This document shows positions 1-64,000 of a stretch of DNA of 64,000 nt, piece after piece. A program made the position numbers and the translations under genes. The DNA is taken from assembly GCA_016716905.1 (NCBI GenBank), contig JADJUS010000022.1, forward strand, positions 140,053 through 204,052, written 5' to 3'. Within the stretch, counting starts at the first letter, position 1. Each line of letters opens with the position of its first letter. Below the pieces are notes generated by a model. The model made no database searches, had not been told where the DNA came from, and saw only the letters and a program-made list of their open reading frames with translations. The stretch comes from Acidobacteriota bacterium. Lineage in GTDB: Bacteria; Acidobacteriota; Vicinamibacteria; Vicinamibacterales; SCN-69-37.

Positions 1-16
1 CGGAAGGGCTCCGCCA

Positions 17-868
17 TTACTGGTGGCTCCGCTGCCTGACAAAACGCCCCATCGCGTCCTGCCAGGTGGGCATCGTGACCCCGGCACGATGCAGCTTGGC
101 ATTTGAGAGCGCGGCAAAGAGCGGACGCGGCGCAGACCACGTCATCTCGGCTGCGCACCCGGCCTGCAGGCTCATCTCGGGAAATCCGCCCAGGCGCCGC
201 AGATGGTCGGCCACGTCAAACCACGTGGCGTGGCCGGTATTCACGCAGTGATACAGACCCGCGGGCGCCTGGCGTTCGACGAGCGTACGCGTGGCGGCAA
301 TCACGTCTTCAACGAAACTGGGTGACACCACGCGGTCGCTGAACGCCACCGCCGGCCCGCCCGACGACATCTGCGACCAGAGCCGGTCGATCGAACTGCC
401 GGCCGTCCCGCCACCAAACAGGCTCTCGACCCTGAGCACGTAGTGGCGCGGGGCGTCGGTCGCCAACTGTTCTCCGAGGAACTTGGTCATGCCATACACA
501 CTGCGCGGATTCGGGGCATCGTCTTCGGTGTAGGGTCGATCGGCGTCTCCGTCAAAGACGAAGTCGGTGCCGTAGTGGACCAGTGTGGCGCCGTGTTCAG
601 CCGCCACGCGCGCGAGCGTGCGCACCGCAAAGGCGTTGGCCGCGAGTGGCGGCAGCGGCGCCGCCTGTGCGGCATCCACGCGGTTATCGGCCGCACAGTT
701 GAGGATGAGGTCAGGCGCAAATTGCGCCATGACGCGGCGGACCTGATCACACTCCGTGATGTCGAGATCGGCACGCGACAGTCCGGCTACGGTGTGGCCG
801 TCCGCCGTCCAGGCCTCCACCGTCGCGGCACCGAGTTGGCCGGCCGCACCAGTCACGAGCACGTTCAC
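17..868 (-). CDS. rmlD: dTDP-4-dehydrorhamnose reductase
   Basis: 283-aa ORF with Rossmann motif VLVTGAAGQLG and catalytic SVYGMTK (YxxxK). Length is typical of RmlD. Start overlaps the stop of the upstream aminotransferase by 4 nt. Confidence 0.85.
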   Translation of the reverse strand: MNVLVTGAAGQLGAATVEAWTADGHTVAGLSRADLDITECDQVRRVMAQFAPDLILNCAADNRVDAAQAAPLPPLAANAFAVRTLARVAAEHGATLVHYGTDFVFDGDADRPYTEDDAPNPRSVYGMTKFLGEQLATDAPRHYVLRVESLFGGGTAGSSIDRLWSQMSSGGPAVAFSDRVVSPSFVEDVIAATRTLVERQAPAGLYHCVNTGHATWFDVADHLRRLGGFPEMSLQAGCAAEMTWSAPRPLFAALSNAKLHRAGVTMPTWQDAMGRFVRQRSHQ

Positions 869-2019
869 GCCGACGCCGCCTCATAAAAACGCGCGAGGGT
901 GGCCACCACGTACTCCTGATGCGCTTCGGTGAGTTCGCCATAAATGGGCAACGCCAGCGACTCAGCCGCCGCGCGTTCACTGTGCGGAAAATCTCCGGCG
1001 GAGTGACCCAGATCGCGGAAACACTGCTGCAGATGAAACGGCACCGGGTAGTACACCTCGCACCCGATTCCGGCCGCCTGCAGGAAGTCTTTCGCGGCGT
1101 CTCGCTGCGGCAGGCGAACAATGAACTGATTGTAGATATGGAAGGCGCCGGCCTGCTCCACAGGCAGCACGACTTGCGACAGGCCATGGGAGGCAAACAA
1201 CGCGCGGTAGCGGTCGGCGTTGCGCCGGCGTGCGGCCGTCCAACCGGACAAGTACGGAGCTTTGACGCGCAAGACTGCAGCCTGCAGCTCATCGAGTCTG
1301 AAATTGCCGCCGACCTTGTCATGGTAGTAGCGACGTTCCGCGCCGTGGCCGCGCAGGAGACGAATCTCTGCGGCAAGCGCGGCATCCTGCGTGGTCACCA
1401 ACCCGCCGTCCCCAAACGCGCCGAGGTTCTTCGACGGAAAAAATGAAAAACAGCCGGCCGCGCCCATGGACCCGGCCTGACGCCCCTGCCAGGTAGCGCC
1501 GATGCTCTGACAGGCATCCTCAATGATCGGCACGCCGGCGCCGGCGGCGATGGACATCAGCGCGTCCATGTCCGCGCAATGGCCATAGAGATGCACCGGC
1601 ACGATCGCCCGCGTCTTCGAGGTCAGGGCGGCGGACACACCCGCAGGATCGATGTTGTACGTCACCGGGTCGATATCCACGAGCACTGGTCGCGCGCCAA
1701 GTCTGCTGATGCAACCGGCGGTGGCGAAAAACGAGTACGTCGAGGTCACCACTTCATCGCCGGGGCCCACACCCAGCGCCATCATCGCCACCAGAAGGGC
1801 GTCGGTCCCTGACGACACGCCGACCGAGTCGGTCACGCCCAGCATTCCGGCCAACTCGCGCTCGAGGGCCTGGGTTTCGGGACCCAGGATGAACCGCTGG
1901 CTGTCACAGACGCGGGTGACCGCCGCAAGAATCTGCTCGCGCAGGGGTTCGTACTGTGCCTTCAAATCGAGCAGCGGCACGGGTGAGTGAGACGGGGGTG
2001 TGGAGGTGGGAGTCGTCAT
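865..2019 (-). CDS. DegT/DnrJ/EryC1/StrS family PLP-dependent sugar aminotransferase
   Basis: 384-aa ORF with family hallmarks: [23 protein letters not shown] and [11 protein letters not shown] (PLP lysine). Confidence 0.88.
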
Positions 2020-2076
2020 CGTAGCTGCTATCGTAGCGCGGAGATTACCGAGCGGCTGTGTTATCGTCCTGAACCG

Positions 2077-3042
2077 ATGGCATCACGGCGCGCGCTAATT
2101 ACGGGTATTACCGGCCAGGACGGTTCGTATCTGGCCGAACTGCTGCTCGCCGAAGGGTACGAGGTCTTCGGCCTCACCCGCCGCTTGTCGGCGGCGAACT
2201 ACTGGCGCATCGAGCACCTGCTCGATCGCATCACCCTCATCCCGGGTGATTTGCTCGATCAATTGTCGCTCATTCGCGCGCTCGAACGCGCCCAGCCGCA
2301 GGAGTTGTACAACCTTGCGGCCATGTCCTTCGTGCCGGCGTCGTGGGACCAGCCCATGCTCACTGGTGAATTCAACTCGCAAGGTGTCACGCGGGTGCTC
2401 GAAGCGGTGCGCGTCGTGGATCCGAAAATCCGGGTCTACCAGGCATCCTCCTCCGAGATGTACGGCAAAGTGCGCGAGATTCCCCAGACCGAACTGACGC
2501 CCTTTTACCCGAGAAGCCCGTACGGCGTCTCAAAGGTCTTTGCCCACTACATCACCGTGAACTACCGCGAAAGCTACGACCTGTTTGCGGTGTCCGGCAT
2601 CCTGTTCAACCACGAGTCGCCGCGGCGCGGGCTCGAGTTTGTCACGCGGAAGGTCACCGATGGCGTGGCCCGCATCAAAGCCGGCCTCACCGACCAACTC
2701 GGACTGGGCAACCTCGATGCACAGCGCGACTGGGGCTTTGCCGGCGACTACGTCCGCGCGATGTGGATGATGCTGCAGCAGGACGAGCCGGACGACTACG
2801 TCATCGCGACCGGCGAGAGTCACTCGGTCAGGCAACTCGTGGAGATTGCCTTCACACATGCCGGCCTCGACTGGCAGCAGCACGTCGTGCTCGACCCGGC
2901 ATTCATCCGCCCGGCCGAGGTGGACCATCTCATCGGCGATGCGTCAAAAGCCAAGGCCCAGTTGGGCTGGGCGCCCACGGTGGATTTTGCCGGGCTCGTC
3001 ACCATGATGGTGGACGCCGACCTGGCACGCTACGGCCGCTAG
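2077..3042 (+). CDS. gmd: GDP-mannose 4,6-dehydratase
   Basis: Start moved from 1987 to ATG 2077 ([24 protein letters not shown]). Motifs SSSEMYG, YGVSKVF (YxxxK) and FNHESPRRG. Confidence 0.92.
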
Positions 3043-3593
3043 CGTGTGACGATGGCGGGGGCGCCCCAGACCGCCAGATCGTTGTCGGGCGTGGCCGCAC
3101 CCGCGCCGGCGCGGGTATTAAAAATAATCTCGACCTTCTGACCCGCGTACGGCGACAAGTCGAGCAGGAGCGGATACCACTGCCGGTCAACCGGGTTCCC
3201 AGACGGGTTGACGACCAGGCTCACGAGTTCATCGTACTTGCCGTTCGCCGTGACGCCGACCATGAAGAGCACGCCGTCGCCCGGCTTGGTCCAGGCTTCT
3301 TCGCGCAGGCCCAGGCTGACATCGAGCCAGGCATGTGGCGGCACGTCTTCCTGCCAGATGATTCGAGAGGCCTCTGAAACGGCGATCGACTTCAGCGTCC
3401 GCCCGGCGATCGTGACGTCACCCAGGGTGAACGCGTCTGGGCGGGGCCGCGCCTGCGTGGCCAGCGGGAACCGATCGACCAGGTCGGCGAACATCTCTGG
3501 CGCGCCCAGCGAGCGGAACCACACCACGAGTACCAGAGCGCCGAGCAGCGCCCCGACCAGGAACCACTTCCACCGGCCGATCATCGTCCACAT
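3039..3593 (-). CDS. hypothetical membrane-anchored protein
   Basis: 184-aa ORF 2 nt downstream of rmlA. Single N-terminal TM helix ([19 protein letters not shown]). No motif I recognise. Confidence 0.5.
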
Positions 3594-3595
3594 GT

Positions 3596-4480
3596 TTACG
3601 CGCCTCCGAGGAGCGACGTCAGATATCGCCCGTATTCATTGTGGGGACCAAACGGCGCGGCGAGCCGCTCGAGTTGTGCGCCGTCGATCCAGCCCTGCCG
3701 AAACGCGACTTCTTCAGGACAGGCGATCTTCAGGCCCTGCCGGCGCTCGATGGTTTCAATGAACTGGCTCGCCTCGAGCAGCGACGTGTGCGTGCCGGTA
3801 TCAAGCCATGCGTAGCCACGGCCCATCACCTCGACCGCGAGTTCGCCGGCCTCGAGGTAGCGCCGGTTGAGGTCGGTAATCTCCAGTTCACCGCGCGCGG
3901 AGAGCTGCTGCGTGGCCACAAACTCCGGCGCCCGGTTGTCATAAAAATACAGGCCCGTCACGGCAAAGTGTGACTGTGGTCGCGCGGGCTTTTCTTCGAT
4001 GGACGTGGCGCGGCCCTGTGCGTCAAATGCCACCACACCGTACCGTTCCGGATCCTGCACATGGTAGGCAAACACCGTGGCACCGGCGGCGCGGTGATTG
4101 GCCGCCGCGAGCCGCTCCGGCAAGTCGTGACCGTAAAAGAGGTTGTCACCCAGGATGAGCACAGATGGTCCGCCCTGGAGAAAGTCGCGCCCGATGACAA
4201 ACGCCTGCGCCAGGCCGTTGGGTTCCGGCTGCACGGCGTACGACAGGGAGAGTCCCCAGTCGCGACCGTCGCCCAGCAGCGACTCAAAAATCGGTGTGTC
4301 CCGCGGTGTCGAAATGATCAGGATGTCGCGCACGCCTGCCAGCATCAATGTGCTGAGCGGGTAATACACCATCGGCTTGTCAAAGATGGGCAGCAACTGC
4401 TTTGACACTGCGCGCGTCGCGGGATAGAGGCGAGTGCCCGAGCCGCCGGCCAGAATGATGCCTTTACGAGATTCGGGCAT
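3596..4480 (-). CDS. rmlA: glucose-1-phosphate thymidylyltransferase
   Basis: [44 protein letters not shown] is near-canonical for RmlA. Length 294 aa. Confidence 0.93.
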
Positions 4481-4488
4481 GGGGAATC

Positions 4489-4929
4489 TTACCTGACGCG
4501 TTCCTTGACGGCTGCCCGAGTCTCCCGGTCGGCGTCACGTTTTTTGACCGTCTCACGCTTGTCGGGCGCCTTCTTGCCTTTCGCCAGGGACACGGCCAGC
4601 TTGATCCGGCCGCCCTTGAGGTACATCCGCGTCGGCACCACCGTCAGGCCCTTCTCGGCCGTCTTGCCGATGAGCTTGCGCAACTCGTGTTTGTTGAGCA
4701 GGAGTTTTCGGGTGCGACCCGGATCGTGTGACGCGGAACCGCTGTGGCTGTACTGGCCGATGTGCAATTTGAAAAGAAACGCTTCGCCACCTTCAATGCG
4801 GACGTAGCTATCGCGAAGGTTGACCAGCCCCTCGCGAATGGCTTTGACCTCGGTGCCCACCAGCACCATCCCGGCCTCAAAGTGCTCGAGCAGGTGGTAG
4901 TCGAATGCCGCCTTGCGGTTCTCCGCCAT
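4489..4929 (-). CDS. smpB: SsrA-binding protein
   Basis: [32 protein letters not shown]...NLRDSYV...[11 protein letters not shown]-type motifs. Start set at ATG 4929 (a GTG lies one codon upstream). The ORF extension to 5082 has no homology-like sequence. Confidence 0.85.
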
Positions 4930-5053
4930 CACGACGGGGGCGTCGTCTTTTTTTCCGGCCGGCGCCGGTGGGCGCGCGTGTCCGGTCTGATACGACGTGG
5001 TCTTGCTCAGAACGCCACCATCCGCATTGATATTACAGCTTCGCTGGGAACGA

Positions 5054-6133
5054 TCAGCGCATTCCGACGATGTCGGCGACACGTTCGCCGATGGCCAGAC
5101 TTGCGGTCAGCCCTGGCGAATCGATGCCGGCGGCATGCGTCAGCCACGGGCGCCGGTGGTCGGTGCGGATGAGGAAGTCGGCAAATCGCTCGGTGGCCGG
5201 GTGCGCCTTCGCCCGGATTCCGCTGCCGCCAAGGCGCAGGTCGTCCATCGTGACGGCGGGCAGCAGGCGGCGGGTCGGCTCGAGAAACGATGCGAGCGGT
5301 TCGCGGTCGGCCTCGTAGTCGTCTTTGCGCGACTGGTACCGAATGGTCGGGCCGACCCAGACGGTGCCCTCCACGGTGCGCGTGAGATGAACGCCGAGCC
5401 CATGCCCCGAACCGTGCGGCACCGGATAAACGAGGCCGCTGATGAGTCGCGAGGCCTTCGGCGTCAGTTCCGCGTATTCGCCACGGCAGGGGTGAATCGT
5501 GAACGGCTCACCATCACAGACGCGCGAGACATCATCCGCGTGGAGACCAGCCGCGTTCACGACCGCATCAGCGTCGATGCGTTCGAGCGGTGTCACCACC
5601 TCAACACGGTCGCCGGCCGGTTCCACTGCCAGTACAGGAGACCCAGGAAGCACATGGCCGCCGTGCGCCTCCACCTGGCGCTGCAATGCCGACACAAAGG
5701 CGTGGGCATCAACCCAGCCGGTGTGCGGGGACCACAACGCCCGCGTGGCACGTACATGGGGCTCGCGCGCGTGCACGAACGCCGCGTCAACGAGGTCCAC
5801 CTCCACACCACAGGCCCGGGCATTGGTGGCGAGGGGCTCGAGGTCCGGTTCCTCGGACGCGTCGGTGGCCACCACCAACTTGCCCGACTCGTGATGCGGC
5901 ACCTGGTGTGCCTGGCAGAACTGCTTGAGGCGATCACGGCCCTCCACACACAGGGTGGCCTTGAGTGACCCCGGCGGGTAGTAGAGGCCGGCATGAATCA
6001 CGCCGCTGTTGTGCGTGGATGTGTCGAGCCCCGCGCGCCGGTGCCGTTCGAGCACCACCACGTCACGGCCCCTCTGCGCGAGCGACAGCGCACACGCCAG
6101 TCCGGTGACGCCCGCGCCGATGACGACGATCAT
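5054..6133 (-). CDS. FAD-dependent oxidoreductase (DAO family, L-2-hydroxyglutarate oxidase-like)
   Basis: N-terminal dinucleotide fold MIVVIGAGVTGLACALSLAQRG..VVVLE and THNSGVIHAGLYYPPGSLKA. 4-nt overlap with pdxA-like. Confidence 0.75.
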   Translation of the reverse strand: MIVVIGAGVTGLACALSLAQRGRDVVVLERHRRAGLDTSTHNSGVIHAGLYYPPGSLKATLCVEGRDRLKQFCQAHQVPHHESGKLVVATDASEEPDLEPLATNARACGVEVDLVDAAFVHAREPHVRATRALWSPHTGWVDAHAFVSALQRQVEAHGGHVLPGSPVLAVEPAGDRVEVVTPLERIDADAVVNAAGLHADDVSRVCDGEPFTIHPCRGEYAELTPKASRLISGLVYPVPHGSGHGLGVHLTRTVEGTVWVGPTIRYQSRKDDYEADREPLASFLEPTRRLLPAVTMDDLRLGGSGIRAKAHPATERFADFLIRTDHRRPWLTHAAGIDSPGLTASLAIGERVADIVGMR

Positions 6134-7008
6134 GCGGCGAGGCGGGCGGCCAGGAGAATGGCTTCCACCATGCTGCCGGCATCGGCGCGGCCCTGACGCG
6201 CGATATCAAACGCGGTGCCGTGATCGACCGACGTCCGGATGATCGGCAGCCCCAACGTGACGTTGACCGCGTGGCCAAAGGCGAGCAGCTTGATCGGAAT
6301 GAGCCCCTGGTCGTGGTAACACGCCACCACAACGTCGAAGTCGCCCCGCGTGGCGCGCACAAACACGGTGTCGCCGGGAAACGGGCCCGTCACGTCGATA
6401 CCCTCCGCGCGCGCGGCGTCGAGGGCAGGAGCGATGGTCTCAATCTCTTCCAGGCCGAGCAAGCCGTCTTCGCCGGCGTGGGGATTGAGCCCCGCCACGG
6501 CGATTCGCGGCGAGACAAAACCGAAACGCGGCATGGCGGCAGCCGTCACGCGAAGCGTCTGCAGCAGCCCTGCGGTGGTGAGCGCGAATGGCACCTGCGC
6601 CAGGGGAATGTGCACGGTGGCCAGCACCACCCGGAGTGGCTGCGACCAGAACATCATGGTGGCCCCATCAACGCCACACAGGTGTGCCAGGAGATCCGTG
6701 TGCCCGCGCCACGGCAGCCCGGCAGCCGCGAACGCGGCCTTGTTGATGGGTGCGGTGGCAATCGCCTGAACGCGACCGGCGAGAGCATCTTCCACTGCGC
6801 GGACAATCTCCGCGTATGCGCGCCGGCCGGCGTCCGCGTGCACCTTCCCTGCCGGGTAGATGGCGAGGTCCTCGGGCCGGTGCGGCCCGTAGAGCACGGG
6901 GCGGCATACCGCGAGCACGCGCGGGTCGCGCACCGCCGCCTCGGCAATTTCCGGTCCGATGCCGGCAGGGTCGCCAACGGTGACGGCGATGGCGGGGAGC
7001 GGGGTCAC
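6130..7008 (-). CDS. pdxA: 4-hydroxythreonine-4-phosphate dehydrogenase family protein (PdxA/PdxA2)
   Basis: AVTVGDPAGIGPEI, GHTDLLA, NPHAGE, CYHDQGLIPIK and IRTSVDHGTAFDIA motifs. Confidence 0.85.
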   Translation of the reverse strand: MTPLPAIAVTVGDPAGIGPEIAEAAVRDPRVLAVCRPVLYGPHRPEDLAIYPAGKVHADAGRRAYAEIVRAVEDALAGRVQAIATAPINKAAFAAAGLPWRGHTDLLAHLCGVDGATMMFWSQPLRVVLATVHIPLAQVPFALTTAGLLQTLRVTAAAMPRFGFVSPRIAVAGLNPHAGEDGLLGLEEIETIAPALDAARAEGIDVTGPFPGDTVFVRATRGDFDVVVACYHDQGLIPIKLLAFGHAVNVTLGLPIIRTSVDHGTAFDIARQGRADAGSMVEAILLAARLAA

Positions 7009-8342
7009 TGCTTCGGAACCGGTGCCCCGAGTTTGAAGACGTGGGGGTGGTCGGTCTTGATGGCGTGACGAGTGTCCACCACGAGGCGGGCGTACTTCAC
7101 CACGTCCTTGAAGTCGAACTGCCGGTGGTCAGTCAGCACCACCACGCAGTCTGCCGCAGCCATCGCCGCCGGCGTCAGGGGCACCGACGACATGTCCACC
7201 GCGCCGGGCCAGTGCAGACCATCGATGAACGGCGCAAAGGGATCGTGATAGGTCACGCGCGCGCCTTTTTTCATCAGCAGGGCGATCACGTCGAGCGCGG
7301 GCGATTCGCGCACGTCATCGATGTCGCGTTTGTACGCCACACCCATCACCAGAATCTCGGCCCCGTTGACCGCCTTGCAGTGGGCATTCAGCGCATCGGT
7401 GATCTTGTCCACCACGTGGTGCGGCATGGCGCCATTCACCTGGCCGGCCAGTTCGATGAACCGGGCTTCGAAGCCGACCTCCTTGACCTTCCATGACAGG
7501 TAGAAGGGGTCAATCGGAATGCAGTGCCCTCCCAGGCCGGGCCCCGGGTAAAACGGCATGAACCCGAACGGCTTCGTGGCGGCCGCATCGACGACTTCCC
7601 AGACGCTGATGCCCAGACGATCACACATCATCGCCAGTTCATTCACCATCCCGATGTTCACCGCGCGGAAGGTGTTTTCGAGCAACTTCACCATCTCGGC
7701 CACTTTTGGCGAACTCACTTCGACCACGCGATCGATCGACGAGCGATACAGCGCGCCGGCGAGCCGCGCGCAATCGGGCGTCAACCCGCCCACCACCTTG
7801 GGCACGTTCTTGGTGGTCCATTTTTCATTGCCGGGGTCCACGCGTTCGGGAGAAAACGCCAGAAAGAAATCGACGCCCGCCTTGAGCCCGCCGCGCTCGA
7901 GAATGGGCTGCACCACTTCTTCGGTGGTGCCGGGATACGTGGTGGACTCGAGAATCACGAGCATGCCCGGGTGGAGATGGCCGGCAATCGCCTCAACAGC
8001 CGACACCACAAACGAGAGGTCCGGGTCCTTGGTCTTGCGGAGCGGCGTGGGCACGCAGATGTTGATCGTGTCGAAGTCCCGCACGGCTCCAGGGTCCGTG
8101 GTGGCGGCCAATTTGCCCGCCGTGACCAGCGCGGCCACCGCCTCGGTGGGCACATCCTGGATGTAGGACTCGCGGCGATTGATCTGATCGACCTTTCGCG
8201 CATCCAGGTCAATCCCTGTCACCGAAAAACCCGCCTGCCCGAATTCCACGGCCAGGGGCAGCCCGACGTAACCCAGGCCGACTACGCCAACTTTGGCGGT
8301 GCGATTGGCGATTCGTTCGAGCAGCGTGTCGGCGTGGGACAT
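7005..8342 (-). CDS. nucleotide-sugar dehydrogenase (UDP-N-acetyl-D-glucosamine/mannosamine 6-dehydrogenase family)
   Basis: Start set to ATG 8342 (MSHADTLLERI..KVGVVGLGYVGLPLAVEF). Also VPTP, FSPERVDPGN and GLGGHCIPIDP (catalytic Cys). The ORF extension to 8579 is repeat-encoded and was rejected. Confidence 0.85.
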   Translation of the reverse strand: MSHADTLLERIANRTAKVGVVGLGYVGLPLAVEFGQAGFSVTGIDLDARKVDQINRRESYIQDVPTEAVAALVTAGKLAATTDPGAVRDFDTINICVPTPLRKTKDPDLSFVVSAVEAIAGHLHPGMLVILESTTYPGTTEEVVQPILERGGLKAGVDFFLAFSPERVDPGNEKWTTKNVPKVVGGLTPDCARLAGALYRSSIDRVVEVSSPKVAEMVKLLENTFRAVNIGMVNELAMMCDRLGISVWEVVDAAATKPFGFMPFYPGPGLGGHCIPIDPFYLSWKVKEVGFEARFIELAGQVNGAMPHHVVDKITDALNAHCKAVNGAEILVMGVAYKRDIDDVRESPALDVIALLMKKGARVTYHDPFAPFIDGLHWPGAVDMSSVPLTPAAMAAADCVVVLTDHRQFDFKDVVKYARLVVDTRHAIKTDHPHVFKLGAPVPKQ

Positions 8343-8736
8343 GGCAGGGTGATTATAAGAGATTGAGGGTTGAGGGTTGAGGATTGAGCGATTGAGGATT
8401 GGGATTGCACGCGCTTGGAAATTGAGGATTGAGGATTTGGCGATTGAAATTGCCTCATGGTGCGATGGGCGGATCGCGAGATTGCGGGATGGGGCGATTG
8501 CCGGATTTGGGATTGGATTGCGGGATTGGGATTGGATTGCGGGATTGTCGGATTGGATTGCCTGGATTGAATTGCCCATCGCACCATCAGCGATCCCACC
8601 ATCCCACCATCAGACCATCCGACAATTCCCATCCTCAATCCCAAATCAGCAATCGAGCCATCCCGATCCTCAATCGCTCAATCCTCAATCCTCAATTGCA
8701 TGGCGGATCGCTGAGCTCTCTATTGCGGGTGTCCGC
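8343..8736. repeat. 394-bp intergenic low-complexity region of GATTGAGG-type units that switches to the complementary CCTCAATC type
   Basis: By hand count, about 18 copies of the core GATTG lie in 8361-8569 and about 5 copies of CAATC in 8630-8695. There is a 14/15 inverted match between 8456-8470 and 8574-8588. Confidence 0.9.
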
Positions 8737-9735
8737 CTAGATGCCCACGGCGACCCAGTCGGCGACGATCTTCGGGCTCGCATTGCGGTCCAGCGCGGCC
8801 TGGCCTCGCGCGACCACGCCGAACGCAGCGATCACGCGGTCTGGCGGATAGGCGCGAACGAGGGCGCGCAGGTCGGCTTCACGTCCTGAGTTGGAGAGCA
8901 TCGCCGTGCCGGCCGTCGCGGTGGCGAGGGCGCCTATATCGCGCAGCAGCGATGACACGAGTGCCAGCCGGATGCCCAGCGATTCGCGCGCCCGCCGATG
9001 TTTGGGTGACTTGGCCAGTTCGGCGGCCGCCTTCAGTTTTGCCTCCAGCGACGGGGCCACGGACTTCCGGACCAGATCCATTGCCAGTGCCTGATCGCCT
9101 TCGAGCTCGGCGCCGTCGAGCGCGAGGGCCCGCGACACACTGCCGCCGGCCAACGCGGCGCACGTCTGCGCGGAGGCCGCGTCAATGCCGTGGCGGCTCT
9201 GCAGCACCTGCGCCACCTCGTGGTCCGCGAGGACACCAAAACGCACCCGCCGGCAGCGCGACAACACCGTGGGGCGCAACGCGTCCGGGTACGCGGAAAT
9301 GAGGATCAGAATGGCGGCCGGAGGGGGTTCTTCCAGTGTCTTGAGCAGGGCATCCTGTGCCTGCACGCTAAGGGCGTCGGCGGGGTCGATGATGAACACC
9401 CGTCGCTGGCCTTCGAACGGCCGATACCCAACCAGATCGATCACGCGATCGCGAATGGACTTGATCGAGATGGAGGCAATGTCGCCGTTGTCCACCTCAA
9501 CGACATCAGAAAACTGGCCTTTGTTGATTCGGACGCACACGCTGCATGTGCCGCAGGCCACGCCCTCGCGCGCGGCCGGGCAATTCAGGGTTTGCGCGAG
9601 GGCCCGCGCCACGGTGTGTTTGCCCACGCCCTCCGGCCCGGCAAACAACAGCGTCTGCGGGACCCGGCCGTGGCCCACCGCCTGCCGGAGCAGCGCCTGC
9701 ACGCGCGCGTGACCGACGGGTGGTGGAATGGTCAT
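8737..9735 (-). CDS. holB: DNA polymerase III subunit delta prime
   Basis: LLFAGPEGVGKHT Walker A, Zn module CPAAREGVACGTCSVC, and clamp-loader-like FIIDPADAL / TLEEPP motifs. Confidence 0.85.
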   Translation of the reverse strand: MTIPPPVGHARVQALLRQAVGHGRVPQTLLFAGPEGVGKHTVARALAQTLNCPAAREGVACGTCSVCVRINKGQFSDVVEVDNGDIASISIKSIRDRVIDLVGYRPFEGQRRVFIIDPADALSVQAQDALLKTLEEPPPAAILILISAYPDALRPTVLSRCRRVRFGVLADHEVAQVLQSRHGIDAASAQTCAALAGGSVSRALALDGAELEGDQALAMDLVRKSVAPSLEAKLKAAAELAKSPKHRRARESLGIRLALVSSLLRDIGALATATAGTAMLSNSGREADLRALVRAYPPDRVIAAFGVVARGQAALDRNASPKIVADWVAVGI

Positions 9736-9747
9736 GACGAAAGGAAG

Positions 9748-9824
9748 TGGCGGGGCCGACGAGACTCGAACTCGCGACCTCTGGCGTGACAGGCCAGCGT
9801 TCTAACCAACTGAACTACGACCCC
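9748..9824 (-). tRNA. tRNA-Asp (GTC)
   Basis: Hand-folded cloverleaf: acceptor GGGGTCG/CGGCCCC, D arm GTTC/GAAC, anticodon stem CTGGC/GCCAG with loop CTGTCAC, T arm GCGAG-TTCGAGT-CTCGT. CCA is encoded. Confidence 0.9.
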
Positions 9825-9832
9825 GCAAAAAA

Positions 9833-9904
9833 TGGGCGATACAGGATTCGAACCTGTGACAGCCGGCGTGTAAGGCCAGTGCTCTACCGCTGAGCTAACC
9901 GCCC
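9833..9904 (-). tRNA. tRNA-Val (TAC)
   Basis: Hand-folded cloverleaf: acceptor GGGCGGT/ATCGCCC, D arm GCTC/GAGC, anticodon loop CTTACAC, T arm ACAGG-TTCGAAT-CCTGT. CCA is not encoded. Confidence 0.88.
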
Positions 9905-9950
9905 GTGCCGACAACCGGACGATTATCCCACCGACGCGGGCCCGATGACA

Positions 9951-9971
9951 AGTCCAGAGTCCAAAGTCCAG
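9951..9971. repeat. heptamer micro-repeat (AGTCCAG)x3; two further units at 10006-10019
   Basis: agtccag agtccaa agtccag read directly. Same family as the arrays at 11091, 28021, 30331, 42472 and 45302. Confidence 0.85.
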
Positions 9972-10028
9972 GGCCTGCCCGCCGTAGCGCAGCGCGCGGA
10001 GGCGGGTCCAGAGTCCGCTCGGGCCATC

Positions 10029-10529
10029 CTAGACCCTGAGCCAGAGCAGCACAAATACGCAGACCAGGCCGGCCACGCTCCGATACTCACGATTACGGCC
10101 GAAGGCGCGGTGTGCACTGAACCGGCGCACCACTTCTGCGGCGCGGCCGGCGCGATAGGCCGCATATTCGCCGTCAAATCTCTGGTCAAGCGTGGCTTCT
10201 TCCGAGCGCATCGCTGCCACGTACGTGACCAGAAAATACGCAAGAACCAGGACCGCCGTCCCGATGCTCGCCGCGGCAATACCGAACCCGACCGCCATGA
10301 TGCCCGACCCGACGTACAACGGGTGTCGCATCAGGCGGTACGGCCCCGAACGCGTTACCTCAGCGCCCTTCTCGATGTGACCGGCCGCCCACACTCGCAA
10401 CGCCTGGCCGACCAGCGCGACCGCCGCCCCAGCCAGAACCGACGCGGTCGTGGGCGTGGCCAGCCAGAACGCCACCACAAACGAGAGGAACCCCAGCGGC
10501 ACACGCCACCGCGCCAATTGCGTCAGCAT
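10029..10529 (-). CDS. isoprenylcysteine carboxyl methyltransferase (ICMT/Ste14-like) family membrane methyltransferase
   Basis: 166-aa polytopic protein with GPYRLMRHPLYVGSGIMAVG, typical of ICMT/PEMT-type enzymes. It is the last gene of the LPS operon and overlaps waaC by 1 nt. Confidence 0.7.
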   Translation of the reverse strand: MLTQLARWRVPLGFLSFVVAFWLATPTTASVLAGAAVALVGQALRVWAAGHIEKGAEVTRSGPYRLMRHPLYVGSGIMAVGFGIAAASIGTAVLVLAYFLVTYVAAMRSEEATLDQRFDGEYAAYRAGRAAEVVRRFSAHRAFGRNREYRSVAGLVCVFVLLWLRV

Positions 10530-11560
10530 CAGGCGGCTCCCATCCGCCGGGCAATCGCCCGCGTCACTTCATCAACAGTCACATCGCCAAGGCACCACGT
10601 CGGCTGTCGATGGCATTGACGCTTGTAGTGACAGTCACACGAGTCGTACCGGCTGATGGACACGTCACGATCATCCCATGGACCGTTGCGGGCCGGCGTG
10701 GTGGGGCCAAAGAGCGCCACGATGGGCGTGGCGGTGGCGCCCGCGATATGCAACGGTCCGGTGTCGCCAGAGACGAACAGTTTCGCAGCGCGGGCGATGG
10801 CGACAATGTCGGCCAGCGTGGTCGAAGGTGCGCAGACGGCCGCGCCGGCGGAACCATCAACGACGGCCTGCGCGATGGCGTGCTCGCCCGGCCCCCACAA
10901 GACGACCGGCGTCCATCCGTAGGTGGACCGAATCACCCGAGACACTTCGCCGAACAACTGCGGCGGCCACCGTTTGTTCGGCCAGGCCGCACCCGGATTG
11001 ATCACGGCGAAGTCGCCAATCCCCTGAGCGCGTAACGCGTCCAGGGCCGGCGACGCCGACTCAGACAGCGGAAAACGGAAAGCTATCGTCGGGGTCCTGG
11101 AGTCCTGGGGTCCCGGGGTCAGCGCACGCACGAGGGAGAGATTCTTCTCGATGACGTGGCGCCCCTCACCGACGGCCACGGACTCGGTATAAAACAACCG
11201 CGCCGCCGGCTCGCGCAGTCCGGCCCGGTCAAAACCCACCACGCGACCGGCGCCCGACCCACGCGCCAAGGCAGCCGACTTCACCAACCCCTGCAAATCG
11301 ATCGCGAGATCGTAGCGGCGGGCGCGCAACGCCCGAATCGTGGACCACCATCCCCCGGCTGTGCGGCGCCCCAGCACGATGACCCGAGTCAGGTCGGGCA
11401 CAAGCGTCAGCAGTTCGGCATGCGCCTGCTCCACCACCCAGTCGATCTGCGCCGTGGGCCACGCCGCCCGTAACGATGCCACGGCCGGCAGGGCATGAAT
11501 GAGATCGCCGAGTGACCCCAGGCGCACCACCAGAATCCGCTCCGGCGCCCGCATGGTCAT
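10529..11560 (-). CDS. waaC: glycosyltransferase family 9 (LPS heptosyltransferase I-like)
   Basis: [37 protein letters not shown] and C-terminal [15 protein letters not shown] / ALFGPT motifs. Confidence 0.75.
11091..11120. repeat. GGTCCTG/GGACYCC-type micro-repeat inside the waaC coding sequence
   Basis: ggggtcctggagtcctggggtcccggggtc encodes [10 protein letters not shown] of WaaC on the minus strand. Confidence 0.7.
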
Positions 11561-12027
11561 TCCGCCGCGGAACCTGCGAGCTTCGTGAGCAGCGCCCTGG
11601 TGGAGTGGTCTTTCGGATCGCCCACGATGGCGACGCGTCCACCGTACGCACGAACGGTTTCACGTTCGGGCACCGTGTCCACGGTGTAGTCAGTCCCCTT
11701 GCAGTGCACGTCCGGCTTGATCATCGTCAACAACCGATCCACCGTGGGGTCATCAAACACCACCACGTAGTTGACGCAGGCGAGCGCGGCCACCAACTCC
11801 GCGCGCGCCGCCTCATTGAGGATGGGGCGGCCTTCGCCCTTGAGCCTTCGCACGGAAGAGTCGGAGTTGACCGCGACGACCAGCCGATCACCCTCGGCGC
11901 GTGCGCCCTGGAGGTACCGCACGTGCCCGACGTGCAGCAGGTCGAAACAGCCGTTTGCGAAGGCGACGGTCATCCCGGCCTGCCGATCGGCGGCAATCTG
12001 CGCGAGGAGCTCGGTTTCGGTCAGCAC
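11557..12027 (-). CDS. hldC: D-glycero-beta-D-manno-heptose 1-phosphate adenylyltransferase
   Basis: Cytidylyltransferase fold motif [17 protein letters not shown] plus VAVNSD. Corresponds to the stand-alone RfaE domain II. Confidence 0.85.
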
Positions 12028-13085
12028 GTCGCGGCCAGCAGTTCGGCGGCAGAGACGGTGGCGGTGCCGCGCTTCATGACCACCAGACCACCCGCGTGGT
12101 TGGCCAGGCGCGCCGCCTCGCCAAACGTGGCTCCCGACGCCAGGGCCAGGCCGAACGTGGCAATCACCGTGTCGCCCGCACCGGTCACATCAGCGATTTG
12201 ATCTGATCCGACAATGGGAATGTGGTCGGTCGGGCGGCCGGGCTCGAACAACGCCATGCCACGGCTGCCCCGCGTGATGAGCACGGCCCTCGACTGCAGC
12301 TTCCGCAGCAACGTGCGGCCCGCCTTTTCAAGGGCCGCCGGGTCATCACCAATCGACACGCCCAACAAGGCCTCAACCTCAGGCTCATTGGGCGTGCAGG
12401 CCGTCACGCCGCGAAATCCGGCAAGGCCATACCTGGAGTCCACCAGAATCATCGGTACCCGCCCGACGTACGCCGGGTCCACTGCCCCTTTGGCGCCGGC
12501 ACGAAGCCGGTCGCCGCGTCCGGCGGCCTTGGCCTCGGCGCGCGCGATGAGCTCCGGCGCATACAGGCCGCTCCCATAGTCGGACACGATCACCACGTCG
12601 GCATTGGCGAGGGCGGCCGCCAACGCGTCCTCAAGGCGGCGTACCACCGCGGCACGCTGCCTGGCCGACATGACCTGACCGGCCCGATCGATGCGCACCA
12701 CTTGCTGCTTGGCCGAATGCACGCCACCGGCCAGCACCCGGGTCTTGACGGGTGTCACGTAGCCCCGCACTCGCGCCACGCCACGCGTATTCGCGCGCGA
12801 GGGCATGGCCTCGAGCAACCGGCGACCGGCATCGTCGCGACCCACCGCACCCACCACTTTCACACGGGCGCCCAAGGCCACCACGTTGTTCGCCGCGTTG
12901 CCGGCACCGCCTGGCAGCACCTCAGTGGTGTCGTACTTGAGGATCAGCACCGGCGCTTCGCGCGAGACCCGCTCGACCTGTCCGTACAGGAACTCGTCGG
13001 CAATGAGATCCCCGGCCACGACCACACGGGCGCGTGAGAAACGGGAGATGAGGTCCGCGTATCGCTGTGTCTCTTCGCGGGTCAT
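12021..13085 (-). CDS. hldA: D-glycero-beta-D-manno-heptose-7-phosphate kinase (PfkB family)
   Basis: Ribokinase-like motifs [21 protein letters not shown] and [11 protein letters not shown]. Sits between gmhB and hldC. Confidence 0.8.
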
Positions 13086-13663
13086 GTGCGCCGCTCTCCT
13101 TCCGCGAGGATCAGCACCGTTGCTTCCATCAGATCCATCACCACCGGTGTCCCTGCGGGCAGACTGAGATTCGGTTTCCGCAAGTCGCGTTCACCGTGGC
13201 CCGTCCGCACCAGAATACCGCGTGCGCCCACGGCGGCGGCCATCATGACATCAATGTCGCGGTCTCCGACCACCCACGACCGGGCCAGGTCAATGTCCCA
13301 GCGCGCGCACGCCGCGTCGATCATGCCGCGGCCTGGCTTTCGGCAGGCACACGGTCCGCGCATCTCTGCCGCAACCGCGCGCGGATGATGCGGACAGAGG
13401 AACCACCCGTCCACGACCGCGCCAGACTCGTGCAAGGTGACATCAAGCGAGGCATGCAGCTCGTGCACAAACGGTTCGTCGAACAACCCCAATCCAATGC
13501 CGCCCTGGTTGGTCACCACACACACGAGGTAACCGGCGCGGTTGAGCAGACGGACCGCGTCCATCGTCCACGGAAACCACCGCACGTCTTCACGCCGATC
13601 GAGATACCCGACCTCATCGATCATCGTCCCATCGCGATCGAGGAACACGGCTTGACGACTCAC
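13082..13663 (-). CDS. gmhB: D-glycero-D-manno-heptose 1,7-bisphosphate phosphatase
   Basis: HAD motifs AVFLDRDGTMI, VVTNQGGIG and VVGDRDIDV, plus Zn-finger-like CPHHP...CACRKP. Confidence 0.85.
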   Translation of the reverse strand: MSRQAVFLDRDGTMIDEVGYLDRREDVRWFPWTMDAVRLLNRAGYLVCVVTNQGGIGLGLFDEPFVHELHASLDVTLHESGAVVDGWFLCPHHPRAVAAEMRGPCACRKPGRGMIDAACARWDIDLARSWVVGDRDIDVMMAAAVGARGILVRTGHGERDLRKPNLSLPAGTPVVMDLMEATVLILAEGERRT

Positions 13664-14694
13664 GACATTCCTTCCGGCGCTGGCCGCTCAAGGTGTTGCG
13701 ACACGGCGGCCACCACTGTCTCCACGTCGATACGCTTCATGCAGCGGTGGTCAATTGGGCAATCGCGGAGGTGGCACGGCCGGCAGAACACATCGGCCGT
13801 CAACACCGCGCCGCGGCCGAGGGGACGCGTGGCGCGTTCGTCGGTCGGGCCGAACATCGCAATCACCGGTCGCCCAAGCGCGGCCGCCACATGCATCGCT
13901 CCCGAGTCGTTGGACACAAACACACGGCACCTCGATGCCACTCCCACCAGGCTGCCGAGATCGGTTCGGCCCACGAGATCCAGCACGCGCGATTCCGTCT
14001 CGGGCGCGTGCGATCGGAGCCAGGATTCTATCGCACGCAGACTGGGGCGGTCGTGCGCCGCACCCACCACAACACACGTGACACCGTGCTCGCGTATGAG
14101 ATGCGCCATCACGGCGGCCATTCGCTCGGGCGGCCACTGCTTCGCCTGGCCGTATGCCGCGCCTGGCGCCACACCCACCAGCGGCGCGTCCACCGGAATG
14201 CGGGCCCGCAACAGCAGGTTCGCAACCACTGCGAGACTTCCAGCCGATGCCGCCAGCGTGGGAGGCGCGTCGTCACACGCAATGCCCAGCCCGCGGACAA
14301 GCCCACGGTAGTAGTCGGCATGGTGGGCGCCGCCCGCCGCCCGCTCACTTCGACGCGTGAGCAACCATCCACGCGCGCTGCGGGCGATGCCCCATCGCTG
14401 CGGGATGCCGGCCCGACGCAGCGACCACGCCGACCGGAATGAATTCGGGAAGAGGATGCCGAGGTCGAAGGCGCCCTCACGCAACGCCATCACCGCATCA
14501 CGCGGCGAAGGCGGCAGCACCAGAACGGCATCAGGCCGCACCCCGGTGTCTTCGCGGAACAGCGCCGCCACCGATGGAGGAGCAGCCACCGTGAGCGACA
14601 CGGAGGCAAAGTGCGTGCGGAGTGCCGCCATAGCCGGCAGGGCCAGGACGGTGTCACCGAGCCAATTCGGCGCGCGTATCACGACACGTTTCAC
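13660..14694 (-). CDS. waaF: glycosyltransferase family 9 (LPS heptosyltransferase II-like)
   Basis: VVIRAPNWLGDTVLALPAMAALR, and VFVSNDSGAMHVAAALGRPVIAMFGPT. Confidence 0.75.
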   Translation of the reverse strand: MKRVVIRAPNWLGDTVLALPAMAALRTHFASVSLTVAAPPSVAALFREDTGVRPDAVLVLPPSPRDAVMALREGAFDLGILFPNSFRSAWSLRRAGIPQRWGIARSARGWLLTRRSERAAGGAHHADYYRGLVRGLGIACDDAPPTLAASAGSLAVVANLLLRARIPVDAPLVGVAPGAAYGQAKQWPPERMAAVMAHLIREHGVTCVVVGAAHDRPSLRAIESWLRSHAPETESRVLDLVGRTDLGSLVGVASRCRVFVSNDSGAMHVAAALGRPVIAMFGPTDERATRPLGRGAVLTADVFCRPCHLRDCPIDHRCMKRIDVETVVAAVSQHLERPAPEGMS

Positions 14695-15626
14695 GACGAG
14701 CTCTCGCCTTCGGCACGGGGAAACATGCCTGCCACCGGTGGCTCATCGTCGCGCCATCGCCGGTGCATCCAGAGCCAGAGTTCGGGCTGGCGCCGCACGT
14801 ACATCTCGAGGACGTCCGTGCAGCGCTGTGTGAGCTCCACAACCGGGTCCGGAGAATCCGCGCGCGGCAATTCGATCGGATGTTCGTAGACGATGCGGCA
14901 GGTGCCGTCGGGGGACGGAATGGCAAATATCGGGATCACGGCGGCGCCAGTTCGAATCGCCAACGCGCCGACAGCGGAGGTCGTGGCGGCAGGCCGTCCG
15001 AAAAATTGAACCGACACGGCGTCGGCCGGCTGGATGTGCTGGTCGATCAGAATGGTGACCGCGTCGCCGGCACCGAGCGCGCGCAGGACGCGCCGCAGCG
15101 CGCCGCGGCGGTAAATCACCTGATTGCCGGTGCGGGTCCGCGTGTGTTCCAGCAGCGTCTGCAACTGCGGGTTGTCGAGCTTTCGCGCCAGGACGAACAT
15201 CGGCGGCAGCACCAGTGGGTGCGCGAGTCCGTAGACCTCCCACAGGCCAAAATGCCCGGTCACCAGCAACACCCCGCGGCCGGCGGCGATCGCTTCGCGC
15301 ACGCGGTCCTCGCCCTCAAAACTCACCCGGGCGCGGATCTGCTCGGGGCTCAATGTGCTGAACTTGAGCAGCAGCGTCAGCGAGCGGCCGAAGTGCGCAA
15401 ATGTCTTTCGCGCGATGGCACGGCATGCCGCCGGCGGTTTTGATGGGAACGCGGCCTGCAACTGCCGGATGGCGAGGCGCCGATGGCCGGCATCGATGGC
15501 CCAGAAGATGTGACCGATGCCGGCGCCCAGCAGGCTGACGGCCCGGTCGGGCCACGGTGCGACCATGGCCCGAACGACGACCACAATCGCGTACTCAATG
15601 CGATGACGCAGCGCGCGCGCACTCAC
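14691..15626 (-). CDS. lpxL: lipid A biosynthesis (Kdo)2-lipid IVA acyltransferase family protein
   Basis: Start set to GTG 15626, which overlaps the lpxK stop as GTGA. LPLAT/HtrB-like motifs NLQAAFP-like RQLQAAFP, LVTGHFGLWE and ILIDQH. Confidence 0.75.
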   Translation of the reverse strand: MSARALRHRIEYAIVVVVRAMVAPWPDRAVSLLGAGIGHIFWAIDAGHRRLAIRQLQAAFPSKPPAACRAIARKTFAHFGRSLTLLLKFSTLSPEQIRARVSFEGEDRVREAIAAGRGVLLVTGHFGLWEVYGLAHPLVLPPMFVLARKLDNPQLQTLLEHTRTRTGNQVIYRRGALRRVLRALGAGDAVTILIDQHIQPADAVSVQFFGRPAATTSAVGALAIRTGAAVIPIFAIPSPDGTCRIVYEHPIELPRADSPDPVVELTQRCTDVLEMYVRRQPELWLWMHRRWRDDEPPVAGMFPRAEGESSS

Positions 15627-16854
15627 GCCGGCACCGCCGACGAGCCCCCGGATCGTCCGCGAGCGGATTGGACCTGCGCTGCGAGCCACCCGGCAAATTC
15701 GGCGGCGGGCTCGATGGTGACGCGCAGGGGCCACTCGTAGACGGGCACGGGCAGTGGACGCAGCGCGCGCAGGCGAACGGCATCTTTACTTGTGGTGAGG
15801 ACACCGGCGGCGCCACCCGCGCGGACATCGCGCGCGAGGCGCGCGAGGTCCGCGCGCGTGTAGCGGTGGTGGTCGCCGGGGCCCCAGGCCCCGGCGACCA
15901 CATAGCCGGCGTCTTCGACCGCGCGGGTGAATCGCGCCGGGCCGGCGATGCCGGCCAGCGCGATCACGCGCGCGCCGGGCGCCAGCGCCGGGACGCCCGT
16001 CTCGATCGAGACGGGCGTCCCGGTGTGGCGAACGAGGCGGAAAGGGGACGGGTGTCGATCTGTGGAAAACCCGGTCACGGAAAAGACGTCGGGTGTCTTT
16101 TTGGCGGACGCAGGCAAAAAGACACCCGACGTCTTTTCCCCAGCCGGGTTTTCCACAGATCGACACCCGTCCCCCTGTGTGCCCCGGTCCTCAATCACCG
16201 CGTCGGCGCGCGCCAGCGCCGACACCGGCTCCCGCAGCGCGCCGAACGGCGCGCGGCGGCCCGTCAGGTCGCCCGGCGTCACAAGTACCAGGTCCACATC
16301 GCGCGCCATCTGCCGATGCTGAAACCCGTCGTCGAGCACCAGGGCGGTGGCCCGCAGGATGTGGCGCGCGAACGCGCCGGCGATCGCCCGCTGGTCGCAC
16401 ACCAGCACGGCGACGCCGGGCAGATCCCTGGCCAGCATCAGTGGTTCGTCGCCCGCGCGATCCACATCGGCCAGCAGGTGCCGCCCGTCCGAGACCACCA
16501 CCACGCCATCCTCTGTCCGTCGCCGGCCGTAGCCCCTGGAAAGAATCGCGGGCCGTTCACCCATTTCAAGGAGCAGCCGCGCAATGGCCGCCACAGTGGG
16601 CGTCTTCCCCCGCCCACCAAACGCGATATTCCCGACGGAGATTACGAAAGGGGACGGGTGTCGATCTGTGGAAAACCCGGCTGATGGGAAAACGACCGCT
16701 GAGCGGAAAACGACCTCTGAGGTAGTTTTTTCGGCGGAAGGGACAAAAACTACCTCAGAGGTCGTTTTCCCAGCAGCGGTCGTTTTCCCCTGAGCCGGGT
16801 TTTCCACAGATCGACACCCGTCCCCCTCTCTTCCCCGATCTCCGGTCAGCCCGT

Positions 16855-16858
<4 letters not shown>
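15623..16858 (-). CDS. lpxK: tetraacyldisaccharide 4'-kinase carrying in-frame palindromic insertions
   Basis: GTG start 16858 overlaps the waaA stop (GTGA). Motifs: P-loop VISVGNIAFGGRGKTP, SRGYG, GDEP, DDGFQH, LREP, AGIAGPARF, GDHH and TTSKDAVRL. The frame is continuous through the elements at 15987-16173 and 16650-16825. Confidence 0.8.
15987..16022. repeat. perfect 36-bp palindrome inside lpxK
   Basis: ccgggacgcccgtctcgatcgagacgggcgtcccgg equals its own reverse complement, checked base by base. Confidence 0.95.
16043..16173. mobile_element. MITE/RPE-like nested palindromic element A (131 bp)
   Basis: Perfect 31-bp terminal inverted repeats at 16043-16073 and 16143-16173. Inner hairpin is 16078-16101 / 16115-16138 with loop GGCGGACGCAGGC. 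Confidence 0.8.
16650..16825. mobile_element. MITE/RPE-like nested palindromic element B (176 bp)
   Basis: Carries the same 31-bp terminal inverted repeats as element A (16650-16680 / 16795-16825). Two further nested inverted repeats lie at 16686-16701 / 16774-16789 and 16705-16730 / 16745-16770. Confidence 0.8.
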
Positions 16859-19210
<2,352 letters not shown>

Positions 19211-19218
19211 GGGTCGCC

Positions 19219-20391
19219 ATGCGAACCATCCGTGACGTCGCGCTGAAGGGTCGACGCGCCTTCATTCGCGTGGACTTCAACGTCCCGCTCAAGGACGGGC
19301 ACATCACCGACGACACCCGTATCCGTGCGGCATTGCCCACCATTCATGCCGCAATCGACGCGGGCGCCACGGTGATTCTGGCGTCGCACCTGGGCCGGCC
19401 CAAAGGGAAACCGAATCCGGAGTTCAGCCTGCGCCCCATTGCCGATCATCTGGCATCGCTCCTCAAGCGTCAGGTCGCGTTCGCCCCCGACTGCATCGGT
19501 CCCGCGGCCGCAGAAGTGATCGCGGCCAATCCTGGTGGAGTCATCCTTCTCGAGAATCTCCGTTTCCACAAAGAAGAAGAAGCGAATGACGCCGGGTTCG
19601 CGGCTTCCCTTGCAGCGCTGGCCGACGTCTATGTGAATGACGCGTTTGGCGCGGCGCATCGGGCGCACGCCTCCACCGAAGGCATGGTCCACCTGATGGC
19701 CGATCACGCCGCGGGACTGCTGATGGAAGCGGAAGTGACCTACCTGGGTCGTGCGCTGAATAACCCCGACCGTCCATTTGTCGCCATCCTCGGTGGCGCC
19801 AAGGTATCGGACAAACTCGAAGTCATCGAGAACCTGCTGGGCAAGGTGGATGCGCTGGTCATTGGGGGCGCCATGGCCTACACGTTCTTCAAGGCGCGCG
19901 GCCTTGACGTCGGCACATCGCTCGTGGAAGCCGACCTGGTGGACACCGCCCGCGACCTCGAACAACGCGCCAAGGCCCGCGGTGTACGGTTGGAACTGCC
20001 GGTTGATCATGTCGTGGCGGCTGCAATCAGCGCCGACGCGGCCACCGAGGTGCTCGCGATCGGCGATTCGGCTATCGGCGATCGGAAGGGCCTCGACATC
20101 GGTCCCAAGACCATCGCCGCGTTCGCCGCCGTCATCGCGACCGCACGCACAGTGGTGTGGAACGGCCCCATGGGTGTCTTTGAGCTGCCGCCGTTTGCGG
20201 CCGGCACGATCGGTGTGGCGCAGGCCGTCGCCGCCGTAGACGGCACGACGATCATCGGCGGCGGTGATTCGGTGGCTGCTGTGACCCAGGCGGGCGTGGC
20301 CGATCGCATGACGCACATCTCCACCGGCGGTGGCGCCTCGCTCGAGTTCCTGGGTGGTCAGGCATTGCCAGGGGTGGTGGCCCTCTCATGA
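19219..20391 (+). CDS. pgk: phosphoglycerate kinase
   Basis: Start at ATG 19219 (MRTIRDV..). Motifs [24 protein letters not shown] and [11 protein letters not shown]. Confidence 0.95.
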
Positions 20392-21152
20392 GAATCCCCG
20401 TCTTCGCGGCGAACTGGAAAATGAACAAGAGCGGCCTGGAAGCTGTGGCGTGGGTCCGCGAATTCGCCCTGCTGACCAGAGAATTGAGCGCGGACGCGGC
20501 CGAAGTGGTCATTGCGCCGCCGTTCACGGCCATTGCCGCCGCCGCGGAAGCCGTCCACGGCTCACACCACACGGTGGCCGGGCAGAACCTCCACTTCGAA
20601 CGCGAGGGCGCCTTCACCGGCGAGGTCAGCGCCGGCATGCTGAAGGCCGCCGGCGCGTTGTCGGTCATCATCGGCCACTCGGAACGCCGGCGCCTCTTTG
20701 GTGAGACAGACGAGTGGGTGCAGCGCAAGGTCGCCGCGGCGCACGGCGCAGGCCTGACGCCTATCGTGTGTGTGGGTGAGACGCTCGACGAACGAGAGCG
20801 GGGCGACACCCTGACCGTGCTTGACGCCCAGGTGCGGGCCGGACTCGATGGCTGCAGTGGCGATCAGATCGGCGCCTTGATCGTGGCTTACGAGCCCGTC
20901 TGGGCCATCGGCACCGGCAAAAACGCCACCGCGGCCGAAGCCGGCGAGGCCCATGCCCACATTCGGCGGCGCCTGCGGGAGTGGTTTGGCGGCGCGCACG
21001 CGGACCGCACCCGGATTCTCTACGGCGGGTCGGTCAAGCCCGAAAACATCCGTGAACTCATCGGGCTGGCTGATGTGGATGGCGCCCTGGTGGGCGGCGC
21101 GTCCCTCGACGCGGCCAGTTTCGCCTTGATCGTCCAAAAAGCCACGTCCTAG
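20388..21152 (+). CDS. tpiA: triose-phosphate isomerase
   Basis: [26 protein letters not shown] and YGGSV. 4-nt overlap with pgk. Confidence 0.95.
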
Positions 21153-21181
21153 ACGGGGCTCCACGCCGTCTGTTAGAGTGA

Positions 21182-21586
21182 ATGGCTATGTATTACGTCT
21201 TCCTTGGCGTCTACGCGATCGTCTGTTTCCTGCTGCTGGTGGTCGTCCTGCTGCAGCAGGGGAAGGGCGGAGACATTGCGGCTGCCTTCGGCGGTTCAAG
21301 CAGCCAGGCGGCGTTTGGCGCACGCGCCGGCGCCACGGTCCTGACACGGGCCACGACAATTCTGGGCGCGCTGTTCATGCTCGGCGCGCTGGCCCTGGCG
21401 GTCATGGGATCGTCGGGTGGTTTCGGCGGGTCGGTTGTGAGCGGCGTCTCTGGTCCGGCGGCACCGGCCGCCACGGCGCCGGTCGTTGATCCGCTGTCGA
21501 ACCCGGGCGCAGTGCCGACGCCTCCGGCAACAACGCCGCCGGCGACACCACCGGCTGGCGGTCGGACGGGCGGCGGCGGGAAATAG
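21182..21586 (+). CDS. secG: preprotein translocase subunit SecG
   Basis: Two TM helices flank LLQQGKGGDIAAAFGGSSSQAAFG. Pro/Thr/Ala-rich tail. Confidence 0.85.
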   Translation: MAMYYVFLGVYAIVCFLLLVVVLLQQGKGGDIAAAFGGSSSQAAFGARAGATVLTRATTILGALFMLGALALAVMGSSGGFGGSVVSGVSGPAAPAATAPVVDPLSNPGAVPTPPATTPPATPPAGGRTGGGGK

Positions 21587-21609
21587 ACCTCGTTCACGAG
21601 CAAGACCAC

Positions 21610-21696
21610 GCGGAAGTGGCGGAATTGGCAGACGCACCAGCTTGAGGGGCTGGCGGTAGCAATATCGTGGGGGTTCGAGTCCCCCCTTCCGCACCA
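21610..21696 (+). tRNA. tRNA-Leu (GAG)
   Basis: Acceptor GCGGAAG/CTTCCGC, anticodon stem CCAGC/GCTGG with loop TTGAGGG, long variable arm, T arm GGGGG-TTCGAGT-CCCCC. CCA is encoded. Confidence 0.9.
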
Positions 21697-21702
21697 ATAT
21701 TG

Positions 21703-21725
21703 GTCTGAGGGCTTCGCCCTCAGAC
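21703..21725 (+). terminator. stem-loop just downstream of tRNA-Leu
   Basis: gtctgagggc-ttc-gccctcagac forms a perfect 10-bp stem. There is no U-tract, so intrinsic terminator function is uncertain. Confidence 0.4.
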
Positions 21726-21883
21726 TCCCTACACACTCACTCGTTCGGCGCTTCGACGCCTCTCTCCGTTCGCGTGGCGCGGCCGCTGACCGCGACCGCG
21801 CTGTGCCACTCGTGTGCCAATCGTGCAGGCCGGCTGGACCGACGGCGGTTGCCGCGACGACACGTGGCCGGTATCCTGCTGTG

Positions 21884-22213
21884 ATGATCCTCGCAAAGGC
21901 CGTTGCCCTGCTCGGCGTGGTGGTGATGTCGGCCGCGCTTTTTCATGGCTTCGCGAACGGTGACTTCTTCGGCGAAGGGCGCCAGCTCGCGGCCATGCCC
22001 TGGGGCATTGTCTCGCTGGTCGATCTCTACACGGGCTTCGTGCTGTTTTCGGGCTGGATCATCTACCGCGAGCGATCCGTGCTCGTCGCCGTGTTATGGA
22101 CGATCGCGATGATGACGCTCGGTTTCTTCGCCGGCAGTCTCTACACGTTCATCGCGCTTCACCGCAGCGGCGGCGACTGGCGGCGCTTCTGGCTGGGCCG
22201 GCACACCTCATGA
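21884..22213 (+). CDS. DUF1475-like small membrane protein
   Basis: Start at ATG 21884 (MILAKAVALLGVVVMSAALFHGFANGDFF...). Three or four TM helices. The family assignment is from memory of the GDF..EG...PWG..SLVDLY pattern. Confidence 0.55.
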   Translation: MILAKAVALLGVVVMSAALFHGFANGDFFGEGRQLAAMPWGIVSLVDLYTGFVLFSGWIIYRERSVLVAVLWTIAMMTLGFFAGSLYTFIALHRSGGDWRRFWLGRHTS

Positions 22214-22516
22214 TGAGCCGCGCTCATTTGCGCTAGCAAGGCCGTCCAGTGCTGCACCAGCGTCAGCGATCGCGCGTTGTCTGAAGCACCGTCGTCGATC
22301 ACCAACTTCTGGCCGTCGGCCGACACGTCGTAGGTCATGCCGCCGCGGATGCCATGGGCGCGGCTCGGTCTTTGCGCCACCCGGCGCTGGCTTCAAGGGA
22401 GCGACCCAGAGGTCGGGGCCGGCGTTCTTGCCATAGCGCTCAAACAGCGCCCGCAACGATCGCCGCTTCGGTCCCAGTGCCATTGGATGGCTTGCCGAAG
22501 AGACTGAATACCCCAT
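22159..22516 (-). pseudogene. frameshifted C-terminal remnant of a PD40/TolB-like beta-propeller protein
   Basis: Two overlapping minus-strand frames read ...GPDLWVAPLKP... and ...MTYDVSADGQKLVIDD...SLTLVQHWTALL. These resemble the last blade and C-terminus of PD40-repeat proteins. No N-terminal body is present. Confidence 0.5.
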
Positions 22517-22561
22517 TGCGGTTGGAACTGAGGCCCTCCAGCTCTGGGGCTGGCCGCGCGA

Positions 22562-23026
22562 TCAGCCGCCGAACTGGCGCAGGTGGTGATCGGTGTGGCG
22601 GTAGCCCCAGATCATCCACTCGTCACGGGACATCGTGCCGAAGAGCGGGTGCGCCGCCGGCACTGATGTTGGGGCGCCAAACGCCCGCAGCAGCGCGATC
22701 GCCCGTGCGCGATCGCCCTCGAAGACGTCGGGCGCCGTGCCACCCTTCTCCGCATCCACCTCCGGCATGGTCTTGACCCCCTTCGGCCAGGTCATCGACG
22801 TATGGAGTGCGATCCACTTCACGACGGTGCGGTTGAACCAGTGGTCTCCGCGCGTGGCGACCGGGCGATGGCCGGTGACGACGAGGAACGCATCGCTCAG
22901 ATGGCACACCATCTGGTGACTCGTCATTCGCCCCCACTGCCGCTCCGATCCGGGCAAGAGCGCGTTGAGGCGTGCGGTCAACGAGTCCACGGCGCCGGGG
23001 TCAGAAAGTTTCGCAAAGGTGGTCAT
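22562..23026 (-). CDS. DinB-superfamily protein (DUF1569-like)
   Basis: Start at ATG 23026 (MTTFAKLSDP...). RQWGRMTSHQMVCHLSDAF and C-terminal HTDHHLRQFG match a four-helix DinB-type His pattern. Confidence 0.6.
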   Translation of the reverse strand: MTTFAKLSDPGAVDSLTARLNALLPGSERQWGRMTSHQMVCHLSDAFLVVTGHRPVATRGDHWFNRTVVKWIALHTSMTWPKGVKTMPEVDAEKGGTAPDVFEGDRARAIALLRAFGAPTSVPAAHPLFGTMSRDEWMIWGYRHTDHHLRQFGG

Positions 23027-23427
23027 CGGGTCCTCGGCGCGGGAATCGAATAGTCCACGTGCGCCTGCGACGGGAATCGTACTTTCGAGCGCCGGCCATC
23101 GGCGACCAGTCGCGCATGGGCTTCGGCCCAGGTCGGCGGCGTCGTGCTGTCCTGATTCCAGTGCGCGGTCGCGGCTTCGTCGCACCATTCCATCAGCTTC
23201 GGCATCGCCACTTTGTGTGCGCCGGAGATCATGTAGCCCCGCATCGCCGCCTCGTCGCGCCAGGTCGTCACGGTCCAGAACGCCAGTCGAGCGTCGTTCA
23301 AGACCTCAGACGTCAGGTTGCCGTCGGCGCCCTTCGACTGCCGCTGCGATCTGGCGGCGTGGAAGAGAAAGGCCGGCAGAAATCGCCATGACCTCAGGCG
23401 CAGGCGTGTCACGGAAACGAATGGCAT
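23023..23427 (-). CDS. hypothetical protein
   Basis: 134-aa ORF with a 4-nt overlap onto the downstream DinB-like gene. No motif assigned confidently; possibly an ABM-like alpha+beta barrel. Confidence 0.45.
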   Translation of the reverse strand: MPFVSVTRLRLRSWRFLPAFLFHAARSQRQSKGADGNLTSEVLNDARLAFWTVTTWRDEAAMRGYMISGAHKVAMPKLMEWCDEAATAHWNQDSTTPPTWAEAHARLVADGRRSKVRFPSQAHVDYSIPAPRTR

Positions 23428-23664
23428 CCAGAAAGTCTAAAACAAATGGCGCCCATCTGTTCGCCGGCGCAGCTGCCTGCGATCGTCGTACCGCGGCCTC
23501 GGTCTCGCGCGTGCGCGAGATCGTGCGTGCGCTGATGGGTGCCGACTGCCTCACGAGACCGAGTTGTTTTTCCCACACACCTCGTTCCGAGCTTCTTCAT
23601 TCGCCACGCGCTGTGCGGGCCGCCCGTGGCACGTGTACTGCAATCTCCTGAACCGGAGGCAAAT

Positions 23665-23907
23665 ATGGCTTTCGCTGACCTGAAGACAGTGGCAACCGAG
23701 AAGATTGACGACCGTGTGCAAGCAGCCAAACGGGTGATTCGACAGCGCACCAACGATCTCGAAGATCTGCGTGATGCCGCCACACTCAAGATCCGGCGCG
23801 CGCCGATTCAGACCGTGGCGATCGCGGCCGGTGCCGGGATCCTGCTGGGATTCGTGATTGGTGCGACACGTGGCCGCGCCCGCGCGAATCGCATCCAGCC
23901 GATGTAG
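23665..23907 (+). CDS. DUF883 (ElaB/YqjD-like) membrane-anchored protein
   Basis: ATG 23665 is preceded by GGAGG. Coiled N-terminal part and a C-terminal TM helix (QTVAIAAGAGILLGFVIG). Confidence 0.65.
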   Translation: MAFADLKTVATEKIDDRVQAAKRVIRQRTNDLEDLRDAATLKIRRAPIQTVAIAAGAGILLGFVIGATRGRARANRIQPM

Positions 23908-23911
23908 GACG

Positions 23912-24232
23912 TTATTGCCCCTGGCCTTCGCCGGCCCGTGGGCCGAAGCCGAAACGGTCGCGCACCGCCCGCCGGAATCGTTCACGTTCCTCCGGTGTGT
24001 AGCGACCGCTGCGTGACGACGACAGGCCGCGCCCGAATCCGCCGAAGAGGATTCGGCACAGGGCGAGCAAGCCCAGCGCCTGCCAGAAGGAGACCTGCGG
24101 CCACCCGAAGAGCGGCGGCATCAGCCAGTTCCAGAGCAGGAGTACAACCTGGCCGCCGACGAAGGCGAACAGCAGCATTCCCAGAATCGCCAGCGGCGCG
24201 ATGAACAGCAACTTCCTCGATCGATGGATCAT
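23912..24232 (-). CDS. small membrane protein co-transcribed with the ECF sigma factor (possible anti-sigma partner)
   Basis: 106-aa ORF starting 10 nt after the sigma-factor stop. Two TM helices and a basic C-terminal tail. No ZAS motif. Confidence 0.45.
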   Translation of the reverse strand: MIHRSRKLLFIAPLAILGMLLFAFVGGQVVLLLWNWLMPPLFGWPQVSFWQALGLLALCRILFGGFGRGLSSSRSGRYTPEERERFRRAVRDRFGFGPRAGEGQGQ

Positions 24233-24242
24233 GGTCGGGTCC

Positions 24243-24827
24243 TCAGTGGTTCGTCAGTTCGTCGTAGATGTCCTGCAACCGCTCGCGCAGTTGGAGGACC
24301 GCGTAGCGCTTGCGTGAGAGCAGCGTGTTCACGCTGATGCCGGTCTCGGCGGCCATTGCCTTGAAGCTGCGGCCGTCGATTTCGTGCGCGACAAACACGT
24401 CGCGCTGTGCGTCCGGCAACTCGTCCACCGCCAGTGCAAGGGCATCGATGAGCGCCTGGCGTGCGAGTAACGCGTCAGGGCCGGCGTCGGGTGAGGGCAG
24501 CAGCTCCTCGAACCGTAGCCACTCGTCGTTCTCATCCCCGTGGCCCGAGGCGGCGCGGCTGGGGAAGGGTTCGGGCTTCTTCTTCCGGAAGAGATCGGTG
24601 ATGCGGTTGCGCGCCACGCGAAACAGCCAGCCCGTGACGTGGTCGATGGGCATCAGCCGCCGGTTCGCCTCGACCAACTCGTAGAAGACGTCCTGGAGAA
24701 TGTCTTCCGCATCGCGCGGGTCCGGCACGCGCCGGCGGATGAATTGGCGAAGCCGCGACTCTTCCCGCGTGACCACGTCGTCGATCCGCCGGTCTTGTTC
24801 AACGGCCATGGGGTGCAGGTGTGTCAC
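24243..24827 (-). CDS. ECF-type RNA polymerase sigma-70 family factor
   Basis: Region 2 (EDILQDVFYELVE, WLFRVARNRITD) and region 4 HTH (SFKAMAAETGISVNTLLSRKRYAVLQLRE). Confidence 0.88.
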   Translation of the reverse strand: MTHLHPMAVEQDRRIDDVVTREESRLRQFIRRRVPDPRDAEDILQDVFYELVEANRRLMPIDHVTGWLFRVARNRITDLFRKKKPEPFPSRAASGHGDENDEWLRFEELLPSPDAGPDALLARQALIDALALAVDELPDAQRDVFVAHEIDGRSFKAMAAETGISVNTLLSRKRYAVLQLRERLQDIYDELTNH

Positions 24828-24951
24828 CAGTCATTCGCCTACAGGTGTAGACGGATGAGACGTGCGGATATTGTAGGGGGCCGCTGCCAGCGCCTCAGCC
24901 CACCCGCAGAGGATCACTGAACCATGGCGTCCAGAAACGCGATGGCGTCAT

Positions 24952-24986
24952 CCTACTTCCCTACTTCCCTACTTCCCTACTTTCCC
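24952..24986. repeat. octamer tandem repeat (CTACTTCC)x4
   Basis: cctacttccctacttccctacttccctactttccc read directly. Lies between the BNR gene stop and the ECF sigma start. Confidence 0.9.
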
Positions 24987-25022
24987 AGCGATCGCCGTGA
25001 CCGCGTCCCAGTAGAACCCCTC

Positions 25023-28001
25023 CTAGCGGCCCCCGTGCTCGGCCATCATCGGGTCGTCACGCACGGTGACCGTGCCCTCGAGCGTCTGCCCGTTCACTCG
25101 CAGGGTGACGCGGTAGGTGCCGGCGCCGGCCGTGCTGTTGCCGATGGGCGAGCCGAACAGCGGGCGCCCGGCCGCCTCGCCGTTGAAGTCGGTCACCAAC
25201 TCCAGGCGCACCCGATTGAGCGCGGCATCGGTGGAGGCGGCCGTCAGCGCCGTGCGCAGCCGGCCGAGCTGCTGGCGCCGGGTGGCATCAGCCACGCGCC
25301 CGTCCAGAAACGCGATGGCCGCGTCGAGACGGGCCGCCATGGCGGCGCGTTCGGCTGCGGTGGTCGGGAACTGGAAGTTCCAGTGCGCGCGATTGATGCC
25401 GGCCTGCGCACCGCCGCCGCCCAGACGCACGGTCGCGATGCGGTCACCGGCAAACTCCGAGACGTTCAGTGTCACCGGGCCTTGCGGCGCTTCGCGCAGC
25501 CAGAAATTGATCGAGGCGCCCGCTGGTGGATTGGCACCGCGAAACAGGAAGTCTTCCTGCATGCGCCCCAGGTCGATCGTCACCCACCTGGTGGCCACCT
25601 CGCTTCGGAACAGGTGCGCGGCCGTGTTCGCCACGGCCGGCGTCATCTGCCGTAGTGGGGTAAGGTCATCCAGAATCCAGATGGCCCGGCCATGGGTGCC
25701 GGCAATCAGGTCTCCGTCACGCGGGTGAATCACCAGATCCAGCACCGCCACGTTGGGCATGCCGCTTGACAGCTTGAACCACGTGGCGCCGCCTTCGGTC
25801 GAGGCGTACACGCCGAACTCCGTGCCCAGAAACAGCAGGTTCGGGTTCACCGGGTCTTCGTTGATGACGTATGACCCGATGCCCTTGGGCAGATTGCCAG
25901 TGATGTTGGTGAACGTGGCGCCAAAGTCGCGTGTCACGAACACATGCGGATCCATGTCGTCGAGCCGATGGTTGTCGAGCACCACGTAGGCCGTGCCGAC
26001 CGCGTGGTGTGAGGGCTCCACGCGGCTGACCCACACCTCGCCGGTGACACCCGGCAGGTTGCTGCGCACATTCGTCCAGCGGGCGCCGCCGTTCCTCGTC
26101 ACCTGCACATTGCCATCGTCAGTGCCCGCCCAGATCAGCGCCGGGTCGAGCGGCGACTCTCGGACGTCGAACACCGTGAAGTGGTTTTCGCCGCCCGTCA
26201 CCTCGCGCGTCAACCCGCCCGAGTTCGACGGATTGCGCAACTCGGCATTATTGGCCGTCAGGTCGGGGCTGATGATGCGCCACGTGTCGCCGCGATCCAC
26301 CGACTTGAACACGTGATTGCCGCCGAAGTACAGCGTGCGCGGGTTGCTGGGCGACATCGTCAGCGGACTGTTCCAGTTGAAGCGGAAGTGCGGCGGCATC
26401 AGCGGCCGGTTGGGTTGCCCATAGCGGAACCAGTGCTCGCCGGGTGCAATCGTGTATCGGATGGGTGTTTCGGTGTAGCCCACGTCGGAGTAATCCGAAA
26501 AATTCAGCACCGTCTCCGGCGTGGGCGTGATGAACGTCGGCTGGCGTGTCTCAACGTTCAGGCGCATCGCAAACCCGACGTGATTCACCATGTAGGTCAC
26601 GCGATAGTCGGTGGGGTCGACCAGGGAGGCAAAGCCGTCGCCTTCACCCAGCCACGTGTTGTGCATGTTGAGGATGCCGCGGGTCTCTCGAGAATTGCTC
26701 GGGCCGCTCCAGATCGCGTTGTCCTGCAGACCGCCGACCACCCAGTACGGGTCGCGCATGTCGACGCCCACCTTGTAGTACTGCCCGATGGCCATGTTGT
26801 CGAACGAGAGAATCGTCTGGCCGTCATCCACCGTCAGGTACGCGCCCTGGTCGGTGGCGGTATAGAAGATCTTCGAGTCGCTGGGCGACATCCAGAAGTC
26901 GTGCTCGTCCCCGCCGCCGCCCCACCATTTGTCGCGCCAGGTGACGCCGCCGTCGAGCGACACCTTGAACTCGCGTCCCACCGAGAAGATGCGCTTCGGG
27001 TTGTTCGGGTCGATGAGCACCTGCCCGTGGTAGAACGGTCGCAGGTGGGTCTTCAGCAGCCACTTCCACGACGCCCCCGCATCCTCGGAGATGTAAATGC
27101 CCGAGCCCGGCGTCTGTGCGCTCGTCGGTCGCGACGGGTCGTACGGGATGTTCTCGTCGGCTTCGTACGCCGCCACGACGATGTCGGGGTTGGCGCGGTG
27201 AATCGAGATATCGATCATGCCCGAGTCGCCGGCCGCCAGGCCGTTGCTCATCCGCTGCCACGTGCGGCCGCCATCGCGCGTCTTGAAGATGCCGCCATTG
27301 GGTCCGCCCGAGTGCATCGTTGCCGGCTGTCGCAGCCGGTGATACATGCCGGCGTACAGGATGTCGGGGTTGCGCGGGTCCATCACGACTTCGGTGGCGC
27401 CCGTGCGTCCGTCGTTGGGCAGGCCGCCCGCCAGTTTCGTCCAGGTGGTGCCGCCGTCAGTGGTCTTGAACAGGCCGCGGTCGCCCGAGTAGCCCCACAG
27501 GTGGCCGGGGGAGGCGGCGTAGGCGATGTCGGGATTGGTCGGGTGCAGCGCGATCTCCGCGATGTGGTGGGTGTTGGCCAGACCGACGTGCCGCCACGTC
27601 TTGCCGGCGTCGATGGTCTTGAACAGCCCGTTGCCCCAGCCGCTCGAGTTGCGGTTGGCCGCCTCACCCGTGCCCACCCAGATGATGTTGGGGTTCGGCT
27701 CGAAGATCGCCACTGAGCCGATCGAGCCGGCGCCCTCGGAGCGGTCGAAGATCGGGTCCCATGTGATGCCGGCATTTTTCGAAAGGAACACGCCGCCCGA
27801 AGCGGACGCCACCACCACGTAGCGGTGATCGGTGGACAGGGCCTCGATGGCGGCGATGCGGCCCGTCATGTTGGCCGGACCGATGTTGCGCCACCGCAGG
27901 TCGCGGGCCAGCGGATGCGTCGCCGCTGGAGCCTGGAACGCACCCAGCGACGCAACTACTCCCAGCCACACCGCCGCACCCCACAACCTGGAAATTCTCA
28001 C
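25023..28001 (-). CDS. secreted sortilin/VPS10-like BNR (Asp-box) repeat beta-propeller protein
   Basis: GTG start 28001 lies 8 nt after AAGGAG (28010-28015). Signal peptide present. About 9 SxDxGxTW-type boxes: SKNAGITW, TIDAGKTW, TTDGGTTW, TRDGGRTW, SEDAGASW, SLDGGVTW, SVDRGDTW, TRNGGARW, STEGGATW. Confidence 0.8.
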   Translation of the reverse strand: MRISRLWGAAVWLGVVASLGAFQAPAATHPLARDLRWRNIGPANMTGRIAAIEALSTDHRYVVVASASGGVFLSKNAGITWDPIFDRSEGAGSIGSVAIFEPNPNIIWVGTGEAANRNSSGWGNGLFKTIDAGKTWRHVGLANTHHIAEIALHPTNPDIAYAASPGHLWGYSGDRGLFKTTDGGTTWTKLAGGLPNDGRTGATEVVMDPRNPDILYAGMYHRLRQPATMHSGGPNGGIFKTRDGGRTWQRMSNGLAAGDSGMIDISIHRANPDIVVAAYEADENIPYDPSRPTSAQTPGSGIYISEDAGASWKWLLKTHLRPFYHGQVLIDPNNPKRIFSVGREFKVSLDGGVTWRDKWWGGGGDEHDFWMSPSDSKIFYTATDQGAYLTVDDGQTILSFDNMAIGQYYKVGVDMRDPYWVVGGLQDNAIWSGPSNSRETRGILNMHNTWLGEGDGFASLVDPTDYRVTYMVNHVGFAMRLNVETRQPTFITPTPETVLNFSDYSDVGYTETPIRYTIAPGEHWFRYGQPNRPLMPPHFRFNWNSPLTMSPSNPRTLYFGGNHVFKSVDRGDTWRIISPDLTANNAELRNPSNSGGLTREVTGGENHFTVFDVRESPLDPALIWAGTDDGNVQVTRNGGARWTNVRSNLPGVTGEVWVSRVEPSHHAVGTAYVVLDNHRLDDMDPHVFVTRDFGATFTNITGNLPKGIGSYVINEDPVNPNLLFLGTEFGVYASTEGGATWFKLSSGMPNVAVLDLVIHPRDGDLIAGTHGRAIWILDDLTPLRQMTPAVANTAAHLFRSEVATRWVTIDLGRMQEDFLFRGANPPAGASINFWLREAPQGPVTLNVSEFAGDRIATVRLGGGGAQAGINRAHWNFQFPTTAAERAAMAARLDAAIAFLDGRVADATRRQQLGRLRTALTAASTDAALNRVRLELVTDFNGEAAGRPLFGSPIGNSTAGAGTYRVTLRVNGQTLEGTVTVRDDPMMAEHGGR

Positions 28002-28020
28002 GTCAACAACTCCTTACCCC

Positions 28021-28060
28021 GGACCCCGGACCCTGGACCCTGGACTCTGGACTCTGGACC
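28021..28060. repeat. heptamer tandem repeat (GGACYCY)x5.7
   Basis: ggacccc ggaccct ggaccct ggactct ggactct ggacc. Abuts the stop codon of the proline-racemase-like gene and lies 5 nt from the SD of the BNR gene. Confidence 0.92.
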
Positions 28061-29124
28061 TACCAAATGTCCCCCACTGTGTACCCGTTCGGGAACGGGT
28101 CTTCCGGATCCACCACATACGAGGCGAATCCCGTGATCCACGCGGTGCCCGTGATGGTGGGCACCACCGCCGTACGCGCCTGCGCGCCGGCGCCAACCGT
28201 GGTTGTGGCGATCAGGCGGCCCGTGAACACCGTGCCCAGGATGCCCTCGTGGCGGAAGTCTTCGTGCAGGCCCAGCTGACCCTTCGCGTGCAGGATTGCC
28301 ATTTTTGCCGACGTGCCCGTGCCGCAGGGTGAGCGATCGATGACGCCCGTCCACGTGGAGGGTTTGTTCCAGTCGAGGATGCCGGTGGACACCGTCACGG
28401 CGTTACGGCACGAGTTGGCCGGGTCGTGCGGCGGGCCTGACAGCTGGCCGATGGTGATGCCGGCAAACCCAGGTTGGTCCGGGTGGACGACGGGCAGTTG
28501 TTCGGCGGCCGCGGCCTCGATCATCTCGGTCGTGCGGGTGATGTCGCGTCCTTCGTCGGGCGTCAGCCGGAAGCCGAACTGTGCCGCATCGGCAATCACG
28601 TAGAACATGCCGCCGTAGGCGACGTCGACGGTCACCGTGCCCAGTTGTGGCACTTCGATGGGCTGGTCCAGGTGGGTGGCAAACGCCGGGACGTTGGTGA
28701 ACGTGACCCCACGCACTTTGCCGTTGCGGCACTCCGCGTGGACCCGGATCAGGCCCGCCGGCGATTCCAGCACCACGTCGGTGGTGGGTTCGGTCATCGG
28801 CAGCATGCCTGTTTCGAGCAGGGTGGTCACCACGCAGATCGTGTTTGTGCCCGACATGCCGGGGTATTCGACCTGTTCCATGATGACGAAGCCGGCCTGG
28901 GCTTCGGCGTGGGTGGTGGGCAGGATCAGGTTGCAGTTGGCGGCCGGGTAGCCGCGTGGTTCGCGCAGCATCCGCAGCCGCAGGTCGTCGCCGTGTGTCT
29001 GCAGCCACGTCATCTTCTCGAACATCGTCGTGCCCGGCACGTCGAGCACGCCGCCGACGATGACGCGTCCGGGTTCGCCGGCCGCATGCAGGTCGACGGC
29101 CTGTATCATCCGGTTCAGTCGCAT
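28060..29124 (-). CDS. proline racemase family protein (hydroxyproline epimerase/dehydratase-like)
   Basis: AVDLHAAGEPGRVIVGG and DRSPCGTGTSAKMA (second catalytic Cys). The first catalytic position reads GMSGTN, with Ser instead of Cys. Confidence 0.85.
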   Translation of the reverse strand: MRLNRMIQAVDLHAAGEPGRVIVGGVLDVPGTTMFEKMTWLQTHGDDLRLRMLREPRGYPAANCNLILPTTHAEAQAGFVIMEQVEYPGMSGTNTICVVTTLLETGMLPMTEPTTDVVLESPAGLIRVHAECRNGKVRGVTFTNVPAFATHLDQPIEVPQLGTVTVDVAYGGMFYVIADAAQFGFRLTPDEGRDITRTTEMIEAAAAEQLPVVHPDQPGFAGITIGQLSGPPHDPANSCRNAVTVSTGILDWNKPSTWTGVIDRSPCGTGTSAKMAILHAKGQLGLHEDFRHEGILGTVFTGRLIATTTVGAGAQARTAVVPTITGTAWITGFASYVVDPEDPFPNGYTVGDIW

Positions 29125-29247
29125 ACGCGCATTGTAGCCACAGCCCCGGTCTGCGGGACCGGCTTCGGCCGCAGCACGATTGGGACCAACGCGCGCTCAG
29201 CCAGCTTGCCAAGATCCGGTTGCGCCCGTAGAATCACGTCAGGATCT

Positions 29248-29275
29248 GTGGGGGTTCGAGTCTCCCCTTCCGCAC
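29248..29275 (+). other. tRNA-Leu 3'-end fragment (T arm plus acceptor), a possible relic att site
   Basis: gtgggggttcgagtctccccttccgcac matches tRNA-Leu 21667-21694 at 27 of 28 positions. Weaker similarity extends into the flanks (cgtag.aat upstream, attgg downstream). There is no 5' half. Confidence 0.75.
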
Positions 29276-29407
29276 TATTATTGGATCGCCGGGGGACCCT
29301 GCACCCCGGCTAGCTCCACGGCCCTCCGCGCGGACGCTCTGGGCCGCTCCGCAGGGCATCCCTGTTGGAACGCCGAGGCACAGAACCGCAACTAGCTTCC
29401 GCGAACC

Positions 29408-31261
29408 ATGCCCCTCCTGACCCTCGACCACATTTCCACGGCCTTCGGCCACGTGCCGTTGCTCGACGACGCCTCGCTGCAAATTGAAGCCGGCGAGCGG
29501 ATCGCCATTGTCGGACGTAACGGCACCGGCAAGTCCACCCTCCTCAAGATCATTGCCGGTGACCTGGAACCCGACGCGGGCACGATTTGGCGAGGGCCTG
29601 GTGTGAAGGTCTCACGGCTGCCGCAGGATGTCCTTGAAGCCAGTGCCGACCGCCGGAGCGTCCACGATGTGGTCTCCGAGGGCGTGCACGGGCTCGACGA
29701 GGAAGACTGGGAACGCGAACAACGTGTGGATCAGATCATCGAGCGCCTGGATCTCAATGCCACCGCCCGCGTGAACGAGCTGTCGGGCGGATGGCGCCGG
29801 CGCGTCTGGCTGGCGCGGGCCCTGGCCGCACAGCCCGACATATTGCTGCTCGACGAACCCACCAACCATCTCGACATCGAGGCCATCACGTGGCTCGAGG
29901 ACATCGTTGAAAAACACCGCGGCGCCGTGGTGTTCGTCACGCACGACCGCGCCTTCCTTCAACGAGTGGCCACGCGACTGGTGGAACTCGATCGGGGCCA
30001 CCTGACCTCCTACGCCCCGGATCCTGCCGCCCGCAGCGGTGCCGTTCCTGTGTACGACGAGTATCTGCGACGCAAGGAAGAAGCACTCGCCATCGCGGCC
30101 ATGGCCCACGAGAAGTTCGACAAGCGGCTCGCGCAGGAAGAAGTCTGGTTGCGGCAGGGCATCAAGGCGCGACGCACCCGCGACGAAGGCCGCGTCAAAG
30201 CGCTCATGCAGATGCGCGCCGAACGCTCCCAGCGCCGGCAGGCCATCGGCTCGGTGCGACTGACGATGGACGCCGGTGAGCGGTCGGGCAAGCTCGTCTT
30301 CGACGTCAAGAGCATCTCGAAGACCTTCGCGGTCCAGGGTCCAGAGTCCAGAGTCCAGGGTCCTGTCATTGCCGAATTTTCAACCCGCATCATGCGTGGT
30401 GATCGCATCGGCGTGCTTGGACCAAACGGCGCGGGCAAGACCACGCTGTTAAAGATGCTCGTGGGCGAATTGCCACCTGACACCGGCACGGTGGAGATTG
30501 GGACCAACGTCCAGATTGCGTACTACGACCAGCAGCGCGAGCAACTGGACCCCGAGCGCACCGTGGTGGACACCGTTGGTGACGGCAACGACGTGGTGAC
30601 GGTCGGTGGACGCAGCCGGCACGTCCACGGCTACCTCGAAGACTTCCTGTTCCCGGCCGCGCGTGCGCGGTCCAAAGTCAAAGCGTTGTCGGGCGGGGAA
30701 CGTAATCGCCTGCTGCTGGCGCGACTCTTCACGCGCCCGGCGAACGTACTGGTGCTCGACGAGCCAACGAACGACCTCGACATCGAGACCCTCGAATTGC
30801 TGGAGTCACAACTGGCGGAGTTCGACGGCACGGTGCTGCTCGTCAGCCACGACCGGGCGTTCCTCAACAATGTCGTCACCAGCACGATGGCCTGCGAAGG
30901 CAACGGTATCGTCCGCGAGTATGTGGGAGGATACGACGATTGGCTGCGGCAGTCAGCCACCCCGACCTCGGCAGGCGACGCCTCCGGGAAACGGTCGCCG
31001 ACGGATCAGGCTCCGCCTGCGAAGGCGATTGCCAAGAAAAAGCTCTCGTTCAAGGAACAGCGCGAGTTCGATGGGCTGCCCGCGCAGATCGAATTGCTCG
31101 AACGCAGCATTGCCACACGTGACGATGTCATCGCCAGCGCGGAGTTTTATCGCAAGGGCGCAGAACAGATCCGGATCACGCTCCAACAACAGGACGAAGA
31201 ACGCACCGCCCTGATTGCGGCGCTCGCACGCTGGGACGAATTGGATTCGCGCACGCGTTAG
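29408..31261 (+). CDS. ABC-F family ATPase (Uup-like)
   Basis: Two ABC cassettes: GRNGTGKST / LSGGWRRRV / LLLDEPTNHLD and GPNGAGKTT / LSGGERNRL / LVLDEPTNDLD. C-terminal coiled-coil domain. Confidence 0.9.
   Translation: MPLLTLDHISTAFGHVPLLDDASLQIEAGERIAIVGRNGTGKSTLLKIIAGDLEPDAGTIWRGPGVKVSRLPQDVLEASADRRSVHDVVSEGVHGLDEEDWEREQRVDQIIERLDLNATARVNELSGGWRRRVWLARALAAQPDILLLDEPTNHLDIEAITWLEDIVEKHRGAVVFVTHDRAFLQRVATRLVELDRGHLTSYAPDPAARSGAVPVYDEYLRRKEEALAIAAMAHEKFDKRLAQEEVWLRQGIKARRTRDEGRVKALMQMRAERSQRRQAIGSVRLTMDAGERSGKLVFDVKSISKTFAVQGPESRVQGPVIAEFSTRIMRGDRIGVLGPNGAGKTTLLKMLVGELPPDTGTVEIGTNVQIAYYDQQREQLDPERTVVDTVGDGNDVVTVGGRSRHVHGYLEDFLFPAARARSKVKALSGGERNRLLLARLFTRPANVLVLDEPTNDLDIETLELLESQLAEFDGTVLLVSHDRAFLNNVVTSTMACEGNGIVREYVGGYDDWLRQSATPTSAGDASGKRSPTDQAPPAKAIAKKKLSFKEQREFDGLPAQIELLERSIATRDDVIASAEFYRKGAEQIRITLQQQDEERTALIAALARWDELDSRTR
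30331..30365. repeat. heptamer tandem repeat (GGTCCAG/AGTCCAG)x5 inside the ABC-F coding sequence
   Basis: ggtccag ggtccag agtccag agtccag ggtcctg, translated as VQGPESRVQGP just upstream of the second Walker A. Confidence 0.9.
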
Positions 31262-31302
31262 ACGCTTGACAACTGTGATAATTTTGCATACCCAGTACCT
31301 GT

Positions 31303-33339
31303 ATGCATCGGCTGACGTGGCCACGGGCCACGATCGTCTTGTTCGCGTTCTTCGGACTCGCTCTCCTTCAAGCGTGGCCCTTGCCCCTGTACCTGTCGAG
31401 CCAGCTGACGGGGCCGCCCTCGGGTGACACCGGCGTGTACGTCTGGAACACGTGGGTCTTCCGCCACGAACTCGTGGATAACGGCGCGTGGCCCCTCTGG
31501 ACGAGCTCGATTTTTGCCGGGGATGAACCTGCCAATCTGGGCCATCACAACTACACGTTGTTTGCCAATCTGCTCGCCGTGCCGCTGCAGATCGTCTTTG
31601 ACGTGGTGGCCTCATTCAATCTGATCTACCTGATCAACATCGCCCTCGCCGGCTTTGGGATGTTTCTGTTGGCGCGCCGGGTCACGACGCACGACGCCGA
31701 AGCGTGGCTGGCAGGTGCGCTGTTCGCGTGTTGCGGTTTCATGGTGGGGCGCAGCTTTGGCCATTTCAGTCTCGTCGCGGCTGCCCCTCTGCCCTTTTTT
31801 GTCTGGTGCCTGATTCGGTGCTGGGAACGTCGCCGCACGCGCGACGCACTCGCGCTCGGTCTCGTGTCCGCGTGGTCGATCACGGCGGACCCGTACTACG
31901 CGGTGTATTGCCTCATGTTGGGCATGGGGTTTCTCGTGAGCCACACCGTGAGGCTCACGCCGGCGATGTCTCGACCCCGTGTCTGGAAACGGGCGCTGAC
32001 TATTTGTGCCGTGCTCGCGGCTGTCCCGGTGGCCGTCCGGCTCCTCACGGGTGGCGGAGTGATGCAGACAGGCCCGTGGGAAATTTCCGTGCGTTCGCTC
32101 TATACGCCGGTGCTGATCCTGACGTTCGTGATTTGCCTGCGCGCACTGGTGATGTTTCGCATTCAGCGCACGCGCGAACCCTGGCCGCAGTGGGTCACGG
32201 CCACGTGGCTCGTGATCGTGGCGGTCGCGTCCGCCGGCGCGCTGGCGGCGCCCGTGCTCTCGGCCCAGGCCTTTGGCGAAGCGATGGACGCCGCACCCGT
32301 GCTCTGGCGCTCGGGACCGCAAGGCGCGGACCTGTTGGCCCTCCTGCTCCCGCATGCCGCACATCCGCTGATGCCCGAGGTGGTTCGGACCGCCCTCGCC
32401 CAGCATCCGGGCGGACTCATCGAACAGAGCGCGAGCCTGTCGATGGTTGCGTTGCTCGTGATCGGCTTGGCGTGGTGGCGCACGTCATGGCGGCCCTCGA
32501 TGCGGTGGCTCGCGGCCGCGGTGGCGTTCGGGCTCATGACGATGGGTCCGTTCATCTACGTAGCCGGCGTGAACACGTACATTCCAACTCCGTGGACGCT
32601 GCTGCGTTACGTGCCGGTCATCTCAGACGCGCGGATGCCCAGTCGTATGGCCATTGTGGCGACCATGGCTGTGGCCATGCTGTTTGCCGCCGCCCTGAGC
32701 GCGTGGACGTCCCGCGCGGGAAAACATCGTCCCTGGGTGCTGGTGGCCGTCGCGCTGTTGTTGTGCGTGGATTTGTTTCCGGCGCCGCGGCGGCTGTACT
32801 CCGCCGGCGTGCCGGAGATTTACCAACGCATCGCCCAGGACCCTCGGCCGGTCAGCGTCCTGAGGCTGCCCACTGGGGTGCGTGACGGCCTGGCGTCGCT
32901 CGGCAACTTCACCGCCCACGCGCAGTTCTTCCAGACGGTCCACGAGAAACGCCTGATCGGCGGGTACTTGTCGCGGACGACGCCCCGGCGGCGCGAGTCC
33001 CACATCAGCCATCCGGTCCTGGGCCCCCTGGTCGCCCTCAGTGGCGGCCTGCCGGTCACCCAGGCACAACGGCTCGAGGCCCGTGCGGCTGCCGCCGCAT
33101 TCGTGCGCGAGGTCGATCTGGGCTACGTCGTGATCAACCACCGCGAGGCGTCACCCGCCCTGGAGCAGTTCGCCGTGGACGTGCTCAAACTGACGCGCGT
33201 GCAAGGGGATGCGGATCTGTCACTCTACGTGCCGTTCGGCGCCGCCCGGACCGAGGCCGGGCCGCAGCCACGGCCTGGCGGCGGCCATGAGGGCCAGAAC
33301 CCCACCAAACGTGCACACGATGGTGGCGCCGGTCGGTAA
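31303..33339 (+). CDS. large polytopic membrane protein (possible GT-C-type glycosyltransferase; function unknown)
   Basis: 678-aa ORF with more than 10 predicted TM helices and a C-terminal soluble domain. The 3' end overlaps the convergent znuB-like gene by 120 nt. Confidence 0.5.
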   Translation: MHRLTWPRATIVLFAFFGLALLQAWPLPLYLSSQLTGPPSGDTGVYVWNTWVFRHELVDNGAWPLWTSSIFAGDEPANLGHHNYTLFANLLAVPLQIVFDVVASFNLIYLINIALAGFGMFLLARRVTTHDAEAWLAGALFACCGFMVGRSFGHFSLVAAAPLPFFVWCLIRCWERRRTRDALALGLVSAWSITADPYYAVYCLMLGMGFLVSHTVRLTPAMSRPRVWKRALTICAVLAAVPVAVRLLTGGGVMQTGPWEISVRSLYTPVLILTFVICLRALVMFRIQRTREPWPQWVTATWLVIVAVASAGALAAPVLSAQAFGEAMDAAPVLWRSGPQGADLLALLLPHAAHPLMPEVVRTALAQHPGGLIEQSASLSMVALLVIGLAWWRTSWRPSMRWLAAAVAFGLMTMGPFIYVAGVNTYIPTPWTLLRYVPVISDARMPSRMAIVATMAVAMLFAAALSAWTSRAGKHRPWVLVAVALLLCVDLFPAPRRLYSAGVPEIYQRIAQDPRPVSVLRLPTGVRDGLASLGNFTAHAQFFQTVHEKRLIGGYLSRTTPRRRESHISHPVLGPLVALSGGLPVTQAQRLEARAAAAAFVREVDLGYVVINHREASPALEQFAVDVLKLTRVQGDADLSLYVPFGAARTEAGPQPRPGGGHEGQNPTKRAHDGGAGR

Positions 33340-34092
33340 GTCGAAGGACACCGACAGATACATCCCCAGCATCGACGTGATGCCACCCATCACCCAGCCC
33401 AGCGTCAGTCGCGACCCGACGCGGCTCGCATACAACATGCCGGCCACGGACGGCACGATGAGGTAGCAGAACACCAACAGGACGCCGGCGATGGCCACCG
33501 ACCGGGTCACGACCACACCAAACGACGCGTAGAACAGAAAATCCCAGAACCGCACCGAGATCCCCGATGCCTCGGCGGCCGCCGGATTCATGGAGATCAG
33601 CAGGAAGCGTTTGCGGTACACGAAGTGAAACGCACCGATCGCCACGTACACCCCTGCGGTCTTCCACACTTCTTCCCACGACACCGACAGGATGTTGCCC
33701 ACGAGCATGTCGCGCAGATGTTCGCTCTCACCGGTGGACTGGCTCATGGCGACGATCACGGCCGCTGACGCCACCGCGTAGGAAATGCCGATGATGGCTT
33801 CCTGCGGCACGCGGGCGTTATGCCCTTTGACCAGTGAAAAGATTGCCGCGCCAATGAAGGTGAACCCGAGGCTCATCCAGTAGACGCCCGGGTGATGGGA
33901 ATCGCCGCCGAACGCGGGGACGAGCAACGCGAGCGTGGCGCCAAGCGAGGCGATCTGCGCCAGCGACAGGTCCACGAAGATGACCCCGCGTTCCACCACG
34001 TGCAGCCCGAGGTACGCGTGAATGCCGGCGATGATCAAACTGGCCACTATCGCCGGCGCGAGAAACGAAACGAGGGCCCAGTCCATCGCCAC
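33220..34092 (-). CDS. metal ABC transporter permease (ABC-3 / ZnuB-MntB family)
   Basis: 290 aa with 8-9 TM helices. FVDLSLAQIASLGA and the family-typical length and architecture. Confidence 0.85.
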   Translation of the reverse strand: MAMDWALVSFLAPAIVASLIIAGIHAYLGLHVVERGVIFVDLSLAQIASLGATLALLVPAFGGDSHHPGVYWMSLGFTFIGAAIFSLVKGHNARVPQEAIIGISYAVASAAVIVAMSQSTGESEHLRDMLVGNILSVSWEEVWKTAGVYVAIGAFHFVYRKRFLLISMNPAAAEASGISVRFWDFLFYASFGVVVTRSVAIAGVLLVFCYLIVPSVAGMLYASRVGSRLTLGWVMGGITSMLGMYLSVSFDLPTGATIVCTFGGVLALMAAARPWLRPGLGPGGAERHVE

Positions 34093-35033
34093 TACTTCCC
34101 GGCCTTTGCGAGCGTCGTCACCAGCAGATTGATGTTGAAGTCGAACAGCTTGATGTAGTCGTCGGTGCCTGGCAGGCCTCCCACCGAGGGCGCCAGCGTC
34201 AGCACCTGCGCGCCGGTTTGCGACGCAATCTGTTTGGGGGTCTTCGTATCGAAGTACGGCTCAATGATGATCACCTTCACCTGCTGGCGTTTCATCTCAG
34301 TGATCAAGCCGAGCGTGTGCGCTGGTGAGGGAGGCACACCGGGCTTGGGCTCGACGTACCCGATCACGTCAAGACCAAACCGGTCGGTGAAGTTCGGCCA
34401 CGACCGGTGATATGTCACGACCTTGGTGCCCTTGAACGGCTTCATGGCCGTATCCCATCGCCGTTCTGCGTCGGCCAGGCGCCGATCGAAGTCGGCGTAC
34501 CGCTGGGCGTAACCCGCCTGGTTCGCGCGGTCAAGCTGGGTGAGCCGGTCACGAATCGCTGCCGCGATGACACGGCCGTTTCCGGGATCGAGCCAGTAGT
34601 GCGGGTTGCCGGAAGGGTGCACGTCGCCCATCGCGCGCGTCAACTGTCCGGTGGGCAGGTCCAGGATCTTCACGTTCGCTGAAGGGTCGAGGTATCCCGT
34701 GGCGCCCACCTGGATGCGCGCGTTGCGGCTGCTGTTGATCAGCGGAGGCAGCCAGCCAATTTCAAGTTCCCGGCCCACCACGATGAGAAGGTCGGCGCGA
34801 CTGAATTTCAGAATAAAACTGGGTTTGGCCTCAACAAAATGCGGGTCCTGGTAGCCCCGCGCGATGGCTTCGACGGTCACGGCGTCGCCGCCGATGTCGC
34901 GCGCGATTGCGGCCAGGTCCTCGGTGGTGGTCACGATCTTGAGTGGCGCCGAAGTCGCGAACACGCCGCCGAGAGGGCCGGCGAGCAAGACGACACCGGC
35001 ACAGATTGATGCAAGGAGTATTTTCATGGGCAT
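34092..35033 (-). CDS. metal ABC transporter substrate-binding protein (ZnuA/TroA family)
   Basis: Signal peptide, then KIVTTTEDLAAIARDIGGD, GNPHYWLDPGN and VTYHRSWPNF motifs. Confidence 0.85.
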   Translation of the reverse strand: MPMKILLASICAGVVLLAGPLGGVFATSAPLKIVTTTEDLAAIARDIGGDAVTVEAIARGYQDPHFVEAKPSFILKFSRADLLIVVGRELEIGWLPPLINSSRNARIQVGATGYLDPSANVKILDLPTGQLTRAMGDVHPSGNPHYWLDPGNGRVIAAAIRDRLTQLDRANQAGYAQRYADFDRRLADAERRWDTAMKPFKGTKVVTYHRSWPNFTDRFGLDVIGYVEPKPGVPPSPAHTLGLITEMKRQQVKVIIIEPYFDTKTPKQIASQTGAQVLTLAPSVGGLPGTDDYIKLFDFNINLLVTTLAKAGK

Positions 35034-35036
35034 GCC

Positions 35037-36167
35037 TCAGAACACATGGGCGCCGTGCGCCCCGATGCCAAAACTCAATTGAAAGAGAAACTCGTTCGCG
35101 CGGCGACCCTCGCCGTATCGCGTGTGACGGTACTGGCCGCGCAATTGACTGAACTCACTGGGCCAGAACGAGAGGAACACCGACGCCCCGGAGTCGCGCA
35201 GGTCCGGATCCAGGGCGCGCTCGGAACGGTCGAGCCGCCCGCCGATATACCAGCGCCTGGCGAACTGGTACTCCGCCAATCCAAACAGGCCGAACGCGCT
35301 CGCGGCCGGGGCCCCGGGCAGGTCCTGCCGGCTCCAGACCAGTTCCGTCCGCGCCTGGAAGCGGCGATAGATCGCGCGGCGCAGCGGCCGGTAGCGAAAG
35401 GTGGCATCCACGCCAATCAAGCGGCGATTGGCGTCGGGCCCCACGTTGGTGGGGCCCCACGCGACCGACCCGCCGAGATCGAGATTCGCGCTTTCCGTGA
35501 GATCGCGATACGCGCGCAACCGGCCCACGTAGTTGAGCTTCGACCGCTGGTCGCTCTGGAAGACCGCCGAGTCGCCGCTGAAGACCTCTGCGGTCGCTTC
35601 AAGAAAGGCCAGCGGGTTCTGCACGAGCCGTGACAGCGACAACCCGGAATCGGAGATGCCCTCCTCGCCTCCCACCAGATGCTGGGTGACGAGCGGCCGG
35701 TCCGCCGTGGGTACGGCGTGAGTGTGCAGCGTGTTGACCTTGCCGAACTGCGCGCGCAGTTTGCCCGCTTTGAGCAGCAACGACCCAGGGAGCGAGGTGA
35801 AGGTGATGTATCCCTCCTCGATCTCCACGCCTTCGGGTGACGCCGCGAGAAAAAAGTCGGCCCGTGCGTAGGTATCCACCACCGACCTGAACGACAGTTC
35901 CACTTCGCGAAGTTGGAGCGACCGCTCACCGGCGTTCGGGTTTTTTCCGGCTGCCGCGACGAAGTTCGCAATGACCGAAATGTCCGGATTGAAGACGTTA
36001 GAGCCAGCGGCCGCCGCGGGTTGTGCCGGCGCAGCGGCCGGCGGAGGCGGCACAGCCGGCGTCCCGCCTGCGGCCTGGGCCAACGCCAGGCCGGGCGTGA
36101 GGCCGCTCACGCCAAGGCACAACAAAAAAATACATCGATGGATCGATCGGAGACACCACGCTTGCAT
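35037..36167 (-). CDS. outer-membrane beta-barrel (porin-like) protein
   Basis: Start at ATG 36167 with a signal peptide (...LALAQAAG). Alternating beta-strand pattern. The C-terminal residue is Phe (...GAHGAHVF). Confidence 0.55.
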   Translation of the reverse strand: MQAWCLRSIHRCIFLLCLGVSGLTPGLALAQAAGGTPAVPPPPAAAPAQPAAAAGSNVFNPDISVIANFVAAAGKNPNAGERSLQLREVELSFRSVVDTYARADFFLAASPEGVEIEEGYITFTSLPGSLLLKAGKLRAQFGKVNTLHTHAVPTADRPLVTQHLVGGEEGISDSGLSLSRLVQNPLAFLEATAEVFSGDSAVFQSDQRSKLNYVGRLRAYRDLTESANLDLGGSVAWGPTNVGPDANRRLIGVDATFRYRPLRRAIYRRFQARTELVWSRQDLPGAPAASAFGLFGLAEYQFARRWYIGGRLDRSERALDPDLRDSGASVFLSFWPSEFSQLRGQYRHTRYGEGRRANEFLFQLSFGIGAHGAHVF

Positions 36168-36229
36168 GGCCTGCACCTTCCGACAACACGGGGACAACTC
36201 GCGCCCCGTCTCGCCGTGCGAAGCGGGGC

Positions 36230-36601
36230 CTACAGAGCGGTTGAGCGGGTTGAAGTGGGAGGGCCGCGCGAGGGCCGTGTGAGGAGGTCGATGGCCGCGG
36301 GCACCTCGAGGGCCATCAGGACGGGCACGGCCAGTCCACCGGGCATGGCCAGGCGCGCTTCGGAAGTGGCGCTGGCACCGCGTACGGCTTGCAGGAAGTG
36401 GCAAACGGGACAGTGCTGTGCCTCGCCGTCCGAGGCGTCGCCGACCGCTGTCGCACGGTCACCGACGGTCAGGCTGACGGCGCCGCACGCGATGTCAATA
36501 ATGCCGAGGTGGTCCCTGCTCAGGCCTGTCAACCCGAGGGTCAACACAAACGTGGCCAGGAGCAGCCGCGCGCGAAGCCGCCGAACCGTCGCGGAGCGCA
36601 T
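36230..36601 (-). CDS. small exported Cys/His protein (DUF2946-like?)
   Basis: 123-aa ORF with an N-terminal hydrophobic segment. The single motif HCPVCHF also fits CXXCH. The gene call is weak. Confidence 0.35.
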   Translation of the reverse strand: MRSATVRRLRARLLLATFVLTLGLTGLSRDHLGIIDIACGAVSLTVGDRATAVGDASDGEAQHCPVCHFLQAVRGASATSEARLAMPGGLAVPVLMALEVPAAIDLLTRPSRGPPTSTRSTAL

Positions 36602-36789
36602 GCCGCCACTGTACGGCCGTGCTCACTCGTCGTCAAGACAGCGCGCCTTGCGGTGGCTTCAGGGCCTCAAGCTAGGCCTCGATCTGCCCACTTGACAGCC
36701 GCGTAACGAAGGCTTCTACTTCTTTCGACCGACTTCGTTCACCGACTTAAGGAAGTCGGCCCGGACAGGTCGTTTTGGAGGAATCAGTG

Positions 36790-39693
36790 ATGCAGTTGCG
36801 TCGTCTTTTTGCCATGGCCCTCGTGGCCGTGTGCGCCACCGCCGGCACGGCCTATGGACAGTCTCAGGCCATCAACGGAACCATCGAAGGCACAGTCAAG
36901 GACTCGTCCGGGGCCGTGTTGCCTGGCGTGACCGTCACCGTGACCAATACCAGCACGGGCGCGCAGCGCGTGGTCGTGAGCAACGAATCTGGCGTGTTCC
37001 GGGCCCCCCTTCTGCCACTGGGCGTGTTCACCGTCACGGCAGAACTCTCCGGATTCTCGAAGTTCGAACAGGTGGGCATCAATCTGGTGGCCGGGCAGAC
37101 GGTTGTCCTGAGTGTGGCCCTGAAAGTGGGCGCGCTGAGCGAGACCGTGACCGTCAGCGCCGACTCGGCGGTGGTCAACCTGGGCAAGACGGACGTGGGC
37201 CGCAACCTGAACGAGCGTGAAATCAAGAACCTGCCGCTCGTCTCGCGCAACCCCTACAATTTTGCCCTCCTGCAGCCCGGCGTGACGGGCTCGGAAAACA
37301 GTGAGTTCGGCGTGCCGCGCTTCGGCGTCAACGGGCAGGCCCTGCGCGTGAACTACCAGGTGGACGGCAACACGAATACCCAGCGCGACCGCGCCGGCCT
37401 GCGCATGATGCCGATGTCGGAAGTCATGATCAGCGAAGTCCAGGTGGTGACGTCCGGATTCGCGCCCGAGTTCGGCAGCACGACCGGCCTGGTCTACAAC
37501 GCCGTCACGCCGTCAGGCACCAACACCTTCAAGGGTGATCTCGGCTACCGCTTCCGGCGCAAGTCCTGGTCGGCATTCCCGTTCTTCTTCCAGGGCGTGC
37601 GGACGGACGATACACGACCGGATAACTCGCTCAAGATTTTCACCGGCACGGCCGGCGGCCCGATTGTGAAGAACTCGCTGCATTTCTACACAGGCACGGA
37701 ACGCACCTACCGCGAAATGCCGCGCCTCATCAACATCGACCCGGGCATCGCCACCCAGGTGGGTGTGGCGGCCCAGCCCGGCGCCATCGACGCGTACCAG
37801 CAAGTACTTTTCATCATCGGCAAGGTTGACTGGCAGGCCACCCCGAGCCAGCGCCTCACCGCGCGCACCAACCTTTTCAGGAACGACAATCCGCTCAACG
37901 CAGGCGGCGGCGGCAACACGGCCATCGAGCGGTCGGTGGACTTCAACGACCGGATGTGGTCGCACGCCGTACAGGCGGTCTCCACCCTCGGTGCCTCGAA
38001 CCTCAACGAACTGCGGATGCAGGTGATGCAGCGCACCTCGCGCCGTGACTCGGCGGAGGGCGCCGGCACCGGCGTTTCGGTCAACATCAATGGCGGCGTC
38101 ATCAACGGTGTCAACAACAGCATCCAGTTCGGCATGCCGACCGGCGACGGCGAACTGCTGCAGCAGCGCATCTACCAGGTGGTCAACAACTTCACGATGC
38201 TCCGCGGCAACCACAACTTCAAGGTGGGCGTCGACTACTCGTTCATCGATGACAAACGCGCGGTTCCGCTGCCGGCCACCTACACCTTCCCCACAGTGGC
38301 GGCGTACCTGGCGGCCAAGAGTGGCGCCAACCCCAAGGGCTACACGACGTTCGCGCAAACCGTGGCGATCGAGCCGGAATTCGACATGACCAACGCCGGG
38401 CTGTCGGGCTTCATTCAGGACGACTGGAAGATCTCGCCCAGGCTGAAGCTGCTGTACGGTGTGCGGTACGACCTCAACATGTACAACAAAGGCATCGAGG
38501 GGTCGCCCTACTCCCAGACGTTCAACCGCGACGCCAATAACTTCGGCCCCAGGTTCGGCTTTGCGTGGACACCGGACGAGTCCGGCAAGTCCGTCATCCG
38601 CGGCAGCTCGGTCGTGATGTACGACCAGATGCTGCTGGCGATCATCGAGCAGTCGTATGAAAACTCTGGCGACCCGCGACGCATCGCCGTCTCGCTGGCG
38701 CCAACCGCGGCCAACGCGCCCAGTTTCCCGAACGTGCTGACGACCGCCACGGGCACCCAGAGCGTGCTCTTCGGCATGGATCCCGATTTCGTGTCCGGTC
38801 GCACGTGGCAGAACAACATTGCGTACGAGCGCGCCATCGGCACCAACTACTCGGCGTCGGTCAGCGCGATGTATGCGCGCGGCTATACGATGCCCGTCAT
38901 CTCGGAAGTGAACTTCACCGACAATCCCGTCCGCACGCTGGATGACGGCCGCAAGGTATTCAGCGCGACCGTGAACGCGGCCAACCGGGTGGACCCACGG
39001 TACAATCGCGTCCGGCTCGTACAGTCGATCGGCGAGTCCTGGTACAAGGCCATGACGCTGCAGTTCGGCAAGCGCTGGAACGGCAGCCTCCAGTTTGACC
39101 TGAACTACACGCTGGCCAAGGGCATCGACACGGCACCGCTCGGCGGCGGCACGCTGTCGGTGCAGGGTGATGCCGCGCGATCGGATCCGTTCGACCTGCA
39201 GCGCGACAAGGGCCCGAACTCGCTCGACATCCGGCATACGTTTAATGCGAGCATCGTCGCTCTGGCGAACTTCACGATCGCCAACCGCGTGCTGCACCAC
39301 ATCATCAACAACAACCAGGTGTCCCTGCTCGTGCAGGTGAACAGCGGCACACCCGTGCAGCTGGCGGGCAACACGGACCTCAACGGCGACGGCACCAACA
39401 ATGACCGCCCGCTGTTCATCACGCGCAACTCGCTGAACCTGCCGACGCGCAAGAACATGGACCTGCGATTCTCGCGCTTCTTTAATCTGCACAAGAGCTA
39501 CCGGTTCGAGGTGCAGGCGGAGTTCAAGAACATCTTCAACAACGAGCAGGTGTCCGGCGTGCAGACCACCTACCCGGTGAATGCCACGACCGGCGCGGCC
39601 ACGGGGACACTGCCGAACAACAGCTTCGCCCTGATTCCCACTGGCGGATTCGAGCAGCGCAAGTTCCAACTCGGCTTCAAGCTGTTTTTCTAG
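36790..39693 (+). CDS. TonB-dependent receptor with N-terminal carboxypeptidase-regulatory-like domain (Oar-like)
   Basis: ATG 36790 follows GGAGGA. Signal peptide, then GTIEGTVKDSSGAVLPGVTVTVTNTSTGAQRVVVSNESGVFR. Long barrel ending in ...FKLFF. Confidence 0.88.
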   Translation: MQLRRLFAMALVAVCATAGTAYGQSQAINGTIEGTVKDSSGAVLPGVTVTVTNTSTGAQRVVVSNESGVFRAPLLPLGVFTVTAELSGFSKFEQVGINLVAGQTVVLSVALKVGALSETVTVSADSAVVNLGKTDVGRNLNEREIKNLPLVSRNPYNFALLQPGVTGSENSEFGVPRFGVNGQALRVNYQVDGNTNTQRDRAGLRMMPMSEVMISEVQVVTSGFAPEFGSTTGLVYNAVTPSGTNTFKGDLGYRFRRKSWSAFPFFFQGVRTDDTRPDNSLKIFTGTAGGPIVKNSLHFYTGTERTYREMPRLINIDPGIATQVGVAAQPGAIDAYQQVLFIIGKVDWQATPSQRLTARTNLFRNDNPLNAGGGGNTAIERSVDFNDRMWSHAVQAVSTLGASNLNELRMQVMQRTSRRDSAEGAGTGVSVNINGGVINGVNNSIQFGMPTGDGELLQQRIYQVVNNFTMLRGNHNFKVGVDYSFIDDKRAVPLPATYTFPTVAAYLAAKSGANPKGYTTFAQTVAIEPEFDMTNAGLSGFIQDDWKISPRLKLLYGVRYDLNMYNKGIEGSPYSQTFNRDANNFGPRFGFAWTPDESGKSVIRGSSVVMYDQMLLAIIEQSYENSGDPRRIAVSLAPTAANAPSFPNVLTTATGTQSVLFGMDPDFVSGRTWQNNIAYERAIGTNYSASVSAMYARGYTMPVISEVNFTDNPVRTLDDGRKVFSATVNAANRVDPRYNRVRLVQSIGESWYKAMTLQFGKRWNGSLQFDLNYTLAKGIDTAPLGGGTLSVQGDAARSDPFDLQRDKGPNSLDIRHTFNASIVALANFTIANRVLHHIINNNQVSLLVQVNSGTPVQLAGNTDLNGDGTNNDRPLFITRNSLNLPTRKNMDLRFSRFFNLHKSYRFEVQAEFKNIFNNEQVSGVQTTYPVNATTGAATGTLPNNSFALIPTGGFEQRKFQLGFKLFF

Positions 39694-39701
39694 TCGTTCG
39701 A

Positions 39702-39736
39702 CCGGTGACCGCAGGCACCACGCCTGCGGTCACCGG
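39702..39736 (+). terminator. strong hairpin after the TonB receptor gene
   Basis: ccggtgaccgcaggc-accac-gcctgcggtcaccgg forms a perfect 15-bp stem 9 nt after the stop. There is no clean U-tract. Confidence 0.55.
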
Positions 39737-39768
39737 AGGTTCACGTCTTCTCCCAGCAAGCGAGCGCC

Positions 39769-42525
39769 ATGCCGTCTTTCGTTCGGGTCAGGCCTCTTCT
39801 CTTCATCGTCACGGCATTCGCGACCGGTGCGCTGGTCGCCGTGCCGCAGGCCCGGCCGCCGCAGGGCGCTGCCCCTGCTGTCAGCGTGAAGCAGGGCCGC
39901 ATTCCCCTGACGGTCGAACGGTACCTTCCAGGCGCTCCGGTCACACTGGGCGTCCCATTTCCCAAAGGTGCGCTGGAGTCACCCGACCACGTTCGGGTGC
40001 TGCGGCCCGACGGCACTGAGCAGCCCAGTCAGGTCACCGAAGTGACCACCTGGGATCCGATTGACCCGAGCCTCAAGTGGGTCTGGGTGTTTTTCTTCGC
40101 CGAGGCCGGACCGGCGTATTCGCTCGAATACGGCCCCGCCGTGCGCCGGCAGCCGGTCACCTCGCGCCTGGAATTTGTCAACAACCCGCGCGCGCAGGGC
40201 CTGGCCGAGATCACCACGGGACCTCTGCGCTTCGTCGTGCGCCAGGGTGATACCGGATTCTTGTCATCGGTCCAACTTGACCTTGCGGGCGACGGCTATA
40301 GCGACGCGGACGTGATCGCCACCGGCCCCGTGGGCCGAGGCTCGTTCGCGGATGTTCTGGACGACGCGGGCGTGGATCACTCACGGGCCGTCGTCCTGCG
40401 CACCACGATGGACAAAGGGACCGGCCCGCTGCACGCCATCCTCCGGGTGGAAGGCGAGTACCGATACGGGCGCGCCGACAACCAGACGTCACCCTTCGTC
40501 ACGCGCATCCACGCGTACGCGGGCAAACCGTACATTCGCGTGCTGCACACATGGATTTACACGGGCACGCCAGACAAACATCGGCCGCAGGCAGGCGACT
40601 ATCCGCATGTCGCCACCCAGGGCGCGTCACTCATCACCACCGACCCCACAGACACGGGCTGGACGGTGCCCAACGACCGGTTGCAGGGCCTGGGCCTGTC
40701 GTTGTCACTGCCGCTGACTGCGCGCGCCGAGACTCGGATCGGTCTGCGCAACGGGTCCTGGTGGTCACCTGGCGACCGGCGCGTGGCGCTCGTGCCTCCG
40801 GGCCCGGCCAGCCTGGTCCAGCTTGGCCCGAAGCCCGACCGGATTCCGCCGGTCCCGAATTCGTCGGCAAGCTCGCGCCTGAGCGCCGCCGAGGGGTTCG
40901 AGGCGACGGTGACAAGTGGAGTGCGGGTCATCGATCGCGCTGAACGTGCCGAGGGCTGGATCGATGTCTTTGATGGCACGCGAGGGGTGGCCATCGGGAT
41001 CAAACACCTCGTTGAGGAGTATCCGAAAGCCCTGACCTTCGACGCGGCCGCCGGCACGATATCAGCATTCTTCTGGGCGCCCGAGGCGGGCCCCATGAGT
41101 TTCGCACGCGCCTCGAACGCACCGGCCAACGAGAACGCCGTCGAAAACTGGGCCCAGGGGCTCGCCAAAACCAGTGAAGTGCTGCTCTTCTTTCACGGGT
41201 CCCAGACCACGGTGGACGAAGTGGCCGCCACCATGCAGCTCGTGCTGGCGCCCCCGGTGGCCCACGTCGCACCGGCGTGGTACGGCACGAGTGACGTCTA
41301 TGGCGCCATGGCGCCGCAGAGCGCTCGTCACGGCGATCTGCAACGAAGTCTGGATTACAAGTTTTCCTGGATGCGTTTCAACCAGGCGTGGGAACCGTGG
41401 TTCGGCATGTTCGAACACGGCGACATGATGAACACCTTTGACGGCCAGCGCTGGAGCGTCTTCGGCAACGGAGAACCCGCGCAGGACTTCATGTGGTGGC
41501 TGCAGTTCATGCGCACGGGCGATGCGGACACCTTCGACACGGCGATGGCGTTCAGCCGTCACACCATGGACGTGGACAACACCCACTGGCCCGCCGGACC
41601 GCAGTTCATCGGCGACACGAACTACCCGATGGACTACTGGTCCACGTTGACGGCGCCACCAGCCACGAAATACCTGGGCGTCGGCCGGCGCCATGCCGAC
41701 CAGCACTGGATGCACATCCTCAGTGCGCACGTCTGGGTGCAGGGCTGGATGGCCTCGTATTACCTGGCGGGTGAACAACGGGGTCTCGACGTGGCTCGCC
41801 TCACAGCCGATATGCACTTGCGCCGGCTCTGGGGTGAACACGAATTGACCGGGCGGCGGCTCTACCTGTCGATCTGGAATCTCGCGGAAGTGTGGGACGC
41901 CACCAAGGATGTGCGCTACGAACGTGAGCTCGACGACCGCGTGGGTCGCATGTTGGCCCTGCAGCGCGACCAGGCCGACAGCCTCGTGCTGGAGCGATAC
42001 GGATATACCAACGTCTACGCGTCGCACGGGCTCGGCAAATATCTGTCGATGACTGGCGCCCCAGCGGTGCGCAGCGCCCTCATCCGGCACGCGCGCGCGG
42101 TCCGTGACATGCCGCCCCTCAACCACGGCATGGAGTCGTACCTCTCAAGCATTCACAGTCTCGCGCTCGGATACCGGTTGACCGGAGATCGCTCGTTTGT
42201 CGACGAGATGACCCGCCGGCTGGACCCGCTCAAGGTCGATCCCCTGCCCCGGCCCATCGATGAACGCTGGACGCAACAGGACTTGTTCAGCGCCCTCGAG
42301 CGCGCCGATCACTTCCCAGACGACCCGAACCGATTCCGGCCCAACGCATCAAATCAGGGCACCACGGCGCCGCCACCGCGCCGCCCGATCTGGTCATTCA
42401 CCAACGGCCTCCGCGTATTCGGGTGGACCAGCGCGTACACAGTGCCGTGGGCGATACAAATACTTGAAGATGTCCAGGGTCCAGAGTCCAGGGTCCAGGG
42501 TTCAAAAAAAGAGAAGGAGCAGTGA
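39769..42525 (+). CDS. secreted PcRGLX-like (PL26 exo-rhamnogalacturonan-lyase-like) three-domain protein; function tentative
   Basis: Signal peptide, then N-terminal IPLTVERYLPGAPVTLGVPFPKG...SLKWVWVFF (RIFT-barrel-like pattern). C-terminal toroid-like FGMFEHGDMM...WWLQFMRTGDADTFDTAMAFSRHTMDVDNTHW. Assignment is from memory of the family pattern. Confidence 0.55.
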   Translation: MPSFVRVRPLLFIVTAFATGALVAVPQARPPQGAAPAVSVKQGRIPLTVERYLPGAPVTLGVPFPKGALESPDHVRVLRPDGTEQPSQVTEVTTWDPIDPSLKWVWVFFFAEAGPAYSLEYGPAVRRQPVTSRLEFVNNPRAQGLAEITTGPLRFVVRQGDTGFLSSVQLDLAGDGYSDADVIATGPVGRGSFADVLDDAGVDHSRAVVLRTTMDKGTGPLHAILRVEGEYRYGRADNQTSPFVTRIHAYAGKPYIRVLHTWIYTGTPDKHRPQAGDYPHVATQGASLITTDPTDTGWTVPNDRLQGLGLSLSLPLTARAETRIGLRNGSWWSPGDRRVALVPPGPASLVQLGPKPDRIPPVPNSSASSRLSAAEGFEATVTSGVRVIDRAERAEGWIDVFDGTRGVAIGIKHLVEEYPKALTFDAAAGTISAFFWAPEAGPMSFARASNAPANENAVENWAQGLAKTSEVLLFFHGSQTTVDEVAATMQLVLAPPVAHVAPAWYGTSDVYGAMAPQSARHGDLQRSLDYKFSWMRFNQAWEPWFGMFEHGDMMNTFDGQRWSVFGNGEPAQDFMWWLQFMRTGDADTFDTAMAFSRHTMDVDNTHWPAGPQFIGDTNYPMDYWSTLTAPPATKYLGVGRRHADQHWMHILSAHVWVQGWMASYYLAGEQRGLDVARLTADMHLRRLWGEHELTGRRLYLSIWNLAEVWDATKDVRYERELDDRVGRMLALQRDQADSLVLERYGYTNVYASHGLGKYLSMTGAPAVRSALIRHARAVRDMPPLNHGMESYLSSIHSLALGYRLTGDRSFVDEMTRRLDPLKVDPLPRPIDERWTQQDLFSALERADHFPDDPNRFRPNASNQGTTAPPPRRPIWSFTNGLRVFGWTSAYTVPWAIQILEDVQGPESRVQGSKKEKEQ
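42472..42500. repeat. heptamer tandem repeat (GTCCAGG/GTCCAGA)x4 at the 3' end of the PcRGLX-like gene
   Basis: gtccag ggtccag agtccag ggtccag ggtt, encoding VQGPESRVQGS. Followed by an A-run and AAGGAG (42514-42519). Confidence 0.9.
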
Positions 42526-45302
42526 TGTCGAGACGATTGATCAGAACCGCGTTGGGCGCTGCCGCGATGGCTGCCGTGCTCTTGTCTGTGTCGCCACGCG
42601 TCAGCACCCAGGTCACGGTACTCAACCACGACACCGGGCCGGTCGGACTCGGCCTGGCCCTGCGCCAGCTGCCCGTCGAGGGTTCAATGCTGTACGTCAC
42701 GGCCCACCCGGACGATGAGAACAATGGCGTGCTGGTGGCGCTCAATCGCGGCCGCGGACTCAAGACCTCGCTGTTGACGGTCACGCGCGGCGACGGCGGC
42801 CAGAATGAAATTGGCCCGGAGCTGTTCCAGGCGATCGGCATCCTGCGATCGGAGGAACTCGCAGCGGTGCACCGGTACGACGGCGCCGACCAGTACCACA
42901 CGCGCGCCTACGAGTTCGGCTACTCCTTCAGCGTCGAAGAGACCTTTGAAAAGTGGGGCAAGGACGAAATCCTGGCCGACGTCGTGAAGGTCATCCGCAT
43001 GACGCGGCCCGACATCATCCTCACCATGAACCGCGATGGCCAGGCGGGGGGCCAGCACCACATGGGCTCGGCGCGCCTGGCACAGGAGGCGTTCCGCGTG
43101 GCGGCAGACCCCACGCGCTTCCCGGAGCAACTCAAGGCCGGACTCCGGCCCTGGCAGGCCCGCAAGGTCTATCAGGCGGGCGCGGGAAACCCCGGCGGGG
43201 GTGCGGCGCAGTCATCAGCCGGCGGCGCGGCGCCGCCGCAACGGCCGGTCCGCATCAGCACGGGCGACTACGACCCGCTGCTCGGCATGTCGTGGGCGCA
43301 GTTCGGCACACTCGCGCGCCGCAACCACCTGTGCCAGGGCATGGGCCAGACCGAAAGCCGGCCCGGTGAAGCGGGCGGCTCGTATTCGCTCTATGACAGC
43401 CAGCCGCGCGTGGCCGGCGACGAGCAGGACGTGCTTGAAGGTATTGACACGTCACTGCGGCGACTGGCCGCGTTCGCGACCGGCCAGGAAGCGAAAATAC
43501 CGACACTTGGCGCGGACCTCGATGCCATCGAGGCGTCGGCACGCGCGGCCATCGAGGCCTTCGACGCGCGCGCCACACACAAGACGTTGCCCCACATCAC
43601 CCGGGGTCTGGGTCAGGTGCGCGCCTTGCGCACGGCCGTGGCCGGCAGCACGTTGACTGCCGACGCGCGCGCCGAAATTGTCTGGCGCCTCGATCGCAAG
43701 GAACGCGATTTCATGAAAGCCCTCGAACTGGCCCAGGGCGTCGTCACCCACATCACCGTGCCTGATGGCAACGTGGTGCGCGGCCAGACCTTCGATGTCA
43801 TGGCGCAGGTGTTCAACACAGGGACAGAGCCGATGTCGGTGGACGAGGTCTCGCTCCAGGTGCCGGAAGGCTGGACCGCCGTGCTCAAGCAGGGCCAGCC
43901 GGTCGCCTTGAAACACAACGAGGCCGCCACGCTGCTCTACAGCGTCACCGTCGGGCCGAACGCGCGGTACTCACAGCCGTACTGGAAGCGCAAACCCGGT
44001 CCGGTGGAGCGCACGGGCGGCGACATCTACGACCTCGACATTCCCGAACACCATCTGCTGCCGTGGAGTCCCCCGGATGTGACCGCCACGGTGAGCTATG
44101 CCGCCGGCGGAGCGAACGCCGCCGTGACCGCGCCCGCGTATTACCGCTACGACGGCCCCTGGGTGGGCGGCGAAAAGCAGAAGGTGCTGAACATCGTGCC
44201 GCACGTGTCGGTGAAACTGACGCCGGACATTGCGGTGGTGCCGCTGACGGCGGGAGGCAAGAAGAAGGAATTTCGCGTCTCGGTGCTCAACAATGCACCT
44301 GGCGGATCGGCGGTCAAAGTGCGGCTCGAAACTCCGGCGGGCTGGAAGGTGGAACCCGCCGAAGCCACACTGAACTTCTCCGTGGAAGAAGAAGAAATGT
44401 CGGCGCAGTTCTTCGTGACGCCGCCGGCGCGGGTCACACCGGGCGAAGCCGTCATTCGCGCCGTGGCCGAGCGCGGCACCGAGACGTTTCGCGAAGGCTA
44501 CCAGGTCATCGCGTATAACCACATTCAGACGCGGCACCTCTTTCACCCGGCCGCGTCGAAGATCAAGATGATTGACGTGGTGGTGCCGGCCAACCTGCAG
44601 GTCGGCTACGTGGTGGGCACGGGGGATGATGTCCCTGCAGCCATCCGCCAGCTCGGCGCGACCGTGACGATGTTGTCGCCCGACGACGTGGCGTTTGGAG
44701 ATTTGTCGAAGTACTCGACGATCGTGCTCGGCATCCGCGCCTATGAGAAACGGCCGGACGTACGCGCGTACAACCAGCGGCTCTTCGACTTCGCTCGCAA
44801 CGGTGGCCACCTTGTTGTGCAATACAACAAGACGGCCATGAATCAGCTCGGCGGCGGCCAGGCTGGTCCTCCTCCAGGCGCGTTCGGCGGTGGTGGTCCC
44901 GGGGGTGGACGCGGCGGTCGCGGAAGTGCGCCGCCCAATAGTCCCTACGTCCCGTATCCAGGTGGCATCACGAGCAATCGCGTGACGGTGGAAGAGGCCC
45001 CGGTGCGGGTACTTGAAGACGGCACCACTGAGATGAGCCGCCCAAACCGCATCACGGCTGCCGACTTCGAGGGCTGGGTGCAGGAGCGCGGTCTCTACTT
45101 CTTTGGCGCCAACGATCCGCGGTACACCGACATCCTGGCCGCCACCGACCCATGGGCCTTCAACCCGGGTGAAAAGAAGGGCATGTTGACCGTGGCGCAA
45201 TTGGGCAAAGGCACGTGGACGTATGTGGGCCTTGGCCTCTGGCGCCAGCTGCCGGCCGGAACGCCCGGCGCGTATCGGATCCTCGCGAACCTGCTTCGGT
45301 AG
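42525..45302 (+). CDS. PIG-L/LmbE family deacetylase fused to a large C-terminal region with a GATase1/ThuA-like end
   Basis: ATG 42525 lies 5 nt after AAGGAG (a GTG at 42522 is the alternative). Motifs MLYVTAHPDDENNG and TRGDGGQNE. C-terminal STIVLGIRAYEKRPD...NGGHLVVQY. Confidence 0.8.
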   Translation: MSRRLIRTALGAAAMAAVLLSVSPRVSTQVTVLNHDTGPVGLGLALRQLPVEGSMLYVTAHPDDENNGVLVALNRGRGLKTSLLTVTRGDGGQNEIGPELFQAIGILRSEELAAVHRYDGADQYHTRAYEFGYSFSVEETFEKWGKDEILADVVKVIRMTRPDIILTMNRDGQAGGQHHMGSARLAQEAFRVAADPTRFPEQLKAGLRPWQARKVYQAGAGNPGGGAAQSSAGGAAPPQRPVRISTGDYDPLLGMSWAQFGTLARRNHLCQGMGQTESRPGEAGGSYSLYDSQPRVAGDEQDVLEGIDTSLRRLAAFATGQEAKIPTLGADLDAIEASARAAIEAFDARATHKTLPHITRGLGQVRALRTAVAGSTLTADARAEIVWRLDRKERDFMKALELAQGVVTHITVPDGNVVRGQTFDVMAQVFNTGTEPMSVDEVSLQVPEGWTAVLKQGQPVALKHNEAATLLYSVTVGPNARYSQPYWKRKPGPVERTGGDIYDLDIPEHHLLPWSPPDVTATVSYAAGGANAAVTAPAYYRYDGPWVGGEKQKVLNIVPHVSVKLTPDIAVVPLTAGGKKKEFRVSVLNNAPGGSAVKVRLETPAGWKVEPAEATLNFSVEEEEMSAQFFVTPPARVTPGEAVIRAVAERGTETFREGYQVIAYNHIQTRHLFHPAASKIKMIDVVVPANLQVGYVVGTGDDVPAAIRQLGATVTMLSPDDVAFGDLSKYSTIVLGIRAYEKRPDVRAYNQRLFDFARNGGHLVVQYNKTAMNQLGGGQAGPPPGAFGGGGPGGGRGGRGSAPPNSPYVPYPGGITSNRVTVEEAPVRVLEDGTTEMSRPNRITAADFEGWVQERGLYFFGANDPRYTDILAATDPWAFNPGEKKGMLTVAQLGKGTWTYVGLGLWRQLPAGTPGAYRILANLLR

Positions 45303-45357
45303 GACCCTGGACTCTGGACTCTGGACTCTGGACTCAGGACCCTGATTTCAGGACCCA
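45302..45357. repeat. heptamer tandem repeat (GGACYCT)x6 plus a detached unit
   Basis: ggaccct ggactct ggactct ggactct ggactca ggaccct gatttca ggaccca. Fills the gap between convergent stops and runs into the last codons of the VanZ-like gene. Confidence 0.92.
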
Positions 45358-46380
45358 CTTGGTGTCCACCGCCGCTGTGCTGGTGAATGGCGGCGGTGCG
45401 CCGAGCGCGCGAAACCGCCGCTCGGCGTCCGCGCGATGATCGGGATGCCAGCGGTGCCCGGTCTTTGAGATGTGTGACGGCGTGTCGAGCACAGGCGCGT
45501 AGTAGCGCTCGAGTACCTGATTCTCGCCCCAGGCCGTCGCCACATCGCCCGCCTCCCACGCGTCGTTTCTGGCACGCACGTGGGCTTCACCCTCTGAGCG
45601 GTATTGATCTTCACGCGCGAGGGTTCGCCGCACGAGCGGCGGCGTGATCGCCCATCGTGCCGTGCGTTCCGTCGCGAGCTCGTGCAACTGCGCCGCGGAG
45701 TATCGCGATCGGAACATCCCGGCGTCCGGGTCAGTAATCGCAAAGCCGACATGCACGGTCCAGACGAACGCCGCCCCGGCGACTGCCGCAACCAGCACAC
45801 CGGCCAGCGCGCCCCGATCGCCACGCAGGACGCGGCCCGCCGTGGGCCGCTCCATGGGCGCCATCGCCACGCTGGCCATCACGCCACAGGCGATCGCCAC
45901 CGTATTGAGCATCACGTCCTGCCACTCGCCGACGCGCGCCGGGAGAAACCACTGCCACCACTCTTCAGCGACGCCAAACACAAACGCCGCCGAGGCCGGC
46001 CACACCAGGCTGGTCGCGTCACCCTTCCCGCGCCACGCACGGTAAAAGAGCCAGGTGATGACGCCGTACTGCACGAAGTGAAAGTGCTCCACGGCCGCCA
46101 CAGCAGGGTTGGCGCTGCCGGTCAGACGCGCGAACACCACCGCCACCAGCGCCGCCACGCCAAGGAGCGCAAACCGCCAGACGCGCCCCTCTCGAATGCG
46201 CATCAACGCGGCCACCGCCAGCGCGGCCACCGACAGCCCCACCACCCCGTTCACAATCCACACGTACTGCCCCGGCAGCGTCGCCGCCACCCAGCGGCGC
46301 AGTTCGCCGATGAATGGCGCGGCCAGGACCAAGGCGAGCGAGACGATGAGCGCCAGTAGCATCGATTGCCGATAAATCAC
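45334..46380 (-). CDS. VanZ-like membrane protein with a C-terminal soluble domain
   Basis: N-terminal 4-5 TM helices with AEEWWQWFLPARVGEWQDVMLNTVAIACG (VanZ DE..Q.F.P.R...D...N pattern). Confidence 0.6.
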   Translation of the reverse strand: MIYRQSMLLALIVSLALVLAAPFIGELRRWVAATLPGQYVWIVNGVVGLSVAALAVAALMRIREGRVWRFALLGVAALVAVVFARLTGSANPAVAAVEHFHFVQYGVITWLFYRAWRGKGDATSLVWPASAAFVFGVAEEWWQWFLPARVGEWQDVMLNTVAIACGVMASVAMAPMERPTAGRVLRGDRGALAGVLVAAVAGAAFVWTVHVGFAITDPDAGMFRSRYSAAQLHELATERTARWAITPPLVRRTLAREDQYRSEGEAHVRARNDAWEAGDVATAWGENQVLERYYAPVLDTPSHISKTGHRWHPDHRADAERRFRALGAPPPFTSTAAVDTKWVLKSGS

Positions 46381-46463
46381 AGATTCCAGGTTACCGATAG
46401 TCAGATAAGCGATTCCCGATCTCAGGTTTCAGATTGTAGATTCAACCGCATAGACTTGACCGG

Positions 46464-47675
46464 ATGTCTTCGCCTGCGCGGCGCCCGCTGTCCCGTCCCG
46501 ATGCGCCGCCCGGTGCCCTGCGCTGGATCCTCGTCATCGTCTTTCTGGACATGATGGGTTTGGGCCTGCTGGTGCCGGTGATCCCCCTGATCGTGCGTGA
46601 GTTTCGTGCCGACGCACTGACGATTGGCTGGCTCTCGCTGGCGTATGCGGCCGCCCAGTTTGTGACCACGCCCCTGCTTGGCGCGTGGTCAGACCGTCAT
46701 GGCCGGCGAGGCGTGCTGTTGCTCAGTTTCCTGGGTTCGGCCGTCGCGTATTTTGCATTCGGATGGGCTCCGGCCTTGTGGGTGCTCTTCGCCGGCCGGA
46801 TCGTTGATGGCCTGACCGGCGCCAACGTCGGCATGTCGCAGGCGTACATCGCCGACATTACGGAAGCCGGCCAACGTTCGCGTGCGCTGGCGCTCTCGGG
46901 TGTGGCACTCGGCACCGGATTCATCGTGGGCCCACTCGTGGGCATCGGTCTCTCGGCGTTCGGACCGCACGTGCCGGCATTTACGGCGGGAGGCCTGGCA
47001 CTGGCCAGCACGATCCTCGCATGGTGGCGGCTGCCGGAGTCACTGGCGCCTGGTACCCGGGCCGCGCCGGCGGCGACACACCAACTGAATCCGTTTGCGC
47101 CGCTCCTGCAGGCGCTCGGCCGCAGCTCCCTTCGGCCGCTCCTGATCGCGACGTTTCTCGCAAGCTTCGCCATGGCGGCGCTGCGTTCACACTTCGCGTT
47201 TTTTGCGATCGCGGTCCTGGCGTTCAGCCAGTCGGATGCCAACCGCGTCATCGCGTTCCTCGGGGTGATGATGGTCGTCGCTCAGGGCGGACTCGTCCGA
47301 CAGGCCGTGCAGCGTTGGGGCGATCACGGCACGCTTGTGGTGGGACTGGTGCTGAGTGCCATTGGGTTCGCCGGCCTCTCGGTCGCGTTCTCGCCGTCGA
47401 TGCTGTACCTGATGGTCGCGGTCACCGCCGTTGGCGTTGGCCTCGGCACCCCGACGATGGCGGCGCTCGTCTCACACCGCTCGGGTGCCATTGAGCAGGG
47501 CGTGATGCTGGGCGCTGCACAGGCGGCGGCGGCGCTCGCACAGGTCTTGGGTCCCGTCTGGGCGGGTTTTATCTTCGATCGCGCCGGGCCACAGTTTCCG
47601 TTCAGCACCGGCGCCGCCCTCGTCGCAGCCGCCCTGCTTGTCGTGACGCTCAATCGCCCGAAAAACGACCTCTGA
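46464..47675 (+). CDS. MFS transporter (TCR/Tet-like)
   Basis: 12 TM helices with MFS motif A: GAWSDRHGRRGVLLLS. Confidence 0.85.
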   Translation: MSSPARRPLSRPDAPPGALRWILVIVFLDMMGLGLLVPVIPLIVREFRADALTIGWLSLAYAAAQFVTTPLLGAWSDRHGRRGVLLLSFLGSAVAYFAFGWAPALWVLFAGRIVDGLTGANVGMSQAYIADITEAGQRSRALALSGVALGTGFIVGPLVGIGLSAFGPHVPAFTAGGLALASTILAWWRLPESLAPGTRAAPAATHQLNPFAPLLQALGRSSLRPLLIATFLASFAMAALRSHFAFFAIAVLAFSQSDANRVIAFLGVMMVVAQGGLVRQAVQRWGDHGTLVVGLVLSAIGFAGLSVAFSPSMLYLMVAVTAVGVGLGTPTMAALVSHRSGAIEQGVMLGAAQAAAALAQVLGPVWAGFIFDRAGPQFPFSTGAALVAAALLVVTLNRPKNDL

Positions 47676-47687
47676 GGTCGTTTTCTT
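47661..47687 (+). terminator. intrinsic-terminator-like hairpin straddling the MFS stop codon
   Basis: aaaacgacctc-t-gaggtcgtttt followed by cttc (T-rich). The sequence is related to the inner arm of element B in lpxK. Confidence 0.6.
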
Positions 47688-47753
47688 CACCCGGGATATC
47701 CTTCCCCTGTGGTCGCCCGCAGTCCCCGGCACAGCACAGGCGTCAGCCAGGCT

Positions 47754-49136
47754 ATGAGGATGATGGCCGACCAGGCATTCAGCCGCGCAGCCGGCGCGCC
47801 GCTTGTGGCCGGCAACTCCGTGCGTGTCTTGCGTGATGCCGTCGAAAACTATCCGGCGTGGGAGGCGGCGATCCGCAACGCTCGACGAACCATCCACCTG
47901 GAGATGTACATCTTCCATCGGGATGCCGTCGGACGTCGCTTTGTCGATCTGCTGGCGGCAAAGGCGCGCGAGGGTGTGGCGGTGCGGGTGATCTATGACT
48001 GGTTCGGTTGCGGATTCGGGCCGGCCCTCGGCCTGTTCGACCCCCTTCGACAGGCCGGTGCCGACGTGCGCGTGTTTAATCCTCCGACATTCGCCGCCAT
48101 GCTCGGCTGGGTGAGGCGCAACCACCGCAAGCTCCTGATCGTTGACGCCGACGTGGCGTTCATCGGCGGTCTGTGCATCGGGCAGGCCTGGGAAGGCACC
48201 CGCCGGGCAGCCCCCTGGCGCGATACCGCCGTGCAGCTGCGCGGTCCGGTGGTGGGAGATGCCGAACGATCCTTTGCCGACAGTTGGGCCGCCGCCGCAG
48301 ATGACCGCGAGAGCGACACCCCCGTGCGTGCAGAGGCCCCGCCCATTGAGGGCGACGTGAGCGTGCGGTTGATTCCCACCGCGCCGTTCACGGCCAGTAT
48401 GTTCCAGATGGACCTCCTCGTGGCCGCCATGGCCCGACGACGCCTCTGGATTGCCGACGCCTATTTCATCGGGCATGGCCCGTACGCCGACGCGTTGAGC
48501 CGGGCCTCGCGCGATGGCGTGGACGTCCGCCTGCTGCTGCCGCAGGGCAGCGATGTGGGATGGACCGTACCCGTATCCCGCAGTCTGTACCGATCGCTCC
48601 TCAGCGCCGGCGTCCGGGTGTTTGAGTGGACAGGGTCGATGATGCACGCGAAGACCGCCGTCGCCGACTCGCGCTGGAGTCGTGTGGGCTCCACGAACCT
48701 GAATATCAACAGCTGGCTCGGCAACTGGGAACTCGACGTGGCGATAGACGACGAGGGCGTGGCGAGCACGATGGAGGCGCAGTTTGAGGAGGACATGGCC
48801 CACGCCACCGAGATCACCCTCTCGGAACGGGGCCGGCTGCTGGCATCAGGACCGAGCCGCAGGACCGGAAGGGCCAGACGGTCGGCACGGCGCGCGGTCC
48901 GCGAAGTCACGGGCGTGGCGCGCAGTGTCGGCGCCGCGCTGACCGCAAGCCGGCCGCTCGAGGATTTTGAAGTGACGCCGCTGGTGGTAATGGGACTGAC
49001 CGGGATGATTGTGGCTGCGCTCTCGGTCTGGCAGCCGTGGATCGTGGCCTGGCCCGTGGCCGCCGTGGTGGCCTGGGCCGCGGCCAGTCTGTTCGTGGAA
49101 GCCTGGCACGCGTGGCTCGCGTGGAGGCGCCAGTGA
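47754..49136 (+). CDS. phospholipase D family protein (ClsB-like cardiolipin synthase) with C-terminal TM helices
   Basis: Two HKD motifs: HRKLLIVDADVAFIGGLCIG and HAKTAVADSRWSRVGSTNLN. Start is uncertain (GTG 47709 or ATG 47754/47760/47763). Confidence 0.8.
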   Translation: MRMMADQAFSRAAGAPLVAGNSVRVLRDAVENYPAWEAAIRNARRTIHLEMYIFHRDAVGRRFVDLLAAKAREGVAVRVIYDWFGCGFGPALGLFDPLRQAGADVRVFNPPTFAAMLGWVRRNHRKLLIVDADVAFIGGLCIGQAWEGTRRAAPWRDTAVQLRGPVVGDAERSFADSWAAAADDRESDTPVRAEAPPIEGDVSVRLIPTAPFTASMFQMDLLVAAMARRRLWIADAYFIGHGPYADALSRASRDGVDVRLLLPQGSDVGWTVPVSRSLYRSLLSAGVRVFEWTGSMMHAKTAVADSRWSRVGSTNLNINSWLGNWELDVAIDDEGVASTMEAQFEEDMAHATEITLSERGRLLASGPSRRTGRARRSARRAVREVTGVARSVGAALTASRPLEDFEVTPLVVMGLTGMIVAALSVWQPWIVAWPVAAVVAWAAASLFVEAWHAWLAWRRQ

Positions 49137-49969
49137 CGCGACCGGTGGCCATTCGCGCCGTGACGCGGTACGGCGCGGGCCGGCTGACGCACGATCAGGA
49201 TCTGGTGGCGGTGGAAGCGCCGATTGCGTTACGCCTGCACGCGCACACCGGCATCGAACGCGACCTAGGCCTCCTCATGCGCACACCGGGGCATGACGAG
49301 GATCTGGCGGCGGGCGTGCTCGCGGCCGAAGGCGTCGTCGCACGTGCCGGCGACCTCGTGGCGATCGAGGTGCACGACGATGACGCGCGCGAGAGTGGCG
49401 CCGCTGATCGGACGGACGTGATTCACGTCTGGGTGGGCCCCGGGGCGGACGTCAATGCCATCAGTGATCGCGTAGGCACGGCGACCAGCGCGTGTGGGCT
49501 GTGCGGCCGGCTGTCGATGCGACAGATCGACCGCCTGGGCGCGCCACTGGCAGCAGAGACGCCGCGCCTCAGCGCCGATCTCCTTGTGTCATTGCCCGGC
49601 CGGCTTCGCGAGGCCCAACACGCGTTCGCCCAGACGGGTGGGCTGCATGCGGCCGCCGTCTTCACCGCCGATGGCGCTTTGGTGGACGTGCGCGAGGATG
49701 TGGGCCGCCACAACGCGGTGGACAAAGTGGTGGGCGCGCTGCTTCGCCGTGACGGTCTGCCGGCCCGCGACCTGATCCTCGCCGTGAGCGGCCGGGTGGC
49801 GTACGAAATCGTCCAAAAGGCCGCCATGGCGGGGCTGCCGATGATCGTGGCCGTCGGGGCGCCAACGGACCTGGCGGTGGACGCGGCGCGTGCGTGCGGC
49901 ATCACCGTCCTCGGATTCGTCCGCGACGGGCGATTCAACGTGTACACACACGGCCAACGGGTATCATGA
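49133..49969 (+). CDS. fdhD: formate dehydrogenase accessory sulfurtransferase
   Basis: GTG 49133 follows GGAGG and overlaps the PLD stop (GTGA). Motifs TPGHDEDLAAG, SACGLCG and GRHNAVDKVVG. Confidence 0.85.
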   Translation: MTRPVAIRAVTRYGAGRLTHDQDLVAVEAPIALRLHAHTGIERDLGLLMRTPGHDEDLAAGVLAAEGVVARAGDLVAIEVHDDDARESGAADRTDVIHVWVGPGADVNAISDRVGTATSACGLCGRLSMRQIDRLGAPLAAETPRLSADLLVSLPGRLREAQHAFAQTGGLHAAAVFTADGALVDVREDVGRHNAVDKVVGALLRRDGLPARDLILAVSGRVAYEIVQKAAMAGLPMIVAVGAPTDLAVDAARACGITVLGFVRDGRFNVYTHGQRVS

Positions 49970-49971
49970 GA

Positions 49972-50051
49972 GGGGATTTTTCCCCAGTGCTGCGGTGACC
50001 TCGCGAAATTGAACCCGGGACGAGGGCGTGGTTTAGGGATTTACCCAGTGC
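49972..50051 (+). promoter_or_regulatory. pair of direct repeats GGGATTT(n1-2)CCCAGTGC upstream of the multihaem operon (candidate operator)
   Basis: ggggatttttccccagtgc (49972-49990) and gggatttacccagtgc (50036-50051). The first copy contains the palindrome GGGGA-N4-TCCCC. Confidence 0.25.
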
Positions 50052-50109
50052 CGGTCTCTGGGGCAATTGCGGCAAGGATCCTGCAGAGTCAACGAACAGC
50101 GATGCATCC

Positions 50110-51420
50110 ATGACGACCCGTGCGCTCCCCTTTATTGGCTTGCTGACCTGGCTGGCGGCCCTCGGCATGGTGCCGATGGCAGCCTCTCGCCCGCCCTCAC
50201 CTCCCAGGGCGGCGAACCTGGCGGCAATGCAGGCACCGGCTGCGGCAGCCGTTCAGGCACCGTCGAACGACGACTGTCTGTTGTGCCATGGCGAGGCGGA
50301 CGCCAAGGCGGAGAATGGCCGGTCAATCGCCGTGGATGCGTCGCGATTTGGTGGGTCGATTCACGGGGCGCTGGGCCTGACCTGCACCGCGTGCCATACG
50401 GATTTGGCGAGCACGGAATTGCCGCATGCCGCCACCCTGGCCAAGGTCAGCTGCGCCACCTGCCACGAAGACGCCGTTGTGAAGTTCACGGCCAGCATCC
50501 ACTCCACCGCCCGGCGGCAGGGCGCCAATACGTCGGCCGCCACGTGCGTGGACTGCCACACCTCACACGACATTCGCGCGGCCAGCGACCCGGAGTCACG
50601 CACCTACCCGCTGAACCTGCCGGCCACGTGCAGCGCCTGCCACGGTAACCCCGCCATCATCGCCAAAGGGCACATTGCGATTGGCAACGTCGGCGATCTG
50701 TTCAAGGACAGCATTCACGGGCGGGCGATCAGCCGCAGCGGCCTGCTGGTGTCGGCGAACTGCACCTCGTGCCACGGCGCCCACGACATCCTGCCCAAGA
50801 GCGATCCGGCGAGCAAGGTGTTCCGCGCGAACATCCCGCAAGTCTGCGCCGCGTGCCACGGTGGCATTCAGGCGCAGTTTGAGCGCGGGTCACACGGCAC
50901 CGCGCTCGCCGCCGGCAAGACGACGGCGCCGGTGTGCACGGACTGCCACTCGGCCCACGCCATTCAGCGCATCGATGCCGGATCCTGGAAGCTCGACACG
51001 ATCAAAGAGTGCGGCACCTGCCATCTCGACAAGATCAGGACTTACAGGGACACGTTCCACGGCCAGGTGACGTCACTGGGCTTTGTGCGCGTGGCCAAGT
51101 GCTCGGATTGCCACGGCGCGCACGAAGTGCATCCGAAGTCTGATGCGCGCTCGATGGTCGCCCCTGGCCGCGTGCTGTCCACGTGCCAGACGTGTCACGC
51201 CGGCGCCACCGCGAGCTTCGCCGAATACGATCCGCACGCCGACAAGGACGACCCTGCCCGAAACCCGGAACTGTACTACGCATCGCGGTTCATGCACTGG
51301 CTGCTCATCGGCGTGTTCGGGTTCTTCGGCCTGCACGCCGTGCTCTGGCTGCCGCGCAGCATGGCCGAGCGCCGGCGCCGATCGCGGCCGGCCCCGCCCG
51401 AGGAGACCGCGCCTGAATGA
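50110..51420 (+). CDS. undecahaem c-type cytochrome with C-terminal membrane anchor
   Basis: Signal peptide. 11 CXXCH motifs counted by eye: CLLCH, CTACH, CATCH, CVDCH, CSACH, CTSCH, CAACH, CTDCH, CGTCH, CSDCH, CQTCH. C-terminal TM helix FMHWLLIGVFGFFGLHAVLWL. Confidence 0.85.
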   Translation: MTTRALPFIGLLTWLAALGMVPMAASRPPSPPRAANLAAMQAPAAAAVQAPSNDDCLLCHGEADAKAENGRSIAVDASRFGGSIHGALGLTCTACHTDLASTELPHAATLAKVSCATCHEDAVVKFTASIHSTARRQGANTSAATCVDCHTSHDIRAASDPESRTYPLNLPATCSACHGNPAIIAKGHIAIGNVGDLFKDSIHGRAISRSGLLVSANCTSCHGAHDILPKSDPASKVFRANIPQVCAACHGGIQAQFERGSHGTALAAGKTTAPVCTDCHSAHAIQRIDAGSWKLDTIKECGTCHLDKIRTYRDTFHGQVTSLGFVRVAKCSDCHGAHEVHPKSDARSMVAPGRVLSTCQTCHAGATASFAEYDPHADKDDPARNPELYYASRFMHWLLIGVFGFFGLHAVLWLPRSMAERRRRSRPAPPEETAPE

Positions 51421-52265
51421 CCACTCCTGCCGACGTTCCCACGCCCGGGGCCCATCACCGCTTCGTCCGCCGGTTTGATGCGCACGACCGTGTGCTGCAT
51501 GGCCTGCTGATGCTGAGTTTTCTCGGACTGGCCGCCACCGGCCTGCCACTGGTCTTCAGCGATGCCCCGTGGGCGAGCCGGATGGCCGCACTGCTTGGCT
51601 CCTTTGAAATCGCCGGCTGGCTGCACCGTGTCTGCGCCACGCTGCTCATCATCGTGTTTGCCGTCCACCTGACACGCCTGTTTCGCCGCATCGTCGGGCG
51701 GAAGGACTGGGGTGTGTTGTGGGGGCCGTACTCAATGGTGCCGCAGCCACGGGACCTCACCGACCTGATCGGCCACATGCGGTGGTTTGTGGGACGCGGT
51801 CCACGACCACGCTTCGACCGGTATACCTACTGGGAGAAGTTCGACTATTGGGCAGTCTTCTGGGGGATGGGCATCATCGGTGCGTCGGGATTGGTCCTGT
51901 GGTTTCCGATCTTCTTCTCGCAGTTCATGCCAGGATGGATCTTCAACGTGGCGCTCCTGATCCACGGCGAGGAAGCCCTGCTGGCGGTGGGCTTCATCTT
52001 CACGATGCACTTCTTCAACGGCCACCTGCGCCCGGAAAAGTTCCCGATGGACCGGGTCATCTTCACCGGCCGGGTGTCGGAAGCCGAACTGCAGGAGGAA
52101 CGCCCCGATGAATACGCGCGCCTGATCCGCGAAGGGGGATTCGAACGGATTCGTACGGATCCACCTCCCGACTGGCTGGTGCGCCTGGGCACCGTCATTG
52201 GCGCCGTTGCTGTGACGGTTGGCCTGCTGCTGGTGGGCCTGATTCTGTATGCTGTGCTGACGTAA
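51417..52265 (+). CDS. b-type cytochrome membrane subunit (FdnI / Ni-Fe hydrogenase cytochrome b-like)
   Basis: ATGA overlap with the upstream gene. 5 TM helices carrying conserved His (RVLHGLLMLSFLGLAATG, WLHRVCA, VFAVHL, IHGEEALL, FTMHFFNGH). Confidence 0.7.
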   Translation: MTTPADVPTPGAHHRFVRRFDAHDRVLHGLLMLSFLGLAATGLPLVFSDAPWASRMAALLGSFEIAGWLHRVCATLLIIVFAVHLTRLFRRIVGRKDWGVLWGPYSMVPQPRDLTDLIGHMRWFVGRGPRPRFDRYTYWEKFDYWAVFWGMGIIGASGLVLWFPIFFSQFMPGWIFNVALLIHGEEALLAVGFIFTMHFFNGHLRPEKFPMDRVIFTGRVSEAELQEERPDEYARLIREGGFERIRTDPPPDWLVRLGTVIGAVAVTVGLLLVGLILYAVLT

Positions 52266-52280
52266 GACACAACCCTTTCC

Positions 52281-53642
52281 ATGAAAAAACTTCCATTTCT
52301 CCGTCACCCCATTTCCTACTCGGGCGCGCTGCTGGCGCTGTTCAGCGCCACGCTGTTTCTGATTTTTTTCGTCGCCGATTCGGTGGGCTGGCACTCCAAC
52401 CCCTACATGGGAATGGTGTTCGTCATCATCCTGCCGATGGCGTTCATCGCGGGACTCGTGCTGATTCCGATCGGCGTGTGGCGGCAGCATCGACGGGTGG
52501 CTGCCGGCAAAGGCGAGTTGATGTGGCCGACGCTCAACCTCAACTCTCCACGGCACCGGAAAGTGACCGCCATCGTGATGGTGCTCACCCTCATGAACGT
52601 GGTGATCGTGTCGCTCGCGGCGTATTCCGGATTGCACTACATGGACTCGACCGAGTTCTGCGGCACGGTCTGCCACGAAGTGATGGAGCCGCAGCATGTG
52701 GCCTTCCAGAACAGCGCCCATGCGCGTGTGGGATGCGTGCAGTGCCACATCGGGCCTGGCGCGTCCTGGTTCGTGCAGTCGAAGTTGTCGGGCACGCGCC
52801 AGATCGTGGCGGTGACGCTCAACACGTTCTCGAGGCCCATCCCGCAACCGGTGCGCAACCTGCGCCCGGCGCGCGAAACGTGTGAGGCGTGCCACTGGCC
52901 GGAAAAATTCCACGGCGACAAAGTGGTGACGCGCCGGGAGTATGCCAGCGACGAAGCGAATACCATGAGCGAAACCACACTGCAGCTGCATGTCGGTGGC
53001 GGCAGCGACCAGTTGCGCAAGGCGACGGGCATTCACTGGCACACCAGCGCGTCGAGCACGATCGAATACATCGCGACGGATGAAAAACGTGACGTGATTC
53101 CCTGGGTGCGCGTGAGCTACAAGGATGGCACGGTACGCGAGTACGTCGCGGAAGGCACGCCCGCCGATGCGCTGGCCGCCGGGGAACGTCGGCGGTTTGA
53201 CTGTGTGGACTGCCACAACCGCGCGGGCCACCCCTTCGCGAACACGCCTGAACGTGCGGTCGACGCGGCCCTCTCGGCGGGAGAAATGCCGCTGGACCTG
53301 CCGTTTGCGCGTCGCGAGTCGGTGGCGGCGCTCACAGCGACCTACGATTCAAAGGAAGCCGCCCTGGACGCCATCGCCGTCGCACTGCGCGGCTTCTATC
53401 GGACGGAGGTTTCAGCCGCCTACATGGGGCGCAGGCAGGATGTGGAGCGGGTGGTCAACGCGACGCAGGAACTCTATCGGCGCAACGTGTTCCCGACTAT
53501 GAAGGTGGGCTTCGGCAAGTACTCCAACAACATCGGCCACATGGACTTCCCCGGGTGTTTCAGGTGCCATGACGACAACCACAAAGCCGCCGACGGCCGC
53601 GTGATCAGCCAGTCATGCGACCTCTGCCACGAGATTAGATAA
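52281..53642 (+). CDS. NapC/NirT-like membrane-anchored multihaem cytochrome c (5 CXXCH plus 1 CX3CH)
   Basis: Two N-terminal TM helices. FCGTVCHEVMEPQHVAFQNSAHARVGCVQCHIG is a NapC-like core. Further motifs: CEACH, CVDCH, CFRCH, CDLCH. Confidence 0.75.
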   Translation: MKKLPFLRHPISYSGALLALFSATLFLIFFVADSVGWHSNPYMGMVFVIILPMAFIAGLVLIPIGVWRQHRRVAAGKGELMWPTLNLNSPRHRKVTAIVMVLTLMNVVIVSLAAYSGLHYMDSTEFCGTVCHEVMEPQHVAFQNSAHARVGCVQCHIGPGASWFVQSKLSGTRQIVAVTLNTFSRPIPQPVRNLRPARETCEACHWPEKFHGDKVVTRREYASDEANTMSETTLQLHVGGGSDQLRKATGIHWHTSASSTIEYIATDEKRDVIPWVRVSYKDGTVREYVAEGTPADALAAGERRRFDCVDCHNRAGHPFANTPERAVDAALSAGEMPLDLPFARRESVAALTATYDSKEAALDAIAVALRGFYRTEVSAAYMGRRQDVERVVNATQELYRRNVFPTMKVGFGKYSNNIGHMDFPGCFRCHDDNHKAADGRVISQSCDLCHEIR

Positions 53643-53728
53643 TTTCCAGAATGGGACAATGCCGCCGTATCACAGGAGGCACTGAGGCGCACCCCCGCAC
53701 CTCCTGTAATCCGGCGTGAACGCTTCGC

Positions 53729-54085
53729 TCACTTCTTCTTGAGCGATCCCATGTAGGCGACGAGCGCGTCCAGATCTGCGGGCGCCAGCTTGAACGCCTT
53801 CATCTTGAGCGGCTGCTTGACGGCCTGTTTGGCTTCCATCTCTGCCGGGGTGACGATCCACTTCTTGATGTCGTCGGCCGTGAGCTTCGTGCCAACGCCA
53901 TCCAGCGGATACTTCTTCATCCCCTTGCCGTCGATCGCGTGGCAGGTCATGCACTTGTTGGCGTCGTACACCTTCTTGCCCGCCTCAATTTTGGCCGCGT
54001 CCTGCCCGCCAGGTGTTCCGGCTGCCGCCAATGACATACCCGAGACCAGTAACATTCCCGTCAATCCAGCTACGAACTTCTTCAT
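53729..54085 (-). CDS. monohaem class I c-type cytochrome
   Basis: Signal peptide, a single CMTCH, and a distal Met region (PLKMKAF). 118 aa. Confidence 0.85.
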   Translation of the reverse strand: MKKFVAGLTGMLLVSGMSLAAAGTPGGQDAAKIEAGKKVYDANKCMTCHAIDGKGMKKYPLDGVGTKLTADDIKKWIVTPAEMEAKQAVKQPLKMKAFKLAPADLDALVAYMGSLKKK

Positions 54086-54241
54086 AACACGCTCCCTATA
54101 CCTGGAATTATTGCACCAACCGTGCCAACGCGCTGCCGCCCCAGCGTGTCATCGACGGGCGGCATTTCGGCACTTCTGACATTTCTCCCATTTCGCCGCT
54201 GCTGTAAACTTCCTCCGTGGGTTGGGAAGTATTCCGCACCA

Positions 54242-54646
54242 ATGGTTAACAAGACCTCCACCCTGCTGGGGCCGTTGGAATGGCGTGTGCTCGACGCCCT
54301 GTGGGCCCGGGGCGCCGCCGCCACCGTGCGCGACCTCCAGCCTGAGTTTTCCGACATCGCGTACACCACGCTCATGACCACCCTGGACCGCCTGCACCGC
54401 AAGCGGGTGCTCGCGCGCACCAAAGAAGGTCGCGCCTTCGTCTACGAGCCGGTACACGGCCGGGCCGCGTTCGACTCACGCCGGGCCACACAGGCCCTGC
54501 TGGCGGCCGTTGAACGTGGTGGACCATCGGCCACGCCGGTCCTGTCGTGCTTTGTCGAGGCGCTCGGCGACCACGACGAGGCGTTGCTCAGTGAGTTGGA
54601 GACATTGGTTCGCGCGCGCCGCGCGCATCGCGAGAACGCTGAATGA
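54242..54646 (+). CDS. BlaI/MecI/CopY family transcriptional repressor
   Basis: Start at ATG 54242. Winged-helix LGPLEWRVLDALWARGAAATVRDL...YTTLMTTLDRLHRKRVLARTKEGRAFVYEP. Confidence 0.85.
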   Translation: MVNKTSTLLGPLEWRVLDALWARGAAATVRDLQPEFSDIAYTTLMTTLDRLHRKRVLARTKEGRAFVYEPVHGRAAFDSRRATQALLAAVERGGPSATPVLSCFVEALGDHDEALLSELETLVRARRAHRENAE

Positions 54647-55614
54647 CATTTCTTGTGCGATGCCTCGTGCTGGCGCTCGCCGCGTTCGGTGTGGCCGCCC
54701 TCGTGACATCGGTGGTCATCGCCGTCACGTGGTGGCGGAGGACGCCGGCCGGGTCTGCGGCGGTTCGCGCGGACGCCCTGCTGCGGCTGCGCCTCATTCC
54801 TTCAGGCGCAGCCGCGCTCGCGGGCCTGTTTGCGCTCATCGGCCTGTGGCGTTTTGAATCGCGTGATGTGGACGAGGTCCTCGGCTGGACGGTCCTCGCG
54901 AGTGCGGCCACCGGCGCCTGGCTCATGTCGGTATTCCTGACCCGACTGTGGCGCATGCGGCTCGAGACGCGCCGACTCCTGTCATCCTGGCTCGCAGACG
55001 CCACCGCGCTCTCGCTGCCTGGTGTGACGGTGCCGGCTTTCCGCATTGATTCCGGCTTCCCGGTGGTGGCAGTCGTCGGCATCTTCCGCCCCATACTCGT
55101 TGTGGACGGCACCGTGCTCGATGGGTGTAGTGAGGACGAACTCGCGGCCATCCTCGCACACGAACAAGGGCACCTGCGCCGTTGGGACAACCTGCGCCGC
55201 GCCCTCTTTGCGGCAGCGCCCGATCCGCTGTCGCACACCCCGGCAGGTATCCGGTTGCGTGACGACTGGCGCGTGGCAACCGAAGAAGCGGCCGACGATG
55301 TGGCTGCCGAGCGCGGAGAGAATGCCCGGGTCCACCTGGCGAGCGCGCTGCTTCGTGTGGCTCGCCTCGCTCCACGGGCCGCCCAGCAGCCTTCCGGAGC
55401 CTTCCACGGCGCACAACTACCCGCAAGCGCACTGTATCGCGGTGAGAGCGTCGAGGGCCGTGTCCGGCGGCTGATTGACGCGGCTCCGGCTGCTGCGGGC
55501 CGCGCGAGCCGCGGCCTGGGCCTTGGCCTCACTGCGGCGATGGTCACGATCGCTCTCGCCTTCCAACAGGACATTCACGACCTGATGGAAGTGGTGATCG
55601 CGATTCTTCCGTAG
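54643..55614 (+). CDS. M56 (BlaR1-like) membrane metallopeptidase without a recognisable C-terminal sensor domain
   Basis: ATGA overlap with blaI-like. 4 TM helices and the HEXXH site LAAILAHEQGHLRRWD. Only 323 aa. Confidence 0.75.
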   Translation: MTFLVRCLVLALAAFGVAALVTSVVIAVTWWRRTPAGSAAVRADALLRLRLIPSGAAALAGLFALIGLWRFESRDVDEVLGWTVLASAATGAWLMSVFLTRLWRMRLETRRLLSSWLADATALSLPGVTVPAFRIDSGFPVVAVVGIFRPILVVDGTVLDGCSEDELAAILAHEQGHLRRWDNLRRALFAAAPDPLSHTPAGIRLRDDWRVATEEAADDVAAERGENARVHLASALLRVARLAPRAAQQPSGAFHGAQLPASALYRGESVEGRVRRLIDAAPAAAGRASRGLGLGLTAAMVTIALAFQQDIHDLMEVVIAILP

Positions 55615-55649
55615 TTCAGTTCCCCAGTTCCCCAGTTCCCCAGTTCCGA
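55612..55649. repeat. octamer tandem repeat (CAGTTCCC)x4.5
   Basis: tagttc agttcccc agttcccc agttcccc agttccga. Overlaps the blaR1-like stop and lies 46 nt upstream of the TonB receptor ATG. Confidence 0.9.
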
Positions 55650-55694
55650 AACTGCTTCTGGTAGTAGCGCCCGGTGCGGCACTATTGTTGTGAC

Positions 55695-57902
55695 ATGCGT
55701 ATCTTCAGGGTTATGGCGGTCGTCGCCGTCGCCCTTTTGACCATCGTCTCCAGTGCGTTCGCCCTCGAGGGACGCCTTGTGGACAAACGGACCGGCACGC
55801 CGGTGGCCGGCGCCGAAGTGATGATTGTGGGCCTGACCGGATCCGTGAAGACGGACGGCGACGGGCGATTTTCCTGGAAGCCCGATCCTGTCGCGCCGTT
55901 CGAGCTGCTGGTGCTCATGCCGAACGGCACGTTGACGCGTCCGGCCCGCGTGACGAGCCTTGATGCGGCGGCGGTGCTCACGATCCTGATTGAGCCCGTG
56001 GTGAATGAAGAAGTCACCGTGACCGCCGGCCTGGCGCCGAGTATTGATGCGGCGCCTGGCGCCGGCATGACGCTGCTCTCCGGACGCGACGTGGCGCTGC
56101 GCCAGCCGGGCAACCTCACGCAGGCGCTCGAGAACGTGCCAGGCGTGAATCAGGTCTCTGAAGGACAGGCCGGCGTGCCGGCCGTGCGCGGACTGGCGCG
56201 CGGGCGCACACTCATCCTGATCGACGGCGCCAGGGTCACCTCCGAGCGCCGCGTGGGCCCGAGCGCCACGTTCCTGGATCCGTTTGGCATCAGTTCAGTC
56301 GATGTGGCTCGCGGCCCCGGGTCAGTGGCGTACGGTTCGGATGCCTTCGGCGGCGTCATCTCGGTGCAGACCCCTCGACCGACCATTGGCGGCCCTTGGC
56401 GCGGCAGACTGACCGGAACGTTTGGCACGGGCGTGCCCGATCGCCGTGGCGGTGTCGAAATTCAAAAGGGCTACGCGACGGGCGCGTTCATCCTGCAGGC
56501 GCACGCACGGAAGGTGGAGGACTACGACGGGCCCACCGCCGCCGTCCTCAATTCCGGCTACGAAGATCGGGGGGTTCTGGCGCGGGTGGATCAGCAGGTG
56601 GGCCACGGCCTGTTGTCGCTCGGCTGGCAGAGTGACTTCGGCCGTAACATCGAGCGCCCCCGCAACAACTCGGCGGCCACGCGGTTCTACTACCCCTTCG
56701 AAAATTCTCACCGTGCGACGGCGTCTTACGAAATCGCGGGCGTGGCCGGGCTCGACCTCGTCCGGGTGCAGGGCTTTTTCGGCACTGTCGCGCAGCGCAC
56801 CGACCAGGATCGGAATCCAACGCCAACCGTGACGCGCCGGATCGAACGTGCCGACATCAAGTCGAAGGATTTTTCCCTGCGGGCGATCGCCGAGAAATTC
56901 CTGAGCCGCGCCCGCCTCGAGTTCGGCGCCGACATCAATGGCCGCACCGGCCTGGAAGCGCACGACGTCCAGATCAACTTCAACCTCGCGGGCGGCGAAA
57001 TATCGCGCACGGACAATCTCTCGACCGAGTCAGCGCGGCGCATCGACACCGGGCTCTTCGTTCAGGCCGACGTCTCGCTGGCCGCTCGGCTCCGGGCCAC
57101 CGGAGGCGCGCGCGTGGACTTTGTGTCGTCGAAGAACACCGGCGGCTACTTTGGTGACACTTCGATCTCACACCAGGCCATGTCGGGATTCGGCGCGATC
57201 ACGCTCGGACCGTTTGAGGGGCTGTCTTTCACCGCGCAGATTTCGCGTGGCTTCCGCGACCCCACATTGTCGGACCGCTTCTATCGGGGTCCGTCAGGAC
57301 GCGGCTTCATTACCGGCAACCCGGACCTCGCCCCGGAAACCAGCGTGCAACTGGACTTCGGCGCCAGGTACACGACCGGCCGCCTTCGCCTGGCCGCCTA
57401 CGTGTATCAATACCGGATTACCGATTTGGTTGAGCGCTACACGACGGCCACTGACTTCTTCTTCTTCCGCAATCGCGGCAAGGCCCAGTACCGCGGTGTC
57501 GAGGTTGAGGCGCAGGCCGACCTCGGTCGTGGCGTCACCCTTGAACTGAGTGGTCAGACCGCGCGCGGACGAGCGCTGGAAGAAGCGAGCAACACGCTGT
57601 GGCTCGATGACGTGGCGCCGAACATGGCGGCGGTCGTTCTGCGCAAGCGTGTGTTGGACAAGGGCTCCGCCCACATTCGAGTGGCCGCCTTCAGCGACGA
57701 CGAGCGGCCCGGGGTGAGCGAAGTCCGTGCGCCTGGTTACACGCTCCTCGATGCGGGCGCGAGTTGGACGCTGTCGCCGCACCTCGAAGTGCGCGCCAAC
57801 GGCAGGAACCTGCTCAACAGGTCGTACTTCGCCAGCCCCGATCCGCGATGGGTCTTCGCACCCGGCCGGAGCGTCTCGGCGACAATCGTCATCGGGTACT
57901 GA
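55695..57902 (+). CDS. TonB-dependent receptor with N-terminal carboxypeptidase-regulatory-like domain
   Basis: ATG 55695 and a signal peptide. LEGRLVDKRTGTPVAGAEVMIVGLTGSVKTDGDGRFSW, then plug motifs (NLTQALENVPGV, RGLARGRTLILIDGARV). C-terminal ...TIVIGY. Confidence 0.85.
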   Translation: MRIFRVMAVVAVALLTIVSSAFALEGRLVDKRTGTPVAGAEVMIVGLTGSVKTDGDGRFSWKPDPVAPFELLVLMPNGTLTRPARVTSLDAAAVLTILIEPVVNEEVTVTAGLAPSIDAAPGAGMTLLSGRDVALRQPGNLTQALENVPGVNQVSEGQAGVPAVRGLARGRTLILIDGARVTSERRVGPSATFLDPFGISSVDVARGPGSVAYGSDAFGGVISVQTPRPTIGGPWRGRLTGTFGTGVPDRRGGVEIQKGYATGAFILQAHARKVEDYDGPTAAVLNSGYEDRGVLARVDQQVGHGLLSLGWQSDFGRNIERPRNNSAATRFYYPFENSHRATASYEIAGVAGLDLVRVQGFFGTVAQRTDQDRNPTPTVTRRIERADIKSKDFSLRAIAEKFLSRARLEFGADINGRTGLEAHDVQINFNLAGGEISRTDNLSTESARRIDTGLFVQADVSLAARLRATGGARVDFVSSKNTGGYFGDTSISHQAMSGFGAITLGPFEGLSFTAQISRGFRDPTLSDRFYRGPSGRGFITGNPDLAPETSVQLDFGARYTTGRLRLAAYVYQYRITDLVERYTTATDFFFFRNRGKAQYRGVEVEAQADLGRGVTLELSGQTARGRALEEASNTLWLDDVAPNMAAVVLRKRVLDKGSAHIRVAAFSDDERPGVSEVRAPGYTLLDAGASWTLSPHLEVRANGRNLLNRSYFASPDPRWVFAPGRSVSATIVIGY

Positions 57903-58438
57903 TGTTCCGCCGGCTGTTCGGGCGCGCAGCGCCTCCACAACCTGACAGTGCGGCGTGGTGGCGCGAGGCCAACGCCCTCGCCGAATCGCCAGACGCCGTT
58001 CGCATCGAAGCGCTGCGCATCGCGATGTGCGACCCAGACGAGGCTCCCGATATCGCCGAAGACCAGTTGGAGATGATTGAGGGCCTTGAACGTGTGCACG
58101 CACTCCGCCTCCTGCCGGCATTGCCGGTGGTCGCCACCCAGCATCGCGTGATTGGCCAGGCCACCTGTCACTTTCTGGCGCCCGGAAGCCTGATTGACCC
58201 AGTGGACGCCTCGGGCAAGGTGTTCGCCACCAATGCCGCTCTTGTCTTTGCTCCCGGGGCCGCAGGGGCCGTGAAGGTCTGGCCGTGGCACACCATTGCG
58301 GCCGTGTCCCGTGTGGAGCGCGATGTCGTCGTTGACCTGCGAGGCCAGCCGGCAGCCGCGCGGCTGCGCATGAATACCAGCGGCGATGCGCTCGTGATGG
58401 TGGCGCTGGCAGAGCGCCTGCGGCCGAATCGGCCATAA
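57902..58438 (+). CDS. hypothetical protein
   Basis: 178-aa ORF. Its ATG overlaps the receptor stop (TGATG). No signal peptide and no motif recognised. Confidence 0.5.
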   Translation: MFRRLFGRAAPPQPDSAAWWREANALAESPDAVRIEALRIAMCDPDEAPDIAEDQLEMIEGLERVHALRLLPALPVVATQHRVIGQATCHFLAPGSLIDPVDASGKVFATNAALVFAPGAAGAVKVWPWHTIAAVSRVERDVVVDLRGQPAAARLRMNTSGDALVMVALAERLRPNRP

Positions 58439-58450
58439 TGGCCGACGGAC

Positions 58451-59617
58451 ATGGCCACGGTGATTCTCGGTTCCGATACCCTCTTTGACCGGTCGCTCCT
58501 GCGGGGCAGGACGATCGGACTCGTCTGCAATCCGGCTTCGATCGATGCCAGGCTGCAGCACGTCATCAGCCGCGCGGAAGGTGCGGGCGTCCGCGTGGGC
58601 GCGGTGTTCGGTCCGCAGCACGGTTTCCGCTCAGACCTCCAGGAGAACATGATCGAATCGCCGCATGGCGACGACCCCACGCGTGGCGTGAGGGTCTATT
58701 CGCTGTACAGCGAGACCCGCACCCCCACGGCCGACATGCTCGCCGGTCTGGACGCGCTGGTCATCGATCTCCAGGATGTCGGCACGCGCATCTACACCTA
58801 CATCTACACCATGGCCAACTGCCTGACCGCCGCGGCCCGGCACGGAGTGCCGGTCGTGGTGTGCGACCGGCCCAATCCCATCGGTGGCACACAAATCGAG
58901 GGACCGATGTTGATGCCGGGGTTTGAATCGTTTGTCGGGCAGTATCCGATCCCGATGCGCCACGGCATGACGATTGGCGAGCTGGCCCGCTTGTTCAACG
59001 ACCATTTTTCGATCGGCGCCAAGCTCGAAGTCGTGGCGATGCAGGGCTGGTCGCGTGCGCAGTACTTCGACTCGACGGGCCTGCCCTGGGTGTTGCCTTC
59101 CCCCAACATCCCCACGCTCGACACCGCCATCGTCTATCCGGGAACGGTGCTGTTTGAGGGCACCAACGTGTCGGAAGGGCGCGGCACCACGAAGCCGTTT
59201 GAACTGTGTGGTGCGCCGTGGGTGGCGCCTGAACCATTCTGCGAGGCGCTCAATGCACGGGGATTGCCTGGCGTCACGTTCCGTCCGCACGCCTTCGAAC
59301 CGGCGTTCCACAAACATGCGAAGGTCTTGTGCGGAGGCTGCCAGATCCATGTGACGGATCGTGCGACCTTCCGGGCGGTGGAAACGGGCGTGGCCTTGAT
59401 CGAAGCGTTCCGCGATGCCGGGCCGGATCAATTCGCCTGGCGCGAACCGCCCTACGAGTACGAATACACCATCCCGCCGATCGACATTCTCTACGGGTCC
59501 GCGGGGCTGCGCGAAGGACTGGAAGCGGGCCGTACAACGAACGACCTCGTCCACCCGTGGGCAGACGAGGTCGCTGAGTTCATGAATCTTCGAGAGCGCT
59601 TCCTGTTGTATCCCTAG
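58451..59617 (+). CDS. DUF1343 family protein (NamZ-like exo-beta-N-acetylmuramidase)
   Basis: GRTIGLVCNPASID, VFGPQHGFRSD, LVIDLQDVGTRIYTYIYTM and FEGTNVSEGRGTTKPFE are typical DUF1343 blocks. Confidence 0.8.
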   Translation: MATVILGSDTLFDRSLLRGRTIGLVCNPASIDARLQHVISRAEGAGVRVGAVFGPQHGFRSDLQENMIESPHGDDPTRGVRVYSLYSETRTPTADMLAGLDALVIDLQDVGTRIYTYIYTMANCLTAAARHGVPVVVCDRPNPIGGTQIEGPMLMPGFESFVGQYPIPMRHGMTIGELARLFNDHFSIGAKLEVVAMQGWSRAQYFDSTGLPWVLPSPNIPTLDTAIVYPGTVLFEGTNVSEGRGTTKPFELCGAPWVAPEPFCEALNARGLPGVTFRPHAFEPAFHKHAKVLCGGCQIHVTDRATFRAVETGVALIEAFRDAGPDQFAWREPPYEYEYTIPPIDILYGSAGLREGLEAGRTTNDLVHPWADEVAEFMNLRERFLLYP

Positions 59618-59627
59618 TCGCGGCGAA

Positions 59628-62516
59628 CTACCGATTCCCCTCGGGAAGCGGCACCACCGAAAAGCTTTGTCCCGCCCCGACCGCCGTGAAGGTACCGTTG
59701 GCGACCTTGCCGATGGTCGCCGTGTAGCGGCCCTGCTCGACGGCCGAGCCGCCACCGCCGCCGCGGCCACCAAACCCACCGCCACCGCCCCGACCACCGC
59801 GGGCGCCTGCGGGTGCGCCTGCGGGCGCCGCCGCGGGCGCGGGAGGCGCGCCGGCCAGGTTCCACACCACACGTTTGACGCCGGCCTCTCCGGTCAGATC
59901 GATGCGGCGCACTTCGCGGCCGGCGGCATCCGTAATGGCAATCGCCCACTGGGTGCCCGCGGCTGCCGCGTCACGGAGGTAGTAGGTGAGAATCGCGCCG
60001 TAGGGCGGGTTCGGCGCCCGCCAATCGCTCTGGGCCGCGCGAATCTGGTTCTTCATCGGGAACTGATACGCGTGCCGCAACGGCAGCAGTTGCGCTTCCT
60101 GCGCAAAACTCTGGGCCGACACGCCGCGCAACGCGCTGTAGTCGTCGAGCACGTAGAAGCTCCGGCCGAACGTGCCCAGCACCAGATCGTTCTCACGCGT
60201 CTGGACGTCGAGATCACGCACCTGCACCGTCGGCAGGCCGCCCTTGAGCTGCACCCAGTGTGAGCCACCGTCCACCGTGACGAACAGACCGTACTCGGTC
60301 CCGACAAACAGCAGGTTGCTGTTGACGTGATCCTGGATAATCGCCCACGTCGGATGCCTGTCGGGCAGGTTGCTCGCAATGGACGTAAAGGTGCGGCCGC
60401 GGTCGTTGCTGCGCGCCACATACGGCTTGTAGTTGCCGCGCTGCCAGTCATTGAGGGTGACAAACACCACGTTCACATCACGCGGCGACGCCATCACGTC
60501 CGACACGTACGTGAACTTCGGCACGCCCGGGAAGTCTTCGGTCTTGCGCCAGGTGCGGCCGCCATCTTCTGTCACCTGCAACAACCCGTCGTCGGTGCCG
60601 GCGTAGATGAGGCCGGCGAGCAAGGGCGATTCGTCCACCGACACGATGTTGCTGAGCGCGGTGGTCGCGCGGTTGAAGCCGACGGTTTTGGCCGCATCCC
60701 ACTGCTTGCCCATGATGGGCACTTCGCGGGCGTCGAGCTGTCGGGTCAGGTCCGGGCTGATGCGCGTCCAGCTGTCGCCGCGGTCTTCTGTGCGATACAG
60801 GAAGTTCGACGCCCACAGCAGGCTCTTCGGGTTGTGCGGGCTCACGATGTACGGGGCGTCCCAGTTGGGGCGCTCGCTCGGCATACCGCCTCCGCGTCCG
60901 CCGGTGGCCGGGCCAATCTCGCTGCCGTCGAGGTTGCGCGTGTTGTTCGCGTTCGGGCGAATCGACTGCGACTGCCCGGTGCGCAGGTCGAGGCGGGTGA
61001 CCGCGCCGTTCTGCGACGTGGCATACGTGAAGTACGGATCCTCAGGGTCGCTGCGGGTGGTGAAGCCGTCGCCGCCGCCCGTGATGTAGACGTCGCTCGT
61101 ACGGATGCCCGCCGAGTTCTGGGTGCGGTGCGGGCTGCAGAACGAGCCGTTGTCCTGTGTGCCGCCGCAGACGTTGTAAAACGGCTTCATGTAGTCCACC
61201 GACACGCGGTAGAACTGCGAAATCGGCAGGTTCGTGAAGTGACGCCAGGTACGGCCCTCGTCGTAGGACTCGTAGAGGCCGCCGTCGTTGCCGAGCACGA
61301 AGTGGTTGCGGTCAGTCGGGTTGGGCCAGATCACGTGGTGATCGACATGCACGCCCTGCGTCGGCATCGAGCCCCACGTACGGCCGCCGTCCGTGCTGCG
61401 CTCGAGGTTGGTGCTCATCGCGTAGAGCGTGTCGGGACGAATCGGGTCCACGAAAAACTCGTTGTAGTAACCCGGGTCCGCGTTCATGTACCAGTTGTCA
61501 CCAGCCCCCTGCGGCGCGCCTTCCTGCCCGGCTTCCTCTGCCTCGGTCTGCGCGACCTCGCCGTCGTCTGCAGGACCACCGCCACGCCCGCCGCCGGGAG
61601 CGCGCTTGCCCACACGGGCCCAGGTGGCGCCCTGGTCGTCGGACCGATAGAACCCCCGTTCCTCCTGAAGGGCGTCGATCATCGCGTACACGCGCGTGGG
61701 ACGCACCTTCGCGTCCACCGCCAGGTTGATGCGGCCCATGTCCATCTTCGGCAGGCCGTTGGCCAGCTTGGTCCACGTCTGGCCGGCGTTGGTGGACTTG
61801 TAGATGCCGCTCTCCGGCCCGCCGCCCACAAACTGCCCGACCGCGCGCCGCCGCTGCCACATCGCCACATAGAGCGTGTTCGGGCTGGCCGGGTCAATCA
61901 CCACTTCGTTGGCGCCGGTGTCCGGGCTGACCGTCAGAATTTCCTTCCAGGTTTTGCCGCCGTCGGTGGTCTTGTAGAGGCCGCGCTCGCCGCCGGCGGA
62001 CCACAGCGGGCCCTGCGCGGAGACGTACACGACGTTGGAGTCGCGCGGGTCGATCTGGATGTTCCCGATGTGCTCGGACTTCGCCAGCGCCACGCGTGTC
62101 CACGTCATGCCCGCGTCGGTGGACTTGTAGAGACCGTCACCAATCATCGAACTGCGCGGGTTCGAGTTTTCGCCCGTGCCGAGCCAGACGATATTGGAGT
62201 CTTTGGGATCGACCTTGATGCAGCACAGGTTGAACGACCCGCCCTGATCAAACGTGGACACCCAGGTGATGCCGCGGTTGACGCTCTTCCACACGCCGCC
62301 CGCCGCCGTGGCCACGTAGTACACGTTCGGGTTCTTCGGGTCCACGTCGAAGTCTGCGATACGGCCGGTCACAAGCGACGGGCCCATGGCGCGCCATTCG
62401 AGGCCCTGGAACGCCGCGGCGTTCAGCCGGTCGTTAGTGGGGGCCTGCCCGGAGGGCGTGACGGCCGCCGCAAACAGCGCGGCGCAGGCCAGGACGAATG
62501 TCAGTCGTTGTTTCAT
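59628..62516 (-). CDS. secreted sortilin/VPS10-like BNR (Asp-box) repeat beta-propeller protein (paralogue of 25023-28001)
   Basis: Start at ATG 62516 ([19 protein letters not shown]). About 10 boxes: [79 protein letters not shown]. Gly/Arg-rich linker near the C-terminus. Confidence 0.8.
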
Positions 62517-62621
62517 GAAAAATCTCCCCGCAGATGTGCAGGCGCCGCCAGCCCAACTGGCAGCATCCGCACCGCAGATTCTGACACATCCGGAGGTCGT
62601 GGTCGCGCTAGAGTGTGGACG

Positions 62622-63812
62622 ATGCCGAACCGCGCCTGGAATGTCGATGCACCGGTCCGTGACCGCTATCTGACCTTCGGTAGCCCCCAACTGCTCGAGC
62701 CCGAAATTGAAGGCGTGGTCGCGGCGATGCGGTCCAGCTGGATCGGCACAGGGCCGCGTGCCAAAGAATTTGAACAGGCCTTTGCCGCGTACATCGGCAC
62801 GCCGCACGCAGTGGCCGTGAACTCCTGTACTGCGGCACTGCATCTGGCCTTCGTGGCTCTCGGCATCGGACCCGGTGACGAGGTGATCGTGCCCGCCATG
62901 ACATTCGCGTCCACCGCCAACGTCGTGATCCACGCCGGAGGCACACCGGTCTTCGCCGACGTGGATCGCGCGACGATGTGTCTGGACCCCGCCGACGCCG
63001 CGACAAAAATTACGTCACGCACCCGGGCGATTCTGCCCGTGCACTTTGCGGGGCGCGCCTCCGATCTGGACGCGCTGATGGCATTGGCGGCGGATCACGG
63101 AATTCGGCTTGTCGAAGACTGCGCACATGCCGTCGAGACCCTGGTGCGTGGCCGGCATGCCGGAACCTTCGGGGACTTCGGCGCCTTCAGCTTCTACGCC
63201 ACCAAAAACGTCGTCACCGGCGAAGGCGGCATGATCGTGACTGCAAATGCTGAATGGGCGGCGCGGGTCCAGCGCCTGGCCCTGCATGGCCTCAGCGCGG
63301 ATGCCTGGAAGCGGTTCTCTGATGCGGGCTTCAAGCACTACGACGTGGTGGAAGCCGGTTTCAAATACAACATGATGGACCTGCAGGCCGCGATCGGCCT
63401 GCCCCAGCTCGCGCGTGTGGAAGCGAACCTGGTTCGTCGCGAGGCCATCTGGGTGCGGTATGACCAGGCATTCGCGGATCTCCCGGCATTCCTGCCGGCG
63501 CCGGCCGCTGCGGGCACCCGTCATGCGCGCCATCTCTATACGCTGATCCTGGACATCGACAGGCTTCGGGCCACGCGTGACGAGGTGCAGACCGCCCTCC
63601 ACAAGCAGTTCATCGGAACAGGCATCCACTACCGCGCGCTGCACCTGCATCAGTACTACCGGGAGCGGTTCGGCGAGCGAACCGGCAGGCTCGCGAATGC
63701 GGAATGGCTCAGCGACCGGACGATTTCGCTGCCGCTGGGTCCCCAGCTGACGGACGCCGACGTCGATGACGTGATTTTTGCCGTCCGACAGACGCTGATG
63801 CACTTCTCGTGA
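62622..63812 (+). CDS. DegT/DnrJ/EryC1/StrS family PLP-dependent sugar aminotransferase
   Basis: Start at ATG 62622, in frame with the long ORF 60327-63812. Motifs [34 protein letters not shown] (PLP Lys) and GIHYRALHL. Confidence 0.88.
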
Positions 63813-63876
63813 CACCGGGAGCCGTCGTAAACTGTGGCCACCCGAATGACCGGGGCCGGACAGAGGATTGGCAGTG

Positions 63877-64000
63877 ATGAGCATGTTCCGACGCATCGCC
63901 GGTGGCGCAGTTGTGGTCGTGGGCAGTTGGGCGGCGTTGTCGGCGCAACAGGCCGTCGCACCGGCCACCCCGCCAGTCCTCGAAACGGTGGACCAGTATC
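63877..64000 (+). CDS. partial CDS, N-terminus of an exported protein (runs off the window)
   Basis: ATG 63877 lies 9 nt after GAGGA. MSMFRRIAGGAVVVVGSWAALSAQQAVAPA looks like a signal peptide. Only 41 codons are visible. Confidence 0.35.
   Translation, partial: MSMFRRIAGGAVVVVGSWAALSAQQAVAPATPPVLETVDQY

What the first reader, a model, noticed from the sequence alone, without database searches (positions are those of the whole stretch)
16043..16173. 131-bp nested-hairpin palindromic element sits in-frame inside the essential lipid A kinase gene lpxK
Perfect 31-bp terminal inverted repeats, GGGGACGGGTGTCGATCTGTGGAAAACCCGG at 16043-16073 and its exact reverse complement at 16143-16173, enclose a second 24-bp hairpin. 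That inner hairpin is 16078-16101 / 16115-16138 with loop GGCGGACGCAGGC. The minus-strand lpxK frame reads straight through the element. LpxK-like sequence (...DDGFQH...LREPVSALARADAVIE) is followed by about 48 element-encoded residues (GTQGDGCRSVENPAGEKTSGVFLPASAKKTPDVFSVTGFSTDRHPSPF). LpxK-like sequence (...ALAGIAGPARF...GDHH...TTSKDAVRL) then resumes in the same frame. In-frame palindromic insertion into housekeeping genes is the known behaviour of Rickettsia palindromic elements. I know of no equivalent described for a high-GC, Acidobacteria-like genome or for lipid A genes.
Basis: partly seen in the sequence, partly recalled or inferred. Interest (0 to 1): 0.8.

Follow-up and report, generated by a model that had tools for sequence, protein, structure and literature searches.

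The report
In-frame palindromic repeat inside lpxK
The hairpin inside the lipid A kinase gene is real and is one copy of a small palindromic repeat scattered through a group of Acidobacteria genomes; it reads in frame like the Rickettsia elements, which is a known kind of event, but this repeat family and its piling-up in lpxK appear undescribed.

Summary
A second copy with identical arms (16650-16825, 176 nt) lies in the same ORF just upstream of the P-loop.

A metagenome scan found the arms in about 100 contigs. That gave 92 non-redundant copies; only 3 of 85 loci are lpxK. The copies have no target-site duplication and show strong compensatory variation in the stem. About 15% read in frame through other genes (UvrC, MetH linker, histidine ammonia-lyase-type lyase, acyl-CoA ligase, DUF72, MFS loop).

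So this is a dispersed, non-autonomous palindromic repeat that behaves like Rickettsia RPEs and intragenic REPs. In-frame REPs are already documented in free-living high-GC bacteria, so the kind is known and only the family is new.

The AlphaFold model keeps the LpxK fold. Confidence is low only in the element-encoded stretches.

The same two lpxK sites carry related but different hairpins in orthologues down to about 58% identity. And lpxK also holds extra perfect palindromes within conserved codons, about 25-fold above background. That enrichment is unexplained.

The parts
15623..16858 (-). lpxK ORF (411 codons) containing both element copies. The GTG start at 16858 overlaps the waaA stop (GTGA).
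   Evidence: The P-loop, DDGFQH, GDHH and TTSKD motifs are intact.
16044..16174 (.). Copy 1 core (131 nt), the element in the finding, at site A in a variable linker of LpxK.
   Evidence: It encodes residues about 229-272, which are modelled at pLDDT <50.
16044..16074 (+). Copy 1 left outer arm (31 nt).
   Evidence: exact match, 0 expected by chance.
16144..16174 (-). Copy 1 right outer arm, the exact reverse complement of the left arm.
16079..16139 (.). Inner module X: 25-bp stem (GGAAAAGACGTCGGGTGTCTTTTTG) with an 11-nt loop at 16104-16114.
   Evidence: The same module is nested in L001/L004 and stands alone in L020, L070, L086 and L108.
16175..16192 (-). One-sided extension of copy 1 (sense strand GAGGACCGGGGCACACAG, encoding EDRGTQ).
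   Evidence: A GATCGGGG.A.A.AG-type flank recurs at one end of about 40% of copies.
16650..16825 (.). Copy 2 core (176 nt) at site B, between the waaA stop and the LpxK P-loop. It has three nested layers: outer 16650-16682/16793-16825, middle 16686-16701/16774-16789, and inner module Y 16705-16730/16745-16770 with loop 16731-16744.
   Evidence: -152.3 kcal/mol, z = -21. Only the lpxK frame is free of stops among the six frames.
16826..16843 (-). One-sided extension of copy 2 (sense strand GGAGATCGGGGAAGAGAG, encoding GDRGRE).
16805..16807 (-). GTG inside the left arm of copy 2. It is the only in-frame start other than 16858 that lies upstream of the P-loop.
   Evidence: NCBI's annotation of the near-identical protein MBK9241873.1 (MENPAQ...) starts here.
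15988..16023 (.). Perfect 36-bp palindrome (18-bp stem, no loop) in conserved lpxK codons (TGTPVSIETGVPA).
15869..15901 (.). Perfect 15-bp hairpin in conserved lpxK codons (VVAGAWGPGDH).
15818..15856 (.). Near-perfect 18-bp hairpin in conserved lpxK codons (RADLARLARDVRA). It is a perfect 23-bp stem in L004 and 20 bp in L108.
47662..47684 (.). Free-standing small palindrome AAAACGACCTCTGAGGTCGTTTT, related to module Y. The stop codon of ORF 46464..47675 lies in its loop.

Best explanation
Copy 1 (and copy 2) are members of a dispersed, non-coding, non-autonomous family of palindromic repeats found in a clade of high-GC Acidobacteriota, probably Vicinamibacteria-like.

Family core: 5'-AR-GGGGACGGGT[G/C]TCGA[T/C]CTGTGGAAAACTC - variable loop - GAGTTTTCCACAG[A/G]TCGA[C/G]ACCCGTCCCC-YT-3'. 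The basic sizes are 71-87 nt. Larger forms carry smaller palindromic modules (X or Y) nested in the loop, and X and Y are themselves free-standing REP-like repeats.

Most copies lie between genes, often just after a stop codon. A minority sit inside genes, where they persist only if the reading frame stays open. The arms have no stop codon in any frame.

In lpxK, copy 1 sits in a variable linker after the ...ADAVI strand, ahead of the C-terminal part of the protein. It is translated as a disordered loop of about 44-50 residues that leaves the kinase fold intact. Copy 2 sits on the waaA|lpxK junction and supplies the N-terminus of the protein.

Shown: repeat-family membership, dispersal, absence of target-site duplication, stem covariation, open frame, and the position in a low-confidence loop.

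Inferred: that the insert is actually translated and tolerated. Also inferred is that spread depends on an enzyme supplied in trans that recognises a hairpin or inverted repeat and leaves no duplication. An HUH/Y1 (RAYT/TIRYT-type) transposase is the leading candidate, at perhaps 35% likelihood. Occupancy of the lpxK sites is old, with turnover of the inner modules by recombination with other copies.
For: Real structure: exact arms at four places, 0 expected by chance; fold energies of -115.9 and -152.3 kcal/mol.

Dispersal: the pattern GGGGACGGGTSTCGNNCNGTGGA hit 100 metagenome stretches. These gave 118 paired-arm calls, reduced to 111 elements and 92 non-redundant copies. Only L066, L090 and L101 are lpxK. 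Eight large contigs of a single sample (Ga0105044) carry copies.

Mobility or polymorphism: L003 has a copy between the hldE kinase and adenylyltransferase genes, where L002 and L004 have overlapping genes and no element.

No target-site duplication at any offset or length.

Stem covariation: 96.6% of cells paired, 13 pairs changed on both sides, 0 of 500 shuffles as high, and slid controls far lower.

In-frame copies in other genes: Lyase_aromatic, the MetH interdomain linker, AMP-binding, UvrC, DUF72 and an MFS loop, using all three reading frames of the arms.

Protein: the AF2 model has mean pLDDT 80.4, below 50 only at residues 1-56, 230-237 and 241-263. The best fold match is A. aeolicus LpxK.

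Frame constraint: only the lpxK frame of copy 2 is open, and no start codon lies between copy 2 and the P-loop.

All 14 members of the >=90% identity cluster carry copy 1.

Modules X and Y stand alone elsewhere.
Against: No transposase or RAYT/TIRYT gene was found next to any arm. A crude motif scan of 765 kb was negative, so the mobilising mechanism is untested.

No truly empty lpxK site A was found among close relatives, so a single insertion event cannot be dated or its junction defined.

The coding/non-coding classification of flanks rests on my own codon-score heuristic.

Translation of the insert is inferred only. One 3.2-Mb assembly has a frameshift inside the element (P0128/P0131); this could be a sequencing error or could mean the insert is not simply read through.

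Two copies in one 1.2-kb gene, with no other copy in 64 kb, are not expected from random insertion. Neither are the recurrent sites in the LPS operon across deep divergence.
Confidence: 0.75

Rival explanations
1. The hairpins in the LPS-core operon are kept because they do something. As RNA or DNA structures they would set relative expression, mRNA processing or stability, or translational coupling of waaA, lpxK and the downstream genes. On this view the lpxK copies are co-opted regulatory elements rather than neutral passengers.
For: Three sites in the same operon are occupied recurrently: the waaA|lpxK junction, lpxK site A, and the hldE kinase|adenylyltransferase junction. Different hairpin families fill them in lineages from about 57 to 100% LpxK identity.

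Both copies in the 64-kb window lie in lpxK.

In outgroup L111 the called lpxK start lies inside a 112-nt palindrome.

Palindromes not belonging to the repeat families are about 25-fold enriched in lpxK.
Against: There are no expression data.

Hairpins of -116 to -152 kcal/mol inside a coding region would be expected to be RNase III targets and to hinder translation (my own knowledge, not tested here). That fits down-regulation at best.

The same family sits in more than 80 unrelated contexts.

Hairpin type differs between close relatives, so no specific sequence is conserved.
Confidence: 0.2
2. The segment is an ancestral, native part of this LpxK lineage, not an insertion of repeated DNA.
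For: Related peptides (GDG[CS]RSVEN...FST.RHPSP) occupy the same site in many orthologues down to about 60% identity.
Against: The arms have the same sequence at site A, at site B and in dozens of unrelated loci.

Close relatives carry different hairpins at the site: outer arms only, Y only, or X only.

Orthologues at 57% identity or less, and A. aeolicus LpxK, lack the segment.

The encoded peptide is used in all three frames in other genes.
Confidence: 0.03
3. It is a classical MITE: a deletion derivative of a DDE-transposase insertion sequence, mobilised through its terminal inverted repeats.
For: It has long and very well conserved terminal inverted repeats, has no coding capacity, and is dispersed in many copies.
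Against: No target-site duplication was found at any offset (0-4) or length (2-8) in 87 copies.

No pair of arms was found flanking a transposase-sized segment.

The whole element, not just its ends, is a hairpin with covarying stem positions.
Confidence: 0.08
4. The element is skipped or removed at expression, by translational bypassing as in T4 gene 60 or the mitochondrial 'byp' elements, or by RNA processing. Mature LpxK would then lack the insert.
For: A very stable hairpin lies inside the ORF. One assembly shows a frameshift inside the element with the rest of the gene unchanged (P0128/P0131).
Against: The frame is kept open through every intragenic copy examined. For copy 2 it is the only open frame of six, which would not be needed if the element were skipped.

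No matched take-off and landing codons are evident at the ends.

The frameshift may be a homopolymer error in a long-read assembly.
Confidence: 0.04
5. Assembly artefact: palindromic chimeras created by the assembler or by amplification.
For: Assemblers do mishandle these palindromes. The P0132 contig is a fold-back (antisense lpxK, then the element, then sense lpxK), and P0125/P0132 show the centre of copy 1 inverted.
Against: The same element at the same site, with normal flanks on both sides, appears in independent ENA, JGI, NCBI and Logan assemblies, including contigs of 0.3 to 3.2 Mb.
Confidence: 0.02

Closest known systems
Rickettsia palindromic elements (RPE; Ogata et al. 2000, 2002, as cited in PMC10969869 and PMC3733652)
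   Same: They are non-coding palindromic repeats of about 100-150 bp, dispersed through the genome. Many copies are read in frame inside housekeeping genes, two copies in one gene occur, and the encoded peptide lies outside the conserved fold.
   Different: The sequence family and host are unrelated: free-living, 65% GC Acidobacteriota. Only about 15% of copies here are intragenic. This family is built from nested modules (outer arms plus X or Y). No sequence relationship to RPEs was tested.
REP / REPIN elements and intragenic REPs (Di Nocera et al. 2013, PMC3733652)
   Same: Both are hairpin repeats without target duplication, mostly extragenic, often abutting stop codons. They occur as inverted dimers forming long hairpins. 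Subfamilies differ by compensatory stem changes. In-frame copies occur in DNA-repair and other genes, including UvrC here, and different repeats can occupy the same site in orthologues.
   Different: The ends read AR-GGGG rather than carrying a GTAG or CGTC unpaired tag. The 31-nt arm of the basic form is not itself a stem-loop. No RAYT was found beside any copy.
TIR repeats / TIRtrons with TIRYT transposases, including an Acidobacteria-specific TIRYT group (PMC3733652)
   Same: These are long inverted repeats, some forming moderately abundant families organised as dimers. Their hosts include Acidobacteria. Several of those terminal repeats share the motif GGGGWSAS; the arms here start GGGGACGG, matching 7 of 8 positions.
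   Different: No TIRYT gene flanked by these arms was found, and the motif match is imperfect. The link is a lead only.
Correia/NEMIS, ERIC and other bacterial MITEs (PMC10969869)
   Same: They are small inverted-repeat elements that fold into strong RNA hairpins, are co-transcribed with genes, and occasionally form in-frame fusions.
   Different: Classical DDE-type MITEs leave target-site duplications (for Correia elements a TA, from my own knowledge). None is seen here.

Membership tests
RPE-like in-frame palindromic repeat (functional class) | Palindromic repeat of about 100-150 bp present in many copies | tested here: met
   92 non-redundant copies of 71-176 nt.
RPE-like in-frame palindromic repeat (functional class) | Copies read in frame within unrelated protein-coding genes | tested here: met
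   LpxK, UvrC, MetH, aromatic lyase, AMP-binding enzyme, DUF72 and MFS.
RPE-like in-frame palindromic repeat (functional class) | Insert lies outside the conserved fold, in a surface loop or linker | tested here: met
   pLDDT <50 only in the element-encoded segments; inserts fall between Pfam domains. These are models, not experiments.
Rickettsia RPE families proper | Sequence homology to RPE consensus sequences; Rickettsia host | not tested
   No RPE consensus was available to compare. The host is an Acidobacteriota MAG, so it is not filed as an RPE.
REP / REPIN | Conserved unpaired GTAG (or CGTC) tag at one end of each unit | tested here: not met
   the flank is A (88%) then R, followed by GGGG. 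GTAG occurs at 2 of 178 ends.
REP / REPIN | No target-site duplication | tested here: met
REP / REPIN | Each unit is a short imperfect palindrome, and two inverted units form the long hairpin | tested here: inconclusive
   The basic arm is not self-complementary. About 10 copies have an extended arm (GTTTTCCACAGAT-AGGGGGACGGGTCTCG-ATCTGTGGAAAAC) that is self-complementary.
REP / REPIN | A cognate RAYT gene flanked by the repeats | not testable with these tools
   None was found in 765 kb of fetched loci. The complete source genome could not be scanned.
TIRtron / TIRYT-associated TIR repeats | Terminal repeats flank a TIRYT gene; GGGGWSAS motif in the repeat | tested here: inconclusive
   The arm starts GGGGACGG, matching 7 of 8 positions. 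No TIRYT gene was seen.
Classical (DDE-type) MITE | Terminal inverted repeats | tested here: met
Classical (DDE-type) MITE | Target-site duplication flanking the element | tested here: not met
   observed counts equal the shuffled controls at every offset and length.
Rfam RNA families | Match reaching a family's gathering score | tested here: not met
   only sub-threshold matches to miRNA-precursor hairpin models, on both strands.

The most novel reading that the evidence does not exclude
The hairpins are not just tolerated parasites. Under this reading, lpxK and the LPS-core operon are a conserved locus where long hairpins are actively generated or selected. Three operon sites stay occupied across deep divergence by interchangeable palindromic modules. 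Even conserved LpxK codons have been rewritten into perfect palindromes, for example AGIAGPARVARGAADAG in L108 against the clade consensus AGIAGPxRFTRAVxDAG. That would point to a locus-specific mechanism acting on an essential lipid A gene: hairpin-templated mutation, or selection for mRNA or DNA structure that controls lipid A kinase dosage.
Probability: 0.2. Interest if true: 0.7.

Novelty: new member of a known kind. Interest (0 to 1): 0.5.

Why it matters
It extends the RPE/intragenic-REP phenomenon, selfish palindromic DNA surviving as extra protein loops, to Acidobacteriota and to an essential lipid A enzyme.

It has a practical consequence for annotation. Gene callers truncate this LpxK after its P-loop or start it inside the repeat, and assemblers produce fold-back chimeras at these sites.

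The family's modular, nested build and the absence of target duplications make it a useful case for studying how hairpin repeats spread.

The unexplained concentration of palindromes in lpxK is the part that could lead somewhere new, if it reflects regulation or a templated mutation process.

Tried and rejected
- Rfam scan of the region gave only sub-threshold miRNA-like hairpin hits on both strands, which is uninformative.
- A protein search with a concatenated three-frame translation of the element returned only an antisense ORF of lpxK. The word index did not even recover P0001, so the negative result carries no weight.
- A HMMER search of 1.84 billion cluster representatives with the 53-residue insert found only P0007 (an LpxK) and an irrelevant tandem-repeat protein. 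Clustering at 50% identity hides insert-bearing members.
- The genome-contig scan with an exact 20-mer found a single MAG, Baikal-deep-G11, again in lpxK. This briefly suggested an lpxK-specific feature, until the degenerate metagenome scan showed dispersal.
- A TA target duplication (IS630/Correia-like) was considered because many flanks read TAG/TAA...CTA/TTA. It was rejected: TA is present at both ends in only 12 of 89 copies, and no direct repeat exceeds the shuffles.
- Position 11 of the arm was considered as an orientation marker and rejected. It simply defines two symmetric subfamilies, G-C in 55 copies and C-G in 27.
- The search for an autonomous parent or transposase found nothing: lone arms, neighbouring ORFs, and RAYT motif regexes. 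The viral-contig scan gave 0 hits.
- Literature searches by arm sequence and by Vicinamibacteria plus palindromic repeat found no description of this family.
- attC sites, CRISPR repeats, inteins and introns were considered from the anatomy and dropped. There are no R'/R'' cores, no arrays, and no coding capacity or splice signals. This rests on my own knowledge and was not tested.

Full report
**Observation**

The element exists, one base to the right of the stated coordinates.
- The 31-nt arm GGGGACGGGTGTCGATCTGTGGAAAACCCGG matches exactly at 16044-16074 (+) and 16144-16174 (-). None is expected in shuffles.
- The inner hairpin is 25 bp, at 16079-16103 and 16115-16139, with an 11-nt loop.
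- As RNA the 131 nt fold into a single hairpin of -115.9 kcal/mol, z = -17.5.
- The minus-strand ORF 15623..16858 reads straight through.
- The ORF is LpxK: PF02606 orthologues, A. aeolicus LpxK by sequence, and by fold of an AlphaFold model.

The same arm occurs at two more places, 16650-16680 and 16795-16825. These bound a second, 176-nt copy in the same ORF, just upstream of the P-loop VISVGNIAFGGRGKT. Copy 2 has three nested layers and folds at -152.3 kcal/mol. No other arm copy lies in the 64-kb window.

**What it is**

An exact 20-mer scan of 185,579 species genomes found one other locus, a Baikal Acidobacteria MAG, again in lpxK. That result suggested something specific to lpxK.

A degenerate scan of metagenome contigs reversed that impression. 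It gave 100 matching stretches, 118 paired-arm calls, 111 elements after mis-paired arm calls were removed, and 92 non-redundant copies. Only 3 of 85 loci were lpxK. Eight large contigs of one sample each carry copies.

The family has these features:
- The core reads AR-GGGGACGGGT[G/C]TCGA[T/C]CTGTGGAAAACTC, then a loop, then the reverse complement.
- Size classes are 71, 76 and 84-87 nt.
- Longer forms of 97-176 nt have smaller palindromes nested in the loop. Module Y is AAACGACCTCTGAGGTAGTTTT and module X is AAAAGACGTCGGGTGTCTTTTT.
- X and Y also stand alone, as small REP-like hairpins and dimers. One such hairpin is at window 47662-47684, with a stop codon in its loop.
- About 40% of copies carry a one-sided roughly 17-nt extension of the type GAGATCGGGGAAnAnAG. 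Both lpxK copies have it on the upstream side.

Stem positions vary by compensatory double changes. In total 96.6% of cells are paired and 13 pairs change on both sides. None of 500 shuffles reaches this, and the slid controls are far lower.

There is no target-site duplication at any offset or length.

One occupied-versus-empty comparison exists. L003 has a copy between the hldE kinase and adenylyltransferase genes, where L002 and L004 have overlapping genes and no element.

**Genomic context**

By a codon-score heuristic of my own, about 15% of non-redundant copies are read through in frame with coding-like sequence on both sides.

Their hosts, identified by Pfam, are LpxK, an aromatic amino-acid lyase, the MetH interdomain linker, an AMP-binding ligase, UvrC, DUF72 and the central loop of an MFS transporter. 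One further copy sits on a MeaB|glyoxalase gene junction.

All three reading frames of the arms are used. This argues against any function of the encoded peptide itself.

Of 167 unique element ends, 40 abut a converging ORF that stops within 30 nt. That is a typical REP or terminator-like position.

**Effect on LpxK**

The AlphaFold model, built from 88 sequences, has mean pLDDT 80.4. Confidence falls below 50 only at residues 1-56 (copy 2) and at 230-237 and 241-263 (copy 1).

Copy 1 falls after the strand ending ...ADAVIE and before the C-terminal part of the protein. In A. aeolicus LpxK this stretch is about 30 residues shorter.

For copy 2, only two in-frame start codons lie upstream of the P-loop: GTG 16858, which overlaps the waaA stop, and GTG 16807, which lies inside the arm. 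At least 54 element-encoded residues must therefore be translated if the kinase has a P-loop. Only the lpxK frame of copy 2 is free of stops.

Gene callers nonetheless start the protein after the P-loop (P0001, P0003, P0122). NCBI's annotation starts it in the arm (P0124 = MBK9241873.1).

**Evolutionary pattern**

Orthologues from about 58 to 100% identity carry hairpin-derived peptides at the same two sites. The hairpin type varies even among close relatives:

| Sequence | Site A | Site B |
|---|---|---|
| Window | outer arms + X | outer arms + middle layer + Y |
| L004 / L001 | Y within decayed outer arms | outer arms + X |
| L002 | outer arms only | not listed |
| L003 | outer arms only | not listed |

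More distant lineages carry X only, Y only, or other families at these sites.

Orthologues at 57% identity or less lack a hairpin at site A. Even so, outgroup L111 has a related 112-nt palindrome on the waaA|lpxK junction.

I read this as old occupancy of both sites, with turnover by recombination with other copies in the genome. That reading is an inference.

All 14 members of the >=90% identity cluster carry copy 1. Two of them show its centre inverted, and one has a frameshift inside it. At least one of these contigs is a fold-back chimera, so these variants need reads to confirm them.

**Mechanism**

Shown: a dispersed hairpin repeat, without coding capacity, without target duplication, and with covarying stems.

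Inferred: mobilisation in trans by an enzyme that recognises the hairpin or inverted repeat. HUH/Y1 transposases of the RAYT/TIRYT type are the best candidates, for three reasons from PMC3733652. They leave no duplication. An Acidobacteria-specific TIRYT group exists. Several TIRYT-associated terminal repeats share GGGGWSAS, while the arms here start GGGGACGG.

No such gene was found in 765 kb of fetched loci. I put this step at about 35%.

**Comparison with what is known**

Functionally this behaves like the Rickettsia RPEs and the intragenic REPs.

It fails the GTAG/CGTC tag test for REPs and the target-duplication test for DDE-type MITEs. It cannot be filed as an RPE proper.

In-frame REPs were already reported in Opitutus terrae, Thauera, Xanthomonas and Stenotrophomonas. 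That report includes two inserts per gene, inserts in uvr genes, and same-site inserts in orthologues (PMC3733652). A 2024 review calls in-frame MITE fusions not unusual (PMC10969869).

Searches by arm sequence and by taxon found no description of this family.

Verdict: a new member of a known kind.

**What remains unexplained**

lpxK is a palindrome hotspot beyond the inserted elements.
- In the window, 5 of the 8 hairpins scoring 11 or more lie in lpxK, which is 1.9% of the sequence. Markov-simulated sequences give about 1.2 per 64 kb.
- Three of those five sit in conserved codons: RADLARLARDVRA, VVAGAWGPGDH and TGTPVSIETGVPA.
- The same positions are palindromic in L002, L003 and L004.
- In the 61%-identical L108, 9 hairpins fill 985 nt, against 1 in the other 20 kb. 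There, residues depart from the clade consensus in the direction that perfects a palindrome.
- Across all fetched DNA, hairpins not belonging to the repeat families occur at 0.48 per 10 kb in the background and at 12 per 10 kb in lpxK. The lpxK cases are not all independent.

Candidate explanations are hairpin-templated mutation and selection for mRNA structure in the LPS operon. Neither was tested, and neither explains why only lpxK is affected.

Noticed in passing
window 16650-16825 (with extension to 16843): A second copy of the same element with 100% identical arms lies in the same lpxK ORF, directly upstream of the P-loop. It has three nested hairpin layers. It must be at least partly translated, because no start codon lies between it and the P-loop.
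   Followed up: yes
window 15818-15856, 15869-15901, 15988-16023: Three further perfect or near-perfect palindromes lie within conserved LpxK codons. The enrichment recurs in orthologues L002-L004 and L108 and is absent from outgroup L111. No cause was established.
   Followed up: partly
L003 9371-9469; L108 14697-14751: The junction between the hldE kinase and adenylyltransferase genes, in the same LPS operon, is occupied by an outer-arm element in L003 and by an X hairpin in L108. It is empty in L002 and L004, where the two genes overlap. No arm or strong hairpin was found elsewhere in the window's LPS operon either. This is a third recurrent site.
   Followed up: partly
window 16594-16858; proteins P0001, P0003, P0122, P0124: Automatic gene calls for this LpxK start after the P-loop or inside the repeat arm. 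The whole clade also lacks the N-terminal hydrophobic helix seen in my recalled E. coli LpxK sequence.
   Followed up: partly
proteins P0125, P0132, P0128/P0131 (>=90% identity cluster of the window LpxK): Three kinds of variant appear in the cluster: the centre of copy 1 inverted, a fold-back chimeric contig at copy 2, and a frameshift inside copy 1 in a 3.2-Mb contig. Real polymorphism cannot be separated from assembly or sequencing error without reads.
   Followed up: no
window 47662-47684: The small palindrome AAAACGACCTCTGAGGTCGTTTT has the TGA stop of ORF 46464..47675 in its loop. It is a free-standing relative of module Y, in a terminator-like position.
   Followed up: partly
window 39702-39736, 21703-21725, 54783-54815: Other strong hairpins: a 15-bp stem 9 nt after the stop of a large outer-membrane-receptor-like ORF, a 10-bp stem after what looks like a tRNA 3' end, and a 12-bp stem in frame inside ORF 54643..55614.
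   Followed up: no
window about 8490-8700: A degenerate inverted repeat rich in GGATTG on one side and CAATCC/CCATC on the other lies between two minus-strand ORFs. It is unrelated to the lpxK element.
   Followed up: no
L111 9974-10085: The outgroup lpxK (57% identity) has a 112-nt palindrome on the waaA|lpxK junction. It carries the GTTTTCCACAG / CTGTGGAAAAC motif in the opposite order and contains the called lpxK start codon.
   Followed up: partly
L008 and L010/L034/L049/L057: A conserved protein of unknown function (no Pfam match for the L010 copy) carries outer-arm elements in frame at the same position in two diverged lineages, two in tandem in L008. This is a second example of same-site occupancy.
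   Followed up: no

Follow-up and report, generated by a model that had tools for sequence, protein, structure and literature searches.

We propose that the lpxK gene in the 64-kb stretch of DNA analysed here (the window) carries close to its start codon an old copy of a hairpin repeat, element B, which is translated from the GTG at 16858 into a disordered tail on an enzyme whose N-terminal helix is natively absent, and to this reading as a whole we assign a probability of about 0.7. On this reading a copy of a hairpin-repeat family of Vicinamibacteria-like Acidobacteria would have inserted between the waaA-coupled lpxK start and the first β-strand, and ribosomes terminating on waaA would initiate by coupling at GTG 16858 and translate through the hairpin. 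LpxK would thereby acquire a disordered N-terminal extension of ~65 residues, while the related element A would supply a disordered loop of ~50 residues behind the N-terminal domain. Both inserts would be passengers that the enzyme tolerates, a case of selfish DNA within a coding sequence, without replacing any function, and we infer both the disorder of the insert peptides and the neutrality of the inserts. The main points of interest are that both lpxK sites behave as hot spots, that the elements are modular and nested, and that the conservation of their arms is unexplained.

The ORF that contains both elements (Table 1) matches the Pfam LpxK profile (PF02606) with an E-value of 5.9e-66 and TIGR00682 at 1.1e-43, which exceeds the family cutoff, and in a Foldseek search the predicted LpxK core matched Aquifex LpxK (4EHX) with an E-value of 1.8e-23 and a target-normalised TM-score of 0.74–0.79. 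The ORF located 5′ of lpxK, which ends at 16855, encodes WaaA (Glycos_transf_N match, 2.7e-62), and an lpxL-like acyltransferase gene comes next after lpxK. The placement of B between the GTGA-coupled lpxK start and the P-loop, as given in the preliminary description, is confirmed by the ORF coordinates. The start of one database gene call (P0001) is a mis-call, as it lies 3′ of the P-loop, and the consequence for annotation is that lpxK is either mis-started beyond the P-loop, as in P0001, or that the element is left as an “intergenic” gap, as in a second call (P0002).

Table 1. Features of lpxK and its hairpin elements, with positions counted within the window; L numbers denote collected loci, and sites A and B are the positions of elements A and B in lpxK.
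Feature	Position	Strand	Remarks
lpxK ORF	15623..16858	(-)	411 codons, GTG start; from the ORF list; both elements inside, in frame
GTGA overlap	16855..16858	(-)	waaA stop TGA and lpxK start GTG; from ORF coordinates
Tail of B, 18 nt	16826..16843	(-)	sense GGAGATCGGGGAAGAGAG, peptide GDRGRE; flank recurs at unrelated loci
Outer arm of B, 5′ in lpxK sense	16795..16825	(-)	peptide GDGCRSVENP; exact arm match
Interior of B	16688..16787	(-)	nested layers inside the outer arms
Middle layer of B, GAAAACGACCGCTG	16688-16701	(-)	pairs with 16774-16787
Inverted dimer of small hairpin unit GAAAACGACCTCTGAGGTAGTTTTT in B	16706-16730 / 16745-16769	(-)	14-nt loop 16731-16744
Outer arm of B, 3′ in lpxK sense	16650..16680	(-)	peptide GFSTDRHPSP; exact arm match
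Val72 codon GTA	16643..16645	(-)	GTG in L001, L034, L060 and L073, taken as start by gene callers
P-loop GGRGKTP	16598..16618	(-)	residues 81-87; columns invariant in 50-homologue alignment
GTG89	16592..16594	(-)	start in database gene call P0001; 3′ of P-loop
Element A	16040..16192	(-)	in frame, LpxK residues ~223-272
Tail of A	16175-16192	(-)	same tail type as B, upstream of A
Arms of A	16044-16074 and 16144-16174	(-)	31-nt exact arm matches
Interior dimer of A, unit GAAAAGACGTCGGGTGTCTTTTT	16080-16102 / 16116-16138	(-)	inverted, 13-nt spacer
Minimal single hairpin of the interior family	47661..47685	(+)	GAAAAACGACC-TCTGA-GGTCGTTTTC
Site B in the window and L050			176 nt; second-family nest
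Site B in L001 and L073			131 nt; third-family dimer
Site B in L034			71 nt; minimal
Site B in L060			86 nt; minimal

The 31-nt arm GGGGACGGGTGTCGATCTGTGGAAAACCCGG has exactly four exact copies in the window, at 16044+, 16144-, 16650+ and 16795-, where 0 matches are expected in shuffled sequence, and these exact matches bear out the earlier statement that the same arms bound both A (16044-16174) and B. Element B (16650-16825, 176 nt) is an inverted repeat whose two 81-nt arms, 94% complementary, enclose a loop of 14 nt; its symmetry reaches 16646, with a 35-nt identity to the arm of element A. Folded as RNA it has a free energy of −177 kcal/mol (z = −17.6) and forms three stacked helices with small symmetric bulges between them. 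From the outside in, B is built from the outer hairpin, a half-unit layer and an inverted dimer of a type that also fills the loop of many other family copies, and this layered architecture explains the triple nesting described previously, which is recovered in the fold as the three helical segments. Because the 18-nt tail belongs to the element, only ~5 native lpxK codons precede B and residues ~6-70 of LpxK are encoded by it; the original assignment of residues 12 to ~70 is correct as to the reading frame and the 3′ limit, but its beginning shifts to residue ~6 with the tail included. Element A has 60-nt arms that are 93% complementary and a free energy as RNA of −129 kcal/mol (z = −15.1), and its arms in the window contain a rare inner-stem variant, CCCGG, that has no other occurrence except in B, an indication that A was recently replaced or underwent gene conversion. 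An assembly artefact was rejected for B as the independent assembly L050 carries an identical element, and an integron attC site and a CRISPR repeat were considered as its identity and set aside.

Element B is a member of a dispersed hairpin-repeat family. Scanning public metagenome contigs with a 23-nt core of the arm gave 63 loci, among which are 55 distinct complete copies with lengths of 71–176 nt. The minimal unit of 71–87 nt consists of two 31–35-nt inverted arms around a 9–25-nt loop, and many copies are flanked on one side by a further conserved tail of ~18 nt (GAGATCGGGGAAnAkAG). The longer copies (97–176 nt) enclose in their loop two inverted units, which belong either to a second small hairpin (GAAAACGACCTCTGAGGTAGTTTT, peptide KTTSEVVF) or to a third (the unit in the interior of A, with peptides KKTSGVF / KKTPDVFS). 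The two arms change in concert: at pair 15-60, 40 copies have G:C, 14 have C:G and one is unpaired, inner-stem pairs are changed on both sides in 6–18 copies, and the covariation score of the family was reached by none of 500 shuffles. Arm positions are paired in 92% of cases, compared with 36–52% in slid controls.

In-frame members of the family occur within UvrC, where they separate the UVR motif from the RNase H-like domain (L030/L041), within the linker that joins COX1 to COX3 in a fusion ORF (L012/L022/L033) and within a further ORF (L002), and the arms are read in all three frames across different hosts. Most other copies are at gene borders or intergenic, although these are rough proportions only, as the GC3-based classing is noisy and placed both element A of the window and L041 wrongly. 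Among GTDB genome contigs a single match was obtained, in an Acidobacteria MAG, because the 20-mer used included the lpxK-specific CCC inner-stem variant and was hence narrower than the family. Similarly, element peptides joined in every combination of frames and searched against a protein database gave two matches from 164 candidates, which is no gauge of how prevalent such peptides are. A scan of viral contigs found no copy of the repeat, and Rfam at permissive thresholds gave no family match, only sub-threshold miRNA-precursor models of the kind that generic long hairpins produce. A literature search found no description of such a repeat in the phylum Acidobacteria.

The combination of lpxK and the element is seen at five loci (the window, L050, L001, L034 and L060) and at a sixth, L073, which was found by protein search, and in all six the junctions of site B are identical (...GAGAG|GGGGACGGG...CCCGTCCCC|TTTCGT). 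Site A has the minimal 71-nt form in L050, L034 and L060 and encloses a dimer of the third family in the window; in L001 a dimer of the second family has replaced the outer arms except for a few bases. L050 is 98% identical to the window in the nucleotide sequence of the lpxK core, yet the two differ at site A. The two lpxK sites are old orthologous insertions whose interiors turn over. More distant LpxK homologues (62–70% identity) contain, at the same two positions, the other subfamily (GDGSRSVEN...FSTDRDPSP), tandem copies or collapsed remnants (e.g., MIFGDGSPFVVSVGN and VKADPSPFVVSVGN). A peptide from one of four hairpin-repeat families is present at the N-terminus of 36 of the 106 homologues with a P-loop and at site A of 26 of 84. 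The repeats can even reach into the gene junction itself, as in L072, where a hairpin of the second family has the GTGA junction at its base, and in L069, where an additional copy upstream holds the waaA stop and lpxK ATG (ATGA) in its loop; in L069 the C-terminal end of WaaA is a left-arm peptide and the N-terminal start of LpxK is a right-arm peptide. A simple local duplication between A and B, which had been one of the options put forward previously, was rejected: their interiors differ, both sites are orthologous, old and occupied in distant relatives, and the family is widespread outside lpxK.

The start-type codons (ATG, GTG or TTG) available in the lpxK frame before the P-loop are only GTG1 (16858) and GTG18 (16807), the latter within the element, and the next one, GTG89, is beyond the P-loop. 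The lpxK frame alone is free of stops across B, with at least one stop in each of the other five frames, which substantiates the earlier observation that the only open route to the P-loop runs through B. While some of the orthologues were picked for a long called N-terminus, so that a count of frames that are always open is partly biased, the frame through the element is also open in an unbiased orthologue (P0002/L073). A coupled lpxK start 5′ of the element is kept in every locus. Among the relatives, including the element-free L065 and L074, the overlap is GTGA in L050, L034, L065, L072 and L074, TTGA in L001, L073 and L071, and TGATG in L060. Site B occurs in four independent lengths (71, 86, 131 and 176 nt), each of them 2 mod 3, whereas the lengths within the family span every residue class. 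Codon 72, directly after the element, is a GTG that serves as the gene-caller start in relatives including L060 and L073, and it is GTA in two independent assemblies (the window and L050); this change is silent if Val72 is internal, and would be the loss of a start in an essential gene if it were used as one. Because the coupled start is conserved, the lengths are 2 mod 3 and GTG72 has been lost here, read-through from 16858 is probable, and we infer with some confidence that lpxK is translated from this GTG through element B.

The products of both inserts are predicted to be disordered appendages, one at the N-terminus and the other after the N-terminal domain (Aquifex residue ~184), since an AlphaFold2 model based on 50 homologues assigns residues 1-58 and 229-263 pLDDT values of <50 without secondary structure, with a core of >90. 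Site A is located mid-gene, where the element peptide must be translated, and such a peptide is clearly tolerated.

Alternatively, B could be non-coding, an intercistronic or 5′-leader RNA that acts as an mRNA stabiliser, processing site or attenuator, with LpxK starting within the element at GTG18 or behind it at a non-canonical codon such as ATC73. The great stability of the hairpin would fit such a role, as would the choice of GTG72 as start by the gene callers in L073 and L060, and there is a precedent in the many repetitive extragenic palindromes (REPs) at the N-termini of ORFs that were argued to be non-coding (Di Nocera et al., PMC3733652). However, the window offers no ATG, GTG or TTG from residue 18 to the P-loop, codon 72 being GTA, and a start at GTG18 would in any case translate most of the element. 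A leader RNA also does not account for four length variants that keep the frame or for a coupled start that is conserved 5′ of the element, and this type of peptide is tolerated at site A, where translation cannot be avoided. We consider a non-coding B unlikely. One property of the RNA does speak against translation through B, in that a hairpin of −177 kcal/mol situated ~33 nt past the start would be a strong barrier to the ribosome and a plausible substrate for RNase III. In three close relatives, moreover, annotation pipelines place the start at a GTG directly behind the element.

The arms of the element are far better conserved than their surroundings. Between the window and L060 the 54 arm bases of site B are 100% identical, compared with 80.5% for the adjacent 462-nt core and 56% for its third codon positions. 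In L069 and L070, which were found by protein similarity and not by a DNA pattern, the arms differ at 3 of 54 positions, partly as compensating pairs, and third codon positions are 44–53% identical. Overall the arms are 94–100% identical and the flanking third positions 44–56%, which is unexpected because neutral passenger DNA should have decayed over such a distance. Conservation this far above neutral expectation weighs against the passenger reading. Either recombination with other genomic copies homogenises the arms, or selection at the DNA or RNA level acts on them, and the swap at site A together with the lineage-specific subfamilies at orthologous sites favor homogenisation. Arm conservation and modular nesting are handles toward a mobilising or homogenising mechanism.

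A more far-reaching reading, which we regard as improbable, is that the waaA-lpxK junction and the loop behind the N-terminal domain of LpxK are long-lived docking sites, where at least four hairpin families have repeatedly been installed, nested in one another's loops and swapped, and where the arms are actively kept near-identical as the essential gene around them reaches saturation at synonymous sites. If true, this would mean either an unrecognised form of copying in Acidobacteria that targets hairpin loops or resembles homing, or a selected DNA or RNA function inside an essential coding sequence.

It is also conceivable, if quite improbable, that the hairpin is kept at both sites by selection for a role at the nucleic acid level, such as setting the coupling or ratio of waaA and lpxK or binding a host protein, perhaps while being translated as well. 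The arm conservation would be accounted for directly, including that in the orthologues from protein searches, as would the compensatory changes that preserve arm pairing, the frequency of hairpin-family peptides at the two positions among the homologues and the intimate association with the overlap in L072 (at the stem base) and L069 (in the loop). What such a role does not explain is that the geometry relative to the start codon varies by lineage, from stem base to loop to 33 nt downstream, that L074, L065 and L067 have clean empty sites, and that the same family occurs in unrelated genes and intergenic DNA; moreover, gene conversion among dispersed copies, as exemplified by the site-A swap between the window and L050, explains the conservation without a function.

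The characterised LpxK enzymes of E. coli and Aquifex have an N-terminal membrane helix, as reportedly described in Garrett 1997 and Emptage 2012, and the preliminary description had suggested that B displaced or replaced it. Comparison with element-free relatives does not support this. Relatives without an element at site B are fully syntenic (pgk-gap / waaA-lpxK-lpxL-GT9-gmhB-hldE), and they use the same overlap start followed directly by strand β-1, with 3–8 residues ahead of it: in L065 the GTGA is followed by MKPFVVSVGN, in L067 LpxK begins with MGSACISVGN, and in L074 (GCGCGGTGATCATCTCGGTTGGGAAC, GTGA overlap) the protein begins with MIISVGN. Their alignment to the Pfam LpxK profile lacks its first part and sets in at positions 36–38 of 328. 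None of the 106 homologues has a hydrophobic or TM-like N-terminus (the highest Kyte-Doolittle 19-residue mean is 1.09), and the element peptide at the N-terminus of the window LpxK, with a peak hydropathy of only 0.75, is not hydrophobic. While Aquifex LpxK (4EHX) has ~37 residues ahead of the equivalent β-1 strand and the end residues of element B align weakly with Pfam profile positions 24–35, displacement or functional replacement of the membrane-anchoring helix is excluded for practical purposes because neither the element-free relatives nor the 106 homologues have such a helix. The helix is natively absent in this LpxK clade, whose enzymes work without the canonical N-terminal membrane anchor, and its absence was not caused by the insertion.

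The closest analogs in behavior are the Rickettsia palindromic elements (RPEs; Ogata et al., 2000, as referred to in PMC10969869 and PMC3733652), which, as far as these later accounts describe them, are likewise dispersed palindromes located in frame in unrelated, intact housekeeping genes, where they encode fold-compatible peptide inserts, with two inserts possible within one ORF. The repeat described here shares the properties of a repeated, hairpin-forming family found in frame in unrelated intact genes, and its positions are predicted to be compatible with the fold. It differs in that its hosts are GC-rich Acidobacteria, its units are shorter (71–87 nt), modular and nested, and its arms use all three frames in different hosts. 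RPEs decay together with their host genes, whereas the arms here are near-invariant in old orthologous copies. The two are likened by behavior and not by sequence.

The interior modules are reminiscent of REPs and REPINs (Bertels and Rainey, 2011; PMC3733652) as they are inverted dimers of 23–25-nt imperfect palindromes with short spacers, and the copies are mostly at gene borders. The dimers of GAAAACGACCTCTGAGGTAGTTTTT and GAAAAGACGTCGGGTGTCTTTTT correspond to the REPIN arrangement of 20–40-nt imperfect palindromes as inverted dimers. REPs inside ORFs, including excision-repair genes, double inserts and N-termini, have been described by Di Nocera et al. (2013; PMC3733652), together with terminal inverted repeats (TIRs) with a GGGGWSAS motif that flank genes for RAYT-like TIRYT transposases, one group of which is specific to Acidobacteria. 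The outer arm of the element begins with GGGGACGG, which matches this motif at 7 of 8 positions, a likeness that is only a lead because no transposase was found near any copy: no RAYT or TIRYT gene was seen to adjoin a copy in the window or the collected loci, and no arm pair flanks a long ORF there. A tblastn search of the window and 74 loci with an approximate RAYT query, itself a lead only, gave nothing below E = 0.1. The element has no terminal GTAG tag, and CGTC is only internal, in the outer-arm end CCCGTCCCC and in the GACGTC of the second interior module, with no defined terminus.

Bacterial MITEs include Correia/NEMIS, RUP, ERIC and Nezha. The family resembles them in its size (70–180 nt), long terminal inverted repeats, lack of coding capacity of its own and location at gene ends, where it alters ORF boundaries, and its inverted repeats of 31–35 nt and total length of 71–176 nt agree with the MITE size range of 70–300 nt. 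The agreement is partial because there is no consistent target-site duplication, either in the flanks of the family or between empty (L074, L065) and filled lpxK sites, and no parent IS was found. A TA target-site duplication (IS630-like) was rejected, as the flanking A-R...Y-T (positions 3/72, A...T) continues the inverted repeat, the empty sites have no duplication, and the proportion of copies with a TA dinucleotide at the flanks is low, between roughly a fifth and a third. Tobes and Pareja are said to have reported in 2006 that IS1397 and ISKpn1 insert into the loops of REPs or BIMEs, which is similar in that one repeat lies inside the loop of another palindrome; the nested guests here differ in being small hairpin repeats, and could have arrived by insertion or by recombinational replacement. 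By analogy, then, we classify the element as a REP/RPE-like in-frame palindromic repeat, a class that is already known, although this repeat is new. It extends selfish palindromic DNA inside genes from Rickettsia and a few proteobacteria to the Acidobacteria of soil and freshwater, and to an essential gene of lipid A synthesis.

The window also contains a lone unit of the second family outside lpxK, at 47661-47685, and an MFS-like ORF has its stop codon within the loop of this hairpin.

The database starts of this lpxK and its relatives are wrong because of the element, and two protein records of the gene illustrate this. In P0001 the gene call begins at GTG89 (window 16592-16594; codons are counted from the coupled GTG start at 16858), which lies past the P-loop, while in P0002 it begins at Val72, and the 164 nt upstream that this call leaves as an 'intergenic' gap actually belong to a reading frame that is open and coupled. 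In the family-wide A2 alignment, about one quarter of the copies carry TAG or TAA as the triplet immediately outside the arm; in the frame that gives GDGCRSVEN, the peptide encoded by the outer arm of element B, such a triplet would act as a stop. In lpxK this triplet is GAG in the N-terminal copy B (16826-16828) and CAG in the mid-gene copy A (16175-16177).

Site A differs between the window and locus L050, even though the two represent near-identical strains whose lpxK cores are 98% identical at the nucleotide level. L050 has a minimal copy of 71 nt (4109-4179) with the inner stem CTCGG, whereas the window has a composite copy of 131 nt (16044-16174) whose inner stem, like that of element B, is CCCGG. 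This difference resembles the outcome of recent gene conversion or replacement.

At locus L069 the loop of the first of two tandem hairpins contains both the waaA stop and the lpxK ATG (ATGA), and hence the C-terminal end of WaaA is the left-arm peptide (GTGVDLWKTPGR*) and the N-terminal start of LpxK is the right-arm peptide. In a COX1-COX3 fusion ORF, the in-frame linker consists of composite repeat copies (loci L012, L022, L033, and L051).

Locations of repeat-related features in the window and at other loci
Feature	Location	Details
Two tandem repeat copies	L069 1440-1700	waaA/lpxK junction
Fusion ORF	L012	COX1 residues 1-380; element 410-455; COX3 466-638
Perfect 36-bp palindrome	window 15988-16023	in lpxK, just downstream of element A; CCGGGACGCCCGTCTCGA followed by TCGAGACGGGCGTCCCGG
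Single minimal hairpin, interior repeat family	window 47661-47685	GAAAAACGACC-TCTGA-GGTCGTTTTC
Imperfect inverted repeat of short tandem units	window 8355-8700	intergenic, ~340 nt

The palindrome within lpxK is identical in L050, differs by 1-2 bases in L001 and L060, and has the motif GACGGGYGTC in common with the outer arm; the peptide it encodes is PGTPVSIETGVP. Elsewhere in the window, the loop of the single minimal hairpin holds the TGA stop of an MFS-like ORF (46464..47675), and the final residues of the protein (…PKNDL) are therefore repeat-derived. In the intergenic block, heptamers and octamers are arranged in tandem in the left half (GATTGAG, GGATTGCG) and the right half is the reverse complement of these units (ATCCTCA, ATCCCACC), such that the two halves form one large, imperfect inverted repeat.

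Follow-up and report, generated by a model that had tools for sequence, protein, structure and literature searches.

Nested palindromic repeats of separate families in two hairpins of an acidobacterial lpxK gene

How can two hairpins in one gene keep a common scaffold and pair perfectly while their stem sequences differ? Elements A and B, which lie in lpxK of a Vicinamibacterales-like acidobacterium within the window (the whole 64-kb stretch of DNA analyzed here), raise this question (Table 1). The original prediction described an inner module in each element and offered two readings: selection acting on a DNA or RNA structure and not on sequence, or interchangeable hairpin cassettes that insert at a fixed site of an outer element. 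Both modules lie where it placed them, with the scaffold it gave, as an exact sequence match. The A module reads GGAAAA / GACGTCGGGTGTC (16085-16097) / TTTTT / GGCGGACGCAGGC (16103-16115) / AAAAA / GACACCCGACGTC (16121-16133) / TTTTCC, with 13-nt stems complementary at 13/13 positions around a 13-nt loop, and the B module reads GGAAAA / CGACCTCTGAGGTAG (16711-16725) / a T-run / a loop at 16731-16744 / AAAAA / CTACCTCAGAGGTCG (16750-16764) / TTTTCC, with 15-nt stems complementary at 15/15. The stems are therefore perfectly self-complementary in each copy, as claimed. That they are also unrelated to each other was partly overstated, as 8/13 positions are shared at a 1-nt offset, a similarity that is marginal after allowing for offsets.

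Table 1. Positions of the repeat elements, their parts, and the host gene in the window
Feature	Position	Strand	Remark
lpxK (tetraacyldisaccharide 4'-kinase) ORF, 411 aa	15623..16858	-	open in frame through elements A and B
Perfect palindrome, 18+18 nt, in lpxK coding sequence	15988..16023		17 nt from element A
Element A: outer element with A-type module	16040..16176		arms 60 nt, 93% complementary
Outer element A, left 27-nt end (GGGGACGGGTGTCGATCTGTGGAAAAC)	16044..16070	+	
A-type hairpin module, 61 nt	16079..16139		within element A
Outer element A, right 27-nt end, inverted copy	16148..16174	-	
Element B: outer element > variant B-type unit > B-type doublet (three layers)	16646..16827		arms 81 nt, 94%
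Outer element B, left 27-nt end	16650..16676	+	
Element B middle layer, left arm (GGGAAAACGACCGCTGAGC)	16686..16704	+	left part of variant B-type unit
B-type doublet module, 66 nt	16705..16770		within element B
Element B middle layer, right arm (CAGCAGCGGTCGTTTTCCC)	16771..16789	-	partner of 16686-16704
Outer element B, right 27-nt end	16799..16825	-	
Solitary B-type unit (GAAAAACGACCTCTGAGGTCGTTTTC)	47660..47685	+	3' end of ORF 46464-47675; its TGA is that ORF's stop

Both inner modules fold as single-stranded DNA far below their shuffled counterparts (A module, -32.3 kcal/mol versus a shuffle mean of -8.4, z = -11.4; B module, -28.7 versus -7.5, z = -9.1), with 0/200 shuffles as good in either case. 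Whole element A reaches -75.7 kcal/mol as ssDNA (z = -17.3), and whole element B reaches -152.3 kcal/mol as RNA (z = -21.2). Loop remnants of 8 nt border the A module on each side (16071-16078 and 16140-16147). Element B also contains a third, middle layer, which the original prediction did not separate; its predicted fold is a 16-bp helix bounded on either side by a 3x3 internal loop. The window holds four occurrences of the outer 29-mer versus 0 expected, and no further hairpin of this size was found elsewhere in its 64 kb. Elements A and B are unchanged, base for base, in three independent ENA/JGI assemblies (L038, L049, and L050), which differ from the window by ~0.3% outside the elements.

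The outer element belongs to a dispersed family. Species-representative genomes contained one relative, the MAG L001, and a metagenome scan that required an exact 19-mer recovered 46 loci, for 49 copies in all. Each has invariant 27-nt inverted ends around an inner segment of 17-122 nt (total length, 71-176 nt). Inner segments include an unrelated loop of 17-18 nt (minimal copies), an additional variable stem (28-33 nt), a B-type unit or doublet (43-85 nt), an A-type module (77 nt), and the content of element B of the window (122 nt). The 27-nt end alone is not a hairpin (-1.2 kcal/mol, z = -0.59). Across orthologous copies the ends are 98% identical versus 84% for the flanks, a figure that is partly ascertainment because the search demanded an exact 19-mer. 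In a survey of LpxK orthologues, for which the query lacked the inserts to avoid selecting for element presence, ends have decayed in many lineages. Host-level selection on the ends, considered as an explanation of their identity, is weakened by both of these points. Changes in the ends that fall outside the ascertainment basis are mostly on both arms (L009, L045, and L025). Overall, the ends are either both intact or both decayed, which by analogy resembles the master-sequence behavior of REPINs.

We found no consistent direct repeat at outer copies that would indicate a target-site duplication and no junction motif at nested modules; a weak flank motif, GATC...A(T/G)A(G/A), accompanies about a third of outer ends. 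In none of the collected loci do the ends enclose a gene, as they would in an autonomous copy or parent IS, and a search of viral contigs for the three repeat families gave no matches. A CRISPR-like repeat was rejected, since the ends are inverted, not direct, and form no array.

The inner modules of A and B are two separate dispersed families, not versions of one evolving structure. A-type hairpins (GGAAAA-GACGTCGGGTGTC-TTTTT..., 13 copies) are 49-61 nt long. The B-type family is built from a 15-nt palindromic unit, CGACCTCWGAGGTCG (consensus CGACCTCWGAGGT(C/A)G), that is preceded by an A-run and followed by a T-run. Usually two units form an inverted doublet, separated by a variable spacer of about 22-28 nt; related DNA holds 20 doublets (17 distinct) and several single units. 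Both families occur solo as well as nested in the outer element, and solo copies lie directly after stop codons (for example, after the oxidase gene stop at L014) or in frame within genes (for example, in an EamA transporter). Together with the outer element they account for 63/109 perfect hairpins in 374 kb of related DNA. Wider collection thus separated the two modules while leaving them a scaffold in common, as the A-run/T-run border of the unit. A further family, C-type (GAGCTCGGAGGCGAAATTG), occupies the lpxK sites of another lineage without GGAAAA/TTTTCC, so the scaffold is the unit border of the A-type and B-type families and not a universal frame. The loop core GGCGGA, supposed to be conserved, does not extend to other A-type and B-type copies, which carry different loops. 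We rejected the shared motif, since chance alone would place GGCGG in several GC-rich loops of such size. The A loop and that of a minimal copy (L037) agree at 11/13 positions, a match we also rejected, as GC-rich loops can yield it by chance once multiple comparisons are allowed for. A literature search with the repeat sequences gave no matches, and no Rfam family matched at gathering score; below threshold there were only generic miRNA-hairpin matches (best, 73.8 bits versus a gathering score of 116.6).

Modules always nest at the center of the host hairpin. In 13/15 nested copies, the left and right loop remnants measure 7-10 nt each and together 16-18 nt, which equals the apical segment of minimal copies (17-18 nt in all of them). 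The same holds one level down in element B, where the B-type doublet is central in the variant B-type unit. Element B as a whole is predicted to fold into three helices with symmetric 3x3 internal loops between them.

The host ORF is a well-supported lpxK (Pfam LpxK, E = 5.9e-66, residues 59-396), whose domain spans the inserts. Its GTG start overlaps the waaA stop, and its neighbors are waaA, a lipid-A acyltransferase, and heptosyltransferases. Element A corresponds to a variable surface region of LpxK (site A), and alignment of the product with PDB 4EHX (Aquifex LpxK) breaks at its position. Element B lies at the waaA/lpxK junction (site B) and would encode the LpxK N-terminus. In MAG L001 a GTG follows the element at site B; the same codon in the window is GTA, so translation must begin at the waaA-overlapping GTG and run through element B. 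Only one of the six frames of element B is open, and it is that of lpxK. From these frame and stop-codon patterns we infer that A and B are translated as part of LpxK. Predicted insert peptides include GDGCRSVENPAGEK and KTTSEVVF.

Contents of fixed sites turn over among relatives. Inner lengths across genomes are 122, 77 (A-type), 17, and 32 nt at lpxK site B and 77, 17, 17, and 17 nt at site A. At histidine ammonia-lyase (hutH), one genome carries an A-type module where a second has a plain extended stem, and intergenic orthologous sites also differ in inner content among related genomes. A single unit at L003 is matched by a doublet at the same place in its orthologue L012; the right loop remnant of L012 is the exact complement of the left, and that of L003 is unrelated. 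Among LpxK orthologues at 61-87% identity, peptides encoded by outer-, A-, B-, or C-type sequence occur at the N-terminus and site A, including decayed ones such as GDGSRTVEN...FSTVRHPSP; orthologues at 55-60% identity, from more distant Vicinamibacterales, have no insert peptides. DNA of four insert-bearing lineages confirmed the hairpins. In about 20/23 lineages the same family, down to sub-variants, is present at both lpxK sites, which points to exchange between the sites or replacement by a lineage-active family. The reading that interchangeable hairpin cassettes occupy a fixed site of the outer element is supported by these turnovers together with the exact central position and the existence of separate dispersed families.

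Genic hosts of in-frame copies are lpxK, uvrC, a cytochrome oxidase I-III fusion, histidine ammonia-lyase, and EamA. Inner lengths are 30/30/30 nt in uvrC and 32 nt in four copies in the oxidase, and at each genic site all lengths share one residue modulo 3. We rejected an intron or other spliced element as an explanation, since every genic site keeps the frame and element B is open in the lpxK frame only.

Because the A-type and B-type families are not homologous column by column, we used explicit pair counts instead of a covariance model. For the outer element (34 copies aligned over the ends and the first nine inner positions), pairing holds in 90.7% of cells and covariation is 0.105 versus 0.053 for shuffled copies (0/500 reach the observed value), with slid partners at no more than 0.062. 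B-type doublets (n = 20, 17 distinct) pair at 93.2%, with covariation of 0.188 versus 0.073 shuffled and at most 0.064 slid. The arms thus do co-vary above shuffled and slid controls, the outcome that had been proposed as a check for structure, but this is the expected result of inverted doublets copied as units, and shape selection is not required. Paired changes consist of a few alleles on both arms (TAG/CTA, TCG/CGA, and TAA/TTA) that are common to many copies, and 12 pairs of the B-type stem core are invariant across the 17 distinct doublets. Compensatory changes are likewise common in REPINs (PMC3116915). In three orthologous uvrC copies the inner 30 nt are at about 70% identity and most pairing is lost. 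Neither the outer nor the B-type set shows a bias of G-U over A-C mismatches as an RNA signature, among few cases. Selection on DNA or RNA structure rather than sequence, the other reading of the original prediction, is therefore not needed, and it is partly contradicted by the conservation of stems within families, the C-type family without scaffold, and the decay in uvrC.

Several known systems share features with these repeats. REPINs have conserved inverted ends and a variable, hairpin-forming spacer (PMC3116915), and their master sequence persists in the presence of a cognate RAYT and decays once that gene is lost (bioRxiv 10.1101/2021.07.10.451892). The outer element is alike in its invariant inverted ends and its variable spacer of 17-122 nt. 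The repeats here also occur as singlets, head-to-head doublets, and clusters with several families co-resident, lineages either match the master sequence or show decay, and the B-type unit is, like a REP, itself a short palindrome. However, many copies here lie in frame within genes, while nearly all REPINs are extragenic (PMC3116915; PMC3733652), and the outer 27-nt end is not itself a palindrome. The outer element thus fails two defining REP/REPIN features, palindromic ends and extragenic location. The repeats also differ from GTAG- and CGTC-tagged REPs in having no unpaired tag of either kind (PMC3733652); GTAG is found in one B-type allele only, within the stem, and CGTC within the A-type stem. 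As for a cognate RAYT, tblastn with seven RAYT/TIRYT proteins (PMC3733652 supplement) found no match in about 450 kb of window and loci, an extent in which a single-copy gene is easily missed. A peptide search with a concatenated six-frame query returned 10 proteins, none of them a transposase. Tip nesting of one family in another, here up to three layers, did not come up in a term search of PMC3116915 and PMC3733652. Central multi-layer nesting, family turnover within an essential gene, and matched families at two sites 0.5 kb apart are not described in the papers compared here.

Rickettsia palindromic elements (RPEs), a system associated with Ogata and colleagues in 2000, are reportedly palindromic repeats of ~100-150 nt that sit in frame in genes, including essential ones, and are said to add a peptide segment without destroying the host gene. 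RPEs are also discussed in PMC3733652. Like them, the repeats here are palindromic and in frame, and leave the 411-aa lpxK ORF intact. They differ in belonging to another phylum (Acidobacteriota), probably without sequence relation to RPEs, and in being modular and nested, with contents that turn over at fixed sites. Bacterial MITEs (e.g., Correia) are small, nonautonomous, dispersed elements with terminal inverted repeats that are hairpin-capable and in some cases terminator-like (PMC10969869). The 27-nt inverted ends and total length of 71-176 nt recall them, but here the whole element, and not only its termini, is a near-perfect palindrome, no target-site duplication is evident, and the collected loci hold no parent IS with the same ends. 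Ordinary MITE decay was correctly judged not to explain the pattern.

TIRYT-associated long inverted repeats in Acidobacteria, which have an acidobacterial TIRYT group, in some cases start with GGGGWSAS (PMC3733652). The outer end here starts GGGGACGG, which agrees at 7/8 positions and may serve as a lead only, and none of the collected copies showed a TIRYT gene beside it. Intrinsic terminators differ in that here one sequence is repeated at many loci, also inside ORFs. IS1397 and ISKpn1 insert in the loops of REP palindromes, and group II introns target terminator hairpins. These are precedents for mobile DNA that integrates specifically at hairpin-forming sequences, although they are autonomous and the incoming DNA here is a tiny hairpin without coding capacity. 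As an analogy, the structural logic of A and B is that of known palindromic repeat systems, with a REPIN-like population and RPE-like gene tolerance.

We consider it likely that A and B are stacks of nested nonautonomous palindromic repeats, a REPIN-like and RPE-like selfish population with cassette turnover at the tips. Three families would be involved, namely, the outer element with its 27-nt ends and free 17-nt apex, the A-type hairpin, and the B-type unit. The shared scaffold GGAAAA/TTTTT/AAAAA/TTTTCC would be the A/T border of A-type and B-type units, whose stems differ by family, and the perfect pairing would follow from each module being a single unit in inverted duplicate, copied whole. 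New layers may enter at the hairpin tip, either by an ssDNA hairpin mechanism of the REPIN/RAYT kind or by break repair at the tip, and gene conversion acting on the identical ends may also exchange contents among copies. Since lpxK is essential, selection would keep only in-frame, stop-free versions, and the element would be translated as an extra surface or N-terminal peptide in the manner of RPEs. Several points count against this view. The ~450 kb searched gave no transposase match, and the collected loci show no autonomous copy and no target-site duplication; the outer element departs from REPs in its ends and in its many genic copies; a purely selfish element does not obviously predict ends at 98% beside flanks at 84% and a uvrC interior at ~70%; and nearly every lineage of the clade keeps a hairpin at both lpxK sites, which could mean usefulness.

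That same persistence, despite changes of family, would suit functional elements selected for their shape, such as an attenuator, an mRNA-stability element, or an RNase III or DNA-binding site that tunes the waaA-lpxK-lpxL operon, with different sequences recruited to keep a hairpin at the two lpxK positions. The covariation of the arms above controls and the far better conservation of the outer ends than of flanking coding DNA also agree with selection on shape. We nevertheless regard it as unlikely. The repeats also lie at unrelated loci (uvrC, cox, hutH, EamA, and intergenic sites), stems are conserved in sequence within families, and paired changes are inherited alleles, not repeated events; the inner pairing of uvrC orthologues has decayed, as have the ends in many lineages, and there is neither an Rfam family at gathering score nor a G-U bias in broken pairs. 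Site persistence itself would also follow if an essential gene rarely loses such an insert by precise in-frame deletion.

Palindromes could alternatively be made in place, by template switching at quasi-palindromes, fold-back synthesis, or arm-to-arm correction. Such a process would account for the exact complementarity of the L012 remnants, which its orthologue L003 lacks, and for the flanks right outside solo modules, which are often complementary too (pairs 1-3). It would also suit the end changes on both arms (L009, L045, and L025) and the concentration of 4/7 perfect hairpins of the window in lpxK, including two unrelated coding palindromes. As an origin of the elements it is quite unlikely, since identical stems of 13-27 nt recur at dozens of unlinked loci from different metagenomes, which local mutation cannot yield, and an in-place process would at most perfect or lengthen the hairpins of copies already present. 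Long, perfect inverted repeats can also come from library artifacts (fold-back chimeras), and L001 ends shortly after the second lpxK site, but the elements are base-identical in independent assemblies, and related copies lie in 46 loci from many projects with host frames open through them; an assembly artifact is almost certainly not the explanation.

A bolder reading, which we put forward only tentatively and as rather doubtful, is that hairpin tips are rewritable cassette sites and that a dedicated ssDNA machinery inserts or replaces modules precisely at the apex and holds the ends at the master sequence. If this were true, fixed sites, even in lpxK, would be overwritten by whichever family is active in the lineage, proteins would gain lineage-specific peptide inserts, and the extra perfect palindromes in the lpxK coding sequence could be seeded likewise. 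The usual picture of REP/REPIN repeats is of extragenic, single-layer elements in Proteobacteria and a small number of other phyla; the poorly studied acidobacterial clade described here, from soil and freshwater, has co-resident hairpin families with tip nesting of up to three layers, in frame in essential genes and exchanged at conserved positions between lineages. One site provides a natural series from bare 17-nt loop to extended stem to one module to two modules, useful for studying how palindromic repeats grow and are swapped, and how proteins tolerate them. There are practical consequences as well: gene callers mis-start lpxK (one call is without the P-loop), assemblies may break at these hairpins, as in the case of L001, and covariation tests will report "structure" for DNA-level palindromes.

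Solo A-type and B-type units consist of a GC-rich hairpin preceded by an A-run and followed by a T-run, often directly behind a stop codon, and judging by this arrangement such stand-alone hairpins probably act as terminators. The solitary B-type unit of the window folds at -9.5 kcal/mol (z = -6.1) in a terminator-like position. A consensus terminator scan did not call it, probably since its A- and T-runs pair and use up the T tail. Two of the four perfect hairpins in lpxK are the unrelated coding-sequence palindromes, and the one close to element A (Table 1) contains GACGGGCGTC, which is similar to the tip of the outer end; its membership in the repeat system is uncertain.

Roughly 20 of 23 lineages carry hairpins of one and the same repeat family at the two lpxK sites, the N-terminus of LpxK (the waaA/lpxK junction) and site A (a variable surface region of the protein) (LpxK orthologues P0002–P0053; related loci L051–L054). 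The matched pairs include outer/outer, A/A, B/B and C/C combinations, and the match extends to the sub-variant. Among the orthologues compared, the LpxK proteins of more distant Vicinamibacterales carry an insert at neither the N-terminus nor site A. In one lineage both sites are held by the C-type family, which lacks the GGAAAA/TTTTCC scaffold bordering A-type and B-type units and whose left arms stand in tandem at the first site. Coordinates are collected in the table.

Hairpin and palindrome features in the window and related loci
Feature	Location	Arms and loop or spacer	Sequence, product or context
C-type hairpin repeats	L051 5259-5328 and 5777-5839; L052 8267-8339		GAGCTCGGAGGCGAAATTG
Perfect palindrome in lpxK	window 15988-16023	18+18 nt, spacer 0	encodes GTPVSIETGVP
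Perfect palindrome in lpxK	window 15869-15901	arms 15 nt	encodes VVAGAWGPGDH
lpxK palindromes in other loci	L001 3394-3427; L038 4053-4088; L043 7410-7447		
GC-rich cluster (four or five perfect hairpins)	L007 2126-2444; L014 7067-7385	arms 11-16 nt, loops 2-12 nt	
Solitary B-type unit	window 47660-47685		end of ORF 46464-47675

The codon that follows element B is GTA in the window (16826-16858) and GTG in the related metagenome-assembled genome (L001 2800-2830), where it is a possible lpxK start. Because the window has GTA rather than GTG at this position, translation of element B must there begin at the GTG overlapping the stop codon of waaA. The public gene call for one orthologue (P0002) places the start beyond the P-loop, which is almost certainly an error. 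The N-terminal helix found in the solved Aquifex enzyme is missing from the LpxK of this clade.

Orthologous outer elements in lpxK, uvrC and cox, and those lying upstream of an M14 peptidase, share 98% identity over their 27-nt ends, as against a mean of 84% (range 70–100%) for flanking DNA, an excess for which ascertainment partly accounts. In the uvrC copies the inner 30 nt are just ~70% identical. About one-third of outer element ends (loci L001–L047) have a loosely conserved GATC(G)GGG...A(T/G)A(G/A) stretch ~15 nt outside the 27-nt end, which may reflect a preference for certain targets or an additional outer layer that is more degenerate.

At its apex, module A has a loop (GGCGGACGCAGGC, window 16103-16115) that agrees at 11 of 13 positions with the loop of a minimal copy of the outer element (L037 1193-1209; reverse complement GGCGGAAACAGGC), and the loop of B has TCGGCGGAA in common with it. 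The likeness is marginal once multiple comparisons are allowed for.

Besides elements A and B, the lpxK coding sequence contains two more perfect palindromes. Four of the seven perfect hairpins in the 64-kb window lie within this 1.2-kb gene (simulated mean, 1.65 per window). The spacerless palindrome includes GACGGGCGTC, which is similar to the tip of the outer element's end, and GACGGGYGTC occurs eight times across the window (1.2 expected), with 6/8 occurrences inside lpxK.

Elsewhere, the GC-rich hairpin cluster lies immediately downstream of the gene for cytochrome oxidase and of the B-type or A-type doublet associated with it. The solitary B-type unit supplies the TGA stop of the ORF that it ends, with the next ORF 34 nt on, a terminator-like placement.

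Follow-up and report, generated by a model that had tools for sequence, protein, structure and literature searches.

GGACYCT heptanucleotide arrays in a Vicinamibacterales genome: a dispersed repeat family whose unit number differs between strains

Described heptamer families and the GGACYCT repeat

Dispersed heptamer SSRs have been described in Xanthomonas and in Nostoc PCC 7120, where the units are GGGAATC and GGGGA(C/T)T, respectively (Rehm et al. 2015, PMC4692102). Both are biased toward non-coding DNA and depleted between divergent ORFs, both lie near the ORF on their 5' side irrespective of its orientation and overlap stop codons on the coding strand, and both are found singly or as inverted pairs, with lengths that vary between relatives; 83% of the GGGAATC arrays are common to Xcc and Xac, and the authors saw no link to phase-variable gene classes (PMC4692102). 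A 2007 report, as it is cited in that paper, found heptamers over-represented among the long SSRs of large, high-GC genomes; also cited there are the idea that polymerase slippage is the cause and the STRR heptanucleotides of heterocystous cyanobacteria, for example Calothrix PCC 7601. The TAACTGA direct repeats are known from marine Beggiatoaceae, Cyanobacteria and Bacteroidetes (MacGregor 2015, PMC4679880); these sets are mostly in the forward orientation and lie a few nt before the start codon, where they replace the Shine-Dalgarno sequence.

The repeat described here has the unit GGACYCT (AGRGTCC on the other strand) and was analysed in a 64-kb stretch of Acidobacteriota DNA with a G+C content of 66%, called the window below. 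Like the Xanthomonas and Nostoc heptamers, it is a dispersed 7-bp tandem unit present far above chance and biased toward non-coding DNA, frequent between co-directional or convergent ORFs and rare between divergent ones; it displays the same polarity to the ORF on its 5' side and the same stop-codon overlap on the coding strand, occurs in single or inverted-pair forms, varies in unit number between strains, and is without a link to surface or phase-variable gene classes. Like theirs, its C-type unit fits the G3N4 heptamer pattern (AGGGTCC, = GGGTCCA). It differs from them in unit sequence and host phylum, and about half of its units are of the T-type (AGAGTCC), which has no G-tract; a canonical G4 motif is present in 42 of the 136 arrays listed, and alleles of a single locus differ in having it. 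No preference for four units is seen among the matches listed, where copy numbers fall monotonically from three (the scan took only arrays of at least three units), and, unlike the GGGAATC arrays shared by Xcc and Xac, GGACYCT arrays are poorly conserved between relatives of about 90% protein identity.

With TAACTGA the family shares the amplification of one heptamer into short direct-repeat sets at many loci, distributed patchily across phyla, with some sets inside ORFs and some directly upstream of translation starts. GGACYCT arrays, however, are anchored at stop codons and are then followed by a normal AAGGAG or GAAGGAG. The family therefore lacks both the general G4 motif that characterizes the Xanthomonas and Nostoc heptamers and the start-codon placement that characterizes TAACTGA. 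The STRR units are CCCCAGT, TTGGTCA and CAACAGT; they too are tandem heptanucleotides at many dispersed, mostly intergenic loci, and differ from the present family in unit sequence and in the Vicinamibacterales host of the latter. Hypermutability, a unit number that differs between close strains and a unit length that is not a multiple of three are also found in the contingency SSRs of Haemophilus and Neisseria, but at 28021 the array position is uncoupled from reading frame and promoter spacing, the genes belong to other classes than those of surface variation, and no off alleles were seen.

We judge the GGACYCT family to be of the same kind as the described heptamer SSR families, with a unit that appears to be new. 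The first-pass annotation of this DNA had not recognized the repeat from the literature; this stands for the unit, for which a string search of the literature gave unrelated primer matches only, and does not extend to the class (PMC4692102, PMC4679880). The Acidobacteriota of soil and wastewater, and also Planctomycetota and Desulfobacterota, would thereby join the few lineages that amplify one heptamer into dispersed arrays.

Arrays and their gene context in the window

Tandem GGACYCT/AGRGTCC heptamers are present at every locus where the first-pass annotation had placed them. With up to one mismatch allowed, the two-unit pattern is found 17 times in the window, where shuffled sequences predict 0.04 matches; exact units number 22 (chance expectation for the whole window 12.3 +/- 3.9), of which 18 lie inside arrays and four are isolated. 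Copies and periods were taken from TRF (Table 1), whose own spans are 28016-28060, 30331-30363, 42472-42501, 45302-45344 and 9951-9971 for period 7 and 11090-11120 for period 8. There are five GGACYCT arrays of at least three units in the 64 kb, and five of the nine period-7 arrays with at least three copies belong to the family. The listed repeat at 11091 does exist, but it has a period of 8 and lies within a GT9 heptosyltransferase coding sequence, and its membership in the family is doubtful; comparison with paralogs of 27-28% identity does not demonstrate that it is an insertion. The heptamer had also been described as out of phase with both the codon and the helical repeat, but three units make 21 bp, equal to seven codons and to two helical turns, and a run of three therefore keeps phase with each.

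Table 1. Repeat arrays and neighbouring features in the window
Feature	Position	Strand or unit orientation	Description
Focal array	28016-28062	GGACYCT on +	Period 7, 6.4 copies
Uup array	30329-30365	GGACYCT on -, AGRGTCC on +	Period 7, 4.7 copies
PcRGLX-tail array	42469-42503	GGACYCT on -	Period 7, 4.3 copies
PIG-L/VanZ array	45302-45357	+	6.1 copies to 45344, degenerate units to 45357
Composite array	9949-10016	-	3 units at 9949-9971 (TRF 3.0), 2 units at 10003-10016
GC hairpin of composite	9976-10005		TGCCCGCCGTAGC..GGAGGCGG
GT9 array	11090-11120	-	Period 8, GGACYCCN x3
Pro_racemase gene	28060-29124	-	Pfam PF05544, E=2.8e-115; upstream of focal array
Pro_racemase stop	28062-28060	-	TAG
BNR RBS	28010-28015	-	AAGGAG, 8 nt before start
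BNR start	28001-27999	-	GTG
Sortilin-Vps10/BNR gene	25023-28001	-	Pfam PF15902 (E=9.4e-26), PF02012; downstream of focal array
Uup/ABC-F gene	29408-31261	+	Contains Uup array
PcRGLX-like ORF	39769-42525		C-terminal tail is translated array
PIG-L/NPCBM gene start	42525		ATG
PIG-L gene stop	45300-45302		TAG
VanZ gene	45334-46380	-	Convergent
tRNA-Val	9833-9904
PEMT gene stop	10029
tRNA-Leu(GAG)-adjacent island	21610-29284		About 7.6 kb
tRNA-Leu 3' end	21667-21703		Duplicated at 29248-29284
15-bp tandem repeat	21505-21547		ACGCCGCCGGCAACA; upstream of tRNA-Leu
Octamer array	24952-24982		CCTACTTC x3.9, perfect; downstream of BNR gene
Octamer array	55617-55647		CAGTTCCC x3.9, perfect; just upstream of ORF 55674-57902
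GATTG-type region	8361-8696		340 bp, intergenic, 7/8-mers

On the minus strand the order at the focal locus is the Pro_racemase stop codon, the array, AAGGAG, 8 nt and the GTG start of the BNR gene. This gene order bears out the earlier statement that the array fills the gap between the Pro_racemase stop and the BNR ribosome-binding site (RBS), and the array is thus the entire 58-nt intercistronic spacer. On the plus strand it reads (GGACYCT)5 followed by a terminal GGACCTA, whose end (bases 28060-28062) is the stop codon itself; in the gene sense it is (AGRGUCC)n. An independent gene call in one near-identical contig (L201) gives an identical 992-aa BNR product. Scanning the surroundings of the array for promoters and terminators gave no promoter-like site; the one terminator-like hairpin that turned up is weak and lies inside the BNR gene.

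The locus sits in an island next to tRNA-Leu(GAG), the 3' end of the tRNA being duplicated at the other side. Its cargo consists of DUF1475, DUF1569, an ECF sigma factor, the BNR gene and the Pro racemase; no integrase was seen in it. In relatives of about 90% protein identity the tRNA-Leu gene is followed directly by the ABC-F gene and the whole BNR/Pro-racemase block is missing, and the lineage of Uup homolog P0003 has an IS91-family transposase and a PIN/DUF433 pair at the island site instead. A metagenome search with the Pro racemase gave 80 loci of 75-84% identity, none of them syntenic with the BNR or ABC-F genes, and the orthologous spacer therefore cannot be compared through them. Exact-protein look-ups of the Pro racemase and the PIG-L protein returned no record.

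The PcRGLX-tail array is translated, and 3' of it lie A7, the RBS GAAGGAG and the start of the PIG-L/NPCBM gene. The PIG-L/VanZ array begins on the last base of the PIG-L stop codon, and the convergent VanZ gene terminates within it. At the matching position of a distant PIG-L ortholog (L077) there is an inverted double array that forms, when folded, a hairpin some 70 bp long (-122.7 kcal/mol, z=-11.8). The composite array, between the PEMT gene stop and tRNA-Val, consists of three units, a GC hairpin and two units. The same composite is present in L008, L051, L104 and L119, with the hairpin at L008 1639-1666, L051 2747-2768, L104 2444-2470 and L119 5030-5056, and the hairpin with AGRGTCC units in the same orientation on both sides recurs in three Acidobacteriota genomes; it may be a REP-like element that lives inside the arrays. 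The inverted pair in L077 and this embedded hairpin are the only structured cases, single arrays folding no better than shuffles (z -0.3 to +0.8). The family as a whole was therefore rejected as a REP/BIME or MITE element, since its single arrays have no stable self-structure. Among Rfam covariance models run on the window, three tRNAs alone reach the gathering score, and no family is called for the arrays.

Other 7- and 8-mer arrays are present in the window: the GATTG-type region and the CCTACTTC and CAGTTCCC octamers. The GATTG-type region separates the holB stop from the start of the following gene on the minus strand; GATTGAG, GGATTGCG and GGGATTG fill one half of it, and their complements (ATCCCACC, ATCCTCA) fill the other. 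It is length-polymorphic among eight same-species contigs (a 19-bp indel and others).

Unit number between strains and in the Uup protein

Same-species contigs come from wastewater metagenomes, and three of them that encode an identical Uup protein and are 99.3-99.7% identical to the window provided focal alleles. With the window, this makes four near-identical strains whose focal arrays number 5, 5, 6 and 7 units and have identical flanks. Written as the variable part of GGACnnn, the alleles are CCC, CCT, CCT, TCT, TCT in the window; CCC, CCT, TCT, TCT, CCT in L201 (also five units, in a different order); CCT, CCT, TCT, TCT, TCT, CCT in L203 (six units); and four CCT, then TCT, TAT, TCT in L202 (seven units). 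The C/T unit variants are thus reshuffled between alleles. Aligned with L203 over 6.1 kb, the window shows no indel apart from the focal array, and in alignments of 22 kb and 12 kb the indels fall mostly in tandem repeats (the focal array, the CCTACTTC octamer and the 15-bp repeat), with a few 1-3-nt indels elsewhere. The single indel in L221 (99.46% identical over 9.6 kb) is 21 bp long and corresponds to three missing units of the 45302 array (six in the window, three in L221); the 42469-42503 array is identical in the two. The CCTACTTC octamer has four units in the window and three in L201 and L202. The length of the 15-bp repeat also varies among strains; across the gapped stretch 21505-21541 the window is the shorter.

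The short, degenerate arrays at 9949-10016 and 11090-11120 are invariant in eight same-species contigs. Long pure arrays therefore vary and short impure ones are stable, as is expected of slippage-prone microsatellites; the proposed gain and loss of units is borne out by natural alleles at both the focal and the 45302 array. They should be natural strain-resolving VNTR markers for uncultured Vicinamibacterales.

The array inside the Uup gene reads AGRGTCC in the sense direction and is translated in frame as the insert VQGPESRVQ (27 nt), which precedes the second Walker A motif. The window protein is 100% identical to P0001, whose record carries the name Vicinamibacterales bacterium. In homologs with identities of 75-92% the insert is variously absent, present or longer: it is absent in P0005, P0007 and P0009 (92% identity, 608 aa), 7 aa longer in P0004 (VQGPGSSVQSPGSNVQ; 21 bp, three units) and longer still in P0022, and in the P0011 lineage the copy of the array (L210) has decayed through substitutions. 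Only in-frame length classes were found among the alleles, so that this 7-bp repeat lengthens a protein linker in steps of 21 bp without leaving the frame. Sites without the insert read GGG GGT CCT, which is nearly a unit.

As three units span 21 bp, the AGRGTCC sense yields one and the same cyclic peptide in each of its frames, R-V-Q-G/S-P-G/E-S; the GGACYCT sense encodes G-P/L-W-T-L-D-S/P. Arrays inside ORFs favour the AGRGTCC sense by 28 to 12 among the matches listed in the census described below (p=0.017), a bias that may reflect selection for a flexible, hydrophilic linker. The distant Uup homologs P0033, P0041 and P0054 carry 7-aa tandem repeats (GPEVPGSR x3, SAVRGPQ x2 and GVQGPGSRVQGS) in the C-terminal linker, so that heptamer arrays have entered a second permissive site in the Uup family.

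Distribution, polarity and origin of the arrays

Three exact units were searched in 185,579 species genomes and were found at 120 or more loci in at least 77 genomes; Acidobacteriota account for at least 54 loci in at least 22 genomes. Among the matches listed, genomes with several loci are nearly all Acidobacteriota (at least 10 loci in JBKJQX, 6 in CALMZP, 6 in CAYHEX, 5 in JAKALV and 4 in SHUF), Planctomycetota and Desulfobacterota come next, and two cyanobacterial MAGs (L031, L080) carry (GGACYCT)3. Also among the matches listed, tandem repeats of period 7 far outnumber those of any other period in loci that carry the family, and more than half of the period-7 arrays in these loci are of other heptamers. 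The 80 Pro-racemase relatives served as an unselected control, and their 436 kb of contigs contain no array, even of two units, and no period-7 excess. In viral contigs the unit was found at 10 loci, and four composition-matched control heptamers scanned in the same contigs were found at 15, 12, 17 and 18. GGACYCT is thus not enriched there and phage carriage is not indicated; together with the array-free unselected contigs, these controls argue that amplification is specific to certain lineages and is not a general property of the GGACYCT heptamer. In relatives of about 90% protein identity only the Uup array is present.

The position census covers at least 143 arrays for gene context and at least 136 arrays, from at least 77 genomes, for polarity and G4 motifs; it rests on crude ORF and GC3 gene calls, which can be relied on for stop codons but not for start codons. 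Among the arrays listed, 50 lie between co-directional ORFs, 21 between convergent and 10 between divergent ones, and 46 are inside ORFs. Where AGRGTCC is in the sense strand of a gene that points its 3' end at the array, 34 of 52 listed arrays start within 15 nt of the stop codon, compared with 6 of 40 in the opposite orientation (Fisher p=1.8e-6; p=0.002 for co-directional pairs alone). Of the 80 intergenic arrays listed, 59 have as their nearer neighbour the ORF that lies 5' of them on the AGRGTCC strand (p=2.5e-5), whatever the orientation of that ORF. The adjacent stop is TAG in 17 of 27 listed cases, against a background of 30% (p=5.5e-4), and is often contained in a degenerate first unit (TAGTCC, T+AGGGTCC or TGAGTCC). 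The dominance of one unit, the polarity and the embedded TAG stops are real, and that the polarity to ORF ends and stops recurs here with an unrelated unit makes it a general problem. Unit number varies between strains and the arrays are non-randomly placed, stop-proximal and strand-polar, so the finding survives the outcomes that the first-pass annotation had named as telling against it, among them an invariant copy number together with random placement with respect to genes. G-quadruplex formation as a property of the whole family was rejected; most of the listed arrays have no G4 motif, and the T-type unit breaks the G-tract.

We consider it likely that the arrays form a heptanucleotide microsatellite (VNTR) family that is hypermutable and lineage-amplified, and that the one at 28021 is a length-polymorphic spacer and not an on/off switch. 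Units would be gained and lost through strand slippage or unequal exchange, and the Uup array probably began from a chance proto-unit, since the site without the insert reads GGGGGTCCT. Selection may then filter which arrays persist, namely those in transcribed spacers near ORF ends and in flexible protein linkers, where the AGRGTCC sense would give a benign peptide; arrays have been lost or have decayed in the relatives of about 90% protein identity. Any effect of the 28021 array on the BNR gene should be modulatory at most. Neutral slippage alone does not account for the large share of one unit among the period-7 arrays of the window (five of nine), for its recurrence on many contigs of several Acidobacteriota MAGs, or for the strand polarity of the arrays. 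Unit dominance, polarity and TAG bias together point to an additional directional process or to selection, and a function is possible.

One such function would be that of a multivalent site for a DNA- or RNA-binding protein, the arrays forming a dispersed post-transcriptional or nucleoid network of the type proposed for the TAACTGA repeats (PMC4679880). The dominance of one unit in the genome, its strand-polar placement beside ORF ends, the two window loci with an array directly upstream of an RBS, and its amplification in several Acidobacteriota, Planctomycetota and Desulfobacterota MAGs speak for such a network. Against it, the arrays are not conserved at orthologous positions in relatives of about 90% protein identity, their unit number and order vary freely, and the position downstream of the BNR gene holds CCTACTTC units in the window and a GGACYCN array in L105. 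A polarity that is independent of ORF orientation is moreover hard to reconcile with a site at the RNA level, and no candidate protein was identified; we regard this function as unlikely. A bolder proposal is that the arrays mark a directional process or factor, in common with GGGAATC-type repeats of like polarity, that builds or anchors arrays at ORF ends and often supplies the stop codon, with unit number and a C/T-toggled G4 motif beside the RBS then tuning the neighbouring genes. If this were true the arrays would be a dispersed, evolvable cis-regulatory layer common to several phyla and not passive microsatellites, but we give it little credence.

The first-pass annotation had likened 28021 to a contingency locus. 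As such a locus, or as a tuning one, the array would alter BNR expression by slippage, for example through the length of the spacer or a sense-strand G4 motif toggled by unit number and C/T composition, and slippage in the Uup array would frameshift Uup. Unit number is indeed polymorphic among strains, the Uup unit is not a multiple of three and a change of one unit would put that gene out of frame, and the alleles of the window and L202, unlike those of L201 and L203, have a canonical G4 motif (GGGTCCAGGGTCCGGGGTCCGGGG) right beside the RBS. Against this, the array is upstream of the RBS and neither between promoter hexamers nor in an ORF, so that gain or loss of units changes only the distance from stop to RBS, leaving the distance from RBS to start, promoter spacing and frame as they were; a switch at 28021 is for this reason unsupported. 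Predicted RBS accessibility is similar in all four alleles (0.53-0.76), no promoter-like site was found by the scan around the array, and the Uup alleles found are all in frame. G4 motifs are in the minority of the listed arrays, and the genes next to arrays are mostly housekeeping or metabolic (Uup, tRNA, GT9, PIG-L). The same negative conclusion was reached for the heptamer family of PMC4692102, and for the present one a contingency or tuning role seems quite improbable.

It is very unlikely that an enzyme inserts pre-formed arrays, some of them with the GC hairpin, at stop codons or the 3' ends of ORFs. Junctions of the form CDS-TAG-TCC-(AGRGTCC)n do recur, as does the array-hairpin-array composite in three genomes, and the patchy distribution across phyla could be read as mobility. 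But the proto-unit at Uup sites without the insert fits expansion in place, conserved flanks and target duplications are absent, the register of TAG relative to the unit is not fixed, no association with transposases was seen, and in viral contigs this unit is no commoner than the four control heptamers. Assembly or sequencing artefact can practically be dismissed: short reads can mis-assemble tandem repeats, but these arrays, at 30-55 bp, are shorter than one read, their loci were recovered in independent assemblies of different samples (including one 3.2-Mb contig), and the in-frame protein variants are present in many independent records.

Four contigs outside the window carry arrays in less usual settings. 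In L051 (1360-2800; from JBKJQX, an array-rich Vicinamibacterales MAG) three genes in a row terminate in a TAG joined directly to arrays of 5-10 units, and a 170-aa ORF in the same stretch is bracketed by arrays. In L105 (2300-2500) 26-27-bp tandem repeats adjoin the array. A contig of a Metamycoplasmataceae MAG (L058) has more than 60 GGACYCT units and may be contamination, and in one of a Phycisphaerae MAG (L070) telomere-like TTTAGGG/TTCAGGG arrays are mixed with the GGACYCT unit.
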